Positions 1 through 64,000 of a stretch of DNA of 64,000 bases are shown here, piece by piece. A model generated the notes under the pieces. It had not been told where the DNA came from, made no database searches, and saw only the letters and a list, made by a program, of their open reading frames with translations. The stretch is from positions 11,658-75,657 of the forward strand of contig CAJBNH010000158.1 of assembly GCA_903955385.1 (NCBI GenBank). Direction: 5' to 3'. Source of the stretch: an uncultured Myxococcales bacterium. Its GTDB lineage: Bacteria > Myxococcota_A > UBA9042. Every line of letters starts with the position of its first letter. Within the stretch, counting starts at the first letter, position 1. Position numbers and translations under genes: made by a program.

Positions 1-194
1 AGCGCTTCCTGTCGCAGCCGTTCCACGTGGCCGAGACGTTCACCAGCATCCCCGGCAAGTACGTCAAGCTGGCGGACACCATCAAGGGTTTCAAGATGAT
101 CGCTGACGGCGAGCTGGACGACCTGCCCGAGCAGGCGTTCTTCATGGTCGGCACCATCGAAGAGGCCATCGAGAAGGCGCGCACCCTGCGGTAA
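1..194 (+). CDS. atpD: ATP synthase F1 beta subunit, C-terminal fragment (5' end outside window)
   Basis: Frame 3 reads ...[59 protein letters not shown] (TAA 192-194), the conserved AtpD C-terminus. Directly followed by atpC. Confidence 0.85.
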
Positions 195-233
195 GTCAGG
201 GTCGGGCAAGCGGAAAGCAGGCAGCGAGGCACC

Positions 234-644
234 ATGAAGGTCGAGATCGTCACCCCCGTCGGCGTCAAGTTCTCTGGCGAGGCCGCGGGCGTGCGTGCCC
301 CGGGCGCGCTGGGCGAGCTGGGCATCCTGCCCGGTCACCGCACGATGATGGCGGCCCTGCGGACGGGCGTGTGCATCGTCGCCGTGCCTGAGAAGGACCC
401 GCTGCACCTGGTGATCGACGCCGGCTATGTCCACGTGACCGATGGCAAGAACGTCACCATCACGACAGAGCTGTGCGAGGGCTGGCAGGACATCGACGCA
501 GCCGTCGCTCGCGTGGATCAGGAGAAGGCGACGGCTGCCTTGTCCGCCATCAAGGACGACATCTCCACGCTGCTGTGGCAGGCCCGGCGTCACGATCTGG
601 ACCTGGCCGAGACGCGGCTTCGCGTGGCGGCGTCGAAGTCGTGA
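234..644 (+). CDS. atpC: ATP synthase F1 epsilon subunit
   Basis: 136 aa MKVEIVTPVGVKFSGEAAGVRAPGALGELGILPGH..., typical epsilon subunit. Canonical position after atpD. Confidence 0.85.
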   Translation: MKVEIVTPVGVKFSGEAAGVRAPGALGELGILPGHRTMMAALRTGVCIVAVPEKDPLHLVIDAGYVHVTDGKNVTITTELCEGWQDIDAAVARVDQEKATAALSAIKDDISTLLWQARRHDLDLAETRLRVAASKS

Positions 645-1690
645 ACCGCCCGCGGGTCACGCAACAATCGATCATTCTGGGTGTTTTGTGCGCAGCGTTC
701 GTCGGGGCGACGGCGGGCTGCACCACTTCGCGTGCCGTGCTGGCGTGGGAGGCGGGCGCCAAGGCTGAGACCGCGGGCAAGTATGACACCGCCGTGTTGC
801 GGTATGGCGAGGCCGCGGGGCGCAACGGCCAGCTGGTCGGCGCCGCCTTGGGGCGGATCCGGGTGCTTGCGCGACTACCCGACCGGCGCAAGGAAGCCGA
901 CGAGCTGCTGACGGACCTGATGAAGAAGCAGGCGAGTCACCCGGCGGTTGCGGCGTTCGCGGCCTATCTGGCGCTGGTCGATGGCGACGCAAAGCTGGCG
1001 CGCAAGCGATTCGATGCCGGCAGGGCGCTACTGCCCGAAGACGCGCCCGATGTGGCTCAGGCCCGCCAAGAGGTCGAGGTGGCCCTGCTGGCGGCAGAGG
1101 GGAAGGCCCGCGAGGCGCACGAAAAAGCGCTTGCGCTGGGCGAGGTTCATCCGCGAACCGGGCTGCTGCGAGCCACCCTTGCGTGGAATGCGGGCGACGC
1201 GCCGGCGGCGACCACGGCGCTGGCGCTGGCCCCCGACTCTCCGCAGCGGGCCGTCTTGCAGGCGCTGCTCGCGCGTGGCGCCGGCGACTGGGCGGTTGTG
1301 ACCGCTGCGCTTGCCAAGCTGGAGGGCGAGGCGGTGACGCCGTTGGTGCTGGCCTTGAAGGCCGAAGCGCTGCTATCGCAAGGAGAATCCGCCAAAGCGT
1401 TGGAGCAGGCCGCCGAGGCCGTGCGCCGCGATCCGACCGCCGCGTATCCGACCGAGGTCTGGGCCGCCGCGCAGCTGGGTGCCGGGCAGGCCGCGCTGGC
1501 CAAGGACCTGCTGGCGGGGCTGACGGCGCGCGGGGCAGGGTGGTCGGCGTGGCATAACCTTGGGATCTGCCAAGTGAAGTTGGGCGACCTTGCGGCGGCG
1601 TCTGCGGCGTTCGACCAAGCCTTGGCTCGGTGTCCGACGTGCGAGGCACCCCGGAAGAATCGGGAAGTCCTGAAGAAGATCGGCTTCTGA
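641..1690 (+). CDS. TPR-repeat lipoprotein
   Basis: GTG 641 overlaps the atpC stop (GTGA). N-terminus VNRPRVTQQSIILGVLCAAFVGATAGC gives a signal peptide plus lipobox. Ala/Leu-rich helical repeats typical of TPR. The ORF-track start at 473 lies inside atpC and was rejected. Confidence 0.55.
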   Translation: MNRPRVTQQSIILGVLCAAFVGATAGCTTSRAVLAWEAGAKAETAGKYDTAVLRYGEAAGRNGQLVGAALGRIRVLARLPDRRKEADELLTDLMKKQASHPAVAAFAAYLALVDGDAKLARKRFDAGRALLPEDAPDVAQARQEVEVALLAAEGKAREAHEKALALGEVHPRTGLLRATLAWNAGDAPAATTALALAPDSPQRAVLQALLARGAGDWAVVTAALAKLEGEAVTPLVLALKAEALLSQGESAKALEQAAEAVRRDPTAAYPTEVWAAAQLGAGQAALAKDLLAGLTARGAGWSAWHNLGICQVKLGDLAAASAAFDQALARCPTCEAPRKNREVLKKIGF

Positions 1691-1781
1691 CGCGCGCCTT
1701 GTCCGAATTCGCCCTCCCTGTTAGAACCGAGTGCCGCGCAAGTGCGCGCCCTACCTGACGACCCTGCCACCGAGAATTGCC

Positions 1782-3404
1782 ATGCTCCACACCCCCGTGC
1801 GCTTGCTGTCCGTCCTGATCGCGCTTGCGGTCGCGCTACCTGTTCTGCAGGGCTGCGGCGAGCAGAAGAAGAAGTCCGAGATTCGCGCAGAGGAGGGAAC
1901 GGCCAACATCGCCGACCTGCTGGCCGCCCGCCGCGCGCGCATCGTCAAGCAGCTGCCGACATCGGACGATCCGGGCGACGAGGAGCATCCGTGGCTCGCG
2001 TGGATTAAGCGCTCGGTGACGACCACGCCGTCGAACGACCTGCGCAAGATCGCCATCAAGGCCAAGAAGACGGCGGCGGCCGACCAGGCTGAGACGCTGG
2101 CGAAGTACTTCGAGGCCCAGCGCGAGTACATGCTGAACGAGAAGATCGCGCCCAACGACTACATGCGCGAGATGGCCCCCGCCCGCCGCGACGCTCAGGG
2201 GCAGCCGTGGGCCGTGGACCTCGAGTTCGACGCGATCTTCTTCCACGCCGCCGAACAGGCCCGGACGTACACGCTGTTCGCCTGGGACCCGCACGACGAG
2301 CGCGTGATCCGCTTCTTCACCTACTGGAAGTACGTGTTCGACTTCGTGCCCCGGACCTCCATCTTCGAGGATGAGGTCAACCGCCTCTGCGATGAGAAGC
2401 TGAACGGCTACTGCAAGACCATCCCGATGGAGGAGCGTCCGTTCCAGGTGATGAGGCCGTACTACGAGGGCACGATTGCCAAGATCGCGGGCTACAAGGC
2501 GAAGTTCCCGAACAGCCCCTACAACCCGCTGCTGGACCGCATTGCCGCGCACTACAAGATCCGCATCGAGAAGGTGCCGAAGTTCGAAGAGTTCCCCGTG
2601 CTGCCGGCGATTCGCTCGACGATGGCCGCGCCGCTTGGCGGCAACGCCGTGATGTGGGTGACGGACCGCGGCATCACCTTGATGGACAACGAGCTGCGCA
2701 AGCCCGGCGTCGCCCCGGTGGTCGCGGACAAGCCCGCGGGCGCCCCGTGGAAGGCCGACTGGCTGCCCGACGAGGGCCTGGCAGCGCAGATTTCAGCGTT
2801 GGTGCAGGACGTTCGCAGCTCGACCATCTCGCAGTACAACCAGTCGCCCATCTTCATCGTCCCCGCTCCCGATGTGCCGGTCGGTTATCTGGAGCCCCTG
2901 CTGCGCGCTGCCGTCGTCGGTCCGAATGCCAAGGAGTGGCCGCAGCAGATTCTGGTCGGTCGCCGCCGCTCTGACGGCTCGAACCGGCGTGCTGGCTTCA
3001 CGATTTCTGTTCTGGCCGCAGACAAGGCTGTGCCGTTCAAGCTCAAGCCCATCGGGGCGAAGAAGGCGCTGACGTGCACGGCGTGGGCCGTGGTGGGCAA
3101 GGACCCGTTTGAGGCCAAGGGCTTCAAGCCGGTGGTCTGGCACGACGGCGACAAGGTCACGACTGCCCGCCTGGCCGATGACGGCACGTTGAACGATGCG
3201 CAGACCGCGCCCGGACACGGCGACGGCGACCGGCTCGAGACCTGGGCCGACCAGCAGACCGCCTCGATGGTCGTGGCCGTGTCTGCCAAGGCTGGCTATG
3301 CCAAGCTGCTCGAAGCGCTCAACGGCGTGGCGGTCAAGTGTGGCGAGGAAGAAGGCTGCCGGATCCCGCGCACGTCGCCGATCTTCATCGCGACCTGCCG
3401 TTGA
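1782..3404 (+). CDS. Lipoprotein, function unknown
   Basis: ATG 1782. MLHTPVRLLSVLIALAVALPVLQGCGEQ gives a signal peptide plus LQGC lipobox. 540 aa, no recognised catalytic motif. Confidence 0.5.
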   Translation: MLHTPVRLLSVLIALAVALPVLQGCGEQKKKSEIRAEEGTANIADLLAARRARIVKQLPTSDDPGDEEHPWLAWIKRSVTTTPSNDLRKIAIKAKKTAAADQAETLAKYFEAQREYMLNEKIAPNDYMREMAPARRDAQGQPWAVDLEFDAIFFHAAEQARTYTLFAWDPHDERVIRFFTYWKYVFDFVPRTSIFEDEVNRLCDEKLNGYCKTIPMEERPFQVMRPYYEGTIAKIAGYKAKFPNSPYNPLLDRIAAHYKIRIEKVPKFEEFPVLPAIRSTMAAPLGGNAVMWVTDRGITLMDNELRKPGVAPVVADKPAGAPWKADWLPDEGLAAQISALVQDVRSSTISQYNQSPIFIVPAPDVPVGYLEPLLRAAVVGPNAKEWPQQILVGRRRSDGSNRRAGFTISVLAADKAVPFKLKPIGAKKALTCTAWAVVGKDPFEAKGFKPVVWHDGDKVTTARLADDGTLNDAQTAPGHGDGDRLETWADQQTASMVVAVSAKAGYAKLLEALNGVAVKCGEEEGCRIPRTSPIFIATCR

Positions 3405-3555
3405 CCTCTGCGACTGCCGAATCGGCTCTCGCGACTGTCTGACGGGAACCTCGGCGCGGTGGCACCCTATCGACCGATAGTCGTGGTCCATACAGATCAA
3501 TGGCTTACGTGGACGGCGGGCGGGCGGGCGGCCTGGACGATCCACCCACCATTGA

Positions 3556-3662
3556 AAATGGCGGGCTATCAGTTGAGAAGCCCGCCTGCGCGGGCTACCT
3601 GGCCGCTGAGCCCACGAAGGTGGGCTTCCCATGTGATAGCCCGGGGTTTCTAACCCTGGGTG
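3556..3662. other. Structured element in a 372-nt non-coding gap between convergent genes (alternative hairpins GCGGGC/GCCCGC/GCGGGC, GAGCCCAC-GAAG-GTGGGCTT, GGGTT-TCT-AACCC)
   Basis: Read directly. The ORF-track ORFs in this gap have no protein-like composition. Confidence 0.25.
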
Positions 3663-3776
3663 GCACGATCCAGGCGAGTCGGGCAGTGCGGCGGATCGCG
3701 TCCGGTGAGCGCTTCGATAGGCTTGTTATCGAGAGGGTCTTCGCTCGCAGCCGGGGTTCCTGCCTGAGCTGCAGCG

Positions 3777-6677
3777 CTATTCCCCGTCCGCGCCGTCCTT
3801 GTCCGGGGCAGTGTCGGGCTTGGGCTTCTGCGTGTAGACGCAGGCGGGCGCGGGCGGTTGGGCCTTGCGGACCCACAACTCGATCTCTTGCGTCTTCCAG
3901 TGCTTCAGCGTGCGGTCGACGAAGACCTTGTCGCGCATGAAGTTATCGCGCTCGAAGGGGCGCTTGGCGACCGACTGCGGCGCGAAGTACGACATGGGTG
4001 CTGCCACGAAGAACTTCACGTGGTCGCTGCACACCTTGGTCCAGAACTCCTGCGGCGTGACCATGCCGGTGTTGAAGACCTTGGAGTTCGTGTCGACCTC
4101 GTTGCCCGCCAACCGACGTCCGGACAGCATCGCGATCAGCGGGGCGTAGTCGCTGGCCCCGGTAATCGTGTCTTGTTCCGTGGTGTTGGCGCGGACGTAG
4201 GCGGCCATCTCCTCTGCCGTCGACCACCAGCGCTTCTTGTTCCACAGGTAATGGTGCACGCCCGACTCGATGCTGCCTCGCAAGCGCACGCCCTGCCAGA
4301 ACAGCGCGTGGCTCAGCTCGTCGACCACGGCGGGACCCGGCGCCGGGCTCCACGGAAACTCGAGGCGCTCGCCCAAGCCCTTCGAGCTGGTCACTGCCTT
4401 GAATTCGCTGGGAAAGGCCTTGCGATTGGCGGCCATGTTGACGGGCACCCACGCCATCGTCAGCAGCACGGCCCCGACCGTCACCGCGACCCAGCCCCCA
4501 GTGGGCGCGAACGGGCGGGTCGGCTCCTGCCCAGCGGAAGTCGGCAGCGACTCGGCCAGCATCACGACCTTGACCAACCGCGCCACGGTGCCGATCCACG
4601 ATGCGGCCGCGATCGCCAGCGTCGGCATCAGCAGCGAGTAGTAGAAGTCGTAACGCTCCTTGAACTGTCCGAACTCCATGAGGAGCGCCAGCGTCACCGC
4701 CCAGATCAGCAGCGTGAAGCCACCGTCGGCCGGCTGGCGCCACCAAGCGCGCGGGTTCCACAACAGCTCCCAAGACGGCAGGGCAGCGGCGGTCCGGCGG
4801 GCGGCAGCGTCGGCAAGGGTGCGTACTTGCAGGACATGGTGCCGGGCGCGGTCGACGGCGATGGTCAGGACGACGCCCAACGGCGCGACAAGCGCCAGCC
4901 ACCAATGCGCGGCGTGGTAGTAGACGTTCTTGGTGAAGTCGCCGCTGTCTAGCAAGAGGAAGAAATTCGAGAGGATCGCAATGGGACCATCGCCGGGCGG
5001 CGTGAAGCCCGCAACCTTGGCCTTCTTGGCGAAGTGGTAGGTGTAGGCGCCCTGGATGTACGCGTCGCCCGCCAGCCACAGGAAGAACAGGTTCAGCGTG
5101 CCCCACACGGCCAGAAAGCCGAGGGTCAGGCGCACGCCGGGATGCCGCAGCAGGCGCCGCCACACGGGCTCACCCACCGTCGCGGCTGGGGGCAGCGGCA
5201 GGAAGGCCGCGAGCACGACCGTCGCCAGATAGCCGCCCACGCCGTAGAAGCCCGTCGAGGCTGCCGCACCCAACAGCAGACCACCCAACAGGAATCGCCG
5301 TGAGAACACCGCCCACAGGCCGGCCATCATCCACGCCGTCGTCAGGTTGATGCCGGTCAGGTTGGTCGAGGCCTGCAGCACCTCGCACGACGTCCAGTAC
5401 AGGGCCAGCGCCGCCAACCCCGGCCACACGCCGAGAAATCGCCTGGCCATGCGCCAGACGAACACGCCCGCAACCGTCGCAGCCGCGACCGACAGCCACT
5501 TGCCGACCAGGAAGCCCGAGCCGAGCACCAGGTACAACAGGGCCGGCACTGCGATGTGCAAGGGCGGGTGCGCGAAGAAGAAGTCGCGGTACGGCCACAG
5601 CCCTTCGGTCCAGGACCGGGCGGCATAGAAGTAGATGGCCTCGTCGGTGGTCGAGTAGCGAAGTCCGTTGGTCTTCAGAATCAGGAAAGCGGCAAGAAGC
5701 GCGGCGAACACAAGCACTTCGGCGTTTCTGGTGACGACGTGCAGCCCTCGCTCGCCCCACCGATGCAGCACCAACGCCAGGGCCACCGCGGCCAGTCCGG
5801 CCACTCCCGCGACGTGCAGCGCGACACCGGGTGCCGGATGCGACGCCACCAGCGGCCACGCGACCGGCAGCAGCAGCAGCGCCCCTGCCGCGCCCCATGC
5901 CAGCGACCGCGACAGCTCGCGCGAGGTCGCCAGCAGCACCAGCACTCCCGTCGCCAGTGCCGCGTGGGCCAGCGTCATCGTCGGACCGGCCAGCGCCGTC
6001 GTGACGAGCTTGCCTTGAGGTCCCACGGGTGCCAGCACGCCGGTCAGGGCGCCCCACACGGCCGGGGTCGAGCTGCCGACCCAACCGACCGGCAGGCAGG
6101 CGATCAGCCAAAGGCCAAACGTTCCGGCAGCAAAGACGGTGCGTGCTGACAGCGACGTGGGCGCGAGTCCCAGCGCAATTGCGCCAGCGGCAGAAATCGC
6201 TGCCAAGACAGCCGGTTGCATGCCGAATAGGGGTGTCTGCAGCGGCGCCGTCCACGTGTCCAGCCCCGACGTCGCGCCGCGCAGTCCAAGAGACAGCAGC
6301 GCAAGCGCCACCGACCCGACCAGCAGCGCATCGGCGAACTTGTCGTCCGGGCGTCGGGCAAGCCAGGTGCCTCCCACCGCAAGACCGATGGCGGCGAGCG
6401 TCGCAAGGGTCGTCAGCACCCGCACCGACGGGAAGACGGAGCCCGAGTCGGGCAGCGCGAGCGCCACCAACGCCAGCGCGGCCGCAGCCGCCAACGCCTG
6501 AAGCCAGCGCGGCGATACTGCGGCGGCAGGGGCAGGGACGTGGGGAGCGGGCTCTGCGGACCTGGCGTCGGCGGCAACTTCGGTTGCGGCAACCGGCAAC
6601 GCCGCCTGGTCCGAGTCGCGGGATTCCGCAGCAGGATGGGCTGCTTCGGGGACTCGGCTGCGGGTCTTTTTGGCCAT
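3777..6677 (-). CDS. GT-C fold membrane glycosyltransferase (PMT/ArnT-like, polyprenyl-phosphate-sugar dependent) with large C-terminal soluble domain
   Basis: 966 aa. More than 12 predicted TM helices after a low-complexity N-terminus. The TTDEAIYFYAARSW motif in the first loop resembles the DE motif of GT39/GT83 enzymes. ATG 6677 lies 3 nt after the meaB stop. Confidence 0.55.
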   Translation of the reverse strand: MAKKTRSRVPEAAHPAAESRDSDQAALPVAATEVAADARSAEPAPHVPAPAAAVSPRWLQALAAAAALALVALALPDSGSVFPSVRVLTTLATLAAIGLAVGGTWLARRPDDKFADALLVGSVALALLSLGLRGATSGLDTWTAPLQTPLFGMQPAVLAAISAAGAIALGLAPTSLSARTVFAAGTFGLWLIACLPVGWVGSSTPAVWGALTGVLAPVGPQGKLVTTALAGPTMTLAHAALATGVLVLLATSRELSRSLAWGAAGALLLLPVAWPLVASHPAPGVALHVAGVAGLAAVALALVLHRWGERGLHVVTRNAEVLVFAALLAAFLILKTNGLRYSTTDEAIYFYAARSWTEGLWPYRDFFFAHPPLHIAVPALLYLVLGSGFLVGKWLSVAAATVAGVFVWRMARRFLGVWPGLAALALYWTSCEVLQASTNLTGINLTTAWMMAGLWAVFSRRFLLGGLLLGAAASTGFYGVGGYLATVVLAAFLPLPPAATVGEPVWRRLLRHPGVRLTLGFLAVWGTLNLFFLWLAGDAYIQGAYTYHFAKKAKVAGFTPPGDGPIAILSNFFLLLDSGDFTKNVYYHAAHWWLALVAPLGVVLTIAVDRARHHVLQVRTLADAAARRTAAALPSWELLWNPRAWWRQPADGGFTLLIWAVTLALLMEFGQFKERYDFYYSLLMPTLAIAAASWIGTVARLVKVVMLAESLPTSAGQEPTRPFAPTGGWVAVTVGAVLLTMAWVPVNMAANRKAFPSEFKAVTSSKGLGERLEFPWSPAPGPAVVDELSHALFWQGVRLRGSIESGVHHYLWNKKRWWSTAEEMAAYVRANTTEQDTITGASDYAPLIAMLSGRRLAGNEVDTNSKVFNTGMVTPQEFWTKVCSDHVKFFVAAPMSYFAPQSVAKRPFERDNFMRDKVFVDRTLKHWKTQEIELWVRKAQPPAPACVYTQKPKPDTAPDKDGADGE

Positions 6678-6680
6678 GGG

Positions 6681-7655
6681 TCAGCTTCCGCGGGGTTCGG
6701 TGCCGGGCGGCCGCGCAATCGCCTGAAGCATCGCGCGGTCGGCGGCGGAGTAGGGGTCGCGCTTGCGGTCGGCGACTTCGGCGACGAGATCCCGGCCGTC
6801 GGCGGTGGCGGTCAGCCAGCGATGCGCCATGCGGGTACAGGTCTCGCGCACAAGGCCGGTGACGACGAAGGCGGCGCGGGCGCGTTCCCGCTCAGCGCGG
6901 CTGGGGCTGGAGGTCAGGAACTGGCCGTGGCGCAGGATTTCCTCGCCCAACAGGTCGATACCCTCACCCCGCGAGGCGATGGTGCGCACAATGGGCGGCA
7001 TCCACTCAGGCATCTCGGACAGCAGCATTTGCAAGCCGCGTAGATCACTGACCGTTCGGTCGGCGCCATCGGCATCGGCCTTGTTCACCACGAACACGTC
7101 GGCGATCTCGAGGATGCCCGCCTTGATCGCCTGAATGTCGTCGCCCATCCCCGGCACCATCACGACGACGGTGGTGTCGGCGGTGCGCACGATGTCGATC
7201 TCGTCCTGACCCACGCCCACAGTCTCGACCAGCACGACGTCGTAGCCCATCGCGTCCATCACGTGGACCATCTCACTGGTTGACCGCGACAGACCGCCCA
7301 GAGCGCCGCGGGTGGCGAGCGAGCGGATGAAGACGCCGGGGTCGGCTGCGTGCTCCATCATCCGGATGCGGTCGCCCAGGATGGCGCCGCCGGAGAAGGG
7401 GCTGGAAGGATCCACCGCCAGCACGCCGACTTTCAGACCTTGGCGGCGGTAGTGACCGACCAGCCGACTGCACAGCGTGGACTTGCCGGAGCCGGGGTTG
7501 CCGGTCAGACCGATGACGCGCGCGCGGCCGGTGTGGGGGTACAGCAGGCGCAGCACGTCGGTCGCGCCCGGCTCGCGGTCGTCGAGCATGCGCATCAGGC
7601 GGGCGCCCGCGCGAAGGTCTCCAGCGAGGATGGCAGCGGCAGCTTGCTCGCGCAT
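6681..7655 (-). CDS. meaB: G3E-family GTPase MeaB/ArgK (methylmalonyl-CoA mutase-associated metallochaperone)
   Basis: Walker A GLTGNPGSGKSTL and VDPSSPFSGGAILGDRIRM are MeaB signatures. The start overlaps the upstream gene's stop by 1 nt. Confidence 0.85.
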   Translation of the reverse strand: MREQAAAAILAGDLRAGARLMRMLDDREPGATDVLRLLYPHTGRARVIGLTGNPGSGKSTLCSRLVGHYRRQGLKVGVLAVDPSSPFSGGAILGDRIRMMEHAADPGVFIRSLATRGALGGLSRSTSEMVHVMDAMGYDVVLVETVGVGQDEIDIVRTADTTVVVMVPGMGDDIQAIKAGILEIADVFVVNKADADGADRTVSDLRGLQMLLSEMPEWMPPIVRTIASRGEGIDLLGEEILRHGQFLTSSPSRAERERARAAFVVTGLVRETCTRMAHRWLTATADGRDLVAEVADRKRDPYSAADRAMLQAIARPPGTEPRGS

Positions 7656-8524
7656 CAGAACTCGGCGCCGACCTTGACCGTGATCACGTTGAGCCCGTCG
7701 GTGAACGACCGCATGAACTCGGCGCCCAGCTGTGCGCGCATCACGACCGTGCGCAGACCCACCGCGGCGCGGTGTCCCAAGGCCTCAGAGACGTTGCCCC
7801 AGCTGCCAAATTCCTCCACGACGATCACGTCGGGGCGTACCGCATGCTCGTCGGCGAACGTCAGCAGTTGGTGGGTGCCGACGTAGGTATACGTCATCGA
7901 GTAGCCCAGCCACGGCTCCAGCGTCATGACGCCGGCGATGCCGAAAGACTTGGAAATTGCGACGTCGGCGCCCACGATGAACATGTCGACGTCCGAGTTG
8001 CCCAGCACGGTGTTGAGGCTGGCGCGCACGCCCAGATCGGGGATGTACTTGAAGCCGTCGATCAGCGACAGGCCCAGCTCAGCGCCAAAAGCCCACAGGT
8101 CCGAGTCGTTCAGATTCGTCAGCACCGTGCCGATTTGCGCTTGGTGGGGTAGGCCCTTGCGCACCCGCAGCTGTCCACTGGTGACCAGACTCTTGGGGGC
8201 GTCGGCGGCCTTCTGCCAGTACTCGGCTTTGTCGTGGATGCCAATCCAACTGCTCTCGAACGTGGCGCTGTAGCCCAAGGGGCCGCCTGACGCGCCGGGA
8301 CCCAACATGCGGGGCCCCAGGGCGAGTCCGATCTCGCGCATCAGGGAGTTGTAGCCTTCCTGCCGCACGGCTTGCAGCGCCGTCGTCTGGGTGCCCGCGA
8401 AGAATTTCTCCAGGTGCAAGTCCAGCGGTCCGGCGAACGCGGGCAGGGAAAGCCCCATCGTCGCAAGCACGAGCAGTGCGGTGACGAGGACCCGGACCAC
8501 CGATTGCCGCTGCGTTCCACCCAT
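7655..8524 (-). CDS. Putative outer-membrane beta-barrel protein
   Basis: Signal peptide MGGTQRQSVVRVLVTALLVLATMGLSLPAFA/GP. Alternating hydrophobic pattern. Terminal ...KVGAEF ends in the aromatic residue typical of OMP C-termini. Start chosen at the internal ATG (8524) rather than the ORF-track start 8593. Confidence 0.45.
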   Translation of the reverse strand: MGGTQRQSVVRVLVTALLVLATMGLSLPAFAGPLDLHLEKFFAGTQTTALQAVRQEGYNSLMREIGLALGPRMLGPGASGGPLGYSATFESSWIGIHDKAEYWQKAADAPKSLVTSGQLRVRKGLPHQAQIGTVLTNLNDSDLWAFGAELGLSLIDGFKYIPDLGVRASLNTVLGNSDVDMFIVGADVAISKSFGIAGVMTLEPWLGYSMTYTYVGTHQLLTFADEHAVRPDVIVVEEFGSWGNVSEALGHRAAVGLRTVVMRAQLGAEFMRSFTDGLNVITVKVGAEF

Positions 8525-8646
8525 GTGCCGTCTCCGCGCGCGATTGTCGCCGCTCTCCCGCCTGAATGCGGACCGTTGCGGCATTGTGGCCAAGCGTGGC
8601 CGCGATGTCCACAGACAGCCGATACCTGCAGATGGGCCTGTAGAGG

Positions 8647-10083
8647 TCAGCGCGTGGGCAGCCGCGCTCTCGCATTGGTCGCCGCCTCGTCCTTCATGCG
8701 CTGCCGCTCGACGGGATCCGCCCAGCGCGCCTGCACTTCCGGCGCCAGCGTCTCGACCGGGTCAAAGAAATAGAACAGGCGCTCGGGGTCGACGTTGGGG
8801 CTGCGGAACAGCGCGATGCCGTTGTGGCGGTCGTAGTACTCGAAGCTGTGCGCGTCGCGCTTGCCACCGCCGCCCAGCGTGTCGACGACGAAGGTCGGGG
8901 TGTTGAAGCCGGCGGTCGAGCCGCGGACCTCCTTTTCGATGTCGATGGCCGTCTGCAGGGTGGTGCGCAGGTCCTCGACACCCTTGACCAGATCGTGGAC
9001 GTAAACGTAGTAGGGGTGCACGCCGATGTGGCCCAAGCGCTTGACCAGCAGCTTCATCGACTCGGTGGTGTCGTTCACGCCCCGCTGCAGCACCGACTGG
9101 TTGCGCACGAACACGCCCTTTTCCAGCAACTTGCCGATCGCCTCGCGCGTGATCCAGGTGATCTCGTTGGCGTGGTTGAAGTGCGTGTGCAGCACCACGT
9201 CCTTGCGACGGGCGCGGCCGAATTCCACCACGTCGACCAAGGCTTGCGTCCACTCGGTGTCGGTCAGCAGCTTCTGCGGCATCACCGCGGGGCCCTTGGT
9301 GGCGTAGCGCAGGCGCTTGACGTTGGGCAGGTCAAGCAACCGCTCGCCGATCAAGCGGATGTGCTTGGCGGGCAGGTTGTAGACGTCGCCACCCGACAGC
9401 ACGATGTCCTCGAGCTCGGGGCGGCTGGCGATGTAGGCGAAGATGCGCTCCCACCGCGCGGCATCGGCGTTGAGGTGCACCTTGTCGACCATCCCCGTGT
9501 CGAGTCCGACCGCGTAAGAGCGCGTGCAGAAACGGCAATAGACGGGGCAGGTATCCAGCGCCAGAAACAGCGCCTTGTCGGGATAGCGGTGGGTCAGTCC
9601 CGGCACCGGCGAGTCGTCCTGCTCGTGCAGGCTGTCGAGCGTCAGCTCCGGATGGTCGGGCAGCAGGCGTGACGCCAGCGGGATGAACTGCCGACGCAGC
9701 GGGTCCTCGTAGGGCCGCGTCCAGTCGATCAGGCTCATCAGATAGGGGGAAACCCGCACGCTCATGGGCGAATTGGCGAACCCGGCCTCAGCGTCGGCGA
9801 TGAACTCCGCGGGGGCAATGCCCTGAATGGCCTCGAGCAGCTTGTCGATGCGCGTGATCGAGTTGCGGCCCTGCCAGCGAAAGTCCAGGAACGTCGCCTC
9901 GTCCACGTCGCGCCAGGCCGGCAGCGTCTGCCAAAACGCGCCTTCGCGCAGATTGCCGTGCGCCATCGAGCTGGCGGCAGCGGTCGGCCTCACGCGGGCG
10001 GGAGCGGCGATGGAGAGCGTCGGGCCGGACACGTGTCCTCCGATCTGGGTCGCAGCTGCGACGGGTGCGTCGTTCGTGTTCAT
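8647..10083 (-). CDS. KamA-family radical SAM 2,3-aminomutase (lysine/glutamate 2,3-aminomutase-like)
   Basis: LHEQDDSPVPGLTHRYPD and CPVYCRFCTRS (CxxxCxxC) match the lysine 2,3-aminomutase core. A GGGGK motif is present. The C-terminal Zn-Cys cluster of clostridial KamA is absent. Start at the internal ATG 10083. Confidence 0.8.
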   Translation of the reverse strand: MNTNDAPVAAATQIGGHVSGPTLSIAAPARVRPTAAASSMAHGNLREGAFWQTLPAWRDVDEATFLDFRWQGRNSITRIDKLLEAIQGIAPAEFIADAEAGFANSPMSVRVSPYLMSLIDWTRPYEDPLRRQFIPLASRLLPDHPELTLDSLHEQDDSPVPGLTHRYPDKALFLALDTCPVYCRFCTRSYAVGLDTGMVDKVHLNADAARWERIFAYIASRPELEDIVLSGGDVYNLPAKHIRLIGERLLDLPNVKRLRYATKGPAVMPQKLLTDTEWTQALVDVVEFGRARRKDVVLHTHFNHANEITWITREAIGKLLEKGVFVRNQSVLQRGVNDTTESMKLLVKRLGHIGVHPYYVYVHDLVKGVEDLRTTLQTAIDIEKEVRGSTAGFNTPTFVVDTLGGGGKRDAHSFEYYDRHNGIALFRSPNVDPERLFYFFDPVETLAPEVQARWADPVERQRMKDEAATNARARLPTR

Positions 10084-10166
10084 GGAGAGAAGACCTCGCG
10101 AACCCTGGATTTGCTGCGGCCTGGGGGCGGGGGGAGGCATGGCCCGGGCCGGTCCGAGGGAGGTCG

Positions 10167-11414
10167 CTAGGGTACCACGCCGGGGCGGACACCGTCGAGC
10201 AGGCGAGCTCCCAGGTCGCACAGCTCGGCCAGCGTGTGCACGTCGCCCTCGCGCTCGGCGGCGACCGCACAGAAGCCGTGTGGCTCGGAAAGCCTTTGCA
10301 GTGCAACGATGTGCGCTTCGTCAGCCTGGCTTAGATGGTGCAAGCCAGCGGCGGCCTGGTCGAGGCGTCGGCTCATCGCGTCCGCGCTTGCTTCGTCCAT
10401 CCCCGATCGCTGCAGTCGGCCGCGCAGGTCGCCCAACGCAACCTCTCGCCCAGCGCCACCGCCGAAGCCGTCGGGAACCTGCAGCACGCGGTTGACGACA
10501 AATCCGGCGAACGGCAGTCCTTGGCTGCGCAGCTCGGCCTGCAAGTGCCTGGCCTCGCGCAGCGCGGTCGCTCCCGGGGTTGTGACCAGCAGAAATCGCG
10601 TGCCGGGCGAGCGCAGCATCCGGTCAGTCTCTCGGGCGCGCTCGGCCATCTTGGGCATGACATCGCGAAACGACACGAAGAACTGGGCGATGTCCGGCAG
10701 GGTCTCGCCGCCGACCAGCCGACCCATCACGGCCATCGCCATCGAACCGCCGGCCCCCAGCAGCGAGAACTTCTTCTTCTCACCCGGCTGCGGCACCCGC
10801 GAGAACCAGCGCAGGACCCGCTCGTTGATGAAGGCCGACAACGTGCCGCCCGCGTGCAGGAAGTCGACGGCGTTCTGCATCGGTGGCGTGTCCAGCACCA
10901 GCAGGTCGTAGCGGTCTTCAGCCAGCAGCGAGGCGATCAGCTCGAGGGCCACGTAGTCCGGCGACGACGACAGCATCGGCAACAGCGCGCGGTACACCCG
11001 ATTGCCCATCACCTGATCGCGCAGTGAGGGGTCGGGCAGCAGGCGCTCGACCATCAGCTCGGCCCCCGACTCGGCGTCCAGCATCATCGCGTGCAGCGTA
11101 CCGGCGGGAGGATCCTGACCGAGATCGGTCAGTTGGCGCGTCAGGCGCGGCAGGATCTCCAAGGGTGTGTTGGCCGGCACCGCCTCGCCCAGCAGTCCCA
11201 ACGCCTGCAGCAGCCGTTGCGCCGGGTCGATGGTCAGCACCAGCACCCGCCGTCCCATGCACGCCGCGGTCAGCGCCAGTGCCGCCGCCGTCGTGGTCTT
11301 GCCCACGCCACCGCTGCCCGCCAGCACCAGCAGCTTGGTCTGACGCAGCACGTCGGCCAGGGGACCTGGACTGCGCGTGGTTTCGCAAGTCGTGACAGGG
11401 CCTGGGAAGGTCAC
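10167..11414 (-). CDS. ArsA/Get3-family P-loop ATPase (second of tandem pair)
   Basis: LLVLAGSGGVGKTTTAAALA deviant Walker A, followed by LVLTIDPAQ. GTG 11414 overlaps the TGA of the upstream paralog (GTGA). Confidence 0.7.
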   Translation of the reverse strand: MTFPGPVTTCETTRSPGPLADVLRQTKLLVLAGSGGVGKTTTAAALALTAACMGRRVLVLTIDPAQRLLQALGLLGEAVPANTPLEILPRLTRQLTDLGQDPPAGTLHAMMLDAESGAELMVERLLPDPSLRDQVMGNRVYRALLPMLSSSPDYVALELIASLLAEDRYDLLVLDTPPMQNAVDFLHAGGTLSAFINERVLRWFSRVPQPGEKKKFSLLGAGGSMAMAVMGRLVGGETLPDIAQFFVSFRDVMPKMAERARETDRMLRSPGTRFLLVTTPGATALREARHLQAELRSQGLPFAGFVVNRVLQVPDGFGGGAGREVALGDLRGRLQRSGMDEASADAMSRRLDQAAAGLHHLSQADEAHIVALQRLSEPHGFCAVAAEREGDVHTLAELCDLGARLLDGVRPGVVP

Positions 11415-12481
11415 GCGGCGCCCCTGAGCGCGGGGGCCAGCCGTCGGGCCAGCAAGTCGATGGCGTCCAGCGGCAGCTCGCGGCGGAACAGGAAGGGCAG
11501 CTCGAGGACCGGGCGGCCGGTGCGCCGCAGCTCGGGCAGGAAACCTCGCGACTTCCGGTGCCGCTCGCCCAGCAAGCGCGCGGCCCAAAGCCAGCGGTCG
11601 TCCGTCGCCCCAGTCTCGCCAGTCTCCAGCGCGTGCGAAAGCGCGTCGAGTTCGGCAGGATCCAGCAATTCCGGGTACATACCATTCATCACGAACGCGG
11701 CGGCGCGCAAGCCGAAGCGGGACTGCAGGGTGTGGTGCAGCTCCAGCGTCTCGACGACAGGCATCTCCTCGGGTCGCGTCACCAGCATAAGCCCGGTGCG
11801 CTGGCCGTCCGAGAGCAGCTGCTGCATCCCCTCGGCATACGCGGCAACGGGTCCGAACGGCAGCATCTGCGTCAATGCCTTGGGGATCGCGCACATGCCG
11901 ACGACGAAGCCGCTGGTGGGCAGGTCGCACACGATCAGGTCCCAGGTGCGGTCGCCCGACTGACCCTGCTCCGCCTCAAGGCGCCACAGGCGATACAGGA
12001 ACAGAATCGAGCGGATGGCCGGCATCGCCTGAAAGAAGCCCTCGACCGCCTTGTTGCGCAGGGCCAGCTGGACGAGTGCGGGAATGCGGAGCTGTTGCAG
12101 GAAGAACGCGCGCAACGCCTCGTGGGCGTCGATGCGCGCGACCGACAGGTTCGGAGCGACCGAGACGGGCTGTGGACCCAAGGTCTCGAGACCGAACAGC
12201 GGCGCGGCACGAGAGACGGGCTCGACCTCCAGCAGCAAGACACGCTTGCCGGCGTCTGCAGCGGCCCTGGCCAGCGCGAGCGCGACGGTAGACTTGCCCA
12301 CGCCACCCTTGCCGGTAACGAGAAGGACTGAGCGATCCAGAAGCTGCGGAGCTTGCGATAGGTCGGCGGCCCGAGTCGGGTTCAGATGGTCATGGGGTGA
12401 AGGCATTGCCGCAACAGGATAGTCCGCACGCGTCGCCCTCACAACGTCGGCCTGGGTCGCGACGCGGCCTCGATCGGTCAT
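11411..12481 (-). CDS. ArsA/Get3-family P-loop ATPase (first of tandem pair)
   Basis: VLLVTGKGGVGKSTVALALA Walker A. ATG 12481 overlaps the TGA of the upstream membrane protein (ATGA). Confidence 0.7.
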   Translation of the reverse strand: MTDRGRVATQADVVRATRADYPVAAMPSPHDHLNPTRAADLSQAPQLLDRSVLLVTGKGGVGKSTVALALARAAADAGKRVLLLEVEPVSRAAPLFGLETLGPQPVSVAPNLSVARIDAHEALRAFFLQQLRIPALVQLALRNKAVEGFFQAMPAIRSILFLYRLWRLEAEQGQSGDRTWDLIVCDLPTSGFVVGMCAIPKALTQMLPFGPVAAYAEGMQQLLSDGQRTGLMLVTRPEEMPVVETLELHHTLQSRFGLRAAAFVMNGMYPELLDPAELDALSHALETGETGATDDRWLWAARLLGERHRKSRGFLPELRRTGRPVLELPFLFRRELPLDAIDLLARRLAPALRGAA

Positions 12482-13332
12482 CTTCCTTGCTGTGCAGGCA
12501 GTTGTGTTGTGTCGTCGCGGGCGGGCAGCCGGCAATGGCCGTGGTCGTGCAGCCGGCACACCAGCATCGTGGCGCTCACGACCAGAAACGGCACCGTCAG
12601 CGGCACCCAGACGAGCCACTGCGCCGCGAAACCGAAGCCCAGCCAGACCGCGGTCCGGCGCCGCAGTAACGCCAACTGGGCAGCAAGGGGCACGCGGTTG
12701 TTCTCTAGCGCGAATCCAGACATCGTCGCGCCCAGGGCCAGAGCCCCCCAGCCGCCCCCGACCGCGATCGTGAACAGGGCGCCCAGCGGCGCGAAGGCCA
12801 GCGTCAGCACCATACCGACCGCCCAGAGGGCCACGCCGCCGGTCACCTCGATCGCCAGCAGCGCGAGTCCGCGGCCGATGCCTCGCAGCGTCTCGACGGC
12901 AAATGCCCCCCACGTCTGCCCCGGCACCTGCGCGCCGTACCAGCGCTGCTCGACCCGCTCGGCAAGCCAGGCGAACGCGGGCGACAGCACCGGCAGGGCC
13001 ACGGTCGCTGCGAGCACCAACGACGCCAGCCACAGCGCCGCGTACAGCAGCACTCGGCCCACATGCCACAGCGCCACCGCCCACCACGACTCGGGGGCGG
13101 GACCCATCACGGCCGCGACCGCCACGCCGTCCCAAGTCGCGGCGAGCCACAGGAAGGCGACCCAGACCGCCAGGTAGAGCGCCATCGCCAGAGCGGCGAC
13201 CGACAGCAAGTCGCCGTGGCGCAAGGTGAAGCCAAAGCCGGCCCCCGCCGCGCGAAAGCCCGTCCAGGCCTGGTGCAGGGGTGTGCCGGCAAGTGGGTCG
13301 GGACTGCGGGGCGGCGGCGCGGACACAGGCAA
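12478..13332 (-). CDS. Integral membrane protein, EI24/CysZ-like
   Basis: 284 aa with about 6 TM helices rich in W/A/L, matching the overall pattern of the EI24/CysZ family. The family call is tentative. Confidence 0.4.
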   Translation of the reverse strand: MPVSAPPPRSPDPLAGTPLHQAWTGFRAAGAGFGFTLRHGDLLSVAALAMALYLAVWVAFLWLAATWDGVAVAAVMGPAPESWWAVALWHVGRVLLYAALWLASLVLAATVALPVLSPAFAWLAERVEQRWYGAQVPGQTWGAFAVETLRGIGRGLALLAIEVTGGVALWAVGMVLTLAFAPLGALFTIAVGGGWGALALGATMSGFALENNRVPLAAQLALLRRRTAVWLGFGFAAQWLVWVPLTVPFLVVSATMLVCRLHDHGHCRLPARDDTTQLPAQQGR

Positions 13333-13344
13333 CCTCTGGGTGGG

Positions 13345-14031
13345 TCAGGGTGCGAGAGGGAATTCGTGGTCACAAGTCGGGTCATCGCAGGCGCGGGTGA
13401 GCAGCATGCCCTGACGGGCGGACCCCAGCAGCGGCAGGTCCCACGAGCTGTCGCCCAGGGCAAGATCCGCAGGCGGCAGGCCGAGTTGAGTCCAAGCGTC
13501 GACCTTTCCCTGACCAATTGGCACCGGTTCCGCAAAGCGCGCCGGGTCCACGCCCAGACAGTTCACCGCGATCAGGCTGCAGCCCTCGAGCCCGAACAAT
13601 CGCGCGCCCACCTCGACGACCGGCCGCGGCGAGGCCGACACCAGCCACACCTGGACGCCGCGCTGCATCGCCTCGCGCAGCGCCCGCACCAGCCAGCGTC
13701 GGGGCCGCACCCGCTCGCGCAGCGCTGCCTCGACGGGACCCCGCGCGTCGTGGACGTCCACCCGCGCCATCAGCTCGGCCGCGAACCGGCAGCCGCTTGG
13801 ATAGTCCGTGTCCATCTGCCCCATGTACCACGCGAAGTCCGCCTGACCCGGCAGCCATGGCGTGTGGGGCGGCGTCGCGGCAAGCAGGACCACTTCGTCG
13901 CCCACGTCGCCGGCCCACACCGTGTTGTCGGCATCGGTGGCCACGCGCGACCCGCGGGGCAGGGCGGCAAGGGCCTGCACCACCTGGGACGGCGTGGGGT
14001 AACGGAGGATCGACACCTGGGTTTCGTCCAT
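13345..14031 (-). CDS. HAD-superfamily hydrolase (HAD-IB-like)
   Basis: VATDADNTVW matches the DxDxT/V HAD motif I. Lies 12 nt upstream of the membrane-protein gene and is the first gene of the minus-strand operon. Confidence 0.55.
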   Translation of the reverse strand: MDETQVSILRYPTPSQVVQALAALPRGSRVATDADNTVWAGDVGDEVVLLAATPPHTPWLPGQADFAWYMGQMDTDYPSGCRFAAELMARVDVHDARGPVEAALRERVRPRRWLVRALREAMQRGVQVWLVSASPRPVVEVGARLFGLEGCSLIAVNCLGVDPARFAEPVPIGQGKVDAWTQLGLPPADLALGDSSWDLPLLGSARQGMLLTRACDDPTCDHEFPLAP

Positions 14032-14238
14032 GGGGCCTCGGGCGGGGGGCCGGCGAGCGGCGAGGTCGAACGAGCATCGTGCCAGAGGTCCGTCGGGCTG
14101 TCAGCGCCCCGCGCGACCGGCAACTGTCGGGCGGCGGAATGATCGTGTAGGATGCGCTGTTCGCAGCACGTCCAAGTCCGTGCAGCAGGTTGCGTCCGGC
14201 GGTGGACGTCCCAAGCGACCCCCCGGGCAAGAGGTTTC

Positions 14239-15339
14239 ATGGCAGAAGGTCCGATGAGCGTTGGAGGTCAGGCGATCCTCGAGGGCGTCATGATGCGGTC
14301 GCCCCATTCCTTGGCGATCGCCGTACGGCGTGCCAGTGGCGAGATCGTGGTCAAGGAGGCGGCGTGGCACTCGATCTGGGAGAAGGCGCGCTGGCTGCGT
14401 AAGCCCTTCCTGCGCGGCGCCGTCGTGCTGTTCGAGTCGCTGCACAACGGCATCAGTGCGCTGACGTTCAGTGCCAACGAGGCCGCGCGCGAGCTTCCGG
14501 TCGAGGGTGCCGAAGGCAAGCCGGCGGACGCCAAGCCCCCGACCGACAGTGGCGCGTCCAACCTTGCGATTGCGGGCACCATTGCGCTGTCAGTCGCGTT
14601 CGGCTTCGGCATGTTCGCGGCGCTGCCGCACTTCATCACCTGGCTCGCAGGCGTCATGTTGGGCAGTGAGTCGCTTGCGTCCGGCAAGGACTTCGGCTTC
14701 CAGATCGTCGATGGCATCGTCAAGATCGTGTTTCTGGTCGGGTACATGGCGCTGATATCTCGGATGAAGGACATCAAGCGCGTCTTCCAGTACCACGGAG
14801 CCGAGCACAAGAGCATCTACTGCTACGAGGCCGGCCTGCCCTTGACCGTCGCCAATGCCCGCACCTTCTCGCGTCAGCACCCGCGTTGCGGCACCAGCTT
14901 TCTGCTGATCACGGTCGTGGTCTCCATCCTCTTGTTTTCCGTGGTGTTCCCGTTCCTGCCTCGGATCTCGTCGACCGGGTGGCTGAATCAGCTGGCCTAC
15001 GTCTTCATCAAGATCCCCCTGATGTTTCCGGTTGCAGGCATCGCCTACGAGGCTACCCGGCTGTCGGCCCGACATCCTCGCAACCTGTTCGTCCGCGGCT
15101 TTACGTGGCCGGGCCTGATGTTGCAGAACATCACCACCCAAGAGCCGGACGACACCCAGCTCGAGATTGCCCTTGTCGCCCTGCAGAAGACGCTATGGCG
15201 CGAGGCGCAGCTGCAGCAGAACGCTGCCGCCGGCTTGCCTGTGGGCGACGCCGAGCCCTTGGTCTTCCCGACCTACGATGCGTTCGTGTCCAGCATTGCC
15301 ACGTTGCCGCCGCCGCCGGTCGACACCTTGGCGGCCTGA
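14239..15339 (+). CDS. DUF1385-family protein (YqhQ-like)
   Basis: MAEGPMSVGGQAILEGVMMRSP... matches the characteristic DUF1385 N-terminus, followed by TM segments. RBS GAGGT 4 nt upstream. Immediately precedes prfA. Confidence 0.6.
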   Translation: MAEGPMSVGGQAILEGVMMRSPHSLAIAVRRASGEIVVKEAAWHSIWEKARWLRKPFLRGAVVLFESLHNGISALTFSANEAARELPVEGAEGKPADAKPPTDSGASNLAIAGTIALSVAFGFGMFAALPHFITWLAGVMLGSESLASGKDFGFQIVDGIVKIVFLVGYMALISRMKDIKRVFQYHGAEHKSIYCYEAGLPLTVANARTFSRQHPRCGTSFLLITVVVSILLFSVVFPFLPRISSTGWLNQLAYVFIKIPLMFPVAGIAYEATRLSARHPRNLFVRGFTWPGLMLQNITTQEPDDTQLEIALVALQKTLWREAQLQQNAAAGLPVGDAEPLVFPTYDAFVSSIATLPPPPVDTLAA

Positions 15340-15368
15340 CCCAACGACCGACCCCCTTTGAGGCCCCG

Positions 15369-16439
15369 ATGTACGAGCGTTTCGAGTCCGTGGTCGCACG
15401 GTTCGACGAGCTGAGCGAAGCCCTGGCCACCAGTGAAGTGGCCTGCAACCCCGAGCTGTCGTTGCGCTTGATGCGCGAGCGAGCGGGGCTGGACGAGACC
15501 GTGCAGGCCTATCGCGCCTGGAAATCGGTCAACGAGCAGATCGTCGAAACCGAAGCGATGTTCGACGACAGCGACCCCGAGATTCGGGCAATGGCGCGCG
15601 ACGAGCTGGCGCGGCTGCGGGCGGAGTCCGAGTCGTCCGAGGGCAAGCTGCGCGACCTGATGGTGCCTCGCGACCCACGCGACGGCGCCAACGTGGTGCT
15701 GGAAGTGCGCGCCGGTACCGGCGGCGAGGAAGCGGCGCTGTTTGCAGGCGATCTCCTGCGGATGTACACGCGATTTGCCGAGAAGCGCGGCTTCAAGGTC
15801 GAGCTGATGTCGGAGAGTGAGGCGGCGCAAGGTGGCTTGAAGGAAGCGGTTGTTCTGGTCAACGGCTATGGTGCCTGGTCGGTTTTCAAGCACGAGTCGG
15901 GGACTCATCGGGTGCAGCGTGTGCCGGTCACCGAGTCGCAAGGGCGCATCCACACGTCCGCGTGTACCGTCGCCGTGCTGCCCGAGGTCGAGGAGGTCGA
16001 GGTCGATATTCGGACCGAGGACCTTCGCATCGATACTTACCGCGCGGGTGGCGCAGGTGGCCAGCACGTCAACCGGACCGACTCGGCGGTGCGCATCACG
16101 CACTTGCCCACCGGCATCGTCGTGCAGTGTCAGGACGAGCGTTCGCAGCACAAGAACAAGGCCAAGGCCATGACCCAGCTGCGGGCCAAGATGTTCGATG
16201 CCCAGCAGCAGGCGGCCGACGCGGCGATGTCCAGCGCGCGGCGGGAACAGGTCGGCAGCGGCGACCGCAGTGAGCGCATCCGCACCTACAACTTCCCGCA
16301 GAACCGCCTGACCGACCACCGCGTCGGCTTGACGCTGCACTCGCTGGATCTGGTGATGGAAGGCGAGCTGGGAGCGGTGGTGGAGGCCCTGCAGGCTGCC
16401 GAGCGGGCGCGAAAGCTCGCCGAGACGCAGGAAGCCTAG
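15369..16439 (+). CDS. prfA: Peptide chain release factor 1
   Basis: GGQ motif (RAGGAGGQHVNRTDSAVRITHLPTGIVV) and PxT-type region, full length about 356 aa. Confidence 0.9.
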   Translation: MYERFESVVARFDELSEALATSEVACNPELSLRLMRERAGLDETVQAYRAWKSVNEQIVETEAMFDDSDPEIRAMARDELARLRAESESSEGKLRDLMVPRDPRDGANVVLEVRAGTGGEEAALFAGDLLRMYTRFAEKRGFKVELMSESEAAQGGLKEAVVLVNGYGAWSVFKHESGTHRVQRVPVTESQGRIHTSACTVAVLPEVEEVEVDIRTEDLRIDTYRAGGAGGQHVNRTDSAVRITHLPTGIVVQCQDERSQHKNKAKAMTQLRAKMFDAQQQAADAAMSSARREQVGSGDRSERIRTYNFPQNRLTDHRVGLTLHSLDLVMEGELGAVVEALQAAERARKLAETQEA

Positions 16440-16448
16440 TCGTCACAG

Positions 16449-17081
16449 CTACTTCCGTAATACCGCCACCAAAGTCACCAGCGCCGCCTCGGCATCTGCC
16501 TGAGCATCGAAGCACGCTGGGTCGCCCGCTCGCGTCTGCGTCGCCACCGCCTGCGCCGCCCGCAGCTTGCGCAGGTGTCCGGCCAGCTTGGCGGCCAGCT
16601 GTTCGGTCTTCAGGGAGGCCTCCAGCCGCTGTTCGATGGACAGCGGCGGCGGTCGGGGCGGGGGCGTCCACAGCGGCTTCAGGTCCCAGTCCAGCTTGAG
16701 GCTGTAGCCGGTCGCAGCGGTAGCGGCGGCACGCTCCGACAGCAGCCCCGTCGAGCCCAGGTAAGCCCCCGTACCCTCTTGCAGCTGCTCCCGAAGACCC
16801 AGTGACACGCGGTCGGGCAGCAGCGCCGTCCAGCGTCGGCCTGGCGCCGTCACCGTCACGGGGCGTGTCAGGGTGGCAAGGGCCGACTCCAGCAGGCCGT
16901 CCGGCAGGTCCCCGACCTCGCACGGGTGGCTGGCTGGCGGCTCTGTTCCTGAGGGTGTCCGCGGTTGCCCCCGGGCCTGCTGTACCAAGGCGCCCAGCAG
17001 CAGCGAGGCGGCGACCAGGGCCGCGGCGACCCAGGCCCCGGCGTCGAGAGAAGGGAAGCGGTGACGGTGGGCTGGCGGCAT
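16449..17081 (-). CDS. Hypothetical membrane-anchored protein, Pro-rich
   Basis: ATG 17081 with GGAGG RBS. N-terminal hydrophobic anchor (WVAAALVAASLLLGALV). No recognised domain. Confidence 0.35.
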   Translation of the reverse strand: MPPAHRHRFPSLDAGAWVAAALVAASLLLGALVQQARGQPRTPSGTEPPASHPCEVGDLPDGLLESALATLTRPVTVTAPGRRWTALLPDRVSLGLREQLQEGTGAYLGSTGLLSERAAATAATGYSLKLDWDLKPLWTPPPRPPPLSIEQRLEASLKTEQLAAKLAGHLRKLRAAQAVATQTRAGDPACFDAQADAEAALVTLVAVLRK

Positions 17082-17491
17082 GGCGGTCCTCCGGGCGCGG
17101 AATGGCGCCGGGACAGACGCAGAGCAAGAGGTGTGCCAGCCGTCACGCGACACAACCATTGAGAAGTAAATGTATTTATCGATTCGCCAGGCGGGCGGCC
17201 GGTCTCACCTGCGGTCTCGGGACCACTCTCGAGACCGGCACCGAGACGATGCCTCGCCAAGCGGAGTCGACCGATTCGCCACCCAGCGGTCGGCCAATTG
17301 TGCGGGATGCTGCTGGCGGCGTCGATTCCGTTCGCGCGTTTGACAAGCAAAGTCAGGTAGATGTGCGATTCGTCGAAGGGCGAACGGCGAAAATGGTGAC
17401 AGCGGTGCCGAACGTATGCAAGCTGGGAGAAGGCCGTCGCCTGCGTTGCGGCGTCGTGATGATGCGAATCCCGGCATCTGGACAACTCCGC

Positions 17492-19858
17492 ATGGAGCCG
17501 AATCTGACCGACAAACCTGAGATTCCCGCGCCCTCGGCCGCGCAGCCGAAGGGATCCGTGCAGTTGCGAGTCGTCACTGCTGACGAGCCGGCTGTGGTGG
17601 CGGAAGCGGCTGTACCGGCACCTCGCCCTGCATCCTCTGCCGCGGCGTCTACCAAGGGCCGCGACCAGCCGTACACCGGCGACCCGGCCGAAGCCCCCGT
17701 CGTCATCGAGGGCGTCCCGACTGCCGAAGAGCTGGTCGCCACGGTGCGCAGCTACCTGCCAGAGGGTGACCACGACATCGTCCGTCGCGCCTACGCGTTT
17801 GCCGCACGCTGTCACATGGGCCAGACCCGCAAGAGCGGTGAGCCCTATTTCGCGCACCCGGTGGCGGTCGCTTTCCTCTTGACGCGCCTGCGGTTGGACA
17901 GCGCCAGCATCTGCGCCGGTCTGTTGCATGACGTGGTAGAGGACACGACGGTCGCCGTCCCCGAGATCGAGAAGCGGTTCTCTGAGGAGATCGCCCTCAT
18001 CGTCGATGGCGTGACCAAGCTGGACCGCATCACGTTCTCCAGCCGCGAGCACAAGCAGGCAGAGAACTTCCGCAAGATGCTCGTCGCCATGTCCAAGGAC
18101 ATCCGCGTGTTGCTGATCAAGCTCGCGGACCGTCTGCACAACATGACGACGCTGCAGCACATGAAGCCCGAGGCGCAGAAGCGAATTGCGCAGGAGACTA
18201 TCGAGATCTACGCGCCGCTGGCCAATCGTCTGGGCATCGGCTGGATGAAGGCACAGCTGGAAGACCTGTGTTTCCGCCACCTGTACGCCGACGAGTACCA
18301 CAAGCTGGCGCGCATGGTCGGCCAGCGTCAGGCCACGCGTCAGGCGTACGTGTCTGAGGTGGTCGAGACGCTCAAGAAGATCCTGACCGACGAGGGCATG
18401 AACGACGCGCTTGTTTACGGGCGCCCGAAGCACCTGTTCGGCATCTATCGCAAGATGACCGTGCAGAACCTGCCGTACGACCAGATCTACGACGCGCAGG
18501 GCTTCCGTGTGCTGGTGAACGACCTGCGCGAGTGCTACGCGGCGCTGGGGGCGGTCCACACCCACTTCAAGCCGATCCCGGGGCGCTTCAAGGACTACAT
18601 CGCGCTCGCAAAGGCCAATCGTTATCAGTCGTTGCATACGTCTGTCATCGGTCCCCGCGCTGAGCGTATCGAGGTGCAGATCCGCACGCAGGACATGCAC
18701 CGGGTGGCAGAGGAAGGTGTGGCGGCGCACTGGCGGTACAAGGAGCGTGGCGAGTCGATCAGCGTGCGCGACGAAGAGCGGTTCAGCTGGCTCAAGCAGC
18801 TGCTGGAGTGGCACGCGGGCGTCAAGGACTCCGACGAGTTCCTGGACAGCATGAAGATCGACCTCTTCAGCGACGAGGTCTACACGTTCACGCCTGCGGG
18901 CGACGTCAAGGTCTTGCCGCGCGGGTCGACCCCGATTGACTTCGCTTTCACGATCCACTCGAAGATCGGCGAGCGGGCCGTCGGCGCCAAGGTGGACGGT
19001 GTGATGGTGCCGCTGAAGCACCACCTGCGAAACGGCAACATCGTCGAGATCATGACGCGGGCCGACGCGCGCCCCAGCCCGGACTGGCTCGAGTTCGTCG
19101 TCACGGCGCGCGCAAAGACCAAGATCCGCACGTACATCCACGCAGAGCAGCGGGCCAAGGCGCTCGAGATCGGCATGGACCTGCTCGAGAAGGCCTTCCG
19201 CCGCGTGAAGTGGTCGATGGTCCGGATGCAGCAGCACGAGCGTTTCCCCAAGCTGCTGGCACACTTCAAGGTCTCGACCTTGGACGATCTGGCCGTGCTG
19301 GTCGGTTACGGCAAGTTGACGCCGTCGGATGCCGTGCAAGAGCTGCTGCCCGAGTCGCGGCCGGTCGAGGAACCCAAGCCCGACGAGATTCGGCGGCCCC
19401 GCAAGCCTGGCAAGAAGGGCGCCGCCATCACGGTCGACGGCATCGACGACGTGGTCGTGCGCATGGGCAAGTGCTGCTCGCCGGTGCCGGGCGATGCCAT
19501 CGTCGGCGTCGTGACGCGCGGTCGCGGCATCACCGTGCACGCCCGGGGCTGCCACTTCGTGCTGGACGCTGACCCAATGCGGCGCTTGGACTGCGACTGG
19601 AATACCGAGGGCGGCTCGGGCGCCGTGGTCACCGTGCGCGTCTACACCGAGAACGAGACCGGGCTGCTGGCGGCGATGTCGCAGCGCTTCACAGAGGCCG
19701 GCGTCAGCATCCAGCAGGCCAACTGCCGCGTGATCGACGGTCGCCGGGCGATCAATGACTTCGAGGTCATGGTGACCGATGTCGTGCAGCTCAATGAGGT
19801 GATCGCCAACCTGTCGCGGCTGCGCGGGGTCACCCGGGTCGAGCGCGTCAAGGGTTGA
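17492..19858 (+). CDS. relA: Bifunctional (p)ppGpp synthetase/hydrolase RelA/SpoT (RSH)
   Basis: HD domain (LLHDVVEDT), synthetase, TGS and ACT regions over a 788-aa alignment. The ORF-track start at 16802 would run antisense through the neighbouring gene, so an internal ATG was chosen, giving a ~70-aa N-terminal extension before the HD domain. An earlier ATG at 17458 is also possible. Confidence 0.85.
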   Translation: MEPNLTDKPEIPAPSAAQPKGSVQLRVVTADEPAVVAEAAVPAPRPASSAAASTKGRDQPYTGDPAEAPVVIEGVPTAEELVATVRSYLPEGDHDIVRRAYAFAARCHMGQTRKSGEPYFAHPVAVAFLLTRLRLDSASICAGLLHDVVEDTTVAVPEIEKRFSEEIALIVDGVTKLDRITFSSREHKQAENFRKMLVAMSKDIRVLLIKLADRLHNMTTLQHMKPEAQKRIAQETIEIYAPLANRLGIGWMKAQLEDLCFRHLYADEYHKLARMVGQRQATRQAYVSEVVETLKKILTDEGMNDALVYGRPKHLFGIYRKMTVQNLPYDQIYDAQGFRVLVNDLRECYAALGAVHTHFKPIPGRFKDYIALAKANRYQSLHTSVIGPRAERIEVQIRTQDMHRVAEEGVAAHWRYKERGESISVRDEERFSWLKQLLEWHAGVKDSDEFLDSMKIDLFSDEVYTFTPAGDVKVLPRGSTPIDFAFTIHSKIGERAVGAKVDGVMVPLKHHLRNGNIVEIMTRADARPSPDWLEFVVTARAKTKIRTYIHAEQRAKALEIGMDLLEKAFRRVKWSMVRMQQHERFPKLLAHFKVSTLDDLAVLVGYGKLTPSDAVQELLPESRPVEEPKPDEIRRPRKPGKKGAAITVDGIDDVVVRMGKCCSPVPGDAIVGVVTRGRGITVHARGCHFVLDADPMRRLDCDWNTEGGSGAVVTVRVYTENETGLLAAMSQRFTEAGVSIQQANCRVIDGRRAINDFEVMVTDVVQLNEVIANLSRLRGVTRVERVKG

Positions 19859-20936
19859 GCGGTTCGCGTCTGGGCAGCTTCCGCACCACTTCGTCACCAA
19901 AGCGCCTGCGGATCAGGTCGTCCCGCCACTTCACCAGCGCGCCTTTCAGCAACCGCCCGCGGTAGGCCTGCCGCTCTTCCACTGCCGACAGCTCGCACAG
20001 GCGCAGGTGGACGGCCTTTCGCACGGCCGGGTCCTCCAGTCCGCCCTCCGCAGGAGGTTCCCGGGCGACGATCAGCGCCACCGACAGGCCCCAGACGGTC
20101 TCGATCGGACCCACCACGGAGCCCAACGCGGCGTCGCGGGCCATGCGCTCCAGCTGCGGGTCTGTGCGGCGGAAGCCCCTGCGGGGAAAGGCAGGATCCG
20201 CGGCGAACGCGGTATACCGGCGCAGCTGCAGTCGCGGTTCGTGGGCCGATGCGTTGGCGACCACCCCTTCGAAGGCCGGTACATGTCGGTCGCGCACAGC
20301 ACTCTGGTCCAGCGCCACTTGCGTCACATCGACGGGCAGCGGGGGCAGGGCGGCGAGCTCCCTGGCAGCGGCGGCGCGCAGGGCGTCCAGCATCGGCCGC
20401 AGGTCGTCTCGGCAGGCCTGCAACGTGGCTTGCGGGCAGGCGTCCACGTCCTCGCAGCACTGCACCTGGGCGTCCCACAACGTGAAGCTGGGAGGGTGCT
20501 TGTAGCGCCCCATCTCGCTCAGGTAGGCCCACTTCAGGTCGGGCTCGGTGGCTGGGCAGGCGTTGCGGCCGGTCCAGACCTGGGCAAGGAAGCGGTCAGA
20601 CGCTTGGGAAAACCTCTCGCCGGGCAAGGGCTTCTGACCGATCACGGCCATCTCTCGCACCACCAGCACGTCGGACACGGCCAGTTGCAGCGCCTGAGCG
20701 GCGGCGTCGGCCTTGCTGTCGGCGTAGATGGTCGTGTCCAGTCGGTCCTGCACCTGCGAGAGGCGCAGCTCGGACAGGTCGACTTGCGCGACGACGGGGT
20801 CGGCGGTCTCTTTGGCGACAGGTGATGGGCGGGGGGCCGGTGGCGAGCTGCGGCCGCAAGCGACGGCGAGCGACAGCGCCAAGGGCACGAGCGCCAGCAG
20901 CGACCGCGTCCCCGGCGTCATGCGCGGTGGGCTCAA
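19848..20936 (-). CDS. Lipoprotein, function unknown
   Basis: LALSLAVACG lipobox. The start overlaps the argF stop (ATGA). Confidence 0.45.
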   Translation of the reverse strand: MSPPRMTPGTRSLLALVPLALSLAVACGRSSPPAPRPSPVAKETADPVVAQVDLSELRLSQVQDRLDTTIYADSKADAAAQALQLAVSDVLVVREMAVIGQKPLPGERFSQASDRFLAQVWTGRNACPATEPDLKWAYLSEMGRYKHPPSFTLWDAQVQCCEDVDACPQATLQACRDDLRPMLDALRAAAARELAALPPLPVDVTQVALDQSAVRDRHVPAFEGVVANASAHEPRLQLRRYTAFAADPAFPRRGFRRTDPQLERMARDAALGSVVGPIETVWGLSVALIVAREPPAEGGLEDPAVRKAVHLRLCELSAVEERQAYRGRLLKGALVKWRDDLIRRRFGDEVVRKLPRREPLNP

Positions 20937-21880
20937 CGCGTGCCCATCAGCGAAACAAGGATCGCCTTCTGGATGTGCAGACGGTTCTCAGCCTCGTCGA
21001 AGATGATCGAGCGGGGACCGTCGCACACCTCGGCCGACACTTCCTCACCGCGGTGGGCGGGCAGGCAGTGCATGAACAGGCAGCCGGGGTTGGCGCGCTG
21101 CATCATGGCCTCGTCGACCTGGAATCCGGCGAAGTCCTTGACGCGCTTGGCCTGTTCGGCCTCCTGACCCATCGAGGCCCAGACGTCGGTGTAGATGCAG
21201 TCGGCGCCGCGCACGCCCTCGATGGGGTCGTTGCTGACGGCCAGCTTGGCACCCGTCTGCAACGCGATCTGGCGGCTGCGTGCGAGGATGACGGGGCTGG
21301 GCTCGTAGTCCTTGGGGGCCACGATGGTGACGTCCATGCCCAACACCGCGCCGGTGTCCAGCAGCGAGTGCGCCATGTTGTTGCCGTCGCCCACGTACAC
21401 CAGCTTGCGGCCCTTCAGGACGTTGACGTCGAAGGTGCCGGCGGGCGACCACTTCTCGACCAGCGTCTGCGCATCGCACAGGGTCTGGCACGGATGCTCG
21501 AGGTCCGACAGGGCGTTGACGACGGGGATCGAGGCGAACTCGGCCAGCTCGGTCAGGATCTCGTGGCCGAACACCCGCGCCATGATGCCGTTGCAGTAGC
21601 GGCTGATGGTGCGGGCGGTGTCTGCAATCGTCTCGCCGCGGCCGATCTGGATGTCGGTCGCCGACAGGAACAGCGCGTGGCCGCCCAGCTGGTACATGCC
21701 CACTTCGAACGACACGCGCGTCCGGGTCGACTTCTTCTGAAAGATCATCGCAAGCGTCTGGCCTTCCAATGCCTTGCGGTACTTGGCCGGCTCGCGCTTG
21801 ATGCGGTCGGCAAGGACCAACATGTCGGCGGCCTGCGCGGGGGACAGATCGGACACGCTGAGGAAGTGCTTCAGGGCCAT
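20933..21880 (-). CDS. argF: Ornithine carbamoyltransferase
   Basis: STRTR carbamoyl-phosphate motif, HCLP motif, 315 aa. Confidence 0.9.
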   Translation of the reverse strand: MALKHFLSVSDLSPAQAADMLVLADRIKREPAKYRKALEGQTLAMIFQKKSTRTRVSFEVGMYQLGGHALFLSATDIQIGRGETIADTARTISRYCNGIMARVFGHEILTELAEFASIPVVNALSDLEHPCQTLCDAQTLVEKWSPAGTFDVNVLKGRKLVYVGDGNNMAHSLLDTGAVLGMDVTIVAPKDYEPSPVILARSRQIALQTGAKLAVSNDPIEGVRGADCIYTDVWASMGQEAEQAKRVKDFAGFQVDEAMMQRANPGCLFMHCLPAHRGEEVSAEVCDGPRSIIFDEAENRLHIQKAILVSLMGTR

Positions 21881-21971
21881 GGGGTCCTCGCTTGCGGGGC
21901 TGTGGGGGGGATGCAGCGCGGCGGCCGCGGCAGGCGCAGCGCGTGGGGGAGCGAGCGTTGCGCTGGAGAAA

Positions 21972-22475
21972 CTAGAACTTGTGCGTCAGCTCGCCGGTGG
22001 TGCGAGCGCCATCGACGGTGAACACGCCCGTGTTGCGCACCGGCTGCGAGACCGGCATCGACGTCGGCGCGGCGGGCGGCAGCGGCTGGGCGGGAGACAG
22101 CGGGCGCTGGGCCGCACGGTGGGGCAGCGCGGGTGGCGCAGGGCGCTCTTGCGGCGTGGTCATCTGGCAGGCGCCGTCGAAGAACACGCCCTTGTCGATG
22201 TGCAGGGCAGGCGAGGTGATGTTGCCGCGCAGCGACGCGGGGGCGTGCAGCTCGACGCCGTCGGTGGCGGTGATGTTGCCCGTGACCTCGCCGTAGACAG
22301 CGACCGTGGCGACGTTGATCTCGGCCGTGACGATCGCGCCCTCACCGATGATCAGGGTGCCGTCGCTGAAGATTTCGCCGCTGAAGCGACCGTCGATGCG
22401 GACGCTGCCTTCGAAATTCAGCTTGCCGTTGAATTCGCTGCCCTTGCCGAGGAGTGCGTTCAGTTCGTTGCTCAT
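21972..22475 (-). CDS. Bactofilin (CcmA/BacA family cytoskeletal protein)
   Basis: MSNELNALLGKGSEFNGKLNFEGSVRIDGRFSGEIFSDGTLIIGEGAIVTAEINVATVAVYGEVTGNITA shows the beta-helical bactofilin repeat pattern. Pro-rich C-terminal tail. Internal ATG chosen. Confidence 0.75.
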   Translation of the reverse strand: MSNELNALLGKGSEFNGKLNFEGSVRIDGRFSGEIFSDGTLIIGEGAIVTAEINVATVAVYGEVTGNITATDGVELHAPASLRGNITSPALHIDKGVFFDGACQMTTPQERPAPPALPHRAAQRPLSPAQPLPPAAPTSMPVSQPVRNTGVFTVDGARTTGELTHKF

Positions 22476-22709
22476 GGGGTCCTGTCTCGCGTGGGGCACA
22501 CGCCGGGGTCGTTCGCGTTGGGTTCCGTCAGGTTGGCCGATGCGGGGACAACCATCCCCCGGGCCTGCACTGCCCGTGGGTTGGAGAGGCCGGATACTGT
22601 ACGGCACCACGCCCCGCGTGACCAGTGGCGGACGGTGGCACCTCGTCCGGGGCTTGTCCAGCGACAAGTGGTGACGGTGCCCCGGTCAGACGTCCTAACA
22701 GGATGGGAA

Positions 22710-23450
22710 TCAAGGCGTATCTTGCCGCTCTGACTTCAGCCGACCCTTGGCCAGCCGCAGCTTCAGCACGTTCTTCATCGCCTCGGTGAAGATGCTTCCG
22801 CTCATCTTGGACTCGCCGCGGGTGCGATCGGGGAACTGGATCGGCACCTCGCCGATGCGGAACCCCAGTAGCAGCGAGCGATACGTCAGCTCGACCTGAA
22901 ACACGTAGCCGTTGCTCAGGATTTGGTCCAGCGGCAGCGTCTGCAGCACCTTGCGATGGAAGCACTTGAAGCCGCCGGTCAGGTCCTTGAAGGGAAGCCC
23001 AAGGATCGCCCGCGCATAGGTATTGCCACCCTTGGAGATGAAACGCCGCTTCCAGCCCCAGTCCTGCGTGCTGCCGCCGGGGATGTAGCGTGACCCCAGC
23101 ACTACGTCGCAAGTCTCTGCCCTGGCGAGGAATTCCGGCAGGTGCTCCGGTCGGTGCGAGAAGTCGCAGTCCATCTCGAAGACGAGCTCGTAGTCCCGCT
23201 GCAGCGCCCACTTGAACCCGGCGACGTACGCGCGCCCCAGCCCCTGCTTCTTCTCGCGGTGCATCACGAACACCCGCGGGTCCTTGGCCGCGATCTCGTC
23301 CGCCAGCTGACCGGTGCCGTCGGGACTGTTGTCGTCGATGACGAGGATGTGCAGCTCCGGTACCACGGCGTGAACCGCCTGCACCATCAGGGGCAGGTTG
23401 TCGCGCTCGTTGTAGGTCGGCAGGCAGATGACGGCGGTGGGGTGAGGCAT
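22710..23450 (-). CDS. GT2 polyprenol-phosphate sugar synthase (dolichol-phosphate mannosyltransferase-like)
   Basis: ICLPTYNERDNL, VIDDNSPDGT and the DxD-type motif of the Dpm1/Ppm1/ArnC family, 246 aa. The start overlaps the fadD-like stop by 1 nt. Confidence 0.8.
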   Translation of the reverse strand: MPHPTAVICLPTYNERDNLPLMVQAVHAVVPELHILVIDDNSPDGTGQLADEIAAKDPRVFVMHREKKQGLGRAYVAGFKWALQRDYELVFEMDCDFSHRPEHLPEFLARAETCDVVLGSRYIPGGSTQDWGWKRRFISKGGNTYARAILGLPFKDLTGGFKCFHRKVLQTLPLDQILSNGYVFQVELTYRSLLLGFRIGEVPIQFPDRTRGESKMSGSIFTEAMKNVLKLRLAKGRLKSERQDTP

Positions 23451-25297
23451 CAGTAGTGCTCGCTGTAGAACGAATCCAGCAGGTCCTGGTACTTCAAGGT
23501 GACCTCCTTGCGGCGCATCTTCAGCGACGGCGTCAGGTGGCCCTCCTCGACGGTCAGATCGTGGTCCAGAATGGCGAACTTCTTGATGGTTTCGTAGCTC
23601 GCCAGCTGCCGATTCTTGGCGGCGACGATGCCCTCGACCAGCTTGTAGACCTCTGCGTTCTGGGTCAGCTCGGCAAACGAGGTGAAGGCAACTCCGTGGT
23701 CCTCAGCCCACTTGCGGATGGTCGCTTCGTCCAACGTCACCAGTGCCGACAGGAACTTGCGTCGGTCTCCGTACACCAGCACCTGCGAGATGAAGGGCGA
23801 CGACTTGACCAGGCTCTCGAGGTTCTGCGGCGCGACGTTCTTGCCGCCCGCCGTGACGATGATGTCCTTCTTGCGGTCGGTGATGCGCAGGAAGCCGTCG
23901 GCGTCCAGCTCGCCGATGTCGCCGGTGTGCAGCCAGCCGTCGACCAGCACCTCGCGCGTCGCTTCCGGGTTGTTCCAGTAGCCTGTCATCACGTTGCGGC
24001 CGCGCACCAGCACCTCGCCATCGGGGGCAATCGCGACGTCAACGCCTGACAGGGGCTTGCCGACCGAGCCGAACTTGTAGTGTTCCGCGCGGTTGACGGT
24101 CGCTGCGGCGGTGTTCTCGGTCAGGCCGTAGCCCTCGAGGATCAGCAGCCCGCAGGCGTGGAAGAACTCGGCCAGATCTTTCGACAGCGGAGCGCCGCCC
24201 GAGACAAACGCGCGGATCTTGCCGCCGAACGTGGCGTGGATCTTCGAGAAAACCAGCTCGTGCGCGAGCTTGTGACGGGCCACGAGGAAAGGCCCCGGGT
24301 TGCGGCCACGCTGCCGTGCCAGACTCATCTCGCGTCCGGTCGCCAGCGCCAGGTCGAAGATGCGCTTCTTGACGCCGCCAGAGCGGTGCGCGTTGCTCAG
24401 GATCTTGGCGTGCGCCTTCTCGAAGATGCGCGGCACGCTGGGCATCAGCGTAGGCTGCACCGCGGCCACGTCGTCCAACAGCGTCGCCATCGACCGCGGG
24501 AACGCCATCTCGGTCGCCTGTCGGATGCAGCCGAACGCGATGACGCGCGCAAAGATGTGAGCAAGCGGAAGGAACAGGAACAGCGTGTCGACGGACCGGA
24601 TGTCCAGCGCCTCGACACCCGCCGCCGTCTCGAACACGAAGGCGTCGTGGGTCAGCACCACGCCCTTTGGAAAGCCAGTCGTTCCGCTGGTATACACGAT
24701 GGTCGCGGCATCCTGGGGGTCCAGTGCCGCCCGCCGCTCGCGCAGCACCGCCTCGTCCACGCTGCGCGCGAGCTTGCCCAGCTCGTCGACCGACAGCACC
24801 GACGGGTCGGGGTGCTGCAGAACGGCATCCAAGCGCAGCGTCGTCCGCCCATGACCGTCGGGCTTGTCCAGCTCAGCCAACGCCTTGAACCACACGATCT
24901 TTTCGAGGCTCGGCAGTCCGTCGCGGTGCAACAGCAGCTTCTCGAGCTGGAGCGGATCTTCGACAAAGGCGAAGCGCGCGCCGGAGTTCTCGGCGATGTA
25001 GTGCATCTCGTCGGGCATCGCCGACTGGTACACCGGCACCGTCACGCCGCCGGCCAGCAGCACGGCCACGTCGGCGATGACCCACTCAGGGCTCGTCTGG
25101 GCCGCGATCAACACACGGTCGCCCTTCTGCAGACCCAGAGCGCACAGGGCGCGGGCCCAAGTCGCACTGGTGTGGCGAAACCGCGCGAACGAGATCGCGC
25201 GCCACTCGTCGCCGATGCGCGACCTGAGCATCGCCCGGTCCGGGGACTCAGCCGCGGCGGTCTCGAACAGGTCGACAAGGGTGCGGAGGGCGTCCAT
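23450..25297 (-). CDS. fadD: Long-chain fatty acid--CoA ligase (AMP-dependent synthetase)
   Basis: YTSGTTGFPKGV AMP-binding motif, 615 aa, ANL-superfamily layout. Confidence 0.8.
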   Translation of the reverse strand: MDALRTLVDLFETAAAESPDRAMLRSRIGDEWRAISFARFRHTSATWARALCALGLQKGDRVLIAAQTSPEWVIADVAVLLAGGVTVPVYQSAMPDEMHYIAENSGARFAFVEDPLQLEKLLLHRDGLPSLEKIVWFKALAELDKPDGHGRTTLRLDAVLQHPDPSVLSVDELGKLARSVDEAVLRERRAALDPQDAATIVYTSGTTGFPKGVVLTHDAFVFETAAGVEALDIRSVDTLFLFLPLAHIFARVIAFGCIRQATEMAFPRSMATLLDDVAAVQPTLMPSVPRIFEKAHAKILSNAHRSGGVKKRIFDLALATGREMSLARQRGRNPGPFLVARHKLAHELVFSKIHATFGGKIRAFVSGGAPLSKDLAEFFHACGLLILEGYGLTENTAAATVNRAEHYKFGSVGKPLSGVDVAIAPDGEVLVRGRNVMTGYWNNPEATREVLVDGWLHTGDIGELDADGFLRITDRKKDIIVTAGGKNVAPQNLESLVKSSPFISQVLVYGDRRKFLSALVTLDEATIRKWAEDHGVAFTSFAELTQNAEVYKLVEGIVAAKNRQLASYETIKKFAILDHDLTVEEGHLTPSLKMRRKEVTLKYQDLLDSFYSEHY

Positions 25298-25441
25298 GGG
25301 AGGGCTCCAACGGGTGGGGAAGCGTGAGCGTTAGTGTCGACTCTCACCTCGGGCGGCGCAACCCCTACGGCGACTTGCCCTCTACGGCTCAGAACCCTAC
25401 ACTGCCGCGAGTTGTTCTCTCTGTTCGACAAGGGGAAGCGG

Positions 25442-25807
25442 ATGGGACGGTTGGTGCTGATCGCGGCGGTACTCGCGACGCTTGCCGGCTGCTCGGGCCA
25501 CAAGCAGACCGAGAAGCTGGAAGGCGTCACCGACGGCGACCGCCGTGAGGTCGATGTCGCCACCAATCGCCAGATTCAAATCGGCTTTCAAATCGCGTCG
25601 GTCGCTGCTCAAGAGAACGCGATGGACCTGTGCTTCGAGATGTGCGCTCATTCCGTTGAGAGTTGTGTCCTCGCGTCGAACGTCTGCAACGTCGCCAAGC
25701 GCTATCCCGACACCAAGCCGCTGAAGGCGCGGTGCGACGTGACCCGCGAACGCTGCCGCGTGCACCGCACCAAGGTGCCGCGCCAGTGCCCCTGCGACCC
25801 GGACTAG
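25442..25807 (+). CDS. Small Cys-rich lipoprotein
   Basis: MGRLVLIAAVLATLAGCSGHKQ lipobox. Eight Cys in 122 aa. RBS AAGGGGA. Confidence 0.4.
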   Translation: MGRLVLIAAVLATLAGCSGHKQTEKLEGVTDGDRREVDVATNRQIQIGFQIASVAAQENAMDLCFEMCAHSVESCVLASNVCNVAKRYPDTKPLKARCDVTRERCRVHRTKVPRQCPCDPD

Positions 25808-25928
25808 CCACTCGTCTGGCCCCGGACCTCGCGATTCTCCCTGCTACTTCGCGATGAAGCACTGGTCGTGACCGACGATCTGTGGCACTCTCCCGCGCCC
25901 TCTGCCCGACCGGCAGCACGAGATCACC

Positions 25929-27743
25929 ATGGAACGCGTTCGTAACATCGGCATCATCGCTCACGTCGACCACGGCAAGACCACCCTCATCGACCAGATC
26001 CTGCAGCAATGCGGCGCGTTTGGCCGGGGTGGCATGCTGCGTGAGCGCGTCATGGACTCCAACGACCTGGAGCGTGAGCGGGGCATTACCATCCTGTCGA
26101 AGAACACGGCCGTCCACTACGACGGGCATGTGGTCAACATCGTCGACACCCCGGGACACGCGGACTTCGGCGGCGAGGTCGAGCGCATCCTGCGGATGGT
26201 CGACTCGGTGCTGCTGCTGGTCGACGCTTGCGAAGGGCCGATGCCCCAGACGCGCTTCGTGCTGAAGAAGTCGCTGGCGCTCGGGCTGCGTCCCATCGTG
26301 GTCATCAACAAGGTCGACCGCCCGGACCGCCAGCTGGACCGCGTGCTCGACGCCGTGTTCGACCTGTTCGTGAACCTGGAGGCCAAGCCCGAGCAGCTCG
26401 ACTTTCCGGTGATCTACGCAAGTGGGCGCGACGGCTGGGCTTCCATGGACCCCGACGTCAAAGGCACGGACCTGCGGCCGCTGCTGGACCTGATCCTGGC
26501 CCACGTGCCGCCGTGCAGCTTTGACATGGAAGGGCCGGCGCAGCTGCAGGTGGCCACGCTCGACCGCAACGACTTCCTGGGCCGCATCGCGATTGGCCGC
26601 ATCTACCGGGGGCGCATCGCGCGAGGTGACCGACTGGTGCAGGTGCGTCTCGACGGCACCACCTCGCCCATCCGCATCGTCAAGCTGATGCTCTTCTCTG
26701 GCATCGACCGCATCGACGCTGAAGAGGCGTTTGCGGGCGACGTGATCGCGTTGGCAGGCGTGGGCGACGTGACCGTGGGCGAGACCCTGTGCGCAGAGGA
26801 CACGATCGACCCGCTTCCCGCGATTCCGGTCGACGAGCCGACGCTGTCGATGGACTTCATCGTCAACAACTCGCCGTTCGCCGGGCGCGAGGGCAAGTTC
26901 GTCACGTCGCGGCACGTGCGCGAGCGGCTGGCCAAGGAGCTCGAGCACAACGTGTCGCTGCGGGTTGAGGACACCGACCGCCCAGAGGTGCTGAAGGTCT
27001 CGGGGCGCGGCACGCTGTCGCTGTCGATCCTGATCGAAACCATGCGGCGTGAGGGCTTCGAGCTGCAGGTGTCGCAGCCCAAGGTGATCGTCAAGCACGA
27101 CGACCATGGTCACAAGCTGGAGCCCTACGAGGACGTCGTCGCCGAGTGCGCCGAGGCCTACAGCGGCATCGTGATCGACAAATTGTCCCAGCGCGGTGCA
27201 GACATGCGGCACATGCACGTGGGCGACGACGGCATGGTGCGTCTGGAGTTCCTGGTGCCCGCGCGCGGCTTGATCGGTTACCGCTCGCAGTTCCTGACCG
27301 ACACCCGCGGCACCGGCGTGATCTATCACAATTTCGCGCAGTACGGCCCGTGGCGCGGCGACATCCGTCGGCGTCACAACGGCGTGCTGGTGGTGCTAGA
27401 GCAGACGACGACGACCGCCTACGGCATCTTCAATCTGCAGGACCGCGGTCAGTTCTTCGTCTCGCCGACGGTGGACGTCTACGAGGGCCAGATCTGCGGC
27501 ATTCACAACCGCGACAACGACCTGACCGTCAACCCGGGGCGCGAGAAGAAGCTGACGAACATCCGGTCTGCCGGTGCAGACGAGAAGCTGCTGCTGACGC
27601 CGGCCAAGCGCCTGAGCCTGGAAGAGGCGCTCGAGTTCATCGACGGCGACGAGCTGGTCGAGGTCACGCCCAAGTCCCTGCGGCTGCGGAAGAAGTACCT
27701 CAGCATCAACGAGCGCAAGCGCTTCGATCGCTCCGCGTCCTAG
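25929..27743 (+). CDS. typA: Translational GTPase TypA/BipA
   Basis: [16 protein letters not shown]1 motif, EF-G-like domain order, 604 aa. Confidence 0.9.
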
Positions 27744-27932
27744 CCGCCCTCCCAGCCACCCGAAGTCAGGAATGGTTTGGCCGCCCAGGTGTTGGCCTTG
27801 CCGAAGGGGCAGGTGCGCCCGGTGCGAGTCTTGCGGATTGGCTTGACCGCGACGCCCAGCGACCTACCCTTTGCGGGCACCGCTAGCCACGCGGCTGCCC
27901 CACAGCAACGACCGCCACGACAGGAGACCGAC

Positions 27933-28664
27933 ATGGCCTTCGAACCCGAACACGACCACTCCGCGGCATGGGGCAGCTCTCCCGCGACCGACATCGACCA
28001 CGCCAATCGCACGGCCCTTGCCGCCAGCTTCATGAATCAGGTGTTCGGCTGGATGGCCGCCGGACTCGCGGTCTCGGGCGGCGTCGCGTGGATGGTGCTC
28101 GGGTCGCCTGCGCTCTACGAGTTCACCGCCCGGCTGTTTCTGCCCCTGATGATCGCCGAGCTGGTGCTGGTCTTCGCGTTGAGCGCCGCGCTGCACAAGC
28201 TGTCGTCGACGGCGGCGGCGGCGGGTTTTCTGGTGTACTCGGCGTTGAACGGCATGACGATCGGCTTGGTCGTCTCGTTCTACTCGCCCGCATCGGTGGC
28301 CAACGTGTTCTTCGTCACGGCCGGCACCTTCACCGCGATGGCCGTCATTGGCACCGTCACCAAGAAGGACTTGAGCGGCTTCGGCTCGTTCCTGATGATG
28401 GGTGTGATCGCCATCCTGATCGCATCGGTTGTGAACTTCTTCTTGAAGTCCAGCGCGTTGGACTTTGCCGTCAGCGCACTCGGCGCCCTCATCTTCACGG
28501 GACTGACGGCGGTGGACGCGCAGCGCTTCCGCAAGCTGGGCTACTCGGGGTTCTCGACCCAGCGCGAGGCGAGCCAGTGGGCCATCCGCGGCGCCCTGAA
28601 CCTCTACCTCGACTTCATCAACATGTTCTTGTTCCTGCTGCGATTGTTCGGCAACAGGCGCTAG
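27933..28664 (+). CDS. Bax inhibitor-1/YccA family membrane protein
   Basis: 7-TM profile with the conserved FMNQVFGWMAAGL N-terminal region. RBS AGGAGA. Confidence 0.65.
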   Translation: MAFEPEHDHSAAWGSSPATDIDHANRTALAASFMNQVFGWMAAGLAVSGGVAWMVLGSPALYEFTARLFLPLMIAELVLVFALSAALHKLSSTAAAAGFLVYSALNGMTIGLVVSFYSPASVANVFFVTAGTFTAMAVIGTVTKKDLSGFGSFLMMGVIAILIASVVNFFLKSSALDFAVSALGALIFTGLTAVDAQRFRKLGYSGFSTQREASQWAIRGALNLYLDFINMFLFLLRLFGNRR

Positions 28665-28690
28665 CGGACCGGCGGCGAGTTCCCGGGTCC

Positions 28691-29211
28691 CTACTTGTCC
28701 TTCCTCTTGACCTTGGGCTTGGACTGCTTGTCTTCGTCCGAAGCGGGCGCTGTCTCGTCGCCCTTGGCCTTGTCGACGTTCTTCTCAGGCTGGGCCGGCT
28801 GCCCGGACTTGCCGAAGTCGACCGCGTAGTTGGCGCGATAGGCCACGAACCGCGTCTTGCCCTTGGCCTTGAGGATGGTGCGCTTGAAGTCGGCCTTGGT
28901 CAGGGTCAGCGTGCTGGGCTCAGCGATGCCGTCCCGCGGGCTCAGAACGACCGTGTGCTCTTCATCGCGACCGATGCCGCGGATGACCAGCGTCTTGGCA
29001 CCGTCGACGTACTCGTGGTTCTCCCATTCCTTGCCATCGAGCGTGAACTTCACGAACTCCAGCTTCATGCGGATGTAGGCCTCGCCGGGGATCTCGTCCT
29101 CGTCGACCTCTGAGGTGGCTTCGGGCGCTGCGTAGGCCTTGACGCCAACCAACGCGGCGGCGCCGATCGCGAGCATCAGGGCGATCCAAAGGGGGTAGGC
29201 TCGAATCTTCA
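28691..29211 (-). CDS. Secreted hypothetical protein with Lys-rich C-terminal tail
   Basis: ATG 29211 with AAGGAG RBS. Signal peptide MKIRAYPLWIALMLAIGAAALVGVKAYA. No domain recognised. Confidence 0.4.
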
Positions 29212-29339
29212 TCGGAAGCTCCTTTGCCCGCGGGGTTGTTCGGGCGGCATGGGGGTCGTTCGGGAGTCGGGCCGCTTCGTCCGGTCGGTCCCCGTCCAAG
29301 GGACGCAGGCGGCGGGTGCGGGATTCATGCGATGGGGTC

Positions 29340-30026
29340 TCAGGTTGCGGCGTCCGGTGGGTTGCGCGGGGCCTCCAGCTCGGCCAGTCGTGCCTCCAGA
29401 GCTTCGACCCGGCGCCTGAGGTCTGCAAGCTCCTGTTGTTCTCGCACAGGTAGGCCCAGAGCGGCGACAGCGTGGCGAATGCCTTCATCCAGACGCTGTT
29501 GCAGATCGTCGACCGCCTTCTGCGTCTGCCCGACAAAGGTTTGGCTAGCCGCGGGCGTGCGCTTGGGCGCCGCCTCGGACTCGGAGGCCGCGGTCGACTC
29601 CTCCGCCTCGTCTTCACCGGCACCTTTGCGATGCAACACGCGCTCCGCTCGCCGCTCGGCCTCAGACTTCCATGCCGTCACGGTGCGCTCGGCTTCGTCC
29701 TTCCAGGCGGTGACCGTGCGCTCTGCGTCGGTGCGGACCCGCTGCACGGGCTCTGCGAACCGCTTGTGCAGGAACTCGTTGCCCTGCTCGATCAGCGTTC
29801 GCAAGCCGGTCAGCGGCACCGAGCCGCGGTTGCGGCGCTCCGAGTCGAGCAACGCTTGGGTCAGCGTCACTTCGGTCAGGTCGCGCTTGGTCTTGTTGTC
29901 GATGACCTGCACATCCTGGCCGGCGCGGACCATGGCCGCGACCTCTTCGAGCGTCACGTAGCAGGACAGCTCCGTGTCGTACATCTTGCGGTTGGCATAG
30001 CGTTTGATCACCCGGGCACCGCTCAT
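29340..30026 (-). CDS. phaR: Polyhydroxyalkanoate synthesis repressor PhaR
   Basis: RVIKRYANRKMYDTELSCYVTLEEVAAMVRAGQDVQVIDNKTKRDLTEVTLTQ matches the PHB/PHA regulator DNA-binding domain. Coiled-coil C-terminus. Confidence 0.7.
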   Translation of the reverse strand: MSGARVIKRYANRKMYDTELSCYVTLEEVAAMVRAGQDVQVIDNKTKRDLTEVTLTQALLDSERRNRGSVPLTGLRTLIEQGNEFLHKRFAEPVQRVRTDAERTVTAWKDEAERTVTAWKSEAERRAERVLHRKGAGEDEAEESTAASESEAAPKRTPAASQTFVGQTQKAVDDLQQRLDEGIRHAVAALGLPVREQQELADLRRRVEALEARLAELEAPRNPPDAAT

Positions 30027-30084
30027 GTTGTCCGCCGGAAGTGCCGAAAGAGGCACGAGCATTGTCGTCGAATGACACCTTGCG

Positions 30085-30678
30085 TCAACGCCCGGCAAGG
30101 CTGTTCCGCAGCCTCTGCTGCAGGTCGATGAGGATCCGTGCCGATGCGCCCCAAACGACCGTGCCGTCGCGAAATTCGAACCGGGGCGCGCGGAGTTGCT
30201 GGCCGTACGCCGTGAACTCCAGCCATCCCGCCGGGTCGGTCGCGACGATCTCGTCCAGGGGGATCTCGAGCGTCGCCTCGATCTCCCGCTCGTCCAGTCG
30301 CCACTCGGGCGGCGGGTCCACCACCCAGCCCACGATGGGAGCGATGTGGTAGTCGGTCACAAACGTCCTGTCTTCATTCAATCTTCCCAAGATCTCGACA
30401 CGCGCGGCGTCCAGCCCGACCTCTTCGTGCGCCTCTCGCAGCGCCGTCGCCACCAGATCGACGTCCACAGGGTCTACAGCGCCACCGGGAAAGCCGATCT
30501 GGCCCGCGTGGCGGTTCAGCTGGGTCGACTTGCGCACGAACAGCACGGTGGGGCCATCGGGCCGTCGCAGCACCGGCACCAGCACCGCCGACGCCCGGTT
30601 GGTCCCCACCTCGATCCTGGCCGCGGGCGGGTGTTCGAGCGCGGCGCGCAGCCAGGCGGTGGTGGCCAGGTCGGTCAT
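30085..30678 (-). CDS. NUDIX hydrolase (CoA pyrophosphatase-like)
   Basis: Nudix box GGAVDPVDVDLVATALREAHEEVGL. ATG 30678 preceded by GGAG. Confidence 0.65.
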   Translation of the reverse strand: MTDLATTAWLRAALEHPPAARIEVGTNRASAVLVPVLRRPDGPTVLFVRKSTQLNRHAGQIGFPGGAVDPVDVDLVATALREAHEEVGLDAARVEILGRLNEDRTFVTDYHIAPIVGWVVDPPPEWRLDEREIEATLEIPLDEIVATDPAGWLEFTAYGQQLRAPRFEFRDGTVVWGASARILIDLQQRLRNSLAGR

Positions 30679-30702
30679 GGAGCTCCGCAACACTTCAAGA
30701 GA

Positions 30703-31995
30703 TCAGGAGAATCGTGCGAGGTAGTACTGCTTCTTGCCGACCCGCACCAGACCCAGCCGCTGGTGCAGCAGGCCCAAGCCAACGATGGGCGTTTGCAGGT
30801 CCTGTCCCAGCTTGACGCCGTTCCACGACACGCTGCCCGCCTGCAGGGCCCGCTTGGCCTCGCCGTTGCTGCGGAACGGGTGCGTCTCAGTCTCGCCCAC
30901 CAGCACGGTCACCAACGTTTGGTCGGTCAGCGCCGGATGGTCCTGGTAGGGGATCTCGCCCGCCAGCATGGCGAACGTGCTCAGCGGCGCCTCACGCGGA
31001 TCGCCGCCGAACAGCACCTTGCTGGCCTGTTCCGCGCCGTCGGTTTGCGCCTCGCCGTGCACCAGCAGCGTGACCTCGTGGGCCAGCGTGCGCTGCGCCT
31101 CGCGCAGGTGCGGCGCCAAGGCGTGGCGAGCTTCCAGCGTCTCGACAGCCTCGCGGGAAAGGAACGTGAAGTAGCGCAGGTACAGGCCGACGTCGGCGTC
31201 CTCGACGTTGATCCAGAACTGGTAGAACCGATACGGCGTCGTCAGCTTGGGGTCCAGCCAGATGGCCCCGGCCTCGGTCTTGCCGAACTTCTGACCGCTG
31301 CGGGTGGTCACGAGCGGCATCGTGACGCCAAAGGGCGTGCCGGCGTTGGCTCCGTCCTCGCGCGCCAGCCGACCGATCAGGTCGATGCCCGACACGATGT
31401 TGCCCCACTGGTCCGACCCGCCCAGCTGCGCCCGGCAGCCGTGGTCGCGCCAAAGCGTCCAGAAGTCGTACGCCTGCAGCAGCATGTAGCTGAATTCGGT
31501 GAACGAGATGCCGTGGTCGCGTTCCTCCAGCCGCTTCTTCACCGAGTCGCGCTGCACCATTGCGTTGACGGAGAAGTGCTTGCCGAAGTCGCGCAGGAAG
31601 TCGAGCAGCCGAACCTCGCCCAGCCACTCGAGATTGTCGATGAACACGGCGGCGTTGGGGCCGTCCTTGGCCAGAAAGTGCTCGACCTGATGGCGGATCG
31701 CCAGCGCGTTGGCCTTGGCGGTGTCGGCGTCCAGCAGCTTGCGCTCGGCCGACTTGCCGCTGGGGTCGCCGATGATGCCGGTGCCGCCGCCGACCAGCGC
31801 GATGGGCGTGTGCCCGGCCAGCTGCAGGCGCCGCAGCGTCAGGATCGGCAGCAGCGAGCCGATGTGCAGGCTGGCGGCCGACGGGTCGAAGCCGATGTAG
31901 GCGCGAATGTGGCCGGACAGGGCCTCGCGGGCGACCTCGGGGTCGGTGACCTGATGCACGAGACCGCGCCAGGCGAGTTCGTCAAGGAGGTGCAT
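30703..31995 (-). CDS. tyrS: Tyrosine--tRNA ligase
   Basis: HIGS (HIGH) and KFGKT (KMSKS) class I motifs. S4-like C-terminus. ATG 31995. Confidence 0.9.
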   Translation of the reverse strand: MHLLDELAWRGLVHQVTDPEVAREALSGHIRAYIGFDPSAASLHIGSLLPILTLRRLQLAGHTPIALVGGGTGIIGDPSGKSAERKLLDADTAKANALAIRHQVEHFLAKDGPNAAVFIDNLEWLGEVRLLDFLRDFGKHFSVNAMVQRDSVKKRLEERDHGISFTEFSYMLLQAYDFWTLWRDHGCRAQLGGSDQWGNIVSGIDLIGRLAREDGANAGTPFGVTMPLVTTRSGQKFGKTEAGAIWLDPKLTTPYRFYQFWINVEDADVGLYLRYFTFLSREAVETLEARHALAPHLREAQRTLAHEVTLLVHGEAQTDGAEQASKVLFGGDPREAPLSTFAMLAGEIPYQDHPALTDQTLVTVLVGETETHPFRSNGEAKRALQAGSVSWNGVKLGQDLQTPIVGLGLLHQRLGLVRVGKKQYYLARFS

Positions 31996-32080
31996 GTCGA
32001 GCCTCACGCGTGGGGAGACGCGGTCGGGCGACCGCTGCGCGCGGGCAGAGCTGCGGTCGGAGGGCAGAGCGGCCGCGCCC

Positions 32081-33031
32081 TTACGGCTTGGCGGGCACGG
32101 GCGGCGCGATCACGTTCAGCTTGAACGGCAGCGCCTTGGCACCATTGGTCGGCGGCGCGAGCACGAGATAGTCGCCGGCCTTGCGGGGCGTCCACACGGC
32201 CTTGCCAGCCGCATCCCACTCGACGACTTCGCCGATGCCCAGCTGGTCATTCAGCACGACCACGAACGGCAGCTTGATCTCGCTGCGCGTGGCGCCCTTT
32301 TCGTCCATATCCTGCACCAGCAGCGTGACCGGCTGGCCGACGATGGGCTGTGCGGGCGTGGGGGTCAGCAGCAGCTTGTCCTGACCGGCCTCTGCTTTCT
32401 GGGCCATACCGACGACGCCGGGGCCCATCACCTCGGGCAGGGCGCCCTTGATGGTCACGGGCGACGAGACGACCTTGGGCTTGCCGCCGATCGGACGGAA
32501 CACGACGATCAGTGCGTGGTCGCCGCCCTCGCCGGGCTTGAACGACAGCTCGCGGGCGTCGGCGCCTTCACGGATCGAGCCGTTGGCCGACGCGTACAGC
32601 GCCTGCCGCAGGTCACGCGCCACCAGGAAGCCGTGCATATCGCCGCGCTCGAGCTTGTCGAACTTGCCGATCGGGCGATTCTCGGGGTCCAGCACCGTTA
32701 CGTAGATCTTGGTCTGCTCGTAGGCAGCGGGCGCGGAAACGGCTTTGCCTTCAGCGTTTGCGAATCCGGTGGTGATGCGCCAGCCGTCCAGCGTCTCAGA
32801 GCTGGGACCCAGGTACTTGGGCTCGACGAGCGTCGTGTCCGCCGGCAGCTCGCTGGGCGTGGCGGCCGTGGGCAGACCCGTCGCGCCCGTGGGGGCGGTG
32901 CTGGCACCCGTCGGCTCCTTGGGCTTGTCGCTGCAACCGCGGCAGCCCGACTGGACCGCAGCGACGGCAAGCAAACCGGCGAGCGCAACGAGAGAAAGCA
33001 GGCGAGAACGAGAAAGGCAAGTGTTCATCAT
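32081..33031 (-). CDS. Lipoprotein, function unknown
   Basis: [30 protein letters not shown] lipobox. The start overlaps the yebC stop (ATGA). Confidence 0.45.
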
Positions 33032-33777
33032 TGGTTCAACCTTTGGACGGTGGCGTCGTCCAGATCGAAGTTCGACCACACGTGCTGCACGTCGTCGTTG
33101 TCCTCGAGCATGTCCATCAGCTTGAGCATGGTATCGGCGTCCTTGCCGCCCAGCTCGACGGTCAGGGACGGCAGCTTGACCGTCTTGGTGTCGGCGATGG
33201 CGATGCCGGCGGCCTCGAGCTTTTCGCGGACTTCCCACAAGTCCTCAAAGCCGGTCTCGATGATCCACTGGTCGTCTTCTGCCTCGACATCCACGGCCCC
33301 TGCATCCAACGCGACCAGCATCAGCTCGTCTTCGTTGACCTTGGCCTTGTCGACCGTGATGTGGCCTGCGGTGCGGAACAGATACGCAACCGAACCCACC
33401 ACGGCCATCTTGCCGCCGCACTTGTTGAAGGCGAGGCGCACTTCGCCGGTGGTCCGGTTCTTGTTGTCCGTCATGGCGTCGACCAGCACCGCAGCGCCGT
33501 TCGGGCCGTAGCCTTCGTAGGTGTACTCTTCGTACACGACGCCCTCGAGCTCGCCCGTGCCTTTCATGATCGCGCGCTTGATGTTTTCGGCGGGCATGTT
33601 GTTGGCGCGGCCTTCCAGCACGGCCTTGCGCAGCCGGGCGTTGCCGGCGATGTCACCGCCGCCCATTCGGGCCGCCACGGTGATCTCCTTGATCAGCTTG
33701 GTGAAGATCTTGCCGCGCTCAGCGTCGGCCTTGCCCTTCTTGTGCTTGATCGTGCTCCATTTGTTGTGTCCACTCAT
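33028..33777 (-). CDS. yebC: YebC/PmpR family DNA-binding transcriptional regulator
   Basis: [32 protein letters not shown]... matches the conserved YebC N-terminus, 249 aa. Confidence 0.85.
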
Positions 33778-34092
33778 CTTGTCGGCTCCGAGAAGTCGTT
33801 GTCCTGTGCGTCTCCCGCCATGCTCGTCCTCGAGTGCGGCAGCGGTGTTCTCCGAGGCGGCCGTTGTGCGGAAAGGGGGGGCCGCCGGGACGCGGGCGGC
33901 GGGAAGCTATCACGGCTTGGGACTTCGGGAAAGGCCCAAGAGTTGCGGGCATTGGCGGCGAAACAGGCCGGCTGGGCGCCTGCATCGCATCGAAACCGCG
34001 TCGAAATCCTGAGCTTCGCTGCGGCACCCGACGGCTTCGCTTTGACTCGCAGCCATACCGCGGCGACAATCCCGCGCCCCAACGGAGCCTCC

Positions 34093-35406
34093 ATGCGCGA
34101 CCCCCATGCCCTCGTTCCCCCCTTCGACCCCAGTTTGGCGGACCCTGCTGACACGCCGGTCGAGCTTGCCCTTGCAGCCCTGCGCGTGGGGCGAATCGTC
34201 GCCCTGGTCGAGGATCTGGCCGGCGGATCGTCGGTCTTCGCGGTGCTCGCGGCACAGCACGCAAGTGGTGATGCCGTCAACGAGCTTGCACACCATGCCC
34301 GCGGCGTGATCGCCGTGACGATGACCGAGGCGCGCGCTCAGGCGCTGGGGTGTCCGGCGCTGGAACGCAGGCGTGCGGCGGTGACCACGCCCCGCTATGG
34401 CGTCAGTGTCGAGGCGGCGCGCGGCGTTTCGACCGGCATCTCGGTCGCCGACCGTTCGCAGACCATCGTCGCGGTTGCCGATCCCCACACCACGCTGGAC
34501 GACTTCGTGCGTCCCGGGCACATCATGCCCAGCATCGTGGGCGTTCTGGGTTCGTTCGAACGGCCCTATGGCAGCGACGCCGCGCACGACCTCGTCGTCA
34601 TGGCCGGTTTGCAGCCTGCCGCGGCGCTGTCGCACGTGGTCGACGGACTGGACCCGCTGCAACCCGAGGATGTGGAGGTGTTTGCCGAACAGCGGGGATG
34701 GCCGGTGGTTCGCGTCAGCGACGTGCTGGCCTACCGCGCCGCCCACGAGCGGTTGGTACACGTAGTGTCCGACGGCATGGTCGAGACCAGCGACGGTCCC
34801 TTCCGCATCCGCATCTACGAAAACGACATCGACGGCACCAGTCACATTGCCTTGACGCGCGAGGGACTGGCCGAGGATCCCGAGGCGCTGCCCTTGGTTC
34901 GCCTGCACAGCCAGTGCCTGACGGGTGACATCCTGCACTCGCAACGCTGCGACTGTGGCGACCAGCTGCACGAAGCGATGCGGCGGGTGGCACGGGCGGG
35001 GTACGGCGCGGTGGTGTACCTGCGGCAGGAAGGGCGGGGCATCGGCCTGATCCAGAAGATCCGCGCCTATGCCTTGCAGGATCAGGGTGCCGACACGGTC
35101 GAGGCCAACCTGCGGCTGGGCTTTGCTCCCGACGAGCGCGACTACGCCGTGGCGGCGCAAATTCTCCGCGATGTGGGCATGGCCCGCATCGGCCTGCTGA
35201 CGAACAACCCGGCCAAGGTCTGGGCGTTGCAGCGGCTGGGCATCGAGGTCGCCGAACGCGTCGCGATCGAGATCGCCCCCACCCGCGACAACGTGCGGTA
35301 TTTGCAGACCAAACGTGATCGCATGGGGCATTGGCTGGAAGGGTTGGACGACGACCCCACCGGCGTGGTGCGCGTGCATGTGCCCGAGGGCGGAGGCCAC
35401 CCGTGA
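34093..35406 (+). CDS. ribA: GTP cyclohydrolase II with N-terminal degenerate DHBP-synthase-like domain (RibBA-type)
   Basis: The C-terminal half carries the zinc-binding motif [18 protein letters not shown] and RQEGRGIGL. The N-terminal half aligns to RibB but lacks the RENEGD catalytic motif. RBS AACGGAG. Internal ATG chosen because the long ORF-track start is antisense to yebC. Confidence 0.75.
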
Positions 35407-36746
35407 TCCGAGTGCGCACGCTGATCCTGGGCGGAGGGCTGACCGGCCTGTCGACGGCTTGGCATCTGGAGCGCCGCGCGCGCGATACAGGCGACGCGTC
35501 GATGGCGTCGTACCTGCTGGTCGAACGCGACGCCCGGCTGGGCGGACTGACCCGAACCGAGGAGATCCAAGGCTATTTCTTCGACCACACCGGCCACTGG
35601 CTGCACCTTCGCTATCCCGAGATGAAGGCGTTCGTCGACGAGGTGATGGGCGACGAGATGCACCGGGTCGCGCGCCGCAGCCGCATCTGGTCGCACGGGG
35701 CGCTGACGCACTTCCCCTTTCAGGCCAACCTGTTTGGTCTGCCGCTGCCGGTCGTGCACAAGTGCCTGCAGGGTGCGATCGATGCGTCGCTGAAGGAGGC
35801 GAGGGGCGAGTTTGGGCCGCCGGCGCATTTCGAGGACTACTGTCGGCAGAAGTTCGGCGACGGCATCACCGACGCGTTCATGGTGCCGTACAACACCAAG
35901 CTGTGGGGCGTACAACCGCAAGAGATCGCTGCGGATTGGTGTCACCGCTTCCTCCCGCGTCCCAACCTGTCGCAGATGACGTCGGGTGCGCTTGGGCTTG
36001 TCGACGATCAGGCGGGTTACAACGCCAGCTTCGTGTATCCGCGTACCGGCGGCATCGAGACGTTTGCGCGGGCCATCGTGCGTGGCATCCCGACCGACAA
36101 GGTGCGACTGAACACGCAGCCCACGAAAATCGACCTGCAGAAGCGGACTTGCGTGTTGAGCGACGGTCAGGTGGTGCAGTACGAGCAGCTGGTGTCGTCG
36201 GTGGCGCTGCCGGACTTGCTGGATCTGGCGACCGACGTGCCGCCTGAGGTGGTCGAGGCGCGGTCGATGCTGCGCTGCACTGAGATGACGTACCTGTTGT
36301 ACGGCATCGCGCGGCCGGTGCTGGACGACATCCAGTGGCTGTATGTGCCCGATCCGACGACGCCTTTCTATCGGATCGGCTCGTTCTCGAACGCGGTGCC
36401 GAGTCTGGCGCCCGCCGGCAAGTCCGGGTTGTACGTCGAGGTGGCGAACGACCGGCCGATCCGCCTGGACGAGGTCAAGACTTCGGTGCGGGCCTTCCTG
36501 CGTGAGCGGGGCTGGTTGGACGACGACACCCAGGTCGAGGTCGAGGTAGCGCGGCACCTGAAGTACGGCTACGTCGTGTTCGATCAGCACTACTTCCCGG
36601 CCAAGGAGGCGATCTTTCCGTGGCTGCAGCAGCAGGGCGTGCACTCGCTGGGCCGCTATGGCGCGTGGGTGTACTCGAGCATGGAAGACGCGCTGTGGGA
36701 CGGCTACGGCGTGGCGATGGGATTGGAGGCACGGCGTTCGGCTTGA
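35403..36746 (+). CDS. FAD-dependent amine-oxidase-fold oxidoreductase (protoporphyrinogen oxidase/UDP-galactopyranose mutase-like)
   Basis: Rossmann motif [10 protein letters not shown] at the N-terminus, C-terminal [18 protein letters not shown] 35403 overlaps the ribA stop (GTGA). Confidence 0.5.
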
Positions 36747-36836
36747 CCTTCCCGCCGTGATTGTCGAAAGTGCTTGCCCCGTTGCGTGCCGCCACTCGAC
36801 TTGCGCGTACGCCTTGAACGGTTCCGGAGGCTCCCG

Positions 36837-37571
36837 GTGGCATCGTCGTCCCGCGACTCGAAAGCGCTTGATCTCAGCGTCGTCATCCCTTGCTACAACG
36901 AAGAAGCGATCCTGTGGGGCGCGGTCGTCGAGCTCCATGAGGGCCTGAAGACCCTGAACCGCAGCTTCGAGATTCTGATCAGCGAGAACGGGTCGAAGGA
37001 CGATACCCGCGCCATCGCCGAGAAATTGTCGCGTGCTTACCCGGAAGTGCGGGCCGTCACCTCTGACGAGCCCAACTACGGCAAGGCGCTGCGCCGGGGC
37101 ATCGAGGCCGCCAAGGGCCGGTTCGTGCTGTGTGAGGAGATCGACCTGTGCGATCTCGACTTCCACAAGCGCGCCCTGACGATCCTGGACGCGGGCGAAG
37201 CCGACATGGTGGTGGGTTCGAAGGCGCACCCGCAGGCGCACGACGAGCGGCCGGTCACCCGTCGCGCGGCCACGATGGTGATGAACGGCCTGCTGCGCGT
37301 GATGCTGGGCTTCAAGGGCACCGACACGCACGGCCTCAAGGCGTTCGATCGCGTCAAGCTGACCAACACCGTGCAGCGCTGCGTGGTCGACAAGGACCTG
37401 TTCGCCAGCGAGCTGGTGATCCGGGCTGAGCGCTACGGCGTGCGCGTCGTCGAGATCCCGATCCAGATCCACGAGAAGCGCCCGCCCAGCATCCACTTGT
37501 TCAAGCGCGTGCCCAACGTGCTGAAGAACCTGGCCAAGCTGGTCTACGTGGTGCGCATTCGCAACCGCTAG
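36837..37571 (+). CDS. GT2 glycosyltransferase (polyprenol-phosphate sugar synthase-like)
   Basis: LSVVIPCYNEE, SENGSKDDT and the DxD region. GTG 36837 with GGAGG RBS 6 nt upstream. The ORF-track start is a TTG at 36774. Confidence 0.65.
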   Translation: MASSSRDSKALDLSVVIPCYNEEAILWGAVVELHEGLKTLNRSFEILISENGSKDDTRAIAEKLSRAYPEVRAVTSDEPNYGKALRRGIEAAKGRFVLCEEIDLCDLDFHKRALTILDAGEADMVVGSKAHPQAHDERPVTRRAATMVMNGLLRVMLGFKGTDTHGLKAFDRVKLTNTVQRCVVDKDLFASELVIRAERYGVRVVEIPIQIHEKRPPSIHLFKRVPNVLKNLAKLVYVVRIRNR

Positions 37572-37581
37572 GCCACAAGCC

Positions 37582-38520
37582 ATGACCCCGTCTCGCCCCC
37601 GCGCCGCCGTCAACGTCGACATCGACGGCCTGTACCTGTACGACCGCATCCACGGTCACGCGGGCGGCAGCGGCAACGCCGCCGGGTTCGATCCGGCCGC
37701 CCACGACCCCACCGTCTGGACACGCGGCATCCCCCGCTTTCTCGACGCGTTTGCGCAAGCCGGTATCCAGGCGACGTTCTTTGTCGTGGCCCAGGACCTG
37801 GCCCAGGCCGACGTGCGCGCGGTGCTGAAGGACTGCGTGGCGGCCGGCCACGAGATCGGCAGCCACTCGTTCACCCACCCGTACAACCTGAGCCGCCTGG
37901 CGCCCGACGCCATTGGCGAGGAGTTGGTGCGCGCTCGCCACACCCTGCAAGACGCGACGGGGCAAGCGGTTCTGGGGTTCCGCGCGCCCGGATACGTGCT
38001 CAGCGACGCGCTGCGGACGGCCATCGCCGACGTCGGCCACACGTGGGACAGCTCGCGTTTTCCGTGCCCGCCGTACCAGCTGGCCAAGGCGACCTTCATC
38101 CAAGCCTACAAGCTGTTGGGACGCCCCAGCGGCAGTCTGATCGAGCCGGTGGGCGTCTGGGTCGGCCCCCGCAAGCCCTATCGCGACCGCCTGCCCGACG
38201 GCCGCACGCTGGTCGAGCTGCCGGTCGGCGTGCTGCCCGGGATGCGCGTACCCTTCATCGGGACGTCGGTGCTGATGTGGGGCGAGGCGGGGCGCAGGGT
38301 GCTGGCGCCTGTGGTTGCCCGCAGCGACTGGATGAACTTCGAGTGCCACGCGATCGACCTGACCGACCACGCGGGCGACGGCATCCCCGACCGGCTGAAG
38401 ACGCAGCCCGACCAGCGTGTGCCCTTGGCGAAGAAGGGCCCGCTGTTCCAAAAGGTTCTGTCGGACTTGGCCCGCACCCACGACGTGCGAACCTTGGGTG
38501 CGTGGGCCGCGACCCTCTAG
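37582..38520 (+). CDS. Polysaccharide deacetylase (CE4 family)
   Basis: NVDIDG and HEIGSHSFTHP match the NodB homology motifs. Confidence 0.75.
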   Translation: MTPSRPRAAVNVDIDGLYLYDRIHGHAGGSGNAAGFDPAAHDPTVWTRGIPRFLDAFAQAGIQATFFVVAQDLAQADVRAVLKDCVAAGHEIGSHSFTHPYNLSRLAPDAIGEELVRARHTLQDATGQAVLGFRAPGYVLSDALRTAIADVGHTWDSSRFPCPPYQLAKATFIQAYKLLGRPSGSLIEPVGVWVGPRKPYRDRLPDGRTLVELPVGVLPGMRVPFIGTSVLMWGEAGRRVLAPVVARSDWMNFECHAIDLTDHAGDGIPDRLKTQPDQRVPLAKKGPLFQKVLSDLARTHDVRTLGAWAATL

Positions 38521-38637
38521 GCCGTGTCGGTTTGCGACGTCATTTGTCGCTTGCACGCAGGTCGGCCGCTGCTCTGCCTTTACAGCACCCGCCCCGTGCC
38601 ACACCTTGGCACGGCACCGCATCCGGAGGCTTCGACC

Positions 38638-39201
38638 ATGCCCGCACTTCTGCTCTCTCGCGTCCAACGCACCACCCTCACGTGGTTTTTGTGGGCCATC
38701 GCCGTTGCCGCTGCGTTGGCCTCGGGGTACGCCGCCGCCGCGCTGGCGGGACCGCGCGCCCAAGGACCCAAGGAGACGATCGAGGGCAAGGTCGTGGCGG
38801 TTGCCGATGGCGACACCGTGACGGTTCTGGTCGACAGCGTGCAGGTCAAGGTGCGCCTGTGGGGCATCGATGCTCCCGAGAAGGCGCAGGCGTTTGGTCA
38901 GCGGTCGCGCGAGCACGTCTCGTCGCTGGTGTTCGGCAAGAATGTGCGCGTCGAGGTGTGGGGGCGCGACCGCTATGACCGCACGCTGGGGCGCATTTTC
39001 GTGGACGCGACCGACGTGAACCTGCAGATGGTGCGCGCCGGCATGGCGTGGTGGTACCAGCAGTACTCGCCCAAGGCGCAGGACATCGAGGTGGCAGAGC
39101 AGCAAGCGAGGTCAGCGAAGCTGGGGCTGTGGCGCGACGCGGATCCGCAGCCGCCGTGGGAGTTTCGCAAGGCCAAGCGGGCCGGTCGGCCTGCGCCTTG
39201 A
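38638..39201 (+). CDS. Secreted thermonuclease (SNase-like)
   Basis: KVVAVADGDTVTVL and VRLWGIDAPE match the staphylococcal nuclease OB-fold catalytic motifs. N-terminal TM/signal segment. Confidence 0.7.
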   Translation: MPALLLSRVQRTTLTWFLWAIAVAAALASGYAAAALAGPRAQGPKETIEGKVVAVADGDTVTVLVDSVQVKVRLWGIDAPEKAQAFGQRSREHVSSLVFGKNVRVEVWGRDRYDRTLGRIFVDATDVNLQMVRAGMAWWYQQYSPKAQDIEVAEQQARSAKLGLWRDADPQPPWEFRKAKRAGRPAP

Positions 39202-39264
39202 CATCCACCTGACGGAGCGGCAAACACTCGGGGCCCGTCTGACCCCCACGCCAAGGAGTCTGCC

Positions 39265-40113
39265 ATGACCGTCTGGATGCCCCGGTTGGCCCGCCCGCTC
39301 GTCGCGCTGGCTGCACTTGCGTTCACCGTTTCCGCCTGTGGTCCCAGCGAAGAGGGCGAGACCCGCAAGTGGGACGCCAACAAGCTGCTGGTTCAGGAAT
39401 TCTCAAGCAAGTTTGCGGCGGTGAAGCCCGCCTTTGAGGCCCGCCAGCAAGAGGCGCAAGTTGCTTGGGACAAGGCCAAGGCGCTGACGGACAAGGACCA
39501 GCGCGCCCAAGAGATGCGCAAGGCCAACGAGCTGCTGACCGTGATGCTGACGCCCGCGCAGGACATCGACCGCAAGTTCCGCGAGATCGACCAACTGCGC
39601 ACGGATCCTTCGCTTGTCGTGCTGCCGGCCTATCAGCTGAATCCGGTGTTGCAGGCGACCGACTGGCAGGTGCAGCAGGTGCGCGCTTCGCTGCAAACGG
39701 GACCGTCAACCACGCCGGGAGAGGCGATCGGCCGCCTGCGCGCCGCCAACGATCATCTGGCCCGCGCCCGCGAGCCGTTGGACCGTCTGAAGGCCCAGGT
39801 GGCTGAGCGGCAGCGCCTTCAGAACGCCGCGACCGCTGGACAAGCCGCCCCTGGCAGCGTGCCTCCCGGTTCCGTGCCTCCCGGTCAGCTCGCCCCCGGC
39901 GCGGTGCCTCCCGGTCAGCCGATGCCCGGCAGCCTGCCCCCGGCCGTCCCGACCCCTGCGCCGGACCCGAATGGCCCTCCCGGAAACGTTCCGCTGCAGC
40001 CGCTGCCGCCTCCGGGCACGATGCCTGGCGCGGTGCCCCCCGGTGCGGCCGCCCCTGCCCCCGGTGCCGTCCCCCCGGGCGCGCCCCCCGCACCGGCCGC
40101 CAAGCCGTTCTGA
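39265..40113 (+). CDS. Lipoprotein with Pro-rich repetitive C-terminus
   Basis: AAGGAG RBS. LAFTVSACG lipobox. C-terminal PGxVPPG repeats. Confidence 0.5.
   Translation: MTVWMPRLARPLVALAALAFTVSACGPSEEGETRKWDANKLLVQEFSSKFAAVKPAFEARQQEAQVAWDKAKALTDKDQRAQEMRKANELLTVMLTPAQDIDRKFREIDQLRTDPSLVVLPAYQLNPVLQATDWQVQQVRASLQTGPSTTPGEAIGRLRAANDHLARAREPLDRLKAQVAERQRLQNAATAGQAAPGSVPPGSVPPGQLAPGAVPPGQPMPGSLPPAVPTPAPDPNGPPGNVPLQPLPPPGTMPGAVPPGAAAPAPGAVPPGAPPAPAAKPF
39852..39918 (+). repeat. Three near-tandem copies of GTGCCTCCCGGT (encoding VPPG) inside the lipoprotein gene
   Basis: GTGCCTCCCGGT read directly at 39858, 39873 and 39904. Confidence 0.5.
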
Positions 40114-40192
40114 CCCCGACATTGGGCTCGACTCGCACGCGCGGCATTTGTTGCGCGAGCGTGGAAAGCCTTCGAAGTACAAGGAATTGGAT

Positions 40193-40654
40193 ATGCCCAC
40201 GCCGCTGGAACTCGAGCTTGGTGAACAACTGAAGGTCTGCATGCGGGCGGGGGACAAGGTCGGTCTGGCCGCCGTCCGCATGGTCCGCACGAAGATCATG
40301 GAGCGCCGCACCGCCAAGAACGCCCCTGAGATCACCGACGAGCTCGTCGTCGAGACCATTCGCGCCTACGTCAAGATGTTGCAGGGCGGCATCGACGAGC
40401 TGACGGCGGCGGGCGCGGGCGACAACGAGCAGGTGATTCTGGCCAAGGGCGAGATCGTCTATCTGGACCGCTTTCTGCCCAAGCTGTTGGACGAGGCGCA
40501 GACGCAGGCGCTGGTCGACCGTATCGTGGCCGAGCAGGGTTTGACCGACCCCAAGATGGCGGGCAAGGCGACCGGTCTGATCATGAAGGATTACAAAGGC
40601 CAAGTGGACCCGGGCGTGGTCAGTCGGCTGGTACGCGCCAAGCTCGGGGCGTAG
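40193..40654 (+). CDS. GatB/YqeY domain protein
   Basis: 153 aa, MPTPLELELGEQLKVCMRAGDKVGLAAVRMVRTKIMERR... matches the YqeY family pattern. RBS AAGGAA. Confidence 0.65.
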   Translation: MPTPLELELGEQLKVCMRAGDKVGLAAVRMVRTKIMERRTAKNAPEITDELVVETIRAYVKMLQGGIDELTAAGAGDNEQVILAKGEIVYLDRFLPKLLDEAQTQALVDRIVAEQGLTDPKMAGKATGLIMKDYKGQVDPGVVSRLVRAKLGA

Positions 40655-40672
40655 CCCGGACGGCCCCTGGCC

Positions 40673-43600
40673 CTACTCCTGCACGCCCCCAAGCGGCGCC
40701 GCCGGGTCGGCCGCGACAGGCGCCGGCCAACCCAGGAAATTGGGTACATACGGCGCCTCGGCCAGGTACTTCTCGTCGTCGATCACGCCCTCGTCGCGCA
40801 TCTTGTTCATGATGCCGATCATGCGCTCTTGCCACCACGGGTCCCACTGCTTCTTGGTAAAGCGGGCATAGCCGCAGCGCGGGCAGGGCTTGTTGGCGGC
40901 CAGGAACGCGGACTCCAGGGGCGACAGGTCCTTGCCCGACTTGCCGAAATAGGCCTGCGCGGCGCGCTCGATGCCGTAGATCTTGGGGCCGTACTCGATC
41001 ATGTTCACGTAGAGTTCGAGGATGCGGTCCTTGGGCACCCGCCGCTCCAACTGCCAGACGATCAGCAATTCCTCGAACTTGCGCGACAGGTGCTTGGCCC
41101 GCGACAGGTAGACGTTCTTGACGAGCTGCTGGGTGATGGTCGAGCCGCCGTACACGAAGCGGCCGTAGTCCAGGTCCATGCGGATGGCGCGCAGCAGCAG
41201 GCCCGGGCGGATACCGCGGTGCTTGTAGAAGGCGCCGTCTTCGGTGGCCATCATCGACCAGGGCAGCCAGGGCGGCATGTCGGCCAGCGCAACCCAGTAG
41301 CCCGACTGCGGTCCGACCAGCACGTCCTCCAGCATGGTGCCGTTCTCGTTGACGGGACGCACGAAGTCGCCGGCCAGCTCGTCGAGGTCGATCTTCTCGA
41401 ATTTGCTGACCTCGCACGTCGCGTCGTCGAGCGTCAGGTCCATCGTCGCCTTGTAGACGTCCTTCAGCGGCACGGCCAGGTCGACCATCCACGACACCTG
41501 CCCGGTCGCCTCGATCGCGCCGATGTTCGTCAGCAGCGCCTTGGGGATCGACCGCGCAACGGCACCGCAGTCCTGCCGCGCCATCTCGGCGCGGGCGTGG
41601 ACCACGGGCTTGTTCGTGACGTCGGTGGCCTCAAGCAGCACCCGCATCTGCGCGTCGCCGATCTTCAGGTCGGGCAGCTCCAGACGAATCGAGCCGTCGG
41701 CCGCCGAAGCCGTCAGCTGCATCTTGGTCGTCACCGACTGCAGATCCACGGGCTCGGGGGCCAGCCGCCACCAGTCGACGCCCACCTTCTTCAGTAGCAG
41801 GTCGCCCGTGATGTTCAGCGACGGTCCGGCACCCAGTCGAACCTCCAGATTCGCGGACAGGTCCGAGTCTTCGGCTACCGACACACCGGACGACACCACC
41901 CGCAGCGCCTGAGCGAACTGGCTGCCCGCCATCTTGAATTTCGCGCGGTCCAGCTTGGCTCCGGGGCCGGTGACGACGTCGGCGCTCAGCTCGCCCCACA
42001 CCCGCTCAGCGTCGAAGGGCTTGGCGCTGGCCGTCAGACCCCGCGAGCCGTCCGCCAGCACGGGCGTCCACTGCACGGTGATGTCGGATACGCCGCCGAA
42101 CGGCTGCGTCGAGCCGGGCTGCACGAAGCCGACGCGGCCGCCGATGACTTCGACCTTCAGGCGGGGGGCCTGCGCCATGCGGTCGATGACGTTTTGCACC
42201 AGCGCCTCGCCGCCCAGCAGCTTGGCGTGCAGCGCCCTCAGCGGTTCCGCATAGTTGGCAACGGCCGACTTCTGACCGTTGGCACCCTTGGCCACCGGCT
42301 TGGCGGTGGGCTTGGCGGCCGCGACACCCGCTTGCTCCAGCTTCAGCGCCACCTTTTCCTGCACCATCTTGCGCCGCGACTCGGGCGGCAGCTCGGGGTC
42401 GTCGATCTCGTCTTCGGCCTCTCCCTGCATCTGCTTGCGCAGCTTGGCTTCTTCGGCGGCCTTGACCGCACCCCAGATGGAGCGGCCCAGCGGCACCTGA
42501 TTCAGGGCGTCCTCGCGCCACGGCAGGTCGATCGATGGCTTCTCGACCTTCAGCAACACCAACGACTCGAAGGGCTTGTCCGATGGCATGCGGTCGGTGC
42601 GCAGCTCAGCCGCGGCCAGACCCAGCACGCCGATCTCGCCGGGCAGTGTGACCTGCAGGGCCTCGAGACGCGCCACCAGCGGCAGCTCGGTCCCGACCAC
42701 GGCACCCACGCCCAGCGACAGCGACTTCGCCTTGCCCGACCAGACCTTGGCGGCCGGTGCCGGCGGTGGTGGCGGGGCCTTGCCCTTGCCGGTCTTCTTG
42801 GCGGGGGCGGCGGGCTTTTCGGCGGCAATCGGCACGGCGAACGCGATGTCCTCAGCTGTCACGCCCAGACCGCGCACGCTGTCGGGCCGCACGCTGCGCA
42901 CGGACAGCAGCACCTGATCACCCTTGCGCAGGACCACGTCCTCGACGGCTCCGCCTTCCACCGCGTCGAAGCCGAAACCGCCCACCGACAGCGAATCGGC
43001 CCCCAGCGGCAGGGGCGAGGTGGCGGGGACTTTCAGGCGAAACTCAGGCGCGAAGCGGGCTTGCAGGCGCGGCGGTCCTTCCTTCTGCGCGACCATCGAC
43101 GCCGTCAGCTTGGACGCAACGGACCCATCGACCACGGCCGTCAGGTCGCCGACGTCGTGATTCAGGTCGACATGTGCCGCAATGTCGCGAATGCGCAGGC
43201 CCTGCGGCAGGTACTCGCTCCCCTTGCCGCGGACGCGCAGGGCGATCTGGCCGCGCTCGATCGAGAACGCCGACGCCGTCGTGGACTTCTCGTCGTCCTT
43301 GTCGTCTTCCTTCTCCTTGCGGGGGAACACGGTGCGAGCGGCGCGGTAGAGATCCAGCATCTCCTTGGGCTTGCCGTCATCCACGACCACGTCGATCAGA
43401 AAGCCCTTGAGGTCCGCGCTCTGGGGACGGCGACGACCGGCCAGAATCCTCAGGAACGAGAATTTGGCCTCCGCATTCTCCACCGCAACGACCTTGCTGT
43501 TGTCGGCGCGGATGAATGCAAGCCCTTGGATCTGAACGCGTCCCATCATGCTGACCGACACATCGGTCAGCTCCAGACGCAGGTTGGCCTCTTTCGCAAT

Positions 43601-43777
43601 CCGCTCCAGCTTGCCGCGGACGACGCCGCCCGCCACGACCGAGCCGATGACGCCGCCCAACAGGACAAGCGCCGCGACGGACGCGCCGACGATGAGCCAA
43701 AGCTTCTTGCGGTTGGCGCGGGACTCGGGACCCCGGACGGGCGGCCGTTCCACGGGGCGCTTGAAGGGCGTGGGCAT
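40673..43777 (-). CDS. Large membrane-anchored protein with C-terminal GT51 peptidoglycan transglycosylase domain
   Basis: N-terminal TM anchor (LWLIVGASVAALVLLGGVIGSVVAGGVV), about 800 aa of uncharacterised, presumably periplasmic region. The last ~200 aa carry EDGAFYKHRGIRP, GGSTITQQLVKN, RKFEE and the EYG motif of GT51 glycosyltransferases. Confidence 0.65.
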   Translation of the reverse strand: MPTPFKRPVERPPVRGPESRANRKKLWLIVGASVAALVLLGGVIGSVVAGGVVRGKLERIAKEANLRLELTDVSVSMMGRVQIQGLAFIRADNSKVVAVENAEAKFSFLRILAGRRRPQSADLKGFLIDVVVDDGKPKEMLDLYRAARTVFPRKEKEDDKDDEKSTTASAFSIERGQIALRVRGKGSEYLPQGLRIRDIAAHVDLNHDVGDLTAVVDGSVASKLTASMVAQKEGPPRLQARFAPEFRLKVPATSPLPLGADSLSVGGFGFDAVEGGAVEDVVLRKGDQVLLSVRSVRPDSVRGLGVTAEDIAFAVPIAAEKPAAPAKKTGKGKAPPPPPAPAAKVWSGKAKSLSLGVGAVVGTELPLVARLEALQVTLPGEIGVLGLAAAELRTDRMPSDKPFESLVLLKVEKPSIDLPWREDALNQVPLGRSIWGAVKAAEEAKLRKQMQGEAEDEIDDPELPPESRRKMVQEKVALKLEQAGVAAAKPTAKPVAKGANGQKSAVANYAEPLRALHAKLLGGEALVQNVIDRMAQAPRLKVEVIGGRVGFVQPGSTQPFGGVSDITVQWTPVLADGSRGLTASAKPFDAERVWGELSADVVTGPGAKLDRAKFKMAGSQFAQALRVVSSGVSVAEDSDLSANLEVRLGAGPSLNITGDLLLKKVGVDWWRLAPEPVDLQSVTTKMQLTASAADGSIRLELPDLKIGDAQMRVLLEATDVTNKPVVHARAEMARQDCGAVARSIPKALLTNIGAIEATGQVSWMVDLAVPLKDVYKATMDLTLDDATCEVSKFEKIDLDELAGDFVRPVNENGTMLEDVLVGPQSGYWVALADMPPWLPWSMMATEDGAFYKHRGIRPGLLLRAIRMDLDYGRFVYGGSTITQQLVKNVYLSRAKHLSRKFEELLIVWQLERRVPKDRILELYVNMIEYGPKIYGIERAAQAYFGKSGKDLSPLESAFLAANKPCPRCGYARFTKKQWDPWWQERMIGIMNKMRDEGVIDDEKYLAEAPYVPNFLGWPAPVAADPAAPLGGVQE

Positions 43778-43822
43778 GGCAGGTCACTCAGGGGCTACAA
43801 GACGTTGCCCGAACGCCGCATC

Positions 43823-45901
43823 CTAGGTCGGAGCGGCCTCCGGGTCCAAATCTTGCGTTGCCGGCCTGGCGGGCGCTTCCAACGCGTCCAGCACGATCTC
43901 TGCGATGTCGCGGGTGCGGACGGCGTCGTACAAGTCCTTGTCCTTCAAGCCATCAGCCAGCATCGTCACGCAGAAGGGGCAGCCCGATGCGACCACCTGG
44001 GGTTGGGTCTCCATCGCCTGCTCGATGCGCAGGTGGTTGATCCGCTTGCCGATCTTCTCCTCCATGAACATTCTCGCGCCGCCGGCTCCGCAGCACATGC
44101 CCAGCTGTCGGGACCGCTCCATCTCGACCAACTCCAGCCCCGGAACGGCCTTGAGCGTCTCGCGCGGGGCGTCGTATTCGTCGTTGTGGCGGCCGAGGTA
44201 GCACGAGTCGTGGAAGACGACCTTCTGCGCGGTGGCATCGGTCTTGAAGTGCAGCTTGCCTGCCTTGATCAGCTCGGCGATCAGCTGCGTGTGGTGCACG
44301 ACCTCGTACTGGCCCCCCAACTGCGGGTACTCGTTCTTGATCGTGTTGTAGCAGTGCGGGCAAGCGGTGAAGACCTTCTTGACGTTGAGCTCGGCAAACG
44401 TCTCGATGTTGGCCTTGGCTTGGTCCTGGAACAGGTACTCGTGGCCCATGCGCCGTCCGGGGTCGCCGCAGCACTTCTCCTTCTTGCCCAAGACCGCAAA
44501 CGACACGCCGGCTTGCTTGAGGATGCGCGCGGTGGCGATCGAGATGGTCTTGGCGCGGTCGTCGAACGATCCGGCACAGCCGACGAAGAACAGCCACTCG
44601 GCCTCGGGGTTGTCGGCTAGCGTCGGGATGCCCTCGTCCTTGGCCCACTCGCCGCGCTTGCCGGACGCCAGGCCCCACGGATTCGACTTGGATTCCAGGT
44701 TCTTCAGCGTCGTGCCGAGCTCCTTGGGGAACTCGTTGCGCGTCATCATCATGTGCCGACGGATGCCGACGATCTTGTCGATGTGCTCGATCATCACCGG
44801 GCACTGCTCGCTGCACGACCGGCAGGTGGTACACGCCCAGATCGCGTCGAGGTTCACCGCCTGGATCAGCGCCGGCAGGTCGCCGCCCTCGCCATCCTCG
44901 CCGCCCGCCGCGGCCAGAGGAGCCATCGGCTTGCCAGCCGCCTCGGCATACACGAAGTCGCGCGTGTCCAGGATGATCATCTTGGGGTTCAGGGGCTTGC
45001 CCGTCTGCCACGCCGGACAGTTGACCTCGCAGCGGCCGCACTCGGTGCAGGTGTACAGGTCCAGCACCTGCTTCCACGTCAGGTCGGAAGACTTCGCGAT
45101 GCCCAAGGGCTCCTCGGCCTCCAGCTTGGCCTCGATGTCGGGGACGAAGGGCAGGGCGCCCTTGGGCTCCAGGCGCGACAGGAACACGTTCGGCAGCGAC
45201 GTGATCACGTGGAAGTGCTTGGACAGGGGCAGCAGGTTCAGGAAGGTCAGGACCACGATCAGGTGGATCCAGTAGTTGACCTCGGCCCACAGCAGCAGCG
45301 TCTTGGCCTCGGCACCGCCCGCGGCAAACAGCCCTGCCAGCCAGCCGCCGATGGGGGCGTGCGCGACCTCTGCCAGCCGGGCCGGGTCGGTCTTGGCCAG
45401 ACCACCGAAGTGCAGACCGTCGTACAGAAAGTCGGTGACCATCAGCATCGCGATGAAGCCGAGGATCAGCAGGGCCTCGCCGCTGTAGGCGATGCGCTTG
45501 GGCCGCACCACCAGCCGCCGCCAGATGAAGCCCAGGATGGCGACCAGCACCACGGCCTCCGTGATGTCCTTCACGAAGTCGTAACCGGCTTGCAGCACAC
45601 CGGGCAGCGCGGCCTCGGGGGCATACGCCTGCACGAACAGCTGCAGCGTGCGCACGGCCAGGATCGAGAAGCCCCAGAACGTAAAGGCGTGCAGCAGGCC
45701 CGACGCCGGCTCCTTGAACATCTTCTTCTGGGCAATGCCGACGACCAGCAGCTTGCGCACGCGGGCGGCGACGAGGTCCCAGCGCGTCTCTGGCTTGGCC
45801 GCGCGCAAGACCTTCCATCGCAAGGCGATCGTGCGGGCGAACAGGCCCAGACCGACCAACAGCAGCACGGATGCGACGATCACGCGATAGTCAAAGCTCA
45901 T
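43823..45901 (-). CDS. Membrane-bound Fe-S oxidoreductase (NarI/HdrE-like heme b membrane domain fused to HdrD/GlpC-like CCG domains, EtfD-like)
   Basis: N-terminal ~5 TM helices. Two ferredoxin-type CxxCxxCxxxCP motifs (CTECGRCEVNCP, CTTCRSCSEQCP). Two Cys-rich CCG domains (KCCG, CCGAGG). Internal ATG 45901. Confidence 0.7.
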   Translation of the reverse strand: MSFDYRVIVASVLLLVGLGLFARTIALRWKVLRAAKPETRWDLVAARVRKLLVVGIAQKKMFKEPASGLLHAFTFWGFSILAVRTLQLFVQAYAPEAALPGVLQAGYDFVKDITEAVVLVAILGFIWRRLVVRPKRIAYSGEALLILGFIAMLMVTDFLYDGLHFGGLAKTDPARLAEVAHAPIGGWLAGLFAAGGAEAKTLLLWAEVNYWIHLIVVLTFLNLLPLSKHFHVITSLPNVFLSRLEPKGALPFVPDIEAKLEAEEPLGIAKSSDLTWKQVLDLYTCTECGRCEVNCPAWQTGKPLNPKMIILDTRDFVYAEAAGKPMAPLAAAGGEDGEGGDLPALIQAVNLDAIWACTTCRSCSEQCPVMIEHIDKIVGIRRHMMMTRNEFPKELGTTLKNLESKSNPWGLASGKRGEWAKDEGIPTLADNPEAEWLFFVGCAGSFDDRAKTISIATARILKQAGVSFAVLGKKEKCCGDPGRRMGHEYLFQDQAKANIETFAELNVKKVFTACPHCYNTIKNEYPQLGGQYEVVHHTQLIAELIKAGKLHFKTDATAQKVVFHDSCYLGRHNDEYDAPRETLKAVPGLELVEMERSRQLGMCCGAGGARMFMEEKIGKRINHLRIEQAMETQPQVVASGCPFCVTMLADGLKDKDLYDAVRTRDIAEIVLDALEAPARPATQDLDPEAAPT

Positions 45902-45950
45902 GGTCGCTCCCGGACGGAGGACACCCCGGTCGCAGGACCCCGAGCCCGCT

Positions 45951-46706
45951 TCAGGGGTGTTCGATTCGCGGACGACGGATGGCCTGCACGGCCCAAGTCG
46001 GCTCCCCCCGGAGCCCACAACGTCGTTCGCGCAAGGTCGGCGGCAGCCCCGCGCTGGGGTCCTGCAGCCTCGTGACTTCGAAGGCGGGCTGGCGCCGGAA
46101 TTCTTCCTCGGCCCAGTCGGCGTAGTCGGAGACGTCGGTCTTGAGCAGCAGCCGGCCGCCGTCGCGCAGCCAGCCCGCAGCATCGGCCACGAATTCGGGC
46201 GAGATCAGGCGCTTCTTGACGTGCCGCAGCTTCCACCAAGGGTCGGGGAAGAACACGAACAGCTCGTCCAGCGTCCCCGGCACCAGCACGCGGGGCAGCA
46301 TCTCGCGGGCGTCGACCAGCGCAAGCACGGCGTTCTCGACCCCGTGTTGCTGCAGCCACTCGTCGGCCTCTTCGCAGAACTTGCGGCGGACCTCGAAGCC
46401 CAGAAACCGCTCGTCGGGGTGCAGCGCGCAGTAGCCCGCCACGAACCGCCCCAACTGAAAGCCGATTTCGACCACCAGCCGTCGCTTGTCGGTCGGGTCG
46501 CAGTAGGCGCGAAGAAGGTCCTCGTCCTGCACCCGAAAGATCGGGTCGACGACGTAGCGGCCTTTCAGGGGCGAGGGGGTGCCGTGGGCGCGGCGCTTCT
46601 CAATCGAGCCGCCAATCAAGGCCTTGGCGCGCTGGCGCTGGGCGTCGGGCGGATCGGTGGCGAGGGCGTTTGGGGTGTCGAGAATCTGGAACTTGCGCAT
46701 CGCCAT
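45951..46706 (-). CDS. trmB: tRNA (guanine46-N7)-methyltransferase
   Basis: VEIGFQLG SAM-binding region and FFPDPWWKLRHVKKR signature. Start ambiguous among ATGs at 46721, 46706 and 46700. Confidence 0.8.
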   Translation of the reverse strand: MAMRKFQILDTPNALATDPPDAQRQRAKALIGGSIEKRRAHGTPSPLKGRYVVDPIFRVQDEDLLRAYCDPTDKRRLVVEIGFQLGRFVAGYCALHPDERFLGFEVRRKFCEEADEWLQQHGVENAVLALVDAREMLPRVLVPGTLDELFVFFPDPWWKLRHVKKRLISPEFVADAAGWLRDGGRLLLKTDVSDYADWAEEEFRRQPAFEVTRLQDPSAGLPPTLRERRCGLRGEPTWAVQAIRRPRIEHP

Positions 46707-46783
46707 GAGGCAGAGAAGCATAGCGCACTGCGTCACGGGCGACAACGCGCCGACCCGGGACCGCCCGCCCCGTGAGGAGCCGC

Positions 46784-48331
46784 ATGGCCGCGACCGAGAC
46801 CCCTCCGCCTCCCACCGCCGCCGACGTCAAGACGCCTGTGCGCACCGGCGTGATGGCGACGCTGCTGCTGGTGATGATCACCGTGTCGGCCAGCGTGGCG
46901 ATCTACAGCGCATGGCTGCTGATCCGCGGGGAGAAGGTGCCGATCGCGCTGGAGGCGTTGCCTGCGGACTGCGTCTGGGTGGTGCAGTCCGACCTGCCCG
47001 GCGAGCTCGCGGGGGCCTGGCGCGCGATGTCGCAACACCCTGCACTGCCTGACGAAATGGCCAAGGACGCGCGTGGTCTGCAAGAGCTGCTTCGCGATCT
47101 GGCGGCGGTGCCGGGGCTGGCACGCGGTGGCGCGTGGGCGGTGTGCGGTCTGCGGCAGGGCGCGGTGGCGGCGCTGCCCGACGCGGGCGGCGGCCTGCCG
47201 ATGGCGCGGGCGTGGTTCGACCGGCTGCGGGCGGCGCCGTGGCCCCGGATGCTGGCTGCCGCCGATGTGTCCAACCCCTTGCAGGGACTGCAGAGCGGGA
47301 CGTGGAGCCAGGTCGACGGTCGGGCCATCCTGCGCGACGACCAAGGGCGCAGTCGCGCGGCGGTCAGTCAGGAGCAGGGCGTGGTGCTGGTCGCCTGGAG
47401 CTATGGCGACGTCGAGGCGACGGCGGTGCTGGACGAGTCACGCGTGGCGGCGAGTCGCAACCCCTTGAAGGAAGACGAGGAGTTTCGGGCCGCCATCGAG
47501 CGGGCCGGGGGCGGTCAGCTGCACCTCTACATCGGCGGCGAGGCGGCGCGGGTGTTTGCCAGGCGCACGAACCTGGGCCACGGGGCGGGCGTACCGCCGT
47601 GGCAACCGGGGCTGCCGAGCTTGCGGTGGCTGGGGGTGGCGCTGCGGTCCGACGCGACCGGCGTGCGCATCCACGCGCACCTGGGCACGACCGAAAAGGG
47701 TGCAGCCTGGCTGAAGCAGACGTTCGACGTGACGGGCGTGCTGGACGCGGCGCCGTACGTCGATGCGCAGGCAACGGTGGTGGGCGTGGTGCGGCTGCCG
47801 CTGGCGACGTGGGCCGCGTGGGGCAGCCTGCCCGGGCAGCTGCCGACCGAGCTGTCCAAGGGCTTGACCGGCCAAGCGATCTGGCAAGAACTGCCGGCCG
47901 CGGGTCTGGGGAGCGAGGCAACGCCCACTGGTCTGGTGCTGCTGCAGGTTCGCGACGCGGCTGTGGTGCAGGGCTGGCTGGCGACTCGGCGCGACAACCC
48001 GCAACCCGCAGGAATGGTGGACGGATTTTTGGTCATCGGCACGGACCGCACGACCGTTGGCCGTGGCGAGGCGTTGGTGCGCAAGGCGCGCAAGCTGGAC
48101 GGTGTCCCCGAGCTGGGTCCCGACACCAAGCGGCTGCTCAGCGAGACGCAGGGGCTGCTGGCCAGACCCGGAGCCCAGATCGACGTCGGAAAGCTGCGCG
48201 GTTGGCGCGGTCCGCTGGAGGCCGAGTGGCTGTGGCTCGACACCGGTCTGATCGGCGAATTGCGCCTGCTGCCAGTTGCTTCCGACCCATCGCCGGGTCC
48301 GCTGGCCACCGGCGGACCCGGGCCGGGTTGA
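46784..48331 (+). CDS. Hypothetical membrane-anchored protein
   Basis: N-terminal TM (VMATLLLVMITVSASVAIYSAWLLI), ~480 aa Ala/Gly/Leu-rich soluble region. No motif recognised. An upstream GTG 46772 is also possible. Confidence 0.4.
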   Translation: MAATETPPPPTAADVKTPVRTGVMATLLLVMITVSASVAIYSAWLLIRGEKVPIALEALPADCVWVVQSDLPGELAGAWRAMSQHPALPDEMAKDARGLQELLRDLAAVPGLARGGAWAVCGLRQGAVAALPDAGGGLPMARAWFDRLRAAPWPRMLAAADVSNPLQGLQSGTWSQVDGRAILRDDQGRSRAAVSQEQGVVLVAWSYGDVEATAVLDESRVAASRNPLKEDEEFRAAIERAGGGQLHLYIGGEAARVFARRTNLGHGAGVPPWQPGLPSLRWLGVALRSDATGVRIHAHLGTTEKGAAWLKQTFDVTGVLDAAPYVDAQATVVGVVRLPLATWAAWGSLPGQLPTELSKGLTGQAIWQELPAAGLGSEATPTGLVLLQVRDAAVVQGWLATRRDNPQPAGMVDGFLVIGTDRTTVGRGEALVRKARKLDGVPELGPDTKRLLSETQGLLARPGAQIDVGKLRGWRGPLEAEWLWLDTGLIGELRLLPVASDPSPGPLATGGPGPG

Positions 48332-48401
48332 CAGCCCCGACGGGGTGAAGGACACCGCAGGCGCGCCCATGCCGACGGCGCCCACGCAAGGCAGCCCCCC
48401 C

Positions 48402-49274
48402 ATGTCCATGCTGACCCCGTACTACGGCCTGCTCGACCGCTGCGAGCCGTTCCTGATCGCCGGATCCGACATCGCCCCGCTGCTTGACCGCGAGCCGCTG
48501 GGCGTGCGCATCCCCGACCGCAACGTCTTTCACCCACAGCAGCGCAAGAACGCGGATTTCCTGACGATGTTGCGGCTGGTCGACCAGCTGACCTTTGGCC
48601 CGTTCGGCATGCAGATGCCGTCGTGGGTGTTCTACGACTGCGCGGTGATGCCGGGCGCCGTGTTTGGTCTGGGGATCCGTGCCGACAGGCTGGAGGACTG
48701 GGCCCGCGAGGCCATGCAAGTCCCCGCAACGTATGACGGTCTGGTGCCGGTGTCGCAGTTCATCGCCATCCCGATGCTGGCCGGGTTCGCCGGTGGCGCG
48801 CCGACGCCGCGGTCGTGGCTGCTCTACACGCTCGAGTCGCTCAACCTCGTGTCGCCCGGCATCGCCCCCGCCGGCGCCCTGCGCGCCACCATGGCCTTGG
48901 GGCTGCGGGTGTTTCCGATCGACGAGCTGCACGGCACCACGCAGTGGCGCTCGCCTCGACTGGTGCCGTACTCGGATCTGGGACCGCTGGAGCTCGTCAC
49001 CGCCTACACGCCGGCGCACTCGCTGCCGCGCACGCTCAGCTTTCGCCTGCGGATGGCCGATGCGTCGATCGAGCGACTGTTGGCCGCAGAGCCGCTGTCT
49101 GCACCCCACGCCAATCTGGTGCTGGAGGTCGATGACGTGGCCGCCTTGAAGGCCGTACAGCGGGACATCGAGGCCGGTTGCCGAATTCACGTGGCTGGTC
49201 ATCCGGTTGTGCGCGGTTCGTCCGTACGCGTGCCGTTGTTCCGCCAGCCGCCCGACGCCGCCCCTGCCGACTGA
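48402..49274 (+). CDS. Uncharacterised protein, paralog A of tandem pair
   Basis: Shares with paralog B the blocks LTFGPxGMxMPxWVFYDCAxxPGAxxGL, DYxGLVPVSxxxAIPM, TQWxS and TPAHS. About 290 aa. Confidence 0.5.
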   Translation: MSMLTPYYGLLDRCEPFLIAGSDIAPLLDREPLGVRIPDRNVFHPQQRKNADFLTMLRLVDQLTFGPFGMQMPSWVFYDCAVMPGAVFGLGIRADRLEDWAREAMQVPATYDGLVPVSQFIAIPMLAGFAGGAPTPRSWLLYTLESLNLVSPGIAPAGALRATMALGLRVFPIDELHGTTQWRSPRLVPYSDLGPLELVTAYTPAHSLPRTLSFRLRMADASIERLLAAEPLSAPHANLVLEVDDVAALKAVQRDIEAGCRIHVAGHPVVRGSSVRVPLFRQPPDAAPAD

Positions 49275-49308
49275 ACCCCGCTTCCCGCCCCCGCGCCGGA
49301 GCCCCGCC

Positions 49309-50166
49309 ATGCGCCTGCCCTTCGAGATCCGCAACCCTTCACTGCTCGACGAGCTCGTGCCGTACGTGGTGGCGACGCCCTTCAACCTGCCGCAGCTCAA
49401 CCTGAATCCGTTCGGCGTGCCCACGCTTCCAGAGCATGTGATCGACCCGCTGCGCCTCGACAGCGAGACGTTTCTGACGCTGCTGCAGCGCCTGGACGGC
49501 CTGACGTTTGGCCCGGAAGGGATGCCGATGCCGCGCTGGGTGTTCTACGACTGCGCCGAGCTGCCGGGGGCGATCTACGGCCTGGCCCGTCCTGCCCAGA
49601 CGCTGTGGCCGCGCGCCCGCGACCTGTTCCGCGTGCCGGATGACTATCAGGGCCTGGTGCCCGTCTCGATGTACGTCGCGATCCCGATGCCCAAGGCCGG
49701 GATGTGGTTCGGCCACAACCTGTCGTCGCTGGCGCCGGTGTTCGAGCAGGAACAGGTGACGGACCTGGACCTGCGCGGCCTGGGCAGCCTGACCAAGGGC
49801 CTGGCGCTCAAGGCGTTTCAAGTCCAGGAGTTCTGGGGCGCGACGCAGTGGCTGTCCAAGGCGCTGTACATCCACGTCAAGTTCGGTCCCTTGAACCTGT
49901 CGACCGCGTGGACGCCCGCACACTCCGAGTCCGAGACGCTGACCTACGGCTTTCGCGTGACCGACGAGGCCCTGCGCGCGTCGATGGGTGACCCGACGGT
50001 GACGCTTGCGCGGCCGGCGCCCGACTTCTGGCTGGACGGCCACGACCAGAAGGGGATGATCGCGTTGCAGGATCGCATCGAGGCCGGCGAGCGGTTCGTG
50101 ATTCCCGAGTCGCCACGCCCCGTTGCAGAGGGCGGCGTGCGCGTGCCGATCACACGGGTGGCGTGA
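49309..50166 (+). CDS. Uncharacterised protein, paralog B of tandem pair
   Basis: Collinear with paralog A over the full length (LTFGPEGMPMPRWVFYDCAELPGAIYGL ...). Confidence 0.5.
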   Translation: MRLPFEIRNPSLLDELVPYVVATPFNLPQLNLNPFGVPTLPEHVIDPLRLDSETFLTLLQRLDGLTFGPEGMPMPRWVFYDCAELPGAIYGLARPAQTLWPRARDLFRVPDDYQGLVPVSMYVAIPMPKAGMWFGHNLSSLAPVFEQEQVTDLDLRGLGSLTKGLALKAFQVQEFWGATQWLSKALYIHVKFGPLNLSTAWTPAHSESETLTYGFRVTDEALRASMGDPTVTLARPAPDFWLDGHDQKGMIALQDRIEAGERFVIPESPRPVAEGGVRVPITRVA

Positions 50167-50236
50167 CCACCTTGCGTGCATCGGGTGCTGCCCCTATCTT
50201 TGCGGACACCCAAGCGCAGCCCCAAAAGGAGCATCC

Positions 50237-50566
50237 ATGGCAGGCAAGAACCTCGTGACGATCACCGAAGCCAACTTCAAGGCAGAGGTCCTCGAGTCCA
50301 AGATCCCCGTATTCCTCGACTTCTGGGCCGCCTGGTGCGGTCCGTGTCGCGCCATCGCTCCCTTGGTCGAGCAGCTGAGCGACGAGTACGCCGGCCGCGT
50401 CAAGGTGGGCAAGGTCGACGTCGACACGAATCAAAGCCTTGCCGGCAACTACCAGATCAGCTCGATCCCCACGCTGATGGTCTTCAAGGACGGTCGCGTG
50501 GTCGAGCAGATCATGGGCGGTCGTCCCAAGCCCGCGCTGGCCGCCCTGATCGAAAAGCACCTGTAG
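50237..50566 (+). CDS. trxA: Thioredoxin
   Basis: WCGPC active site, 109 aa. RBS AAAGGAG. Confidence 0.9.
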   Translation: MAGKNLVTITEANFKAEVLESKIPVFLDFWAAWCGPCRAIAPLVEQLSDEYAGRVKVGKVDVDTNQSLAGNYQISSIPTLMVFKDGRVVEQIMGGRPKPALAALIEKHL

Positions 50567-50627
50567 ACGCGCCGCCCACGCCGGACGGTCGCCGTTCCCC
50601 TACATCATCCCCCTTGAGGCATCCTCG

Positions 50628-51269
50628 ATGAACCGCAAACTCGGTCTGGCTCTGCTGGGCATTCTGGTCGTCGCGACGCTCGTGTTCCTGGTCTGGGGCT
50701 TCCGGTCCGACAAGAAGGGCGACGACAACGGCGCTGCGGGTGCGGGAAAGGACGGGGCTCCCCAAGCGTCGGAAGCCAGCGGCAAGGCGTCTGTCACGGG
50801 CGCTGAGGAAGGCCTGCGCGGCGACGACCCGACGGCCAGGCCGGACCCCAACCTGCAATTGCCGGGCGCGCTGCCGACCTTGAACGTGCCGGCCGGCGTG
50901 CTGCCCCAGGCGCCGACGACGCCGCACGGCCAGCTGGAGCTTGAAGGCGACGTGCAGGAAGGCGATGCCGAAAAGGCCGTGCGGGCCATCTTCCCGGCCA
51001 TTCGCGACTGCTACGTCGAGCTGCGCAAGCGCGCCCCGCAAGCCCGCGGCCGCATGCTGATGACGTTCTCGGTCAAGCCCGCCGCCGACGCGGGACAGGC
51101 CAGCACCGGTGAATTGTTCTTGAAAGAGACGCAGTTCACCGATCCGACCTACCTGACCTGCGTGCGCACCGCCATCGACAGCACCAAGTTCCAGGTCCAG
51201 GGCAACGTCAACGGCAAGATCACCGTGCCGCTGTTCCTGTCGCCGCAGGATGCTGGCGAGAAGCCGTAG
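50628..51269 (+). CDS. Hypothetical secreted/membrane-anchored protein
   Basis: N-terminal TM (LGLALLGILVVATLVFLVWGF), Gly/Asp-rich linker, conserved-looking C-terminal ~100 aa. Confidence 0.4.
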   Translation: MNRKLGLALLGILVVATLVFLVWGFRSDKKGDDNGAAGAGKDGAPQASEASGKASVTGAEEGLRGDDPTARPDPNLQLPGALPTLNVPAGVLPQAPTTPHGQLELEGDVQEGDAEKAVRAIFPAIRDCYVELRKRAPQARGRMLMTFSVKPAADAGQASTGELFLKETQFTDPTYLTCVRTAIDSTKFQVQGNVNGKITVPLFLSPQDAGEKP

Positions 51270-51387
51270 GGTCGGGGGGCTCGCGTGAGCGGATCGGCGG
51301 GTCGGGCGACCGGCGAATGGGCCGCACGTCGCAGGTGAGGACCATCGCCTCGCGCCAATCGGCAATGACTCGCGCCCACGGCAGACC

Positions 51388-51428
51388 TTGACGCGCCTCC
51401 AACACGTACGTACGTTATGTACGTACGG
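51388..51428 (+). promoter_or_regulatory. Candidate promoter (-35 TTGACG) overlapping an ACGT-repeat palindrome (CACGTACGTACGTTATGTACGTACGG), the likely operator of the TA pair
   Basis: TTGACG at 51388-51393. The self-complementary ACGT repeat at 51403-51428 ends 10 nt before the antitoxin ATG. Confidence 0.35.
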
Positions 51429-51437
51429 AGGTGTGCG

Positions 51438-51662
51438 ATGACCGTTACGGCAACCGAGCTTCGCGGCAACCTGTACCGCATCCTCGATCAGATCCTCGAG
51501 ACCGGCGAACCGGTCGACATCGTGCGCGGCGGCCGGGTGATTCGCTTGGTCCCCGATCAGGTCCGCTTCCGCGCGGCCGACGTCAAGCCTCATCCCGAGT
51601 ATGTCGCGGGCGACCCCGACGACCTCATTCATCACGATTGGTCGGGCGAATGGACCCCGTAG
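51438..51662 (+). CDS. Type II antitoxin, Phd/YefM-like (VapB-type)
   Basis: 74 aa, ATELRGNLYRILDQILETGEPVDIVRGGRVIRLVP matches the Phd/YefM pattern. RBS GGAGGTG. Confidence 0.6.
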   Translation: MTVTATELRGNLYRILDQILETGEPVDIVRGGRVIRLVPDQVRFRAADVKPHPEYVAGDPDDLIHHDWSGEWTP

Positions 51663-52033
51663 TCCACCTCGACACGCACGTTGTGGCGTGGCTGTATCAG
51701 GGCGACCTCGAGCGCCTGCGCCCGGTGCTCCACCACATGGAAGGACGCCGTCTGGTGGTCGCGCCGATGGTGGTACTCGAGCTGCAGTACCTCTACGAGA
51801 TCAACAGGTTGCAGATTCCGGCGGCGGAGGTTGTCGAGTTTCTGGCGAATAGACACGGCCTGCGCACGTCGGTGCACCCCTTTGCCGACGTGGTCCGCGT
51901 GGCGACCGGCTTGACGTGGACGCGCGATCCGTTTGACCGCCTCATCGCCGCACAGGCTCTGGTGGAAGGGGCCCCCTTGTTGACCGCAGACCGCACCCTG
52001 CTTGCGAACTGTGCCGTTGCGCGGTGGACGTAG
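51650..52033 (+). CDS. PIN-domain toxin (VapC-type ribonuclease)
   Basis: VVHLDTHVVAWL with the first acidic residue, central E, and DPFDRLIAAQAL with the distal Asp. Overlaps the antitoxin 3' end by 13 nt. Confidence 0.65.
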   Translation: MDPVVHLDTHVVAWLYQGDLERLRPVLHHMEGRRLVVAPMVVLELQYLYEINRLQIPAAEVVEFLANRHGLRTSVHPFADVVRVATGLTWTRDPFDRLIAAQALVEGAPLLTADRTLLANCAVARWT

Positions 52034-52127
52034 AAGCGGCACACGACCCGGTTCAACTCGGGCGCGTTCCAGCGTATGCTCCGGCCCCCGCAGCACCCCA
52101 CGCGCTGCAGTCGACCCGGAGTGCGCC

Positions 52128-53285
<1,158 letters not shown>

Positions 53286-53303
53286 CGCAAGGACGGGTGA
53301 ATC

Positions 53304-54455
53304 ATGGACTTTTCGCTCAGTCCCCAAGAAGCGCGCATCGAAGCCGACGCCCGCGCATTTGCCCGCGAGGTGCTGGCGCCCCGTATCGCCGAGACCGATC
53401 TGGGGGCGTTTCCGTTCGAGAGCCTGCGCGAGGCCGGGCGCCGTGGCCTGCTGGGCGTGAAGATCCCCCAGCAGTACGGCGGGTTGGGCGCCTCGATGGT
53501 GGCGCACTGCTCGGTCATTCGCGAGCTGTCGTCGGTCTGCCCCTCGACCACCGTGGCCCTGGCCGTGTCGAACATGGTGGCGGACATGGTGCTGGCGTTC
53601 GGCTCGGAGGCACAGAAAGCCAGCTATCTCAAGCCGTTGTGCAGTGGTGATCTGGTCGTGGGCGCGTTTGCCCTGTCCGAAGCCGGCGCGGGGTCGGACG
53701 CGGCCTCGCTGCGCACCCGGGCCGTCAAGGCGAACCGAGGCGGCGTCGACGGTTACGTGCTGGACGGCAGCAAGATGTGGATCACCAGCGGCGATGTGGC
53801 CGGTCTGGTGCTGGTGATGGCCAAGACCGACCCGTCGGTGGGCGCGCGCGGCATCACGGCGTTTCTGGTCGACAAGGGCACGCCGGGCTTCGAGGTTGGG
53901 CGGCACGAAGAGAAGCTGGGCCTGCGCGGGTCGTCGACCGTGTCGCTATCGTTCACCGACCTGTTCGTGCCCGAGTCGCAGCGGTTGGGGCCCGAGGGGG
54001 CCGGCTTCTCGGTGGCGATGACGGCGCTGGACGGCGGTCGCTGCGGCATCGGCGCGCAGGCGCTGGGCATGGGCCGCTCGGCGCTGGAAGCCTGCGCAAA
54101 GCACGTCGAGCGGCGCAAGGCGGCCGACCGGGCGCAGGGCACCGAACAGCTGACCCAGTTCCGCATCGCCGACATGGCGGTCAAGCTCGAGGCGGCCTGG
54201 TGGATGGTCCTGCGCGCCGCCAGCCTGAAGGACGCGGGCAAGAAGATGTCGCGCGAGGCGGCCATGGCCAAGGTCATGGGCAGCGAGGCCGCGAACGATG
54301 TGTGCCGCATGGCGATGGAGCTGGCAGGGGCTGCCGGCCTGGACCGCACCTCGCCGATTGCCCGGGCTTTCCGCGACGTGCGCGTGAGCCGGATTTACGA
54401 GGGGACGAGCGAGGTGCAGCGGTTGGTGATCGCCCGCAGCCTCGTGCAGCCGTGA
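53304..54455 (+). CDS. Acyl-CoA dehydrogenase
   Basis: ACAD layout. C-terminal [15 protein letters not shown]. Confidence 0.8.
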
Positions 54456-54468
54456 CGTGAGGGGAACC

Positions 54469-54924
54469 ATGACGATGCAGGACAACGCAGAGAAGACCGC
54501 CCGTCGAGGTCGCGTGCTGGTGGGCAAGGTCGGGCTGGACGGCCACGACCGCGGCGCCAAGGTCGTCGCGCGCGCGCTGCGGGACGCCGGATTCGAGGTC
54601 ATCTACACGGGGCTGCATCAGACGCCCGAGATGCTGGTGTCGGCGGCAGTGCAGGAAGACGTCGACATCATTGGGATCTCGATCCTTTCCGGCGCCCACA
54701 ACACGCTGGTGCCGCGGGTGCTGCAGCTGCTGAGCGATCGCAACGCCTCGGACATCTCGGTGTTCGTGGGCGGCATCATCCCCGAGGCCGACATCGGTCC
54801 GCTGATGCAGAAGGGCGTGGCGGCGGTGTTCACGCCCGGTGCGACGCTGCAGTCGATCTCGGCGCAGGTGCGCGAGGTGCTGGAGAAGAAGGGCGTGACG
54901 CTTCTGGGCGCCACCGCCGGCTGA
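54469..54924 (+). CDS. Stand-alone cobalamin-binding domain protein (methylmalonyl/isobutyryl-CoA mutase small-subunit-like)
   Basis: [16 protein letters not shown] carries the DxHxxG B12-binding motif. About 150 aa Rossmann-like. The start is 14 nt after the ACAD stop. Confidence 0.75.
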
Positions 54925-54955
54925 CCCGACCGCGACCCGTGCCTGCGAGGAACCC

Positions 54956-56074
54956 ATGGATTTCGTTGCCGATGAAGCCCAACAGATGATCCGCGAGGCC
55001 GTTCGCGACTTCGCCGAGGGCGCGGTCCGTGCCTCAGCCGGCAAGTGGGACAGTCAGGCCGACCTGCCTGCCAGCGCCATGAAAGAGCTGGGCAATCTCG
55101 GTCTGTTCGGCATGGCGGCGCCAGAGCGTTTGGGTGGCATCGAGCTGGACGCGCAGTCCGTCACGGCGGCTTTGGAAGAGCTGGGCGCGGCTGAGGCCGG
55201 GCTTGCCCAACTGGTTGTCCAGCATGGGCTTTGTCTCGATCACGTGGTGCGGGCCGGCGGGCAGGATGCGGCAGCCAAGCGGCTGGCGTCGGGCAAGCAG
55301 CTGGGCTGTCACGCACACGGTGAGGACGCGGACGACCTGGACTCGGCCGAGGTGAAGACGCAGGCGACCCGCGACGGCGACGGCTGGCGGCTGACGGGAG
55401 AAAAGCCAGCGGTGATAGGGGCTTCACGAGCGTCGCTGGCGGTCGTGACGGCACAGGTCGCGGGCGAGGCCGGGCTGACGGCGTTTCTGGTGCCGCTGGA
55501 CCTGGCGGGTATCTCGCGCAAGCCAGTGGCCGACATGATGGGGCTGCGGACGGCGGGCGCCGCGACGATCCTTTTGCAGGACGCGCAGTTGGACGATGCC
55601 GCGCGGTTGGGTCCGGTCGGTGGTGCGGCGGTGGCGCTGGAGCCGGCGCTGGACACGGCGCGGCTGGGTACGGCGGCGGTGGCCTTGGGCGTGGCCCGTT
55701 CCGCGCTGCGAGAGGCCGGACGCTACAGCCAGGAGCGTCACCAATTCAACAAGCCGATCAGCGCGTTTCAGCCGATCCAGTGGATGATCGCCGATGCCGC
55801 GGTCGAGCTCGAGACGGCGCGGCTGCTGGTGGGACGCGCCGCCTGGCAGGTGTCGCAAGGCAAGCCGTCCGGCGCCGCCATCGCGATGGCCAAGACGCGC
55901 GCCTGCGACGTGGCGATGCGTATCGCCGACCGGGCGATTCAGGTGCTCGGCGGCTATGGCTTCACGACGGACTTTCCGGTCGAGCGGGCTTACCGCGACG
56001 CGGCCGTGCTGAAGCTGCTGCAAGGCTCGGGCGCTTGGCACCGGGTACGGATTGCCCGAAGTCTGGCCCGCTAA
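54956..56074 (+). CDS. Divergent acyl-CoA dehydrogenase-family protein (catalytic Glu motif not conserved)
   Basis: ACAD-like N-terminal and middle regions, but the C-terminus reads LQGSGAWHRVRIARSL in place of YEGTSEIQRLVIAR. Confidence 0.55.
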   Translation: MDFVADEAQQMIREAVRDFAEGAVRASAGKWDSQADLPASAMKELGNLGLFGMAAPERLGGIELDAQSVTAALEELGAAEAGLAQLVVQHGLCLDHVVRAGGQDAAAKRLASGKQLGCHAHGEDADDLDSAEVKTQATRDGDGWRLTGEKPAVIGASRASLAVVTAQVAGEAGLTAFLVPLDLAGISRKPVADMMGLRTAGAATILLQDAQLDDAARLGPVGGAAVALEPALDTARLGTAAVALGVARSALREAGRYSQERHQFNKPISAFQPIQWMIADAAVELETARLLVGRAAWQVSQGKPSGAAIAMAKTRACDVAMRIADRAIQVLGGYGFTTDFPVERAYRDAAVLKLLQGSGAWHRVRIARSLAR

Positions 56075-56246
56075 GCCTTCGACTCGACGCAACTTCCCAA
56101 CTCCTCTGGTCTTTTTCCGGCACGATGCTGGCCCGCGGGCCGTTTTGCCGTGTCGGCGGTTGCGACGCCGGACTGGTAACACGTTCATTCCGAAGGCAAG
56201 TGGGCCATGCGGCTTGACAGGCAGGGGCGGGAAGGCCGACGATCAA

Positions 56247-56270
56247 CTACCTTGTCGATGCATAAGGTAG
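56247..56270. promoter_or_regulatory. Perfect 7-bp inverted repeat CTACCTT-N10-AAGGTAG immediately upstream of the RBS of the SHMT-aldolase gene
   Basis: Read directly. The loop contains the ATGCAT palindrome. The GGAG RBS follows at 56277. Confidence 0.35.
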
Positions 56271-56289
56271 ACAACTGGAGCCCCACGCG

Positions 56290-58164
56290 ATGACCCTGAC
56301 CCTGCACGAGATCGATGCCCTGATTCGCGAAGAAGAGGCGGAAGACCGCGACTTCGTTCACTTGACGTCGAATGAGACCCTGATGTCGCCGCTGGCCAGC
56401 CAGGTGCTGTCGTCGCCGCTGGGCAACCGCTATCTGCTGGAACACATCGACATGCGGCAGGACTCGCCCTCGCGGCTGAACGGCTTTCTGTTCAGGGGCT
56501 TGGACCGCGTCAACGCCATCGAGCGGTCGGCCATCGAGGTGTGTCGCCAGATGTTCGCCGCCGAGCAGGTCGAGCTGCGCTGCATCTCGGGTCTGCACGC
56601 CATGCAGACGACGATGGTGTCGCTGACCGAGCCGGGCGACGTGGTCATGCGCTTTGGTGTGGCGGACGGCGGGCACTTCGCGACCGAGAACATCATCAAG
56701 CTCTACGGGCGCAAGAGCAGCACGTACGGGTTCGACCGCGAGCGGCTGACCATCGACCTGGACGCCACGGAGCAGATCTTCAAGCGCGACCGGCCCAAGC
56801 TGCTGTACCTCGATGCGATGAACTACCTGTTTCCGTTCCCGATTCGCCAGCTGCGCGAGATCGTCGGCGACACGCCCATCCTGTACGACGCGAGCCACAC
56901 GCTGGGCCTGATCGCGGGCGGCCAGTTCCAGAACCCGCTGCTGGAGGGCGCCGACATCCTGCAGGCCAACACGCACAAGACGTTTTTCGGCCCGCAGAAA
57001 GGCATCATCCTGGCCCGCAACCGGGAGCTGCTCGAGCGGGTCAGCTACAGCCTGTCGCAGGGTCTGGTGTCGAGCCAGCACACCGCGTCGCTGCTGTCGC
57101 TGTGCATCGCCCTGCACGAGATGCAGCAGGTGGGGCCTGCCTTTGCCCGTCAGGTGATCGCCAACGCCCGCTATCTGGCTGCGCGCATGGCGGACGCCGG
57201 GCTGCCGGTGCTGGCGCGCTCGGACGGCGAGCACACGGCCAACCACCACTTCTTCCTCGACATGACCGGGCGAACCTCTGCCAGCCACGCGATGGAGCGG
57301 TTGCTGCGGGCCCATCTGTCGGTGCAGCGCGGTGTGCCGTTTCGCAATGTCGATGGGCTGCGCGTAGGCGTCCAAGAGATCACGCGGCGCGGCTACACCT
57401 ACGGGGATCTGGACCGCATCGCCGAGTGGTTCGCCGCCATCGTGCTGGGCGGGACGCCGCCTGAGGAAATTGCCCCGCTGGTGATTGCGCTTGCGCGCAG
57501 CCGACGCGACATCCTGTTCACCGGCGACGCGCCCAGTGTGACCGCAGCGGCGGTCGCGTCGCCGGTCGCCACCGTCGGGCCAAGAGACGCCGTTGCCGAT
57601 GCCGGTGACCGCTGGGTCGACTTCGAGCGTCAGCCCGAGCCGTTCCAGATCGAGGACCAGACGGTGTTGCAGATCAGGGAGTTGGGAGCCCTGGCGGGTG
57701 CGTTCCCCAACCAGACCGACGCCACCGGCAACCTGAGTGCGCGCGACGGCGACGACGTGCTGGTCACGACCAGCGGCTGCTACATCAAGCACCTGGAAGC
57801 CCACCACTTTGTTCGGCTGCTGAACTATCGCGACGGCGTGCTGCAGTACGCGGGCACCGGCGTGCCGTCGTCCGAGTCGCTGATGCACTTCCTGATCTAC
57901 CAGACGACCGCTGCGGGTGCGGTGGCGCACACCCACTACCTGCTGTCGAATCAGGAGGCAGAGGCGCTGGGAGTGGCGATTGTGCCGCCGCAGGAGTATG
58001 CGTCGGTCGAGCTGGCGCGCCGGGTGGCCGAGGCTTGCCGGACGCACGCGATTGTCTACGTCCAAAAGCACGGTCTGATCTTCCACGCGCCGGACATCGA
58101 TGCCTGTCGCCTAGCCGTTGCCAAATTTATCCAGCAGAGTCAGGAACTTCGCCATGCCGACTGA
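56290..58164 (+). CDS. Two-domain PLP enzyme: SHMT-like (fold type I) N-terminus fused to a class II aldolase/adducin C-terminus, the 4-fluorothreonine/L-threonine transaldolase architecture
   Basis: N-terminus has LTSNETLMSP and the PLP-Lys context QANTHKTFFGPQKGI of serine hydroxymethyltransferase. Residues ~450-624 carry class II aldolase signatures (GNLSARDGDDVLVTTSG, SSESLMHFLIY, HTHYLLS). Confidence 0.7.
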   Translation: MTLTLHEIDALIREEEAEDRDFVHLTSNETLMSPLASQVLSSPLGNRYLLEHIDMRQDSPSRLNGFLFRGLDRVNAIERSAIEVCRQMFAAEQVELRCISGLHAMQTTMVSLTEPGDVVMRFGVADGGHFATENIIKLYGRKSSTYGFDRERLTIDLDATEQIFKRDRPKLLYLDAMNYLFPFPIRQLREIVGDTPILYDASHTLGLIAGGQFQNPLLEGADILQANTHKTFFGPQKGIILARNRELLERVSYSLSQGLVSSQHTASLLSLCIALHEMQQVGPAFARQVIANARYLAARMADAGLPVLARSDGEHTANHHFFLDMTGRTSASHAMERLLRAHLSVQRGVPFRNVDGLRVGVQEITRRGYTYGDLDRIAEWFAAIVLGGTPPEEIAPLVIALARSRRDILFTGDAPSVTAAAVASPVATVGPRDAVADAGDRWVDFERQPEPFQIEDQTVLQIRELGALAGAFPNQTDATGNLSARDGDDVLVTTSGCYIKHLEAHHFVRLLNYRDGVLQYAGTGVPSSESLMHFLIYQTTAAGAVAHTHYLLSNQEAEALGVAIVPPQEYASVELARRVAEACRTHAIVYVQKHGLIFHAPDIDACRLAVAKFIQQSQELRHAD

Positions 58165-59083
58165 GCCGCGTTCGCTGCACGTTCGCACGCCCCTGTGGCG
58201 CTCGCTGCCGATCTCGCGGGCGGCGGGCTGTCCGGTGTCGTTGAAGATGGAGGCGTTGCAGCCCGACGGGTCGTTCAAGATCCGCGGCATCGGCCGGCTG
58301 TGCGCGCAGGTTGTCGCCAACGGCACGCGGCATCTGGTGTCGGCCTCGGGGGGCAACGCCGGGATTTCGACCGCCAGCGCTGCGCGGGAACTCGGCGTGC
58401 GCGCGACGATCTTCGTGTTCGACGGGGTGCCGCCGACCGCGCTGGAGCGCATTCGCGATCAGGGGGCTGAGGTCGTGCAGGCCGGTGCCACCTGGGCCGA
58501 CGCCAACCGCGCGGCGATTCGAGCTGCGGAAGCGCCGGACTCCTTCTACGTCCATCCCTTTGATCACCCTGAGATTTGGACCGGTCACTCCACACTGGTC
58601 GACGAGATCGTCGCCGACGGCCTGCGCCCGTCGCACATGGTGCTTGCAGTGGGCGGCGGCGGTCTGCTGGCCGGTGTGCTGCAGGGGCTGGATCGTCACG
58701 GGCTGCAGGACGCGCAGATCATCGCCGTCGAGACCGAGGGGACGGCCTCGCTGCACGCGGCGCTGCAGGCGGGTCAGCTGGTGCGACTGGCCAAGATCTC
58801 GTCGGTGGCCAAGACGTTGGGCGCGGACCAGGTGGCGGCCGGGGCTTTCGAGCGGGCCCTTGCCCATCGGGTCGAGTCGATCGTCGTGACGGACGACCAG
58901 GCGCTCTCTGCCGTGCATCGATTCGCCTTGGACCATCGCGTGTTGGTGGAACCGGCGGCGGGTGCGGCGCTGGCGGTGGCCTACGAGTCGCTGGGGTCGA
59001 TCGGTCAGGCGCAGCACGCAGTCATCGTCGTGTGTGGTGGCGCGGGCATCGCGTTGGCTGAGCATCCCTTCACCTATCGGTAG
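58154..59083 (+). CDS. PLP-dependent dehydratase of the threonine/serine dehydratase family (fold type II)
   Basis: PLP-Lys motif GSFKIRG and glycine-rich loop SASGGNAG, ~310 aa (catabolic threonine dehydratase size). The start overlaps the upstream gene's 3' end by 11 nt. Confidence 0.7.
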   Translation: MPTEPRSLHVRTPLWRSLPISRAAGCPVSLKMEALQPDGSFKIRGIGRLCAQVVANGTRHLVSASGGNAGISTASAARELGVRATIFVFDGVPPTALERIRDQGAEVVQAGATWADANRAAIRAAEAPDSFYVHPFDHPEIWTGHSTLVDEIVADGLRPSHMVLAVGGGGLLAGVLQGLDRHGLQDAQIIAVETEGTASLHAALQAGQLVRLAKISSVAKTLGADQVAAGAFERALAHRVESIVVTDDQALSAVHRFALDHRVLVEPAAGAALAVAYESLGSIGQAQHAVIVVCGGAGIALAEHPFTYR

Positions 59084-59126
59084 GCGCAGGCACACGGCGT
59101 CGCGAACGCCGTCCGAGGGAGGCCCC

Positions 59127-64000: not shown

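Follow-up and report, generated by a model that had tools for sequence, protein, structure and literature searches.

Eight genes lie on the minus strand at positions 3777-14031 of the window, i.e. the whole 64,000-nucleotide stretch of DNA analysed here, from an uncultured Myxococcales bacterium. The row consists of three modules side by side and not of one new pathway; with a probability of about 0.6, three units that are inherited and function separately have come to lie next to each other in this lineage, where they are possibly co-transcribed. The preliminary description was right on gene identities, strand and tight spacing, but its functional reading, a cell-envelope modification system based on a beta-amino acid, does not hold, and it is thus partly supported.

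Gene content and junctions

The features of the row, and one distant gene that bears on its interpretation, are the following:

3777-6677, minus: GT-C-fold membrane glycosyltransferase, ArnT/PMT-like, 966 aa, module 3 (AlphaFold model and Foldseek)
6681-7655, minus: MeaB-family G3E GTPase, 324 aa, module 3 (TIGR00750, 344.9 bits, equivalog cut-off 240.75)
7655-8524, minus: 289-aa secreted protein, family uncharacterised, opening module 3 (signal peptide, C-terminal Phe)
8583-8611, minus: weak sigma-70-like promoter match in the KamA/secreted-protein spacer, a module boundary
8647-10083, minus: KamA-family radical-SAM/PLP aminomutase, lysine type, 478 aa, module 2 (TIGR00238, 236.7 bits, cut-off 199.2)
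10167-11414, minus: ArsA/Get3-like ATPase 2 (ArsA2), BagB-like, 415 aa, module 1 (GTGA overlap with ArsA1)
11411-12481, minus: ArsA/Get3-like ATPase 1 (ArsA1), BagA-like, module 1 (356 aa from ATG 12481, 331 aa from ATG 12406)
12478-13332, minus: CysZ/EI24-family inner-membrane protein, 284 aa, module 1 (PF07264, 44.1 bits, cut-off 32)
13345-14031, minus: HAD-IB family hydrolase, 228 aa, opening module 1 (PF12710, 49.5 bits, cut-off 27)
54457-54924, plus: methylmalonyl-CoA-mutase-type B12-binding small subunit (PF02310, 94 bits; TIGR00640, 166.9 bits, cut-off 57.45)

All eight open reading frames have a coding-type GC3 of 0.85-0.88, which confirms the row as first described. The spacing is tight, with 12 nt between HAD and EI24 as read from the sequence, a GTGA overlap within the ATPase pair, TGATG (1-nt overlap) between the secreted protein and MeaB, and 3 nt between MeaB and GT-C. 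A further stop/start overlap that had been noted, ATGA between EI24 and ArsA1, exists only with the most upstream ATG (12481) and is doubtful, because ArsA1 homologues of 329-332 aa fit ATG 12406, the more likely start on length comparison, leaving a 71-nt gap. KamA is flanked by the wider spacers, 83 nt towards ArsA2 and 122 nt (ATG 8524) or 53 nt (TTG 8593) towards the secreted protein, and the largest spacer is probably 122 nt rather than the 84 nt given before. No terminator-like site was found in any intergenic spacer of the row. The single sigma-70-like match in 3400-14400 compares with 0.6 expected from shuffles and is not significant. A single transcript is compatible with the tight spacing and the terminator-free spacers, and the genes are possibly co-transcribed.

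Seven family assignments hold (HAD, CysZ/EI24, two ArsA/Get3-like ATPases, KamA-family, MeaB, and GT-C closest to ArnT). The eighth product, formerly called an outer-membrane beta-barrel, matches nothing in Pfam, NCBIfam or the PDB. It carries a signal peptide and, at its C-terminus, an invariant Phe, lacks a transmembrane helix after the signal peptide and displays weak alternating hydrophobicity (z ~1.9); its relatives fill about 500 representative clusters, and its single-sequence model (pLDDT 36) is useless. From these features it is possibly a small outer-membrane beta-barrel, which is plausible but unproven.

Distribution of the modules among related loci

About 170 related loci divide the row into three modules, each of them found alone. 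Module 1 is alone in L173 (HAD 58%, EI24 52%, ArsA1 57%, ArsA2 61% identity), where the rest of the row was not found within 9 kb. Module 3 is alone in L092 and L094 (MeaB 74-75%, GT-C 48-54% identity), and MeaB-GT-C occurs without the rest of the row in many distant loci. KamA orthologues of up to 67% identity (~75 loci) all lack the other seven genes within 10 kb. Conversely, the remaining seven genes occur in unchanged order, between the same prfA/relA/exbBD flanks but without KamA, in four loci (L095, L138, L169 and L170); KamA is the row's least stably attached member. The full array is restricted to one family-level clade of lake Myxococcota. Gene order had been proposed as a check on the row as one functional unit; it is kept in close relatives, but the housekeeping flanks (DUF1385, prfA, relA; 557-aa and TPR proteins) are syntenic too in the KamA-bearing clade, so that its conservation reflects general synteny rather than anything specific to the cluster, and the separate occurrence of the modules contradicts the single unit.

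The composition of the modules varies as well. HAD is the first gene of a HAD-EI24-ArsA-ArsA unit in L007, L173 and the four loci lacking KamA; the EI24 gene is found in these same loci and is missing in the sub-clade L001, L008, L009, L020 and L089. The pair of small and large ArsA genes with a 4-nt overlap recurs by itself elsewhere (38-41% identity), adjoining gyrB/fabH/gyrA or ftsZ. In every close clade the secreted-protein gene lies upstream of MeaB-GT-C, also where module 1 is absent (L092 and L094). Elsewhere, GT-C is placed after rplS-rnhB and before DUF2400.

Comparison of the modules with known systems

Module 1 would comprise a HAD phosphatase (DxDxT motif seen as DADNT in the translation), a CysZ/EI24-type membrane protein and a heterodimeric ATPase of the ArsA/Get3 class (PF02374, 83 and 68 bits) resembling BagA/BagB of Mycobacterium tuberculosis (Rv3679/Rv3680, PDB 6BS3). 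The top PDB and NCBIfam matches of each ATPase are the corresponding Bag subunit, namely 6BS3_A (Rv3679, E 4.4e-23) and BagA NF053622 (106.7 bits) for ArsA1, and 6BS3_B (Rv3680, E 1.1e-45) and BagB NF053621 (227.6 bits) for ArsA2. As in BagA/BagB, the genes are adjacent, small then large, with overlapping stop/start, and the second subunit (Walker A GSGGVGKTT, GKGGVGKST in ArsA1) lacks the signature Lys of the deviant Walker A. However, the scores fall far under the equivalog cut-offs (400 and 521), and the window's pair is preceded by HAD and CysZ/EI24 genes, a difference considered from the window side only. According to PMC10597346, BagAB has been connected with tolerance of glycerol and nitric oxide. 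With the ArsA-ArsB arsenite pump the module shares an ArsA-class ATPase gene beside a gene for a polytopic protein of the inner membrane whose family, CysZ/EI24, is one of anion transporters. It differs in having two half-size proteins in place of the fused double-domain ArsA, in its TIGR04291 scores (65 and 49 vs. a cut-off of 650), in lacking arsB, acr3, arsD and arsR, and in an EI24 partner that is dispensable in one sub-clade of relatives. Get3/TRC40, the tail-anchored protein targeting factor, belongs to the same ATPase superfamily and fold class, and Get3-like proteins occur in Myxococcales (PMC6593721); yet the TIGR00345 scores (82 and 70) stay below the cut-off of 135, and a receptor of the Get1/Get2 type is not recognisable. 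We infer that the ATPase cooperates with the EI24-type protein at the inner membrane, serving either as an ATP-driven, ArsA/ArsB-like system for small molecules or anions or in Get3-like handling of membrane proteins.

Aligned to the lysine 2,3-aminomutase of Clostridium subterminale (2A5H), KamA keeps C125/C129/C132, R134, D293, D330 and K337, comprising the radical-SAM cluster motif, three substrate-binding residues and the PLP lysine, and by this predicted active site it is a lysine-type 2,3-aminomutase. It differs as a distinct subfamily (AblA equivalog 253 vs. a cut-off of 525) with a 55-residue N-terminal extension. In ~19 Eremiobacterota-type loci its orthologues follow kdd (NF052381, 251 bits, cut-off 200), a catabolic gene of the lysine-fermentation pathway kamA-kamDE-kdd-kce-kal; the window contains neither kdd, kamDE nor ablB. 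Module 2 would provide beta-lysine for cytoplasmic lysine metabolism; it occupies the place between the other modules in a single sub-clade.

Module 3 would combine the secreted, probably outer-membrane, protein with MeaB and the ArnT/PMT-like GT-C enzyme. MeaB looks canonical in sequence: it passes the equivalog cut-off like MeaB/MMAA, the G-protein chaperones of B12-dependent acyl-CoA mutases, and conserves the P-loop, NKxD and the residues equivalent to D182/Q185/K188 of switch III, which in M. extorquens MeaB signal to methylmalonyl-CoA mutase. All these motifs are kept in every GT-C-linked copy. A B12-binding subunit is encoded 47 kb away inside an acyl-CoA dehydrogenase cluster (52002-56074) and is 68% identical to an orthologue that, in seven distant loci (L086, L087, L101, L103, L106, L140 and L152), follows MeaB-GT-C at 2-4 kb. 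It is likely the client of MeaB, which had seemed out of place in the row; MeaB would then be an ordinary GTPase chaperone of a split B12-dependent acyl-CoA mutase, carried with the GT-C gene in a long-conserved two-gene transcription unit. What distinguishes it from MeaB/MMAA is that the window's meaB is not beside a mutase gene but coupled, apparently translationally, to that of GT-C.

The GT-C fold of the 966-aa protein is confirmed by its AF2 model (pLDDT 88.1, pTM 0.89), for which Foldseek returns ArnT 5F15 as the best match (E 4.5e-8, probability 1.0), followed by STT3, ALG9, PIG-M and Pmt4. The PMT_2 match (24.3 bits) is slightly below its cut-off of 26.1. The protein consists of a clade-specific N-terminal multi-helix extension (~1-330), the GT-C core and a conserved C-terminal periplasmic domain. 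In the motif TTDE, just before the core, D345 is invariant and E346 nearly so, a pair that may be comparable to the DE motif of PMT; C883 and C946 are invariant. Resemblance to ArnT/PMT-type enzymes (GT83/GT39) lies in the fold and the weak PMT_2 match, while the 14% sequence identity to ArnT, the additional ~330-residue N-terminal block and the distinct C-terminal domain with two invariant cysteines set the enzyme apart. There are no arn genes near it. The enzyme would take a sugar from a polyprenyl-phosphate donor and attach it to an acceptor in the periplasm.

MeaB lies directly upstream of GT-C on the same strand in 25 of the 48 informative non-redundant GT-C lineages and is not adjacent in the remaining 23. 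The spacing is mostly -20 to +20 nt, with overlaps of 4, 14 or 20 nt or gaps of up to 20 nt, while all other neighbours change; in L086 and L087 the two genes stand alone with a 4-nt overlap. GC content of the lineages with the pair is 0.47-0.73, and high-GC, probably related lineages account for most of the pairings. The association was not found in the literature searched.

Alternative readings

That all eight genes form one pathway, in which a beta-amino acid made by KamA is used for envelope modification via GT-C, the ArsA ATPases and the outer-membrane protein, is highly improbable. The common strand and tight spacing, the retention of KamA in position throughout one clade and a lysine-type active site that makes beta-lysine a plausible product agree with it. 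KamA is, however, missing from the otherwise identical cluster of four loci and unlinked to the other genes in ~75 more, its conserved partner, where present, is the catabolic kdd, and the absence of any beta-lysine-attaching enzyme (GNAT/AblB, EpmA/PoxA-like, ATP-grasp or MprF) from the cluster and the scanned parts of the window leaves the envelope role unsupported. GT-C enzymes are known to transfer sugars from lipid carriers, not amino acids. Rather unlikely is a single envelope-biogenesis system of the seven other genes with KamA as a passenger, in which the BagAB-like ATPase and EI24-type protein would deliver or energise a membrane protein (e.g. GT-C) or a lipid-linked or anionic substrate, HAD would dephosphorylate a carrier or precursor, and GT-C would glycosylate a periplasmic target, the secreted protein being this target or a partner in the outer membrane. 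Of the seven products, four are secreted or belong to a membrane, and the order HAD-EI24-ArsA-ArsA-secreted protein-MeaB-GT-C recurs with small spacers in two diverged clades, the window's and that of L095, L138, L169 and L170 (GT-C 38-49% identity). But shared flanks show that both clades inherited the whole region, so that this co-occurrence counts as about one evolutionary event; the reading is further weakened because each half, ArsA as well as MeaB/GT-C, stands alone in equally close relatives, and because elsewhere the ArsA pair accompanies replication and division genes and GT-C has its own different surroundings.

The reading as three units is itself opposed by the spacing and terminator-free spacers, with which one long transcript is possible, by the adjacency of modules 1 and 3, which could be a real functional link and not inherited synteny, and by KamA, kept in place across a clade where GT-C diverged to 45-55% identity. 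The tight coupling of MeaB and GT-C in many lineages is the one feature of the row left unaccounted for: a MeaB that serves only as B12 chaperone does not explain a near-obligatory, often overlapping arrangement in half of the lineages. MeaB may instead, or also, be a dedicated cytoplasmic GTPase partner of GT-C that gates its activity, its assembly or the loading of a cofactor or metal. The constancy of the pair amid varying neighbours favours this, as does the fact that the window's lineage has kept the pair together with the B12-binding gene now 47 kb off. Nevertheless it is unlikely, given the intact switch-III residues and equivalog scores of all linked MeaBs, the nearby mutase subunit in seven loci, the lineages without the pair, and a concentration in high-GC, probably related lineages by which the pairing may go back to one ancestral juxtaposition. 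If true, it would add a new client class for G3E GTPases.

Gene content and conservation of the row

The minus strand carries eight ORFs head to tail between 3777 and 14031, in a window of high GC content (about 0.65-0.72).

13345-14031, minus strand, HAD phosphatase
12478-13332, minus strand, EI24/CysZ-type membrane protein
11411-12481, minus strand, ArsA1, small ArsA-like ATPase
10167-11414, minus strand, ArsA2, large ArsA-like ATPase
8647-10083, minus strand, KamA, radical-SAM aminomutase family
7655-8524, minus strand, secreted protein
6681-7655, minus strand, MeaB-type G3E GTPase
3777-6677, minus strand, GT-C glycosyltransferase

The coordinates and the coding-type GC3 of all eight (0.85-0.88) bear out the same-strand ORFs of the preliminary description, and Pfam and NCBIfam scores support the identities it gave to HAD, EI24/CysZ, both ArsA-class ATPases, the KamA family and MeaB. 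Its junctions, read directly from the sequence, also match, with two caveats. The ATGA overlap of EI24 and ArsA1 exists only with the most upstream ATG of ArsA1 (12481); because the ArsA1 proteins of homologous loci are 329-332 aa long, ATG 12406 is favoured, with a 71-nt gap to EI24. For the secreted protein the most likely start is ATG 8524, which yields a normal signal peptide aligning with 13 homologues and would make the spacer to KamA 122 nt long. The solid junctions are GTGA (ArsA1/ArsA2), TGATG (secreted protein/MeaB) and a 3-nt gap (MeaB/GT-C). The two largest spacers of the row flank KamA; a promoter and terminator scan of the row found nothing above chance, its sole, non-significant promoter-like match lying in one of these two spacers.

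Gene-neighbourhood conservation was examined from three seeds, KamA, GT-C and ArsA2. The KamA seed gave 80 loci in a scan of one genome per GTDB species; these were searched by tblastn with all eight row proteins and the flanking DUF1385 protein. Row genes accompany KamA only at KamA identities of at least 77% (loci L001/L002, L006-L012, L020 and, later, L089), including two near-identical contigs, L006 ('Myxococcota bacterium Deming_bin.407', 99%) and L007 (98%). This KamA-positive clade consists of Myxococcales MAGs from lake water; GT-C identity within it falls to 45-55%, and that of the secreted protein to about 46%. Its flanks are likewise conserved (DUF1385, prfA, a small ORF and relA at one end, a 557-aa and a TPR protein at the other end), so that the conservation is that of a whole chromosomal neighbourhood. 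The KamA orthologues with identities of no more than 67% number about 75 and belong to other Myxococcota, Eremiobacterota/Vulcanimicrobiota, Verrucomicrobiota and Nostoc; they have none of the other row genes within 10 kb, with the sole exception of L028, where a weak EI24-like match (28% identity) lies about 8 kb from KamA on the opposite strand.

Other relatives carry parts of the row. Loci L095 and L138 possess HAD-EI24-ArsA1-ArsA2-secreted protein-MeaB-GT-C without KamA, as do L169 and L170 (ArsA2 53-54% identical), the latter two in the relA/exbBD-tonB/prfA context of the window clade. L092 and L094, which match the window as closely as other members of the clade do (MeaB 74-75%, GT-C 48-54%), have secreted protein-MeaB-GT-C and nothing else of the row, with the gene of a giant cysteine-rich protein in front. 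The row can be divided into three modules: HAD-EI24-ArsA1-ArsA2 (module 1), KamA (module 2) and secreted protein-MeaB-GT-C (module 3), with MeaB-GT-C as the older core of the last. Each module is seen alone, and the combinations seen are 1+3, 1+2+3 and 1 (minus EI24)+2+3. A single functional operon, as envisaged in the preliminary description with conserved gene order as the proposed check, is not supported: among the loci compared, co-occurrence of the full row is confined to one clade whose flanks are syntenic too, and was found neither beyond background synteny nor in independent lineages. One clade may have gained KamA at this locus, or the other may have lost it; in both cases the remaining genes can do without it here. 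All eight genes are new and divergent representatives of known families, and the row is a lineage-specific mosaic.

The 557-aa protein (1731-3404, plus strand) has no Pfam or NCBIfam match and is convergent with the GT-C gene. It occupies that position in L008, L010, L011 and L020 (51-54% identity), is rearranged in L009 and absent in L001/L002. The records of L007 and L009 are titled 'uncultured Enterobacteriaceae bacterium' and 'Klebsiella pneumoniae'; these labels are probably wrong, since the GC content of the contigs (57-67%), their gene content and their synteny fit Myxococcota.

KamA and the proposed envelope modification

KamA possesses the radical-SAM CxxxCxxC motif, its CPVYCRFC aligning with C125/C129/C132 of the C. 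subterminale enzyme (2A5H). In the HMMER alignment, from which the positions are counted, K337, R134, D293 and D330 of 2A5H are all conserved; the first is the PLP lysine and the other three are the ligands of the lysine substrate. The score for the curated family TIGR00238 (236.7) exceeds the cut-off of 199.2, whereas those for the narrower equivalogs fall below theirs (AblA 253 vs 525, Arg 209 vs 600, Glu 191 vs 650, EpmB 166 vs 369). With these four residues and the iron-sulfur motif kept, KamA is most likely a genuine lysine 2,3-aminomutase. Beta-lysylation of EF-P was rejected on the EpmB score and the lack of epmA in the window ORFs scanned, and horizontal transfer of KamA on a GC3 (0.88) like that of its neighbours and on nearest outside relatives that are other Myxococcota.

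No kdd, kamDE, AblB-type acetyltransferase or EpmA gene occurs in the scanned ORFs of the window (a few small ORFs, 32.0-33.0, 33.8-35.3 and 61.4-62.6 kb left out). Clustering the neighbours of stand-alone KamA genes gave one recurrent partner: in about 19 loci the gene immediately upstream encodes a 362-aa protein. This protein scores above the equivalog cut-off of Kdd (L-erythro-3,5-diaminohexanoate dehydrogenase), an enzyme of lysine fermentation, and this adjacency makes the sole visible functional association of the KamA family a catabolic one. In module 2, beta-lysine would be made in the cytoplasm for lysine metabolism.

The preliminary description had proposed that the row modifies the cell envelope with a beta-amino acid. 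This proposal is not supported. No product of the row is capable of ligating beta-lysine or of transferring it, and the groups that GT-C enzymes transfer are sugars; no enzymatic route is thus left for such a modification. The pathway in its proposed form would have represented a novel type of system, and the contrary evidence spares follow-up work.

The Kdd gene directly precedes KamA in MAGs of Eremiobacterota/Vulcanimicrobiota type, often with an Lrp/AsnC-like regulator upstream, an arrangement that looks like a compact lysine-degradation locus.

Loci with Kdd-KamA: L019, L026, L033, L035, L038, L039, L041-L045, L051, L052, L054, L057, L071, L078, L081, L083

One KamA homologue, P0087 (743 aa, 66% identity), carries extra TENA/THI-4 and haem-oxygenase-like domains (PF03070, PF14518, PF11251).

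The secreted protein, GT-C and its pairing with MeaB

The alignment-based AF2 model of GT-C is confident (pLDDT 88, pTM 0.89), and Foldseek matches it best to ArnT (E 4.5e-8, probability 1.0), followed by STT3, ALG9, PIG-M, Pmt4 and PglB, which bears out the fold assigned earlier. The protein narrowly misses the Pfam gathering score of PMT_2 (24.3 bits vs 26.1); several of its homologues have a precomputed PF13231 hit. Candidates for the conserved acidic residues of the first periplasmic loop are D345, which does not vary among 22 aligned sequences, and E346, which at least 90% of them share. GT-C would be a polyprenyl-phosphate-sugar-dependent transferase with a large conserved periplasmic domain, which may act on, or together with, the co-encoded secreted protein. 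An indexed search found a small family of 40 proteins, and an alignment-based metagenome scan reached homologues of as little as 24-36% identity. The clade of the window GT-C is an uncharacterised family. In loci without MeaB, the usual place of GT-C is between rpsP-rimM-trmD-rplS-rnhB(-yraN) and a DUF2400 gene. Distant GT-C homologues in L110-L118, L130, L131, L135, L150, L126 and L128 lie in this way at the end of the conserved housekeeping cluster, ahead of the DUF2400 (TIGR02757-like) gene, which hints at a core envelope function of the family in lineages with this placement.

The secreted protein has a signal peptide, an invariant terminal Phe and alternating hydrophobicity (z about 1.9) without a transmembrane helix. 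Its single-sequence structure model is unusable (pLDDT 36). Pfam and PDB profile searches of the family, ten distant representatives included, gave nothing significant; the best match, to strands of TonB-receptor barrels, is marginal (E 0.71). The name 'OM beta-barrel' used earlier, with which the signal peptide and terminal Phe agree, can stand as a reasonable guess only. The family is uncharacterised and comprises about 500 representative clusters.

The MeaB of the window scores 344.9 against the equivalog cut-off of 240.75 (TIGR00750) and contains GNPGSGKST, NKAD and D/Q/K at the positions of D182/Q185/K188 of M. extorquens MeaB, the switch-III residues that signal to the mutase. P-loop, NKxD and the equivalents of these three residues are kept in all 40 readable GT-C-linked MeaBs. 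GT-C hits were collapsed at 70% identity into lineages, only those with enough upstream sequence being counted; in 25 of the 48, which are not phylogenetically independent, MeaB lies immediately upstream of GT-C on the same strand, at a spacing of mostly -20 to +20 nt and across GC contents of 0.47-0.73. In about half of the GT-C-carrying lineages the two genes are apparently translationally coupled. Many distant loci have MeaB-GT-C and no other row gene, e.g. L086 and L087 (a 'Myxococcota JABWCM01' bin; 4-nt overlap).

The preliminary description regarded MeaB as out of place in the row. No mutase gene adjoins it, and the window ORFs scanned (same regions as for kdd) include none for a mutase large subunit. 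MeaB is nevertheless less of a stranger than it seems: a B12-binding subunit is encoded in the window, 47 kb away.

54457-54924, plus strand, methylmalonyl-CoA-mutase-type B12-binding small subunit, 155 aa

Seven distant loci encode an orthologue 2-4 kb downstream of the MeaB-GT-C pair, likewise within the acyl-CoA dehydrogenase cluster that surrounds the window gene.

Loci with the B12-binding subunit 2-4 kb from MeaB-GT-C: L086, L087, L101, L103, L106, L140, L152

To our knowledge, MeaB-type G3E GTPases are so far known only as chaperones of B12-dependent mutases, and an ordinary MeaB, which would serve a split B12 mutase, is the simplest reading. It leaves one feature unexplained, the persistent coupling of the MeaB and GT-C genes. 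The pair may be a striking example of unrelated genes that stay together in a single transcription unit, or reflect a non-B12 role of a G3E GTPase. That this GTPase serves in the cytoplasm as a partner dedicated to an uncharacterised family of ArnT-like GT-C enzymes is a reading we hold unlikely (probability roughly 0.15). No paper linking MeaB to glycosyltransferases was found in the literature searched; the association is undescribed and testable.

In the KamA-less seven-gene clade (L095, L138, L169, L170), MeaB is only 42-49% identical to that of the window, against 59-63% for MeaBs linked to far more distant GT-Cs (30-39% identity; L086, L101, L120, L149). This difference suggests accelerated evolution of MeaB, or its replacement by a paralogue, in the seven-gene clade.

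The B12-binding subunit is enclosed by an acyl-CoA dehydrogenase cluster with three ACAD genes (52002-56074, plus strand), and the order ACAD/B12-binding/ACAD recurs in L086 and L087 beside enoyl-CoA hydratase and thiolase genes. A 624-aa protein (56290-58164, plus strand) unusually fuses SHMT-like and class II aldolase domains; downstream lie a PALP-family enzyme (58118-59083, plus strand) and, further on, a GGGtGRT-family protein (60423-61424, plus strand). At 9 kb from the row, a 246-aa GT2 glycosyltransferase (22710-23450, minus strand) abuts an AMP-binding enzyme (23450-25297, minus strand). GT2 enzymes of about 246 aa include polyprenyl-phosphate sugar synthases, and this one could be a putative supplier of the GT-C donor. 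An amine-oxidase-like flavoprotein, a GT2 glycosyltransferase and a polysaccharide deacetylase in a row (35331-38520, plus strand) may form a hopanoid- or glycolipid-modification set, and a 1034-aa protein (40673-43777, minus strand) combines a DUF748-like N-terminal region with a C-terminal transglycosylase domain.

The BagAB-like ATPase module

The best PDB matches of ArsA1 and ArsA2 are 6BS3_A and 6BS3_B, the Rv3679/Rv3680 (BagA/BagB) complex of M. tuberculosis, and the best NCBIfam models are BagA and BagB, respectively. The gene layout, small and large adjacent, is the same, and each subunit is closest to its Bag counterpart; the scores stay below the NCBIfam equivalog cut-offs (106.7 vs 400 and 227.6 vs 521), and the window ATPases are homologues, not equivalogs, of BagA/BagB. 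Scores for the ArsA arsenite pump (TIGR04291, 65 and 49 vs 650) and the Get3/TRC40 subfamily (TIGR00345, 81.7 and 69.8 vs 135) are likewise below cut-off. The ATPase of the arsenite pump is a fused double-domain protein, whereas the window encodes two separate proteins, and neither arsB nor acr3 occurs in the scanned window regions. With no ars genes there and scores far below cut-off, arsenic resistance was rejected.

HAD-EI24-ArsA1-ArsA2 occurs by itself in the Myxococcales MAG locus L173, between a fatty-acid desaturase and unrelated genes; its ArsA2 represents the closest non-self tier (61%). More distant ArsA pairs (38-41%) invariably consist of a small and a large gene that overlap by 4 nt, and adjoin gyrB/fabH/gyrA or ftsZ. 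EI24 is not strictly required in cis, because the gene is missing in one sub-clade.

BagAB-type ATPases, a CysZ/EI24-type membrane protein and a HAD phosphatase may make up a four-gene membrane module. An asymmetric BagAB-like ATPase dimer would work at the membrane with the CysZ/EI24-type protein, in ATP-coupled transport like that of ArsA/ArsB or in Get3-like handling of membrane proteins, and the phosphatase would act on a related substrate. The literature searched contained no paper linking CysZ/EI24 to ArsA/Get3, and the association is undescribed and testable. If true, it would be the first clue to what mycobacterial BagAB acts on, and it provides a testable hypothesis on the partner of this ATPase family, which influences how M. 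tuberculosis tolerates stress.

Follow-up and report, generated by a model that had tools for sequence, protein, structure and literature searches.

A conserved gene pair of diverged paralogues with a predicted GNAT fold in uncultured Myxococcota

The A–B locus and its conservation as a pair

The window, that is, the whole stretch of 64,000 nucleotides that was analysed (from an uncultured Myxococcales bacterium, with a G+C content of about 67%), contains two adjacent open reading frames on the same strand, here named A and B, which are arranged as follows.

48402..49274, + strand: gene A, open reading frame of 290 aa, start MSMLTPYY; putative A-type subunit, a predicted GNAT-fold paralogue whose active-site and P-loop positions are degenerate
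49275..49308, + strand: A–B spacer, 34 nt, taken from the sequence
49309..50166, + strand: gene B, open reading frame of 285 aa, start MRLPFEIRN; B-type subunit, a predicted catalytic GNAT-fold protein

The reading frame of A is already open from 48276, upstream of the start at 48402. No promoter-like or terminator-like site was found in the spacer between the two genes. The proteins are paralogues along their full length, since BLASTP joins them in a single collinear alignment of 284 columns with 38% identity (E = 8e-52), a similarity far beyond chance. The first-pass annotation had described adjacent, same-strand, collinear paralogues of about 290 aa, and this description holds, as do the shared blocks that it quoted, all of which occur in A as well as in B (LTFGPxGMxMPxWVFYDC..PGA, GLVPVS...AIPM, TQWxS, TPAHS and a VRVP tail). 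It had also seen no transmembrane segment or signal peptide, in agreement with the Kyte-Doolittle hydropathy (19-residue window), whose maximum (1.54 in A and 1.10 in B) falls on an internal beta strand.

Searches of sequence libraries with A and B gave 0 matches in Pfam and NCBIfam at E ≤ 1 and no match with PADLOC, and when 34 members of the family were searched singly against Pfam at E ≤ 10, only scattered noise was returned, with no acetyltransferase family. The family profile reached a best E-value of only 1.2 against all PDB sequences, and hhalign of the A or B profile with Escherichia coli RimI (query sequence verified against 5isv) gave a probability of 0.1%. The earlier statement that the family is unrecognised is thus correct for the sequence libraries, while for the fold it is not, given the GNAT assignment by AlphaFold2 and Foldseek described below. 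A toxin–antitoxin or anti-phage defence system was also considered and ruled out, as PADLOC gave no match and the second gene of the pair encodes a full-length paralogue instead of a small antitoxin.

An HMM search of 1.84 billion cluster representatives (clusters at 50% identity) found 501 proteins at E ≤ 1e-3, of which 174 reach E ≤ 1e-30, and in a collection of 5.8 billion proteins all named homologues are called "hypothetical protein" and all come from MAGs. When one genome from each GTDB species was scanned, 104 relatives were obtained, from which 79 loci were kept, all of them in MAGs and nearly all labelled Myxococcota, Myxococcales, Polyangiaceae, Kofleriaceae, Haliangium, Bradymonadales or "Deltaproteobacteria". 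A few records, covering 7 loci, bear the name Klebsiella, Enterobacteriaceae or Phycisphaerales in their titles; the G+C content is 64–71% at six of the 7 loci and 56.5% at the Klebsiella-titled one (L016), several have the usual neighbours of the clade, and one (L029) has HMM scores identical to those of a marine-sediment contig. These labels are probably wrong, and the family is confined, in nearly all records, to uncultured Myxococcota. The DNA of the window is itself 93–96% identical to two of the MAG contigs (L009 and L045).

The loci were translated and their open reading frames scored by the family HMM. The question raised in the first-pass annotation, whether orthologues always occur as tandem pairs and what flanks them, could thereby be answered: in 76 of the 79 species-level loci as well as in the window, the B-type gene is immediately preceded by a full-length A-type gene in the same orientation, and every locus with upstream DNA has an A-type match directly upstream of B. 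The three exceptions are incomplete or damaged loci, one beginning too near the contig end (L044), one with a split A gene (L075) and one with a weak A remnant in the reading frame of B (L087). The distance from the stop of A to the start of B, estimated at 73 loci, falls for the most part in the range of -17 to +34 nt, an operon-like spacing with frequent overlap, and the A/B overlaps of the gene caller are 4–7 nt.

As for the flanks, no other family-wide neighbour was found, any other protein among the clustered neighbouring reading frames being present in at most 24 of the 79 loci. In 22 loci, all in the better-matching half of the scan list (L005–L048; B at least 65% identical), the pair is followed by a thioredoxin and a 213-aa orphan; TrmB and an upstream 519-aa protein are likewise confined to the better-matching subset, and the more distant loci have unrelated neighbours, for example a sigma factor, an aconitase or large secreted proteins. 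The pair was not found in a siderophore or clavulanate gene neighbourhood. A third gene of about 287 aa, upstream in L001, was considered as a third paralogue and ruled out, as it encodes an unrelated Cys-rich protein. The A-then-B pair is a conserved unit.

Predicted fold of B and natural A–B fusions

B was modelled by AlphaFold2 from an alignment of 34 sequences (mean pLDDT 93.3, pTM 0.91). The domains and secondary-structure elements of the model, in B numbering, are as follows.

Residues 17-216, 49357..49956, + strand: predicted GNAT core of B, from the order of elements in the AlphaFold2 model (beta1, alpha1, alpha2, beta2-4, alpha3, beta5, alpha4, beta6, beta7) and from Foldseek
Residues 17-21: beta1
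Residues 50-67: alpha1
Residues 76-81: alpha2
Residues 88-95: beta2
Residues 116-126: beta3
Residues 132-140: beta4
Residues 158-169: alpha3
Residues 174-180: beta5
Residues 185-192: alpha4
Residues 195-202: beta6
Residues 210-216: beta7
Residues 240-284, 50026..50160, + strand: C-terminal domain of B, small, beta-alpha-beta-beta-beta, with the pattern D..LQ..IEaGerf...P....VP; also present in A

Compared with PDB by Foldseek, the check on an AlphaFold model that had been proposed in the first-pass annotation, the B model has GNAT acetyltransferases for all of its best 50 matches, with E-values from 2e-5 to 2e-3 and a probability of about 1.0, at a target-normalised TM of 0.45–0.67 and 8–14% identity. 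The best match is 9mto (CBU0801; E 2.3e-5), a RimI homologue, and others among the best 50 are DDE_3044 (2r7h), GCN5/PCAF, NatD, RimI, Naa50/Naa30, a tabtoxin-resistance protein and streptothricin acetyltransferases; the C-terminal domain had no structural match of its own. This high-confidence model predicts that B has the fold of a GNAT acyltransferase, with all core elements in canonical order. The nearest structural neighbours of B are protein N-terminal and lysine acetyltransferases; since such enzymes dominate the GNAT entries in PDB, the types of neighbour are weak evidence on the substrate.

With the GNAT superfamily (9mto, 2r7h, GCN5/PCAF, NatD, Naa50, Naa30) B shares the order of elements, a G-x-G before alpha3 and a conserved polar dyad in the middle of beta4. 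For these nearest solved structures the E-values are 2e-5 to 1e-3, the target-normalised TM 0.55–0.67 and the sequence identity 9–15%. It differs in that the matched proteins are about 150–170 aa long against about 285 aa, that there is no HMM or profile match, and that A and B form a fixed pair. The extra length of the family comes in part from insertions in the core: in B, beta1 is followed by about 30 additional residues and beta2 by a helix, and roughly 14 residues are inserted between beta4 and the alpha3/P-loop. The additional C-terminal domain of 45–55 residues contributes as well. As judged from the predicted models, this is a GNAT-fold family that sequence methods fail to recognise. 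The first-pass annotation had held that a confident profile match to a family such as GNAT would make the locus routine; by predicted structure the family is indeed GNAT, but no profile match exists, as in the comparison with RimI by hhalign mentioned above.

In some members of the family the two proteins are naturally fused. At least eight full-length A–B fusion proteins were found (P0121, P0384, P0122, P0123, P0386, P0124, P0387 and P0125), with lengths of 543–637 aa and always with the A-type half followed by the B-type half, an order that mirrors the gene order at unfused loci. Their mutual identity is only 37–48%, and because they are so divergent from each other they are unlikely to be sequencing artefacts. 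No extra Pfam domain was found in P0234, P0269, P0325 or the long fusions, and no effector or DNA-binding domain was found fused to family members; P0069 carries a TonB_2 domain and is probably a chimera.

The fusion P0121 (570 residues) was modelled by AlphaFold2 with pLDDT 93.5 and pTM 0.93, low confidence being limited to a linker of about 25 residues. The alignment of its A half comprised about 10 sequences only, single A-type sequences having been left out since MAFFT placed them on the B half. From the pTM of 0.93, the relative position of the A and B halves is confidently fixed in the model. The only full-length Foldseek matches of this model are tandem-GNAT proteins, namely 7qf6 (SidF; E 1.7e-4, 525 columns) and 2wpx (clavulanate; E 1e-2), with a global TM of 0.16–0.27 and an rmsd of 20–25 Å; with such values, the predicted arrangement of the two domains is unlike that of any solved tandem GNAT. 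The best 50 Foldseek matches of the fusion model include no MshD, NMT, FemX or Eis, and A/B do not match the family-specific domain packing of any tandem-GNAT enzyme compared (MshD, SidF, CBG, NMT, FemX, Eis).

Residues conserved in B and lost in A

Residues were counted over 73 A/B pairs aligned together, in B numbering. The segments that carry the conserved motifs of B, and their counterparts in A (in A numbering), lie at the following positions.

Residues 65-82 of B, 49501..49554, + strand: alpha1-alpha2 segment, LTFGPEGMPMPRWVFYDC, near-invariant; the acceptor-site region in GNATs
Residues 133-140 of B, 49705..49728, + strand: beta4, WFGHNLSS, with G135, H136 and N137
Residues 154-163 of B, 49768..49797, + strand: G-x-G loop, DLRGLGSLTK, at the N-terminus of alpha3; candidate motif-A P-loop, followed by the invariant K163
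Residues 202-206 of B, 49912..49926, + strand: beta6-beta7 loop, TPAHS, with His205 invariant in A and B alike
Residues 63-80 of A, 48588..48641, + strand: alpha1-alpha2 segment, LTFGPFGMQMPSWVFYDC, variable at the position of P73 of B and without its E70
Residues 139-146 of A, 48816..48839, + strand: degenerate beta4, WLLYTLES, in place of the G-H-N of B
Residues 155-164 of A, 48864..48893, + strand: degenerate P-loop, APAGALRATM, with the second Gly and the Lys replaced

The pLDDT of residues 65-82 is 75–83 in the model of B alone, and that of the equivalent stretch is 83–90 in the fusion model. The positions at which the two types differ are given below.

E70, alpha1-alpha2: B 72/73; A has F/V/L
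G135, centre of beta4: B 70/73; A has L/V/T
H136, centre of beta4: B 73/73; A has Y
N137, centre of beta4: B 73/73; A has T/S
G159, G-x-G loop before alpha3: B has Gly in 66/73 and Ala in 7/73; A has L/W/R
K163, start of alpha3: B 73/73; A has L
H189, alpha4: B 73/73; A has Y/F
Y213, beta7: B 73/73; A has F

The loss of residues is therefore asymmetric between the two types, and it stands beside a set that is common to both (D63, G68, M74, W77, P118, Q180, W181, the H205 of TPAH, E258 and G260). The A-type proteins have conserved motifs of their own (CEP, DPQ, avMPGavf, nqv.PG.ap and QWRsp), for which reason A is not a decaying gene. In 71 of 72 comparisons B is the slower-evolving of the two, with a median identity to the window protein of 60% against 50.5% for A; the listed orthologues of B are 52–98% identical and those of A 44–70%.

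In GNATs, the centre of beta4 carries a beta-bulge and the oxyanion hole, with a catalytic His there in Rv1347c, and the motif-A P-loop, of consensus Q/R-x-x-G-x-G/A, lies N-terminal to alpha3 and binds the pyrophosphate of CoA (PMC4964394). The loop of B before alpha3 reads x-L-x-G-L-G, with G157 in 62 of the 73 sequences and the first P-loop position not conserved as Q/R; with the T-K that follows it at the N-terminus of alpha3, it resembles the R-R-L-G-I-G loop of Naa50 (PMC4964394). Because of this first position and of the roughly 14 residues inserted after beta4, ahead of the P-loop, the binding of CoA by B is not assured.

Proposed function, alternatives and significance

The reading that we favour, and that we consider moderately probable, is that A and B form an obligate heteromeric GNAT acyltransferase in which B is catalytic and A is a pseudo-enzyme partner, in the manner of MshD or SidF. 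The two proteins would be the subunits of a single cytoplasmic enzyme, each contributing one of its two diverged GNAT-fold domains. B would be the catalytic subunit, and we infer that its pyrophosphate-type G-x-G loop before alpha3 binds an acyl-CoA donor, the acyl group of which would pass to an amine acceptor. The Gly-His-Asn in the middle of beta4 would stand at the oxyanion-hole position, which in GNATs sometimes holds a catalytic His, and K163, H189 and Y213, as further invariant polar residues, may also belong to the active site. A would be a non-catalytic paralogue that has lost the polar residues of the B type and kept a conserved surface of its own; packed against B as a heterodimer, it would probably provide part of the acceptor-binding site or stabilise B, which is the part played by the inactive N-terminal GNAT domains of MshD and SidF.

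Both of these enzymes offer a precedent for the order of A and B. In MshD, a non-catalytic N-terminal GNAT domain is followed by a catalytic C-terminal one, the acceptor is bound between them with a contribution of the inactive domain to the acceptor site of the active one, and the P-loop and acetyl-CoA binding are kept in both domains (PMC4964394). This inactive-then-active order matches that of the A and B genes and of the A–B fusions; unlike A, however, both domains of MshD have a P-loop, MshD is one chain whereas A and B are normally separate, and it is not among the top Foldseek matches. In SidF, the N-terminal GNAT-like domain has no donor cleft and is inactive, the C-terminal GNAT domain being active (PMC11751504). 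The SidF/IucB-type N-hydroxyornithine transacylase 7qf6 and the clavulanate protein 2wpx have in common with A/B that they match the fusion model in full length, and in Rv1347c, which is related to SidF, the catalytic His at the beta4 bulge position resembles H136 of B; SidF and 2wpx differ from A/B in their relative domain arrangement, and no sequence relationship joins them.

The heteromeric arrangement proposed in the first-pass annotation is strongly backed by the strict A-then-B pairing, by the natural fusions and by the confident single-body model of P0121. Its other suggestion, a system of paired specificity, is less likely than a catalytic B with a non-catalytic A, because the polar active-site residues that are invariant in B have been lost in A. 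As for the acceptor, we favour a conserved cellular protein, peptide or metabolite over secondary metabolism, given the high conservation of the pair and the absence of a biosynthetic-cluster context.

A GNAT-fold transferase might also work without acyl-CoA, its donor being either an aminoacyl-tRNA, like that of FemX- and L/F-transferase-type enzymes, or an acyl-ACP, like that of LuxI and FeeM, with the substrate held between the two domains. Two GNAT domains are the typical architecture of Fem-type transferases, and the insertion between beta4 and the P-loop, together with the unconserved first P-loop position, points the same way, as does the LuxI-type synthase TofI (3p2h) among the weaker Foldseek matches. 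We give this chemistry only a small chance, however, since every one of the top structural neighbours is an N-acetyltransferase that depends on acetyl-CoA, the best 50 matches of the B model and of the fusion model contain no chain of FemX, MprF, L/F-transferase or NMT, and the G-x-G loop of B runs into T-K at alpha3 in the manner of Naa50. Still less probable, in our view, is that A and B are not an enzyme at all and act as a GNAT-like ligand sensor or scaffold, for example an acyl-CoA sensor such as the C-terminal GNAT-like domain of Mycobacterium tuberculosis ICL2: chains of ICL2 (9obo, 6edw) are indeed among the Foldseek matches of the fusion model and the genomic context of the pair points to no substrate, but the invariant His-Asn on beta4, with K163, H189 and Y213, looks catalytic in the 73 B sequences, and the family carries no fused effector or DNA-binding domain.

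From its sequence, with many strongly conserved residues (His205, TQW, MPxW), A could itself bind a ligand or have an activity. Both proteins may be active GNATs with different donor or acceptor specificities, the paired specificity of the first-pass annotation, working as separate homodimers or as a two-site heterodimer in consecutive or alternative acylations. This would suit the clear purifying selection on A, with its invariant motifs CEP, DPQ and QWRsp, and the presence of His205, Q180/W181 and M74/W77 in A and B alike, and active GNATs with an atypical P-loop or without a beta-bulge are known (PMC4964394). We regard it as unlikely nonetheless, since all the B-invariant polar residues at beta4, P-loop and alpha4 have become hydrophobic or aromatic in A, A evolves faster than B, and the order of A and B is fixed, with some fusions and no single-gene locus among the loci examined. 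Each of these three alternatives fits the pattern of residue loss or the structural neighbours less well than a catalytic B with a non-catalytic A.

A catalytic B with a non-catalytic A could be taken further, to a lineage-specific two-subunit acyltransferase with a new domain packing that performs a modification not yet described on a conserved target in uncultured Myxococcota, with A as the specificity subunit; we propose this extension only tentatively and think it more doubtful than the general reading. The modifications that could be imagined in such a case include the acylation of protein N-termini or lysines and that of a lineage-specific metabolite.

In conclusion, the analysis assigns a predicted fold to, and proposes a testable mechanism for, a family of about 500 clusters (50% identity) whose members are labelled "hypothetical" in all databases. 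The GNAT fold is known, and acyl transfer of the ordinary kind is the most probable chemistry; A/B is not a new type of system and overturns nothing that is established. What is new is a sequence-orphan branch with an unusual, strictly conserved organisation as a probable split heteromer. It would be a clean natural example of a split GNAT heteromer, composed of an active and a degenerate paralogue that are only rarely fused, in a superfamily in which pairs of this kind are known mainly as tandem domains of a single chain. The strong conservation of the pair over Myxococcota MAGs, with a median identity of 60% between B and the window protein, suggests a physiologically important, lineage-specific acylation that has been overlooked in these bacteria.

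Genes upstream of the pair

We analyzed the genes on both sides of the adjacent paralogous genes A and B (48402-49274 and 49309-50166, + strand; GNAT-fold family), using as a reference the 79 loci with relatives of the pair retained from a scan of one genome per GTDB species. On the upstream side, the following genes were found:

Within 43823-46745, minus strand: Fe-S/CCG-domain oxidoreductase, membrane-anchored, HdrD/GlpC-like
Within 43823-46745, minus strand: TrmB-type methyltransferase (PF02390)
46772-48331: 519-aa protein with a hydrophobic N-terminus

The oxidoreductase and TrmB-type genes point away from the A/B side, and this divergent layout is kept in closer relatives only. The 519-aa protein has no match in Pfam or PADLOC. 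In 19 of the 79 loci, weak relatives (27-37% identity) are encoded 5' of the pair, between a few hundred bases and some 3 kb away and sometimes on the opposite strand. In one relative (L001), a Cys-rich 287-aa protein (6190-7053), whose N-terminus resembles the signal or lipoprotein type, is encoded immediately 5' of the pair; its size is comparable to that of the A/B proteins, yet it is unrelated to the family.

Provenance of relatives

Seven GTDB-representative MAG records (loci L016, L029, L032, L034, L045, L048, and L074) carry a myxobacterial-type A/B locus with a G+C content of 56-71% under the titles "Klebsiella pneumoniae," "uncultured Enterobacteriaceae," or "Phycisphaerales." Probable reasons are erroneous taxonomic labels or mis-binned contigs. 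In the 305-aa homologue P0069, which lies outside the window, a TonB_2 domain (residues 19-97) is fused to a B-type protein of which the C-terminal three-quarters are present. A single 2.5-kb contig is its only source, and the fusion is probably a chimera produced by gene calling or assembly.

Genes downstream of the pair

On the downstream side, the annotation is as follows:

50237-50566: thioredoxin
50628-51269: 213-aa orphan protein
51417-51662: Phd/YefM antitoxin (Pfam, E 5.8e-6)
51638-52033: PIN/VapC toxin (E 9e-10)
52002-53285: acyl-CoA dehydrogenase, predicted from translation only
53304-54455: acyl-CoA dehydrogenase (Pfam confirmed)
54457-54924: stand-alone B12-binding-domain protein (PF02310, E 7.5e-27)
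54956-56074: acyl-CoA dehydrogenase (Pfam confirmed)

The row of acyl-CoA dehydrogenase genes with the B12-binding-domain protein among them (52002-56074) forms a cluster for acyl-CoA metabolism some 2 kb 3' of the pair. This linkage is absent from distant loci. The antitoxin and toxin genes overlap (51417-52033) and belong to a strain-variable islet, because the alignment of the window to two closely related MAG loci (L009 and L045) has 93-96% identity on either flank of 51270-52047 and skips this interval. The thioredoxin and the 213-aa orphan are found 3' of the pair in 22 of the 79 loci, all of them between L005 and L048 in the half of the scan list with the better matches, where B is at least 65% identical. 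Their position next to the pair is clade-level synteny, not a functional link.

Follow-up and report, generated by a model that had tools for sequence, protein, structure and literature searches.

To our knowledge, fluorothreonine transaldolase (FTase) has been reported only for a small number of fluorometabolite producers, and FTases express poorly in E. coli. Its characterised Streptomyces representatives, the S. cattleya enzyme and FTaseMA, combine an SHMT-like PLP domain with a Zn-binding class II aldolase-like domain, and mutagenesis of FTaseMA showed that residues N484, H551, E573 and H598 matter (PMC7162832); the role assigned to the aldolase-like domain in the literature is a proposal only. 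FTaseMA takes chloroacetaldehyde, glycolaldehyde and other aldehydes as well (PMC8072733). The S. cattleya FTase gene is unlinked to flA (PMC7162832), and linkage is thus not universal even among producers. The occurrence of FTase homologues in non-producers has been described as a puzzle: for the orphan homologue of the Gram-negative Candidatus Kentron sp. DK (VFJ60022; P0027), which is accompanied by neither flA, fthB nor fthC, the metabolic significance was called unclear (PMC7162832). The single-domain L-threonine transaldolases ObiH/ObaG use threonine retro-aldol/glycyl-quinonoid chemistry (PMC10495429); ObiH acts on aryl aldehydes in antibiotic biosynthesis. According to secondary accounts (PMC11777429, PMC10324308) of the work of Wu & Deng (2020, Org Biomol Chem 18:6236), threonine deaminase defluorinates 4-fluorothreonine, the published activity being a side reaction of a general enzyme.

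Here we analyse an FTase-family gene and its neighbours in a 64-kb stretch of DNA from a Myxococcota MAG, referred to below as the window (Table 1).

Table 1. Features of the transaldolase locus, in window positions.
Feature	Position	Strand	Basis
Intergenic leader of the operon, 215 nt	56075..56289	+	Inverted repeat and ribosome-binding site
FTase-family L-threonine transaldolase gene	56290..58164	+	624 aa and TGA; TIGR04506 match
S domain, aa 1-414, SHMT-like fold-type I PLP	56290..57531	+	Pfam, residue conservation, Foldseek
Inter-domain linker, aa 415-438, predicted disordered	57532..57603	+	pLDDT <50
A domain, aa 440-624, class II aldolase-like metal domain	57607..58161	+	Pfam Aldolase_II, FucA profile alignment
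SDS-type PLP L-serine/L-threonine ammonia-lyase, 309 aa	58154..59083	+	PALP; 11-nt overlap with FTase end
CrcB/Fluc fluoride channel, 129 aa	59127..59516	+	PF02537 match; GTG start

Results

Domain structure and active-site residues

The transaldolase gene reads as a single frame without interruption, 624 codons followed by TGA, and its GC3 of 0.88 is similar to that of the adjoining genes. Pfam detects SHMT (PF00464; aa 6-380, 1.2e-29) and Aldolase_II (PF00596; aa 478-607, 4.7e-16), both above the gathering score, and the AlphaFold2 model (pLDDT 87.6, pTM 0.87) comprises two folded domains with a disordered linker between them. The fusion of SHMT-like and class II aldolase-like domains that a sequence-only reading had described is thereby borne out, and all motifs quoted in that reading were located: LTSNETLMSP (aa 25-34), HKTFFGPQKGI (aa 229-239), GNLSARDG (aa 480-487), SSESLMHF (aa 527-534) and HTHYL (aa 547-551). 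The same layout is common to more than 90 full-length homologues; this and the uninterrupted frame answer the reading's own reservation that two genes might have been joined by a frameshift.

Structural comparison of the S domain by Foldseek gave M. jannaschii SHMT (TM 0.87 on target) and ObiH (PDB 7K34) as top matches; the PDB contains no FTase structure. Residues Y48, S100/G101/H103, H129, D200, H203, T228-H229-K230, K237, R358 and R366 are kept, K230 (codon 56977-56979) being the predicted Schiff-base lysine, and H129, D200, H203, T228-H229-K230, K237 and R366 are present in 17/17 clade members. The PLP-site residues are the same as in the Streptomyces FTases, and the equivalents of ObiH H131, D204, K234 and R366 are likewise kept. 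ObiH shares the fold, but it lacks the aldolase-like domain and is only 26-27% identical in the structural alignment.

In the A domain, N481, E529 (codon 57874-57876), H547 and H549 (57928-57936), E569 and H594 (58069-58071) are invariant in both clades compared. A profile alignment to E. coli FucA places E529, H547, H549, H594 and N481 on FucA E73, H92, H94, H155 and N29. N481, H547, E569 and H594 are moreover the equivalents of N484, H551, E573 and H598 of FTaseMA. Conservation of the PLP lysine and of the metal-binding histidines, which the sequence-only reading had proposed to check, was thus found, the PLP-site residues and the Glu/His/His/His metal site being invariant. To judge from these residues, the protein is an L-threonine transaldolase of the FTase family with two domains and intact catalytic machinery.

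Family assignment and phylogeny

With the equivalog model TIGR04506 ('fluorothreonine transaldolase') the protein scores 773.6 bits (cutoff 650) in a match spanning positions 1-604 of the 609-position profile, and it shares 50% identity with the S. cattleya FTase across 97% of its length. An FTase/L-threonine-transaldolase-type enzyme had been suggested from the letters alone, rightly, as had a high-GC non-actinomycete host: the G+C content is 67.4%, and the nearest named relatives are Myxococcota/Myxococcales MAGs. An identical protein sequence is already public as 'fluorothreonine transaldolase' in NCBI and JGI records. The family assignment is therefore correct but already known, and the new part is the genomic context.

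Two other identities were rejected. The canonical SHMT (GlyA) model NF000586 gave 221.9 bits and failed its cutoff of 335, and the protein has 624 aa with an additional domain, compared with about 420 aa for the single-domain enzyme. At what we take to be the position of E. coli E57, the folate-dependent catalytic Glu, matched by eye rather than by a computed alignment, the window enzyme reads NRYLLEH in place of NKYAEGY. Models of stand-alone class II aldolases/epimerases (FucA, MtnB, AraD) reached at best 52.9 bits against 300, and fucA 29.5 against 400. A canonical GlyA whose C-terminal region is no aldolase fold, the outcome named in advance as fatal to the assignment, is at odds with the NF000586 score and with A-domain residues that match the FucA metal site.

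The window FTase belongs to a subclade of 13 lineages, mostly Myxococcota MAGs, with at least 62% identity to it. The clade is monophyletic in 60/60 bootstraps, and the group enclosing it also contains a fluorinase-linked subclade (49/60). With TIGR04506, clade members score 770-780 bits, fluorinase-linked enzymes 909-1207 and orphan members 703-816; the Streptomyces and Nocardia FTases reach 1207 bits compared with 774 for the window enzyme. Only 4 of 624 positions (S27, G65, A331 and L343) set the clade apart from the rest of the family. The Kentron homologue falls into the same non-actinomycete group of the tree but is 52% identical and lies outside the clade. Full-length alignment in a scan of a genome collection identified true FTases at 4 of the 80 returned loci, the peptide patterns also matching archaeal-type SHMTs; a metagenome-collection scan with C-terminal-domain alignment yielded seven true FTase loci.

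An ammonia-lyase as constant partner

The ATG of the dehydratase gene precedes the FTase stop codon. The protein matches Pfam PALP (PF00291) at 6.3e-70, carries the PLP-lysine motif SFKIRG (as GSFKIRG), and has rat and human L-serine dehydratase (SDS) as its best solved relatives (7e-74 to 3e-69). It passes no NCBIfam model; NF006094 gives 212 bits against a cutoff of 331. A dehydratase of this mammalian type lies directly 3′ of the FTase in all 13 lineages of the subclade, and in 9 of the 11 for which gene coordinates were called the two genes overlap by 8-11 nt. The FTase-paired dehydratases group together as the top-scoring set, with identities of 58-96%; the wider L-serine/L-threonine ammonia-lyase family includes thousands of members at 50-56% identity. 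Gene order and overlap indicate that FTase and dehydratase are a conserved two-gene module that is, by prediction, usually translationally coupled. The PALP and TTA-like fusions P0112 and P0114 were considered as Rosetta-stone support and set aside; their PALP part resembles threonine synthase and shares only 25% identity with the partner.

Unlike the Streptomyces FTases, those of the window clade are always followed by a Ser/Thr ammonia-lyase. In fluorometabolite producers the companion of the FTase is an editing deacylase; in the clade it is a proposed product-destroying enzyme. Like threonine deaminase, the partner is a fold-type II PLP ammonia-lyase, and the fluoride loss reported for the former in the secondary accounts is the chemistry that we propose for the latter; the differences are that the partner is an SDS-type enzyme genetically fixed to an FTase homologue and that its activity on 4-fluorothreonine is only proposed. 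These results show that one group of non-producer FTases is not a stray gene but a coherent clade, defined by an obligate Ser/Thr ammonia-lyase partner.

Fluorinase linkage

A further difference from the Streptomyces enzymes is that the Myxococcota FTase has no fluorinase, FlK or FthB-like gene nearby. The tblastn queries were fluorinase, FlK, the tRNA_edit protein and the Na/H exchanger from locus L087. In the 64-kb window none of them revealed a gene for fluorinase, FlK or an FthB-like tRNA_edit protein, and no homologue of the exchanger turned up in the window or the clade loci. Within 8-10 kb of the FTase, no fluorinase, FlK or FthB-like gene occurs in any of the 13 clade lineages. Among FTases of about 50-54% identity, fluorinase clusters were present at 4 of 7 loci examined, and at each of the four fluorinase-clade loci (L007, L008, L087 and L094) the genes beside the FTase include those for a fluorinase and a tRNA_edit protein.

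The fluoride channel, the leader and other neighbours

On the same strand, crcB begins 43 nt after the dehydratase stop codon, its GTG start preceded by GAGGGAGG. The product scores 92.3 bits with PF02537 (gathering cutoff 32.9) and contains LGGAVGTGARY, IVNVLGSF and GGLTTYSTF, in keeping with the CrcB/Fluc motifs GGxxGxxxRY, an N-containing TM2 and TTxSTF. The order FTase-dehydratase-crcB is kept in the strain-level relatives L001-L004. The dehydratase and fluoride channel that the sequence-only reading saw downstream are both real genes, but the adjacency of the channel is confined to one of the 13 lineages, the window's own (at least 97% identity), and is absent from the other 12. A relative of 82% identity has a convergent TauD-like gene in place of crcB, and in other lineages the third gene encodes a GNAT acetyltransferase, an amine-oxidase-like flavoprotein, an OCD/mu-crystallin protein or Sulf_transp. 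By tblastn at E<=10, CrcB was found near other family members at 0 of 15 loci. Assuming random gene order, we put the chance that crcB turns up as a direct neighbour in any one of some 13 lineages at roughly 0.5-1%, a figure that is estimated rather than computed.

In the leader, CTACCTT (56247-56253) and AAGGTAG (56264-56270) form a 7-nt inverted repeat without mismatch, and TGGAG (56276-56280) is the ribosome-binding site; in an alignment of leaders from seven lineages no conserved element besides the latter was seen. Neither the fluoride riboswitch (crcB motif, RF01734) nor any other riboswitch was matched by Rfam at the gathering score in the 64-kb window, or at E<=5 within 55900-59700, and no fluoride riboswitch was detected in ten related loci. 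A scan of 55900-59900 found neither a sigma-70-like promoter nor a terminator-like site, so the operon structure rests on gene spacing only. Besides FTase and crcB, no other fluorine-related gene was seen in the window. Three acyl-CoA dehydrogenases and a B12-binding protein upstream were considered as members of the system and discarded, as they are not kept beside the pair in other lineages. In one lineage, acetate kinase and phosphotransacetylase lie 3′ of the pair.

Discussion

Proposed function

By analogy with the characterised Streptomyces enzyme, the PLP domain would cleave L-threonine to acetaldehyde and a PLP-bound glycyl quinonoid, and the glycyl unit would then be added to a small acceptor aldehyde, the Zn-type A domain handling an aldehyde that is heavily hydrated. 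The partner dehydratase might at once deaminate the resulting β-hydroxy amino acid to a 2-oxo acid and ammonia. The net effect would be conversion of a reactive α-substituted acetaldehyde into ordinary metabolites, with no build-up of a toxic threonine analogue. Because the operon ends with crcB in the window lineage, we consider fluoroacetaldehyde and 4-fluorothreonine as the substrate pair, the freed fluoride being exported by CrcB.

Our leading model, to which we assign a probability of roughly 40%, is a two-step detoxifying or catabolic module in which fluoroacetaldehyde is the leading candidate acceptor, the dehydratase releases fluoride and CrcB exports it. The sequence-only reading had left 'biosynthetic or catabolic' undecided; the choice narrows towards a catabolic or detoxifying role, which we favour because the window holds no fluorinase, FlK or FthB-like gene and the partner is a catabolic-type ammonia-lyase. 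The context of dehydratase and crcB suggests that a small compound, possibly a fluorinated one, is broken down rather than made. A substrate without fluorine is nearly as likely as a fluorinated one.

Several observations weigh against fluorine. The route costs one threonine per aldehyde, and we know of no natural source of fluoroacetaldehyde for these uncultured Myxococcota. Furthermore, crcB is found in one lineage only, the third gene varies, and a fluoride riboswitch is lacking in the loci scanned.

Alternative explanations

It is quite possible that the same two-step module operates without fluorine and that the adjacency of crcB is coincidental. The acceptor would then be glycolaldehyde, chloroacetaldehyde, formaldehyde or possibly glyoxylate, and the products 4-hydroxythreonine, 4-chlorothreonine, serine or 3-hydroxyaspartate, which the dehydratase would turn into a 2-oxo acid. 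This explanation agrees with the 12 of 13 lineages in which crcB is missing, with the negative riboswitch searches of the window and ten related loci, with the promiscuity of FTaseMA towards chloroacetaldehyde and glycolaldehyde (PMC8072733), and with the membership of the partner in a broad ammonia-lyase family. It is also supported by lineage P0014, where the pair is followed by an OCD/mu-crystallin family protein that scores 186 bits with the model of BhcD (iminosuccinate reductase). In the β-hydroxyaspartate cycle, BhcC, BhcB and BhcD are responsible for aldol C-C bond formation, a PALP-type dehydratase step and imine reduction, respectively, and P0014 resembles this aldolase, dehydratase, imine reductase logic in the order of its steps. 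However, the first step here falls to a fold-type I transaldolase and not to the aldolase BhcC, and the model scores lie far below the cutoffs (BhcB 86-123 bits against 550, BhcD 186 against 500), so that we rejected membership of the cycle and keep the comparison as an analogy only. Other findings oppose a fluorine-free module: a co-oriented adjoining crcB is improbable by chance (below 1% by our own estimate), the only characterised relatives of the transaldolase handle fluorometabolites, and its pocket is nearly the same as in fluorinase-linked FTases, with no sequence hint of a new substrate.

Less probable is a parallel Ser/Thr catabolic pair, in which the FTase homologue would act as a threonine aldolase yielding glycine and acetaldehyde, while the dehydratase converts Ser/Thr to pyruvate/2-oxobutyrate. 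L-Threonine can bind both enzymes, the nearest solved relatives of the dehydratase are L-serine/threonine dehydratases, and the acetate kinase and phosphotransacetylase downstream in one lineage would suit such a pathway. Yet it would explain neither why the Zn-site A domain is strictly conserved nor the tight 8-11-nt gene overlap, nor CrcB.

We regard as very unlikely a genuine biosynthetic 4-fluorothreonine transaldolase whose fluorinase and remaining pathway are encoded elsewhere in the genome. The equivalog-level model is passed, a fluoride channel adjoins the FTase-dehydratase pair, and an unlinked arrangement has its precedent in S. cattleya (PMC7162832). Against this stand the missing fluorinase, FlK and FthB-like genes in the 64-kb window and within 8-10 kb in 13 lineages, the lower TIGR04506 scores of the clade (770-780 against 909-1207 in fluorinase-linked enzymes), and the obligate partner, an ammonia-lyase of a type for which destruction of 4-fluorothreonine is known.

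That the ORF is a frameshift fusion of two genes is effectively refuted, and an inactive pseudo-enzyme is next to inconceivable, given the single open frame, the architecture shared by more than 90 homologues, the intact catalytic residues and the confident two-domain model; the one point in favour that we found is the reported inactivity of DbTTA (PMC10495429), which is uninformative because that construct, a 382-aa N-terminally truncated fragment, has no PLP lysine.

Implications

With greater hesitation than for the two-step module as such, we suggest that the operon might be dedicated to natural organofluorine degradation, fluoroacetaldehyde being captured as 4-fluorothreonine, deaminated and defluorinated at once, and the fluoride exported; this possibility is rather doubtful. 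If true, a fluorinated amino acid would have a natural defluorination pathway of compact genetic make-up. Fluorometabolites would then occur in freshwater and soil communities often enough to have selected for a counter-pathway in Myxococcota, and natural organofluorines more widespread than the few known producers imply. The 'orphan' FTases of non-producers would, in that case, be resistance or catabolic enzymes rather than silent biosynthetic genes.

Should the substrate not be fluorinated, the public name 'fluorothreonine transaldolase' would be over-specific for much of the family, and the clade would still offer biocatalysts for the conversion of aldehydes to 2-oxo acids. In either case, the negative assay of DbTTA, the sole clade member assayed in the published work, should be disregarded because a fragment was used.

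FTase family membership and predicted active site

The sequence-only reading had described a serine hydroxymethyltransferase (SHMT)-like pyridoxal phosphate (PLP) domain fused to a class II aldolase-like domain as an enzyme of the fluorothreonine transaldolase (FTase) type. The frame is uninterrupted at exactly the coordinates proposed, all five quoted motifs are present, and the third-position G+C of 0.88 is typical of neighbouring genes (window, 67.4% G+C). By Pfam, residues 6-380 form an SHMT domain and residues 478-607 one of the class II aldolase/adducin type, both well over gathering scores, and a confident AlphaFold2 model (31 homologues as input; mean pLDDT 87.6, pTM 0.87) displays two folded domains connected by a disordered linker (residues 415-438). 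In Foldseek searches, the best PDB matches of the N-terminal half are the SHMT of Methanocaldococcus jannaschii and ObiH (7K34), which is an L-threonine transaldolase (TTA); no PDB entry matched over the full length, and therefore an FTase structure is not yet solved. Because the frame is intact, the model has two domains and more than 90 full-length homologues share this architecture, a frameshift or two separate genes can be excluded, and an artefact is scarcely credible.

The protein scores 773.6 bits against TIGR04506, the NCBIfam equivalog model 'fluorothreonine transaldolase' (cutoff 650), passes neither the canonical SHMT model (221.9 versus 335 bits) nor any stand-alone class II aldolase model, and is 50% identical to the Streptomyces cattleya FTase across 97% of its length. 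Across 98 aligned members of the family, the PLP-site residues Y48, S100/G101/H103, H129, D200, H203, T228-H229-K230 (K230 being the PLP lysine), K237, R358 and R366, as well as N481, E529, H547, H549, E569 and H594 of the aldolase-like domain, are invariant or nearly so, both in the window clade and in the remaining family. A profile of the C-terminal domain puts E529, H547/H549, H594 and N481 on E73, H92/H94, H155 and N29 of Escherichia coli L-fuculose-phosphate aldolase. Positions of this domain also correspond to N484, H551, E573 and H598 of FTaseMA, a Zn-bound enzyme from Streptomyces sp. MA37, where mutagenesis showed them to matter (PMC7162832). Judged from the alignment, the FTase-type active and metal sites are intact. 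No more than four positions (S27 for A, G65 for N, A331 for G and L343 for I) distinguish the clade from other family members, so the pocket is in essence one for L-threonine and a very small aldehyde.

The fusion is thus confirmed, and the TIGR04506 score, the identity to the S. cattleya enzyme and the retained catalytic residues support the family assignment as correct, but it brings nothing new: in NCBI, JGI and ENA records this very sequence already stands as 'fluorothreonine transaldolase', one cluster member being labelled 'MAG: Myxococcota bacterium'. TIGR04506 scores are graded, from 1207 bits (S. cattleya and Nocardia brasiliensis) through 909 (the fluorinase-linked P0018 subclade) to 770-780 in the dehydratase-linked clade and 703-816 in orphans; the cutoff therefore admits the entire two-domain family, and the FTase product name is an extrapolation for orphan branches.

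A conserved FTase-dehydratase gene pair

The dehydratase and fluoride channel noted beside the FTase gene are real (Table). Among solved structures, the dehydratase comes closest to SDS and SDSL, the L-serine dehydratase/L-threonine deaminase enzymes of rat and human (E = 7e-74 to 3e-69), and IlvA- or TdcB-type threonine deaminases match far more weakly (1e-20 to 1e-30). No terminator-like site was found throughout 55900-59900.

Table. Coordinates of the FTase operon, its surroundings and loci of relatives
Feature	Position	Strand	Remarks
FTase-family gene	56290-58164	+	One open frame, 624 codons, TGA stop
PALP Ser/Thr dehydratase, 309 aa	58154-59083		Directly downstream of FTase; ATG overlaps FTase stop by 11 nt
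CrcB/Fluc fluoride channel, 129 aa	59127-59516		43 nt past dehydratase; PF02537, 92 bits (cutoff 32.9); GTG start, GAGGGAGG just before
Inverted repeat CTACCTT-N10-AAGGTAG	56247-56270		Perfect, 7 nt; 20-43 nt upstream of FTase start
Acyl-CoA dehydrogenase/B12-binding genes	52002-56074		Immediately upstream of FTase operon
81-aa ORF	51417-51662		Between thioredoxin and acyl-CoA dehydrogenase genes
281-aa ORF and GGGtGRT-family gene	59559-61424		Downstream of CrcB
Radical-SAM protein	62636-64000	-
MeaB GTPase gene	6681-7655	-	Far from acyl-CoA dehydrogenase/B12-binding genes
Third gene, locus L086	L086:13331-14311		OCD/mu-crystallin protein
Third gene, locus L129	L129:5781-6992
Fluorometabolite cluster, locus L087	L087:3788-15138		Logan SRR30196876 metagenomic contig, P0018 lineage
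SAM_HAT homologue, locus L093	L093:14440-15225		JGI Ga0209373_10000434, P0031 lineage

Neighbourhoods of family members, gathered from genome, metagenome and read-assembly collections, fall into three groups. The first comprises 13 lineages whose FTase shares 62% identity or more with that of the window (proteins P, loci L: window/L001, P0002, P0003/L088, P0004, P0005, P0008, P0009, P0013, P0014/L086, P0015, P0016, L006 and L009), whose sources, where named, are Myxococcales, Myxococcota or 'Deltaproteobacteria' MAGs. The window FTase and a Ser/Thr-type ammonia-lyase are tied together genetically: a dehydratase of the mammalian (SDS) type lies directly downstream in 13/13, with overlaps of 8-11 nt in nine of the 11 lineages that have called gene coordinates. 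In the second group, all four relatives of about 50-54% identity (N. brasiliensis L007, Paractinoplanes deccanensis L008 and metagenomic loci L087 and L094) carry a fluorinase and a gene resembling FthB, the deacylase of fluorometabolite producers, beside the FTase gene. The third takes in the other branches: orphans with neither fluorinase nor dehydratase partner (P0047, L091) and L093, whose one such gene is a distant fluorinase-family (SAM_HAT) homologue. The homologue of Ca. Kentron, a single Gram-negative orphan of significance called unclear, is another orphan according to the literature (PMC7162832).

The dehydratase-linked clade is monophyletic in a neighbour-joining tree (60/60 bootstraps), within a non-actinomycete group (49/60) that also contains the P0018 subclade. 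Paired dehydratases are the 21 best matches to the window dehydratase (58-96% identity); below them, without a large gap, come 'L-serine/L-threonine ammonia-lyases' in their thousands, 50-56% identical. The novelty lies in a subclade, coherent and uncharacterised, with an obligate dehydratase partner and no fluorinase nearby, to which the window lineage has added a fluoride channel. Neither an FTase-dehydratase nor an FTase-CrcB operon is described in the literature searched.

The gene 3' of the pair varies among lineages. CrcB takes this place in the window's own species-level lineage alone (identity of 97% or higher); an 82% relative has a convergent TauD-like gene, P0008 a GNAT acetyltransferase, P0015 and P0016 an amine-oxidase-like flavoprotein, P0005 Sulf_transp/DUF6691 membrane proteins, and P0014/L086 a protein scoring 227 bits to archaeal alanine dehydrogenase and 186 bits to BhcD. 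These genes may serve lineage-specific product handling or be coincidental neighbours.

'DbTTA' (MBI5609283, Deltaproteobacteria bacterium), taken from the FTase cluster, was assayed and reported inactive (PMC10495429). Its cloning primers in the supplement encode LTNNRE... and ...AVYAS*, which match exactly the two termini of the 382-aa partial protein P0103, whose sequence starts just past the THK...GPQKGIIL motif. As the construct lacks about 240 N-terminal residues, the PLP lysine among them, the negative result for the only subclade member ever assayed is uninformative on the clade.

A possible two-step module

We favour, at a probability of roughly 40%, a fluoro-linked module in which the transaldolase product would pass to the dehydratase: L-Thr and R-CHO would yield acetaldehyde and a beta-hydroxy amino acid, and the latter a 2-oxo acid and NH3. 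4-Fluorothreonine is toxic, and the FthB deacylase protects its producers. A toxic intermediate would account for tight coupling of the two enzymes; in this clade, which lacks FthB, the partner dehydratase would destroy it instead. Papers citing Wu & Deng 2020 (PMC11777429, PMC10324308) credit it with the defluorination of 4-fluorothreonine by threonine deaminase. Operonic CrcB in the window lineage fits export of fluoride set free in this way. That the whole constitutes a natural organofluorine defluorination pathway is a tentative and rather doubtful proposal.

Generic detoxification of hydrated aldehydes by the same two steps, acting on a non-fluorinated substrate, is nearly as likely, because FTaseMA also takes two strongly hydrated aldehydes, chloroacetaldehyde and glycolaldehyde (PMC8072733). 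Against a fluorine-specific role, CrcB is not adjacent in 12 lineages, no Rfam family, the fluoride riboswitch included, matches the window or operon region, and a fluoroacetaldehyde source is not evident. Conversely, by our own estimate, made after the result and assuming one or two crcB copies among several thousand genes, the chance of crcB adjoining the pair in any of the 13 lineages is below about 1%. Parallel Ser/Thr catabolism by the two enzymes is improbable. True 4-fluorothreonine biosynthesis with a fluorinase distant in the genome is more improbable still: tblastn found no fluorinase, fluoroacetyl-CoA thioesterase (FlK), FthB-like tRNA_edit gene or cluster Na+/H+ exchanger in the 64-kb window, and none of the 13 lineages has a fluorinase within 8-10 kb of the FTase gene.

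Surroundings and related loci

The inverted repeat, shortly ahead of the ribosome-binding site, could be an operator or 5'-UTR hairpin. Beyond a 215-nt gap upstream of the FTase gene, three paralogous acyl-CoA dehydrogenase genes (29-42% mutual identity) bracket a stand-alone B12-binding protein of the methylmalonyl-CoA mutase C-terminal type, an arrangement kept only in strain-level relatives. The 81-aa ORF weakly matches Phd/YefM antitoxins (26.4 bits, short of the 29.8 needed for gathering). Downstream of CrcB, the 281-aa ORF has a weak NifU/IscU-like stretch, and its GGGtGRT-family neighbour (PF14057, 633 bits) is of unknown function. The remaining window is ordinary chromosome (RelA/SpoT, ornithine carbamoyltransferase, BipA, TyrRS, MeaB).

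At L093, where the FTase homologue shares 52% identity with that of the window, a gene 4 kb downstream encodes a distant member of the fluorinase/SAM hydroxide adenosyltransferase (SAM_HAT) family. This protein, with 21% identity to a fluorinase (E = 1e-13), may be either a divergent halogenase or a DUF62 enzyme of unrelated function. L087 holds a compact cluster of FthB-like tRNA_edit, FlK, FTase, Na+/H+ exchanger and fluorinase genes (the fluorinase about 70% identical to those of the Nocardia and Paractinoplanes loci), together with an extra threonyl-tRNA synthetase and the threonine-supply genes for aspartate kinase and homoserine dehydrogenase. The proteins P0112 and P0114 are natural fusions of an N-terminal threonine-synthase-like PALP domain to a single TTA/SHMT-like domain (329 bits to TIGR04506, SHMT-like half only), which suggests that threonine supply is tied to transaldolase chemistry in another lineage.
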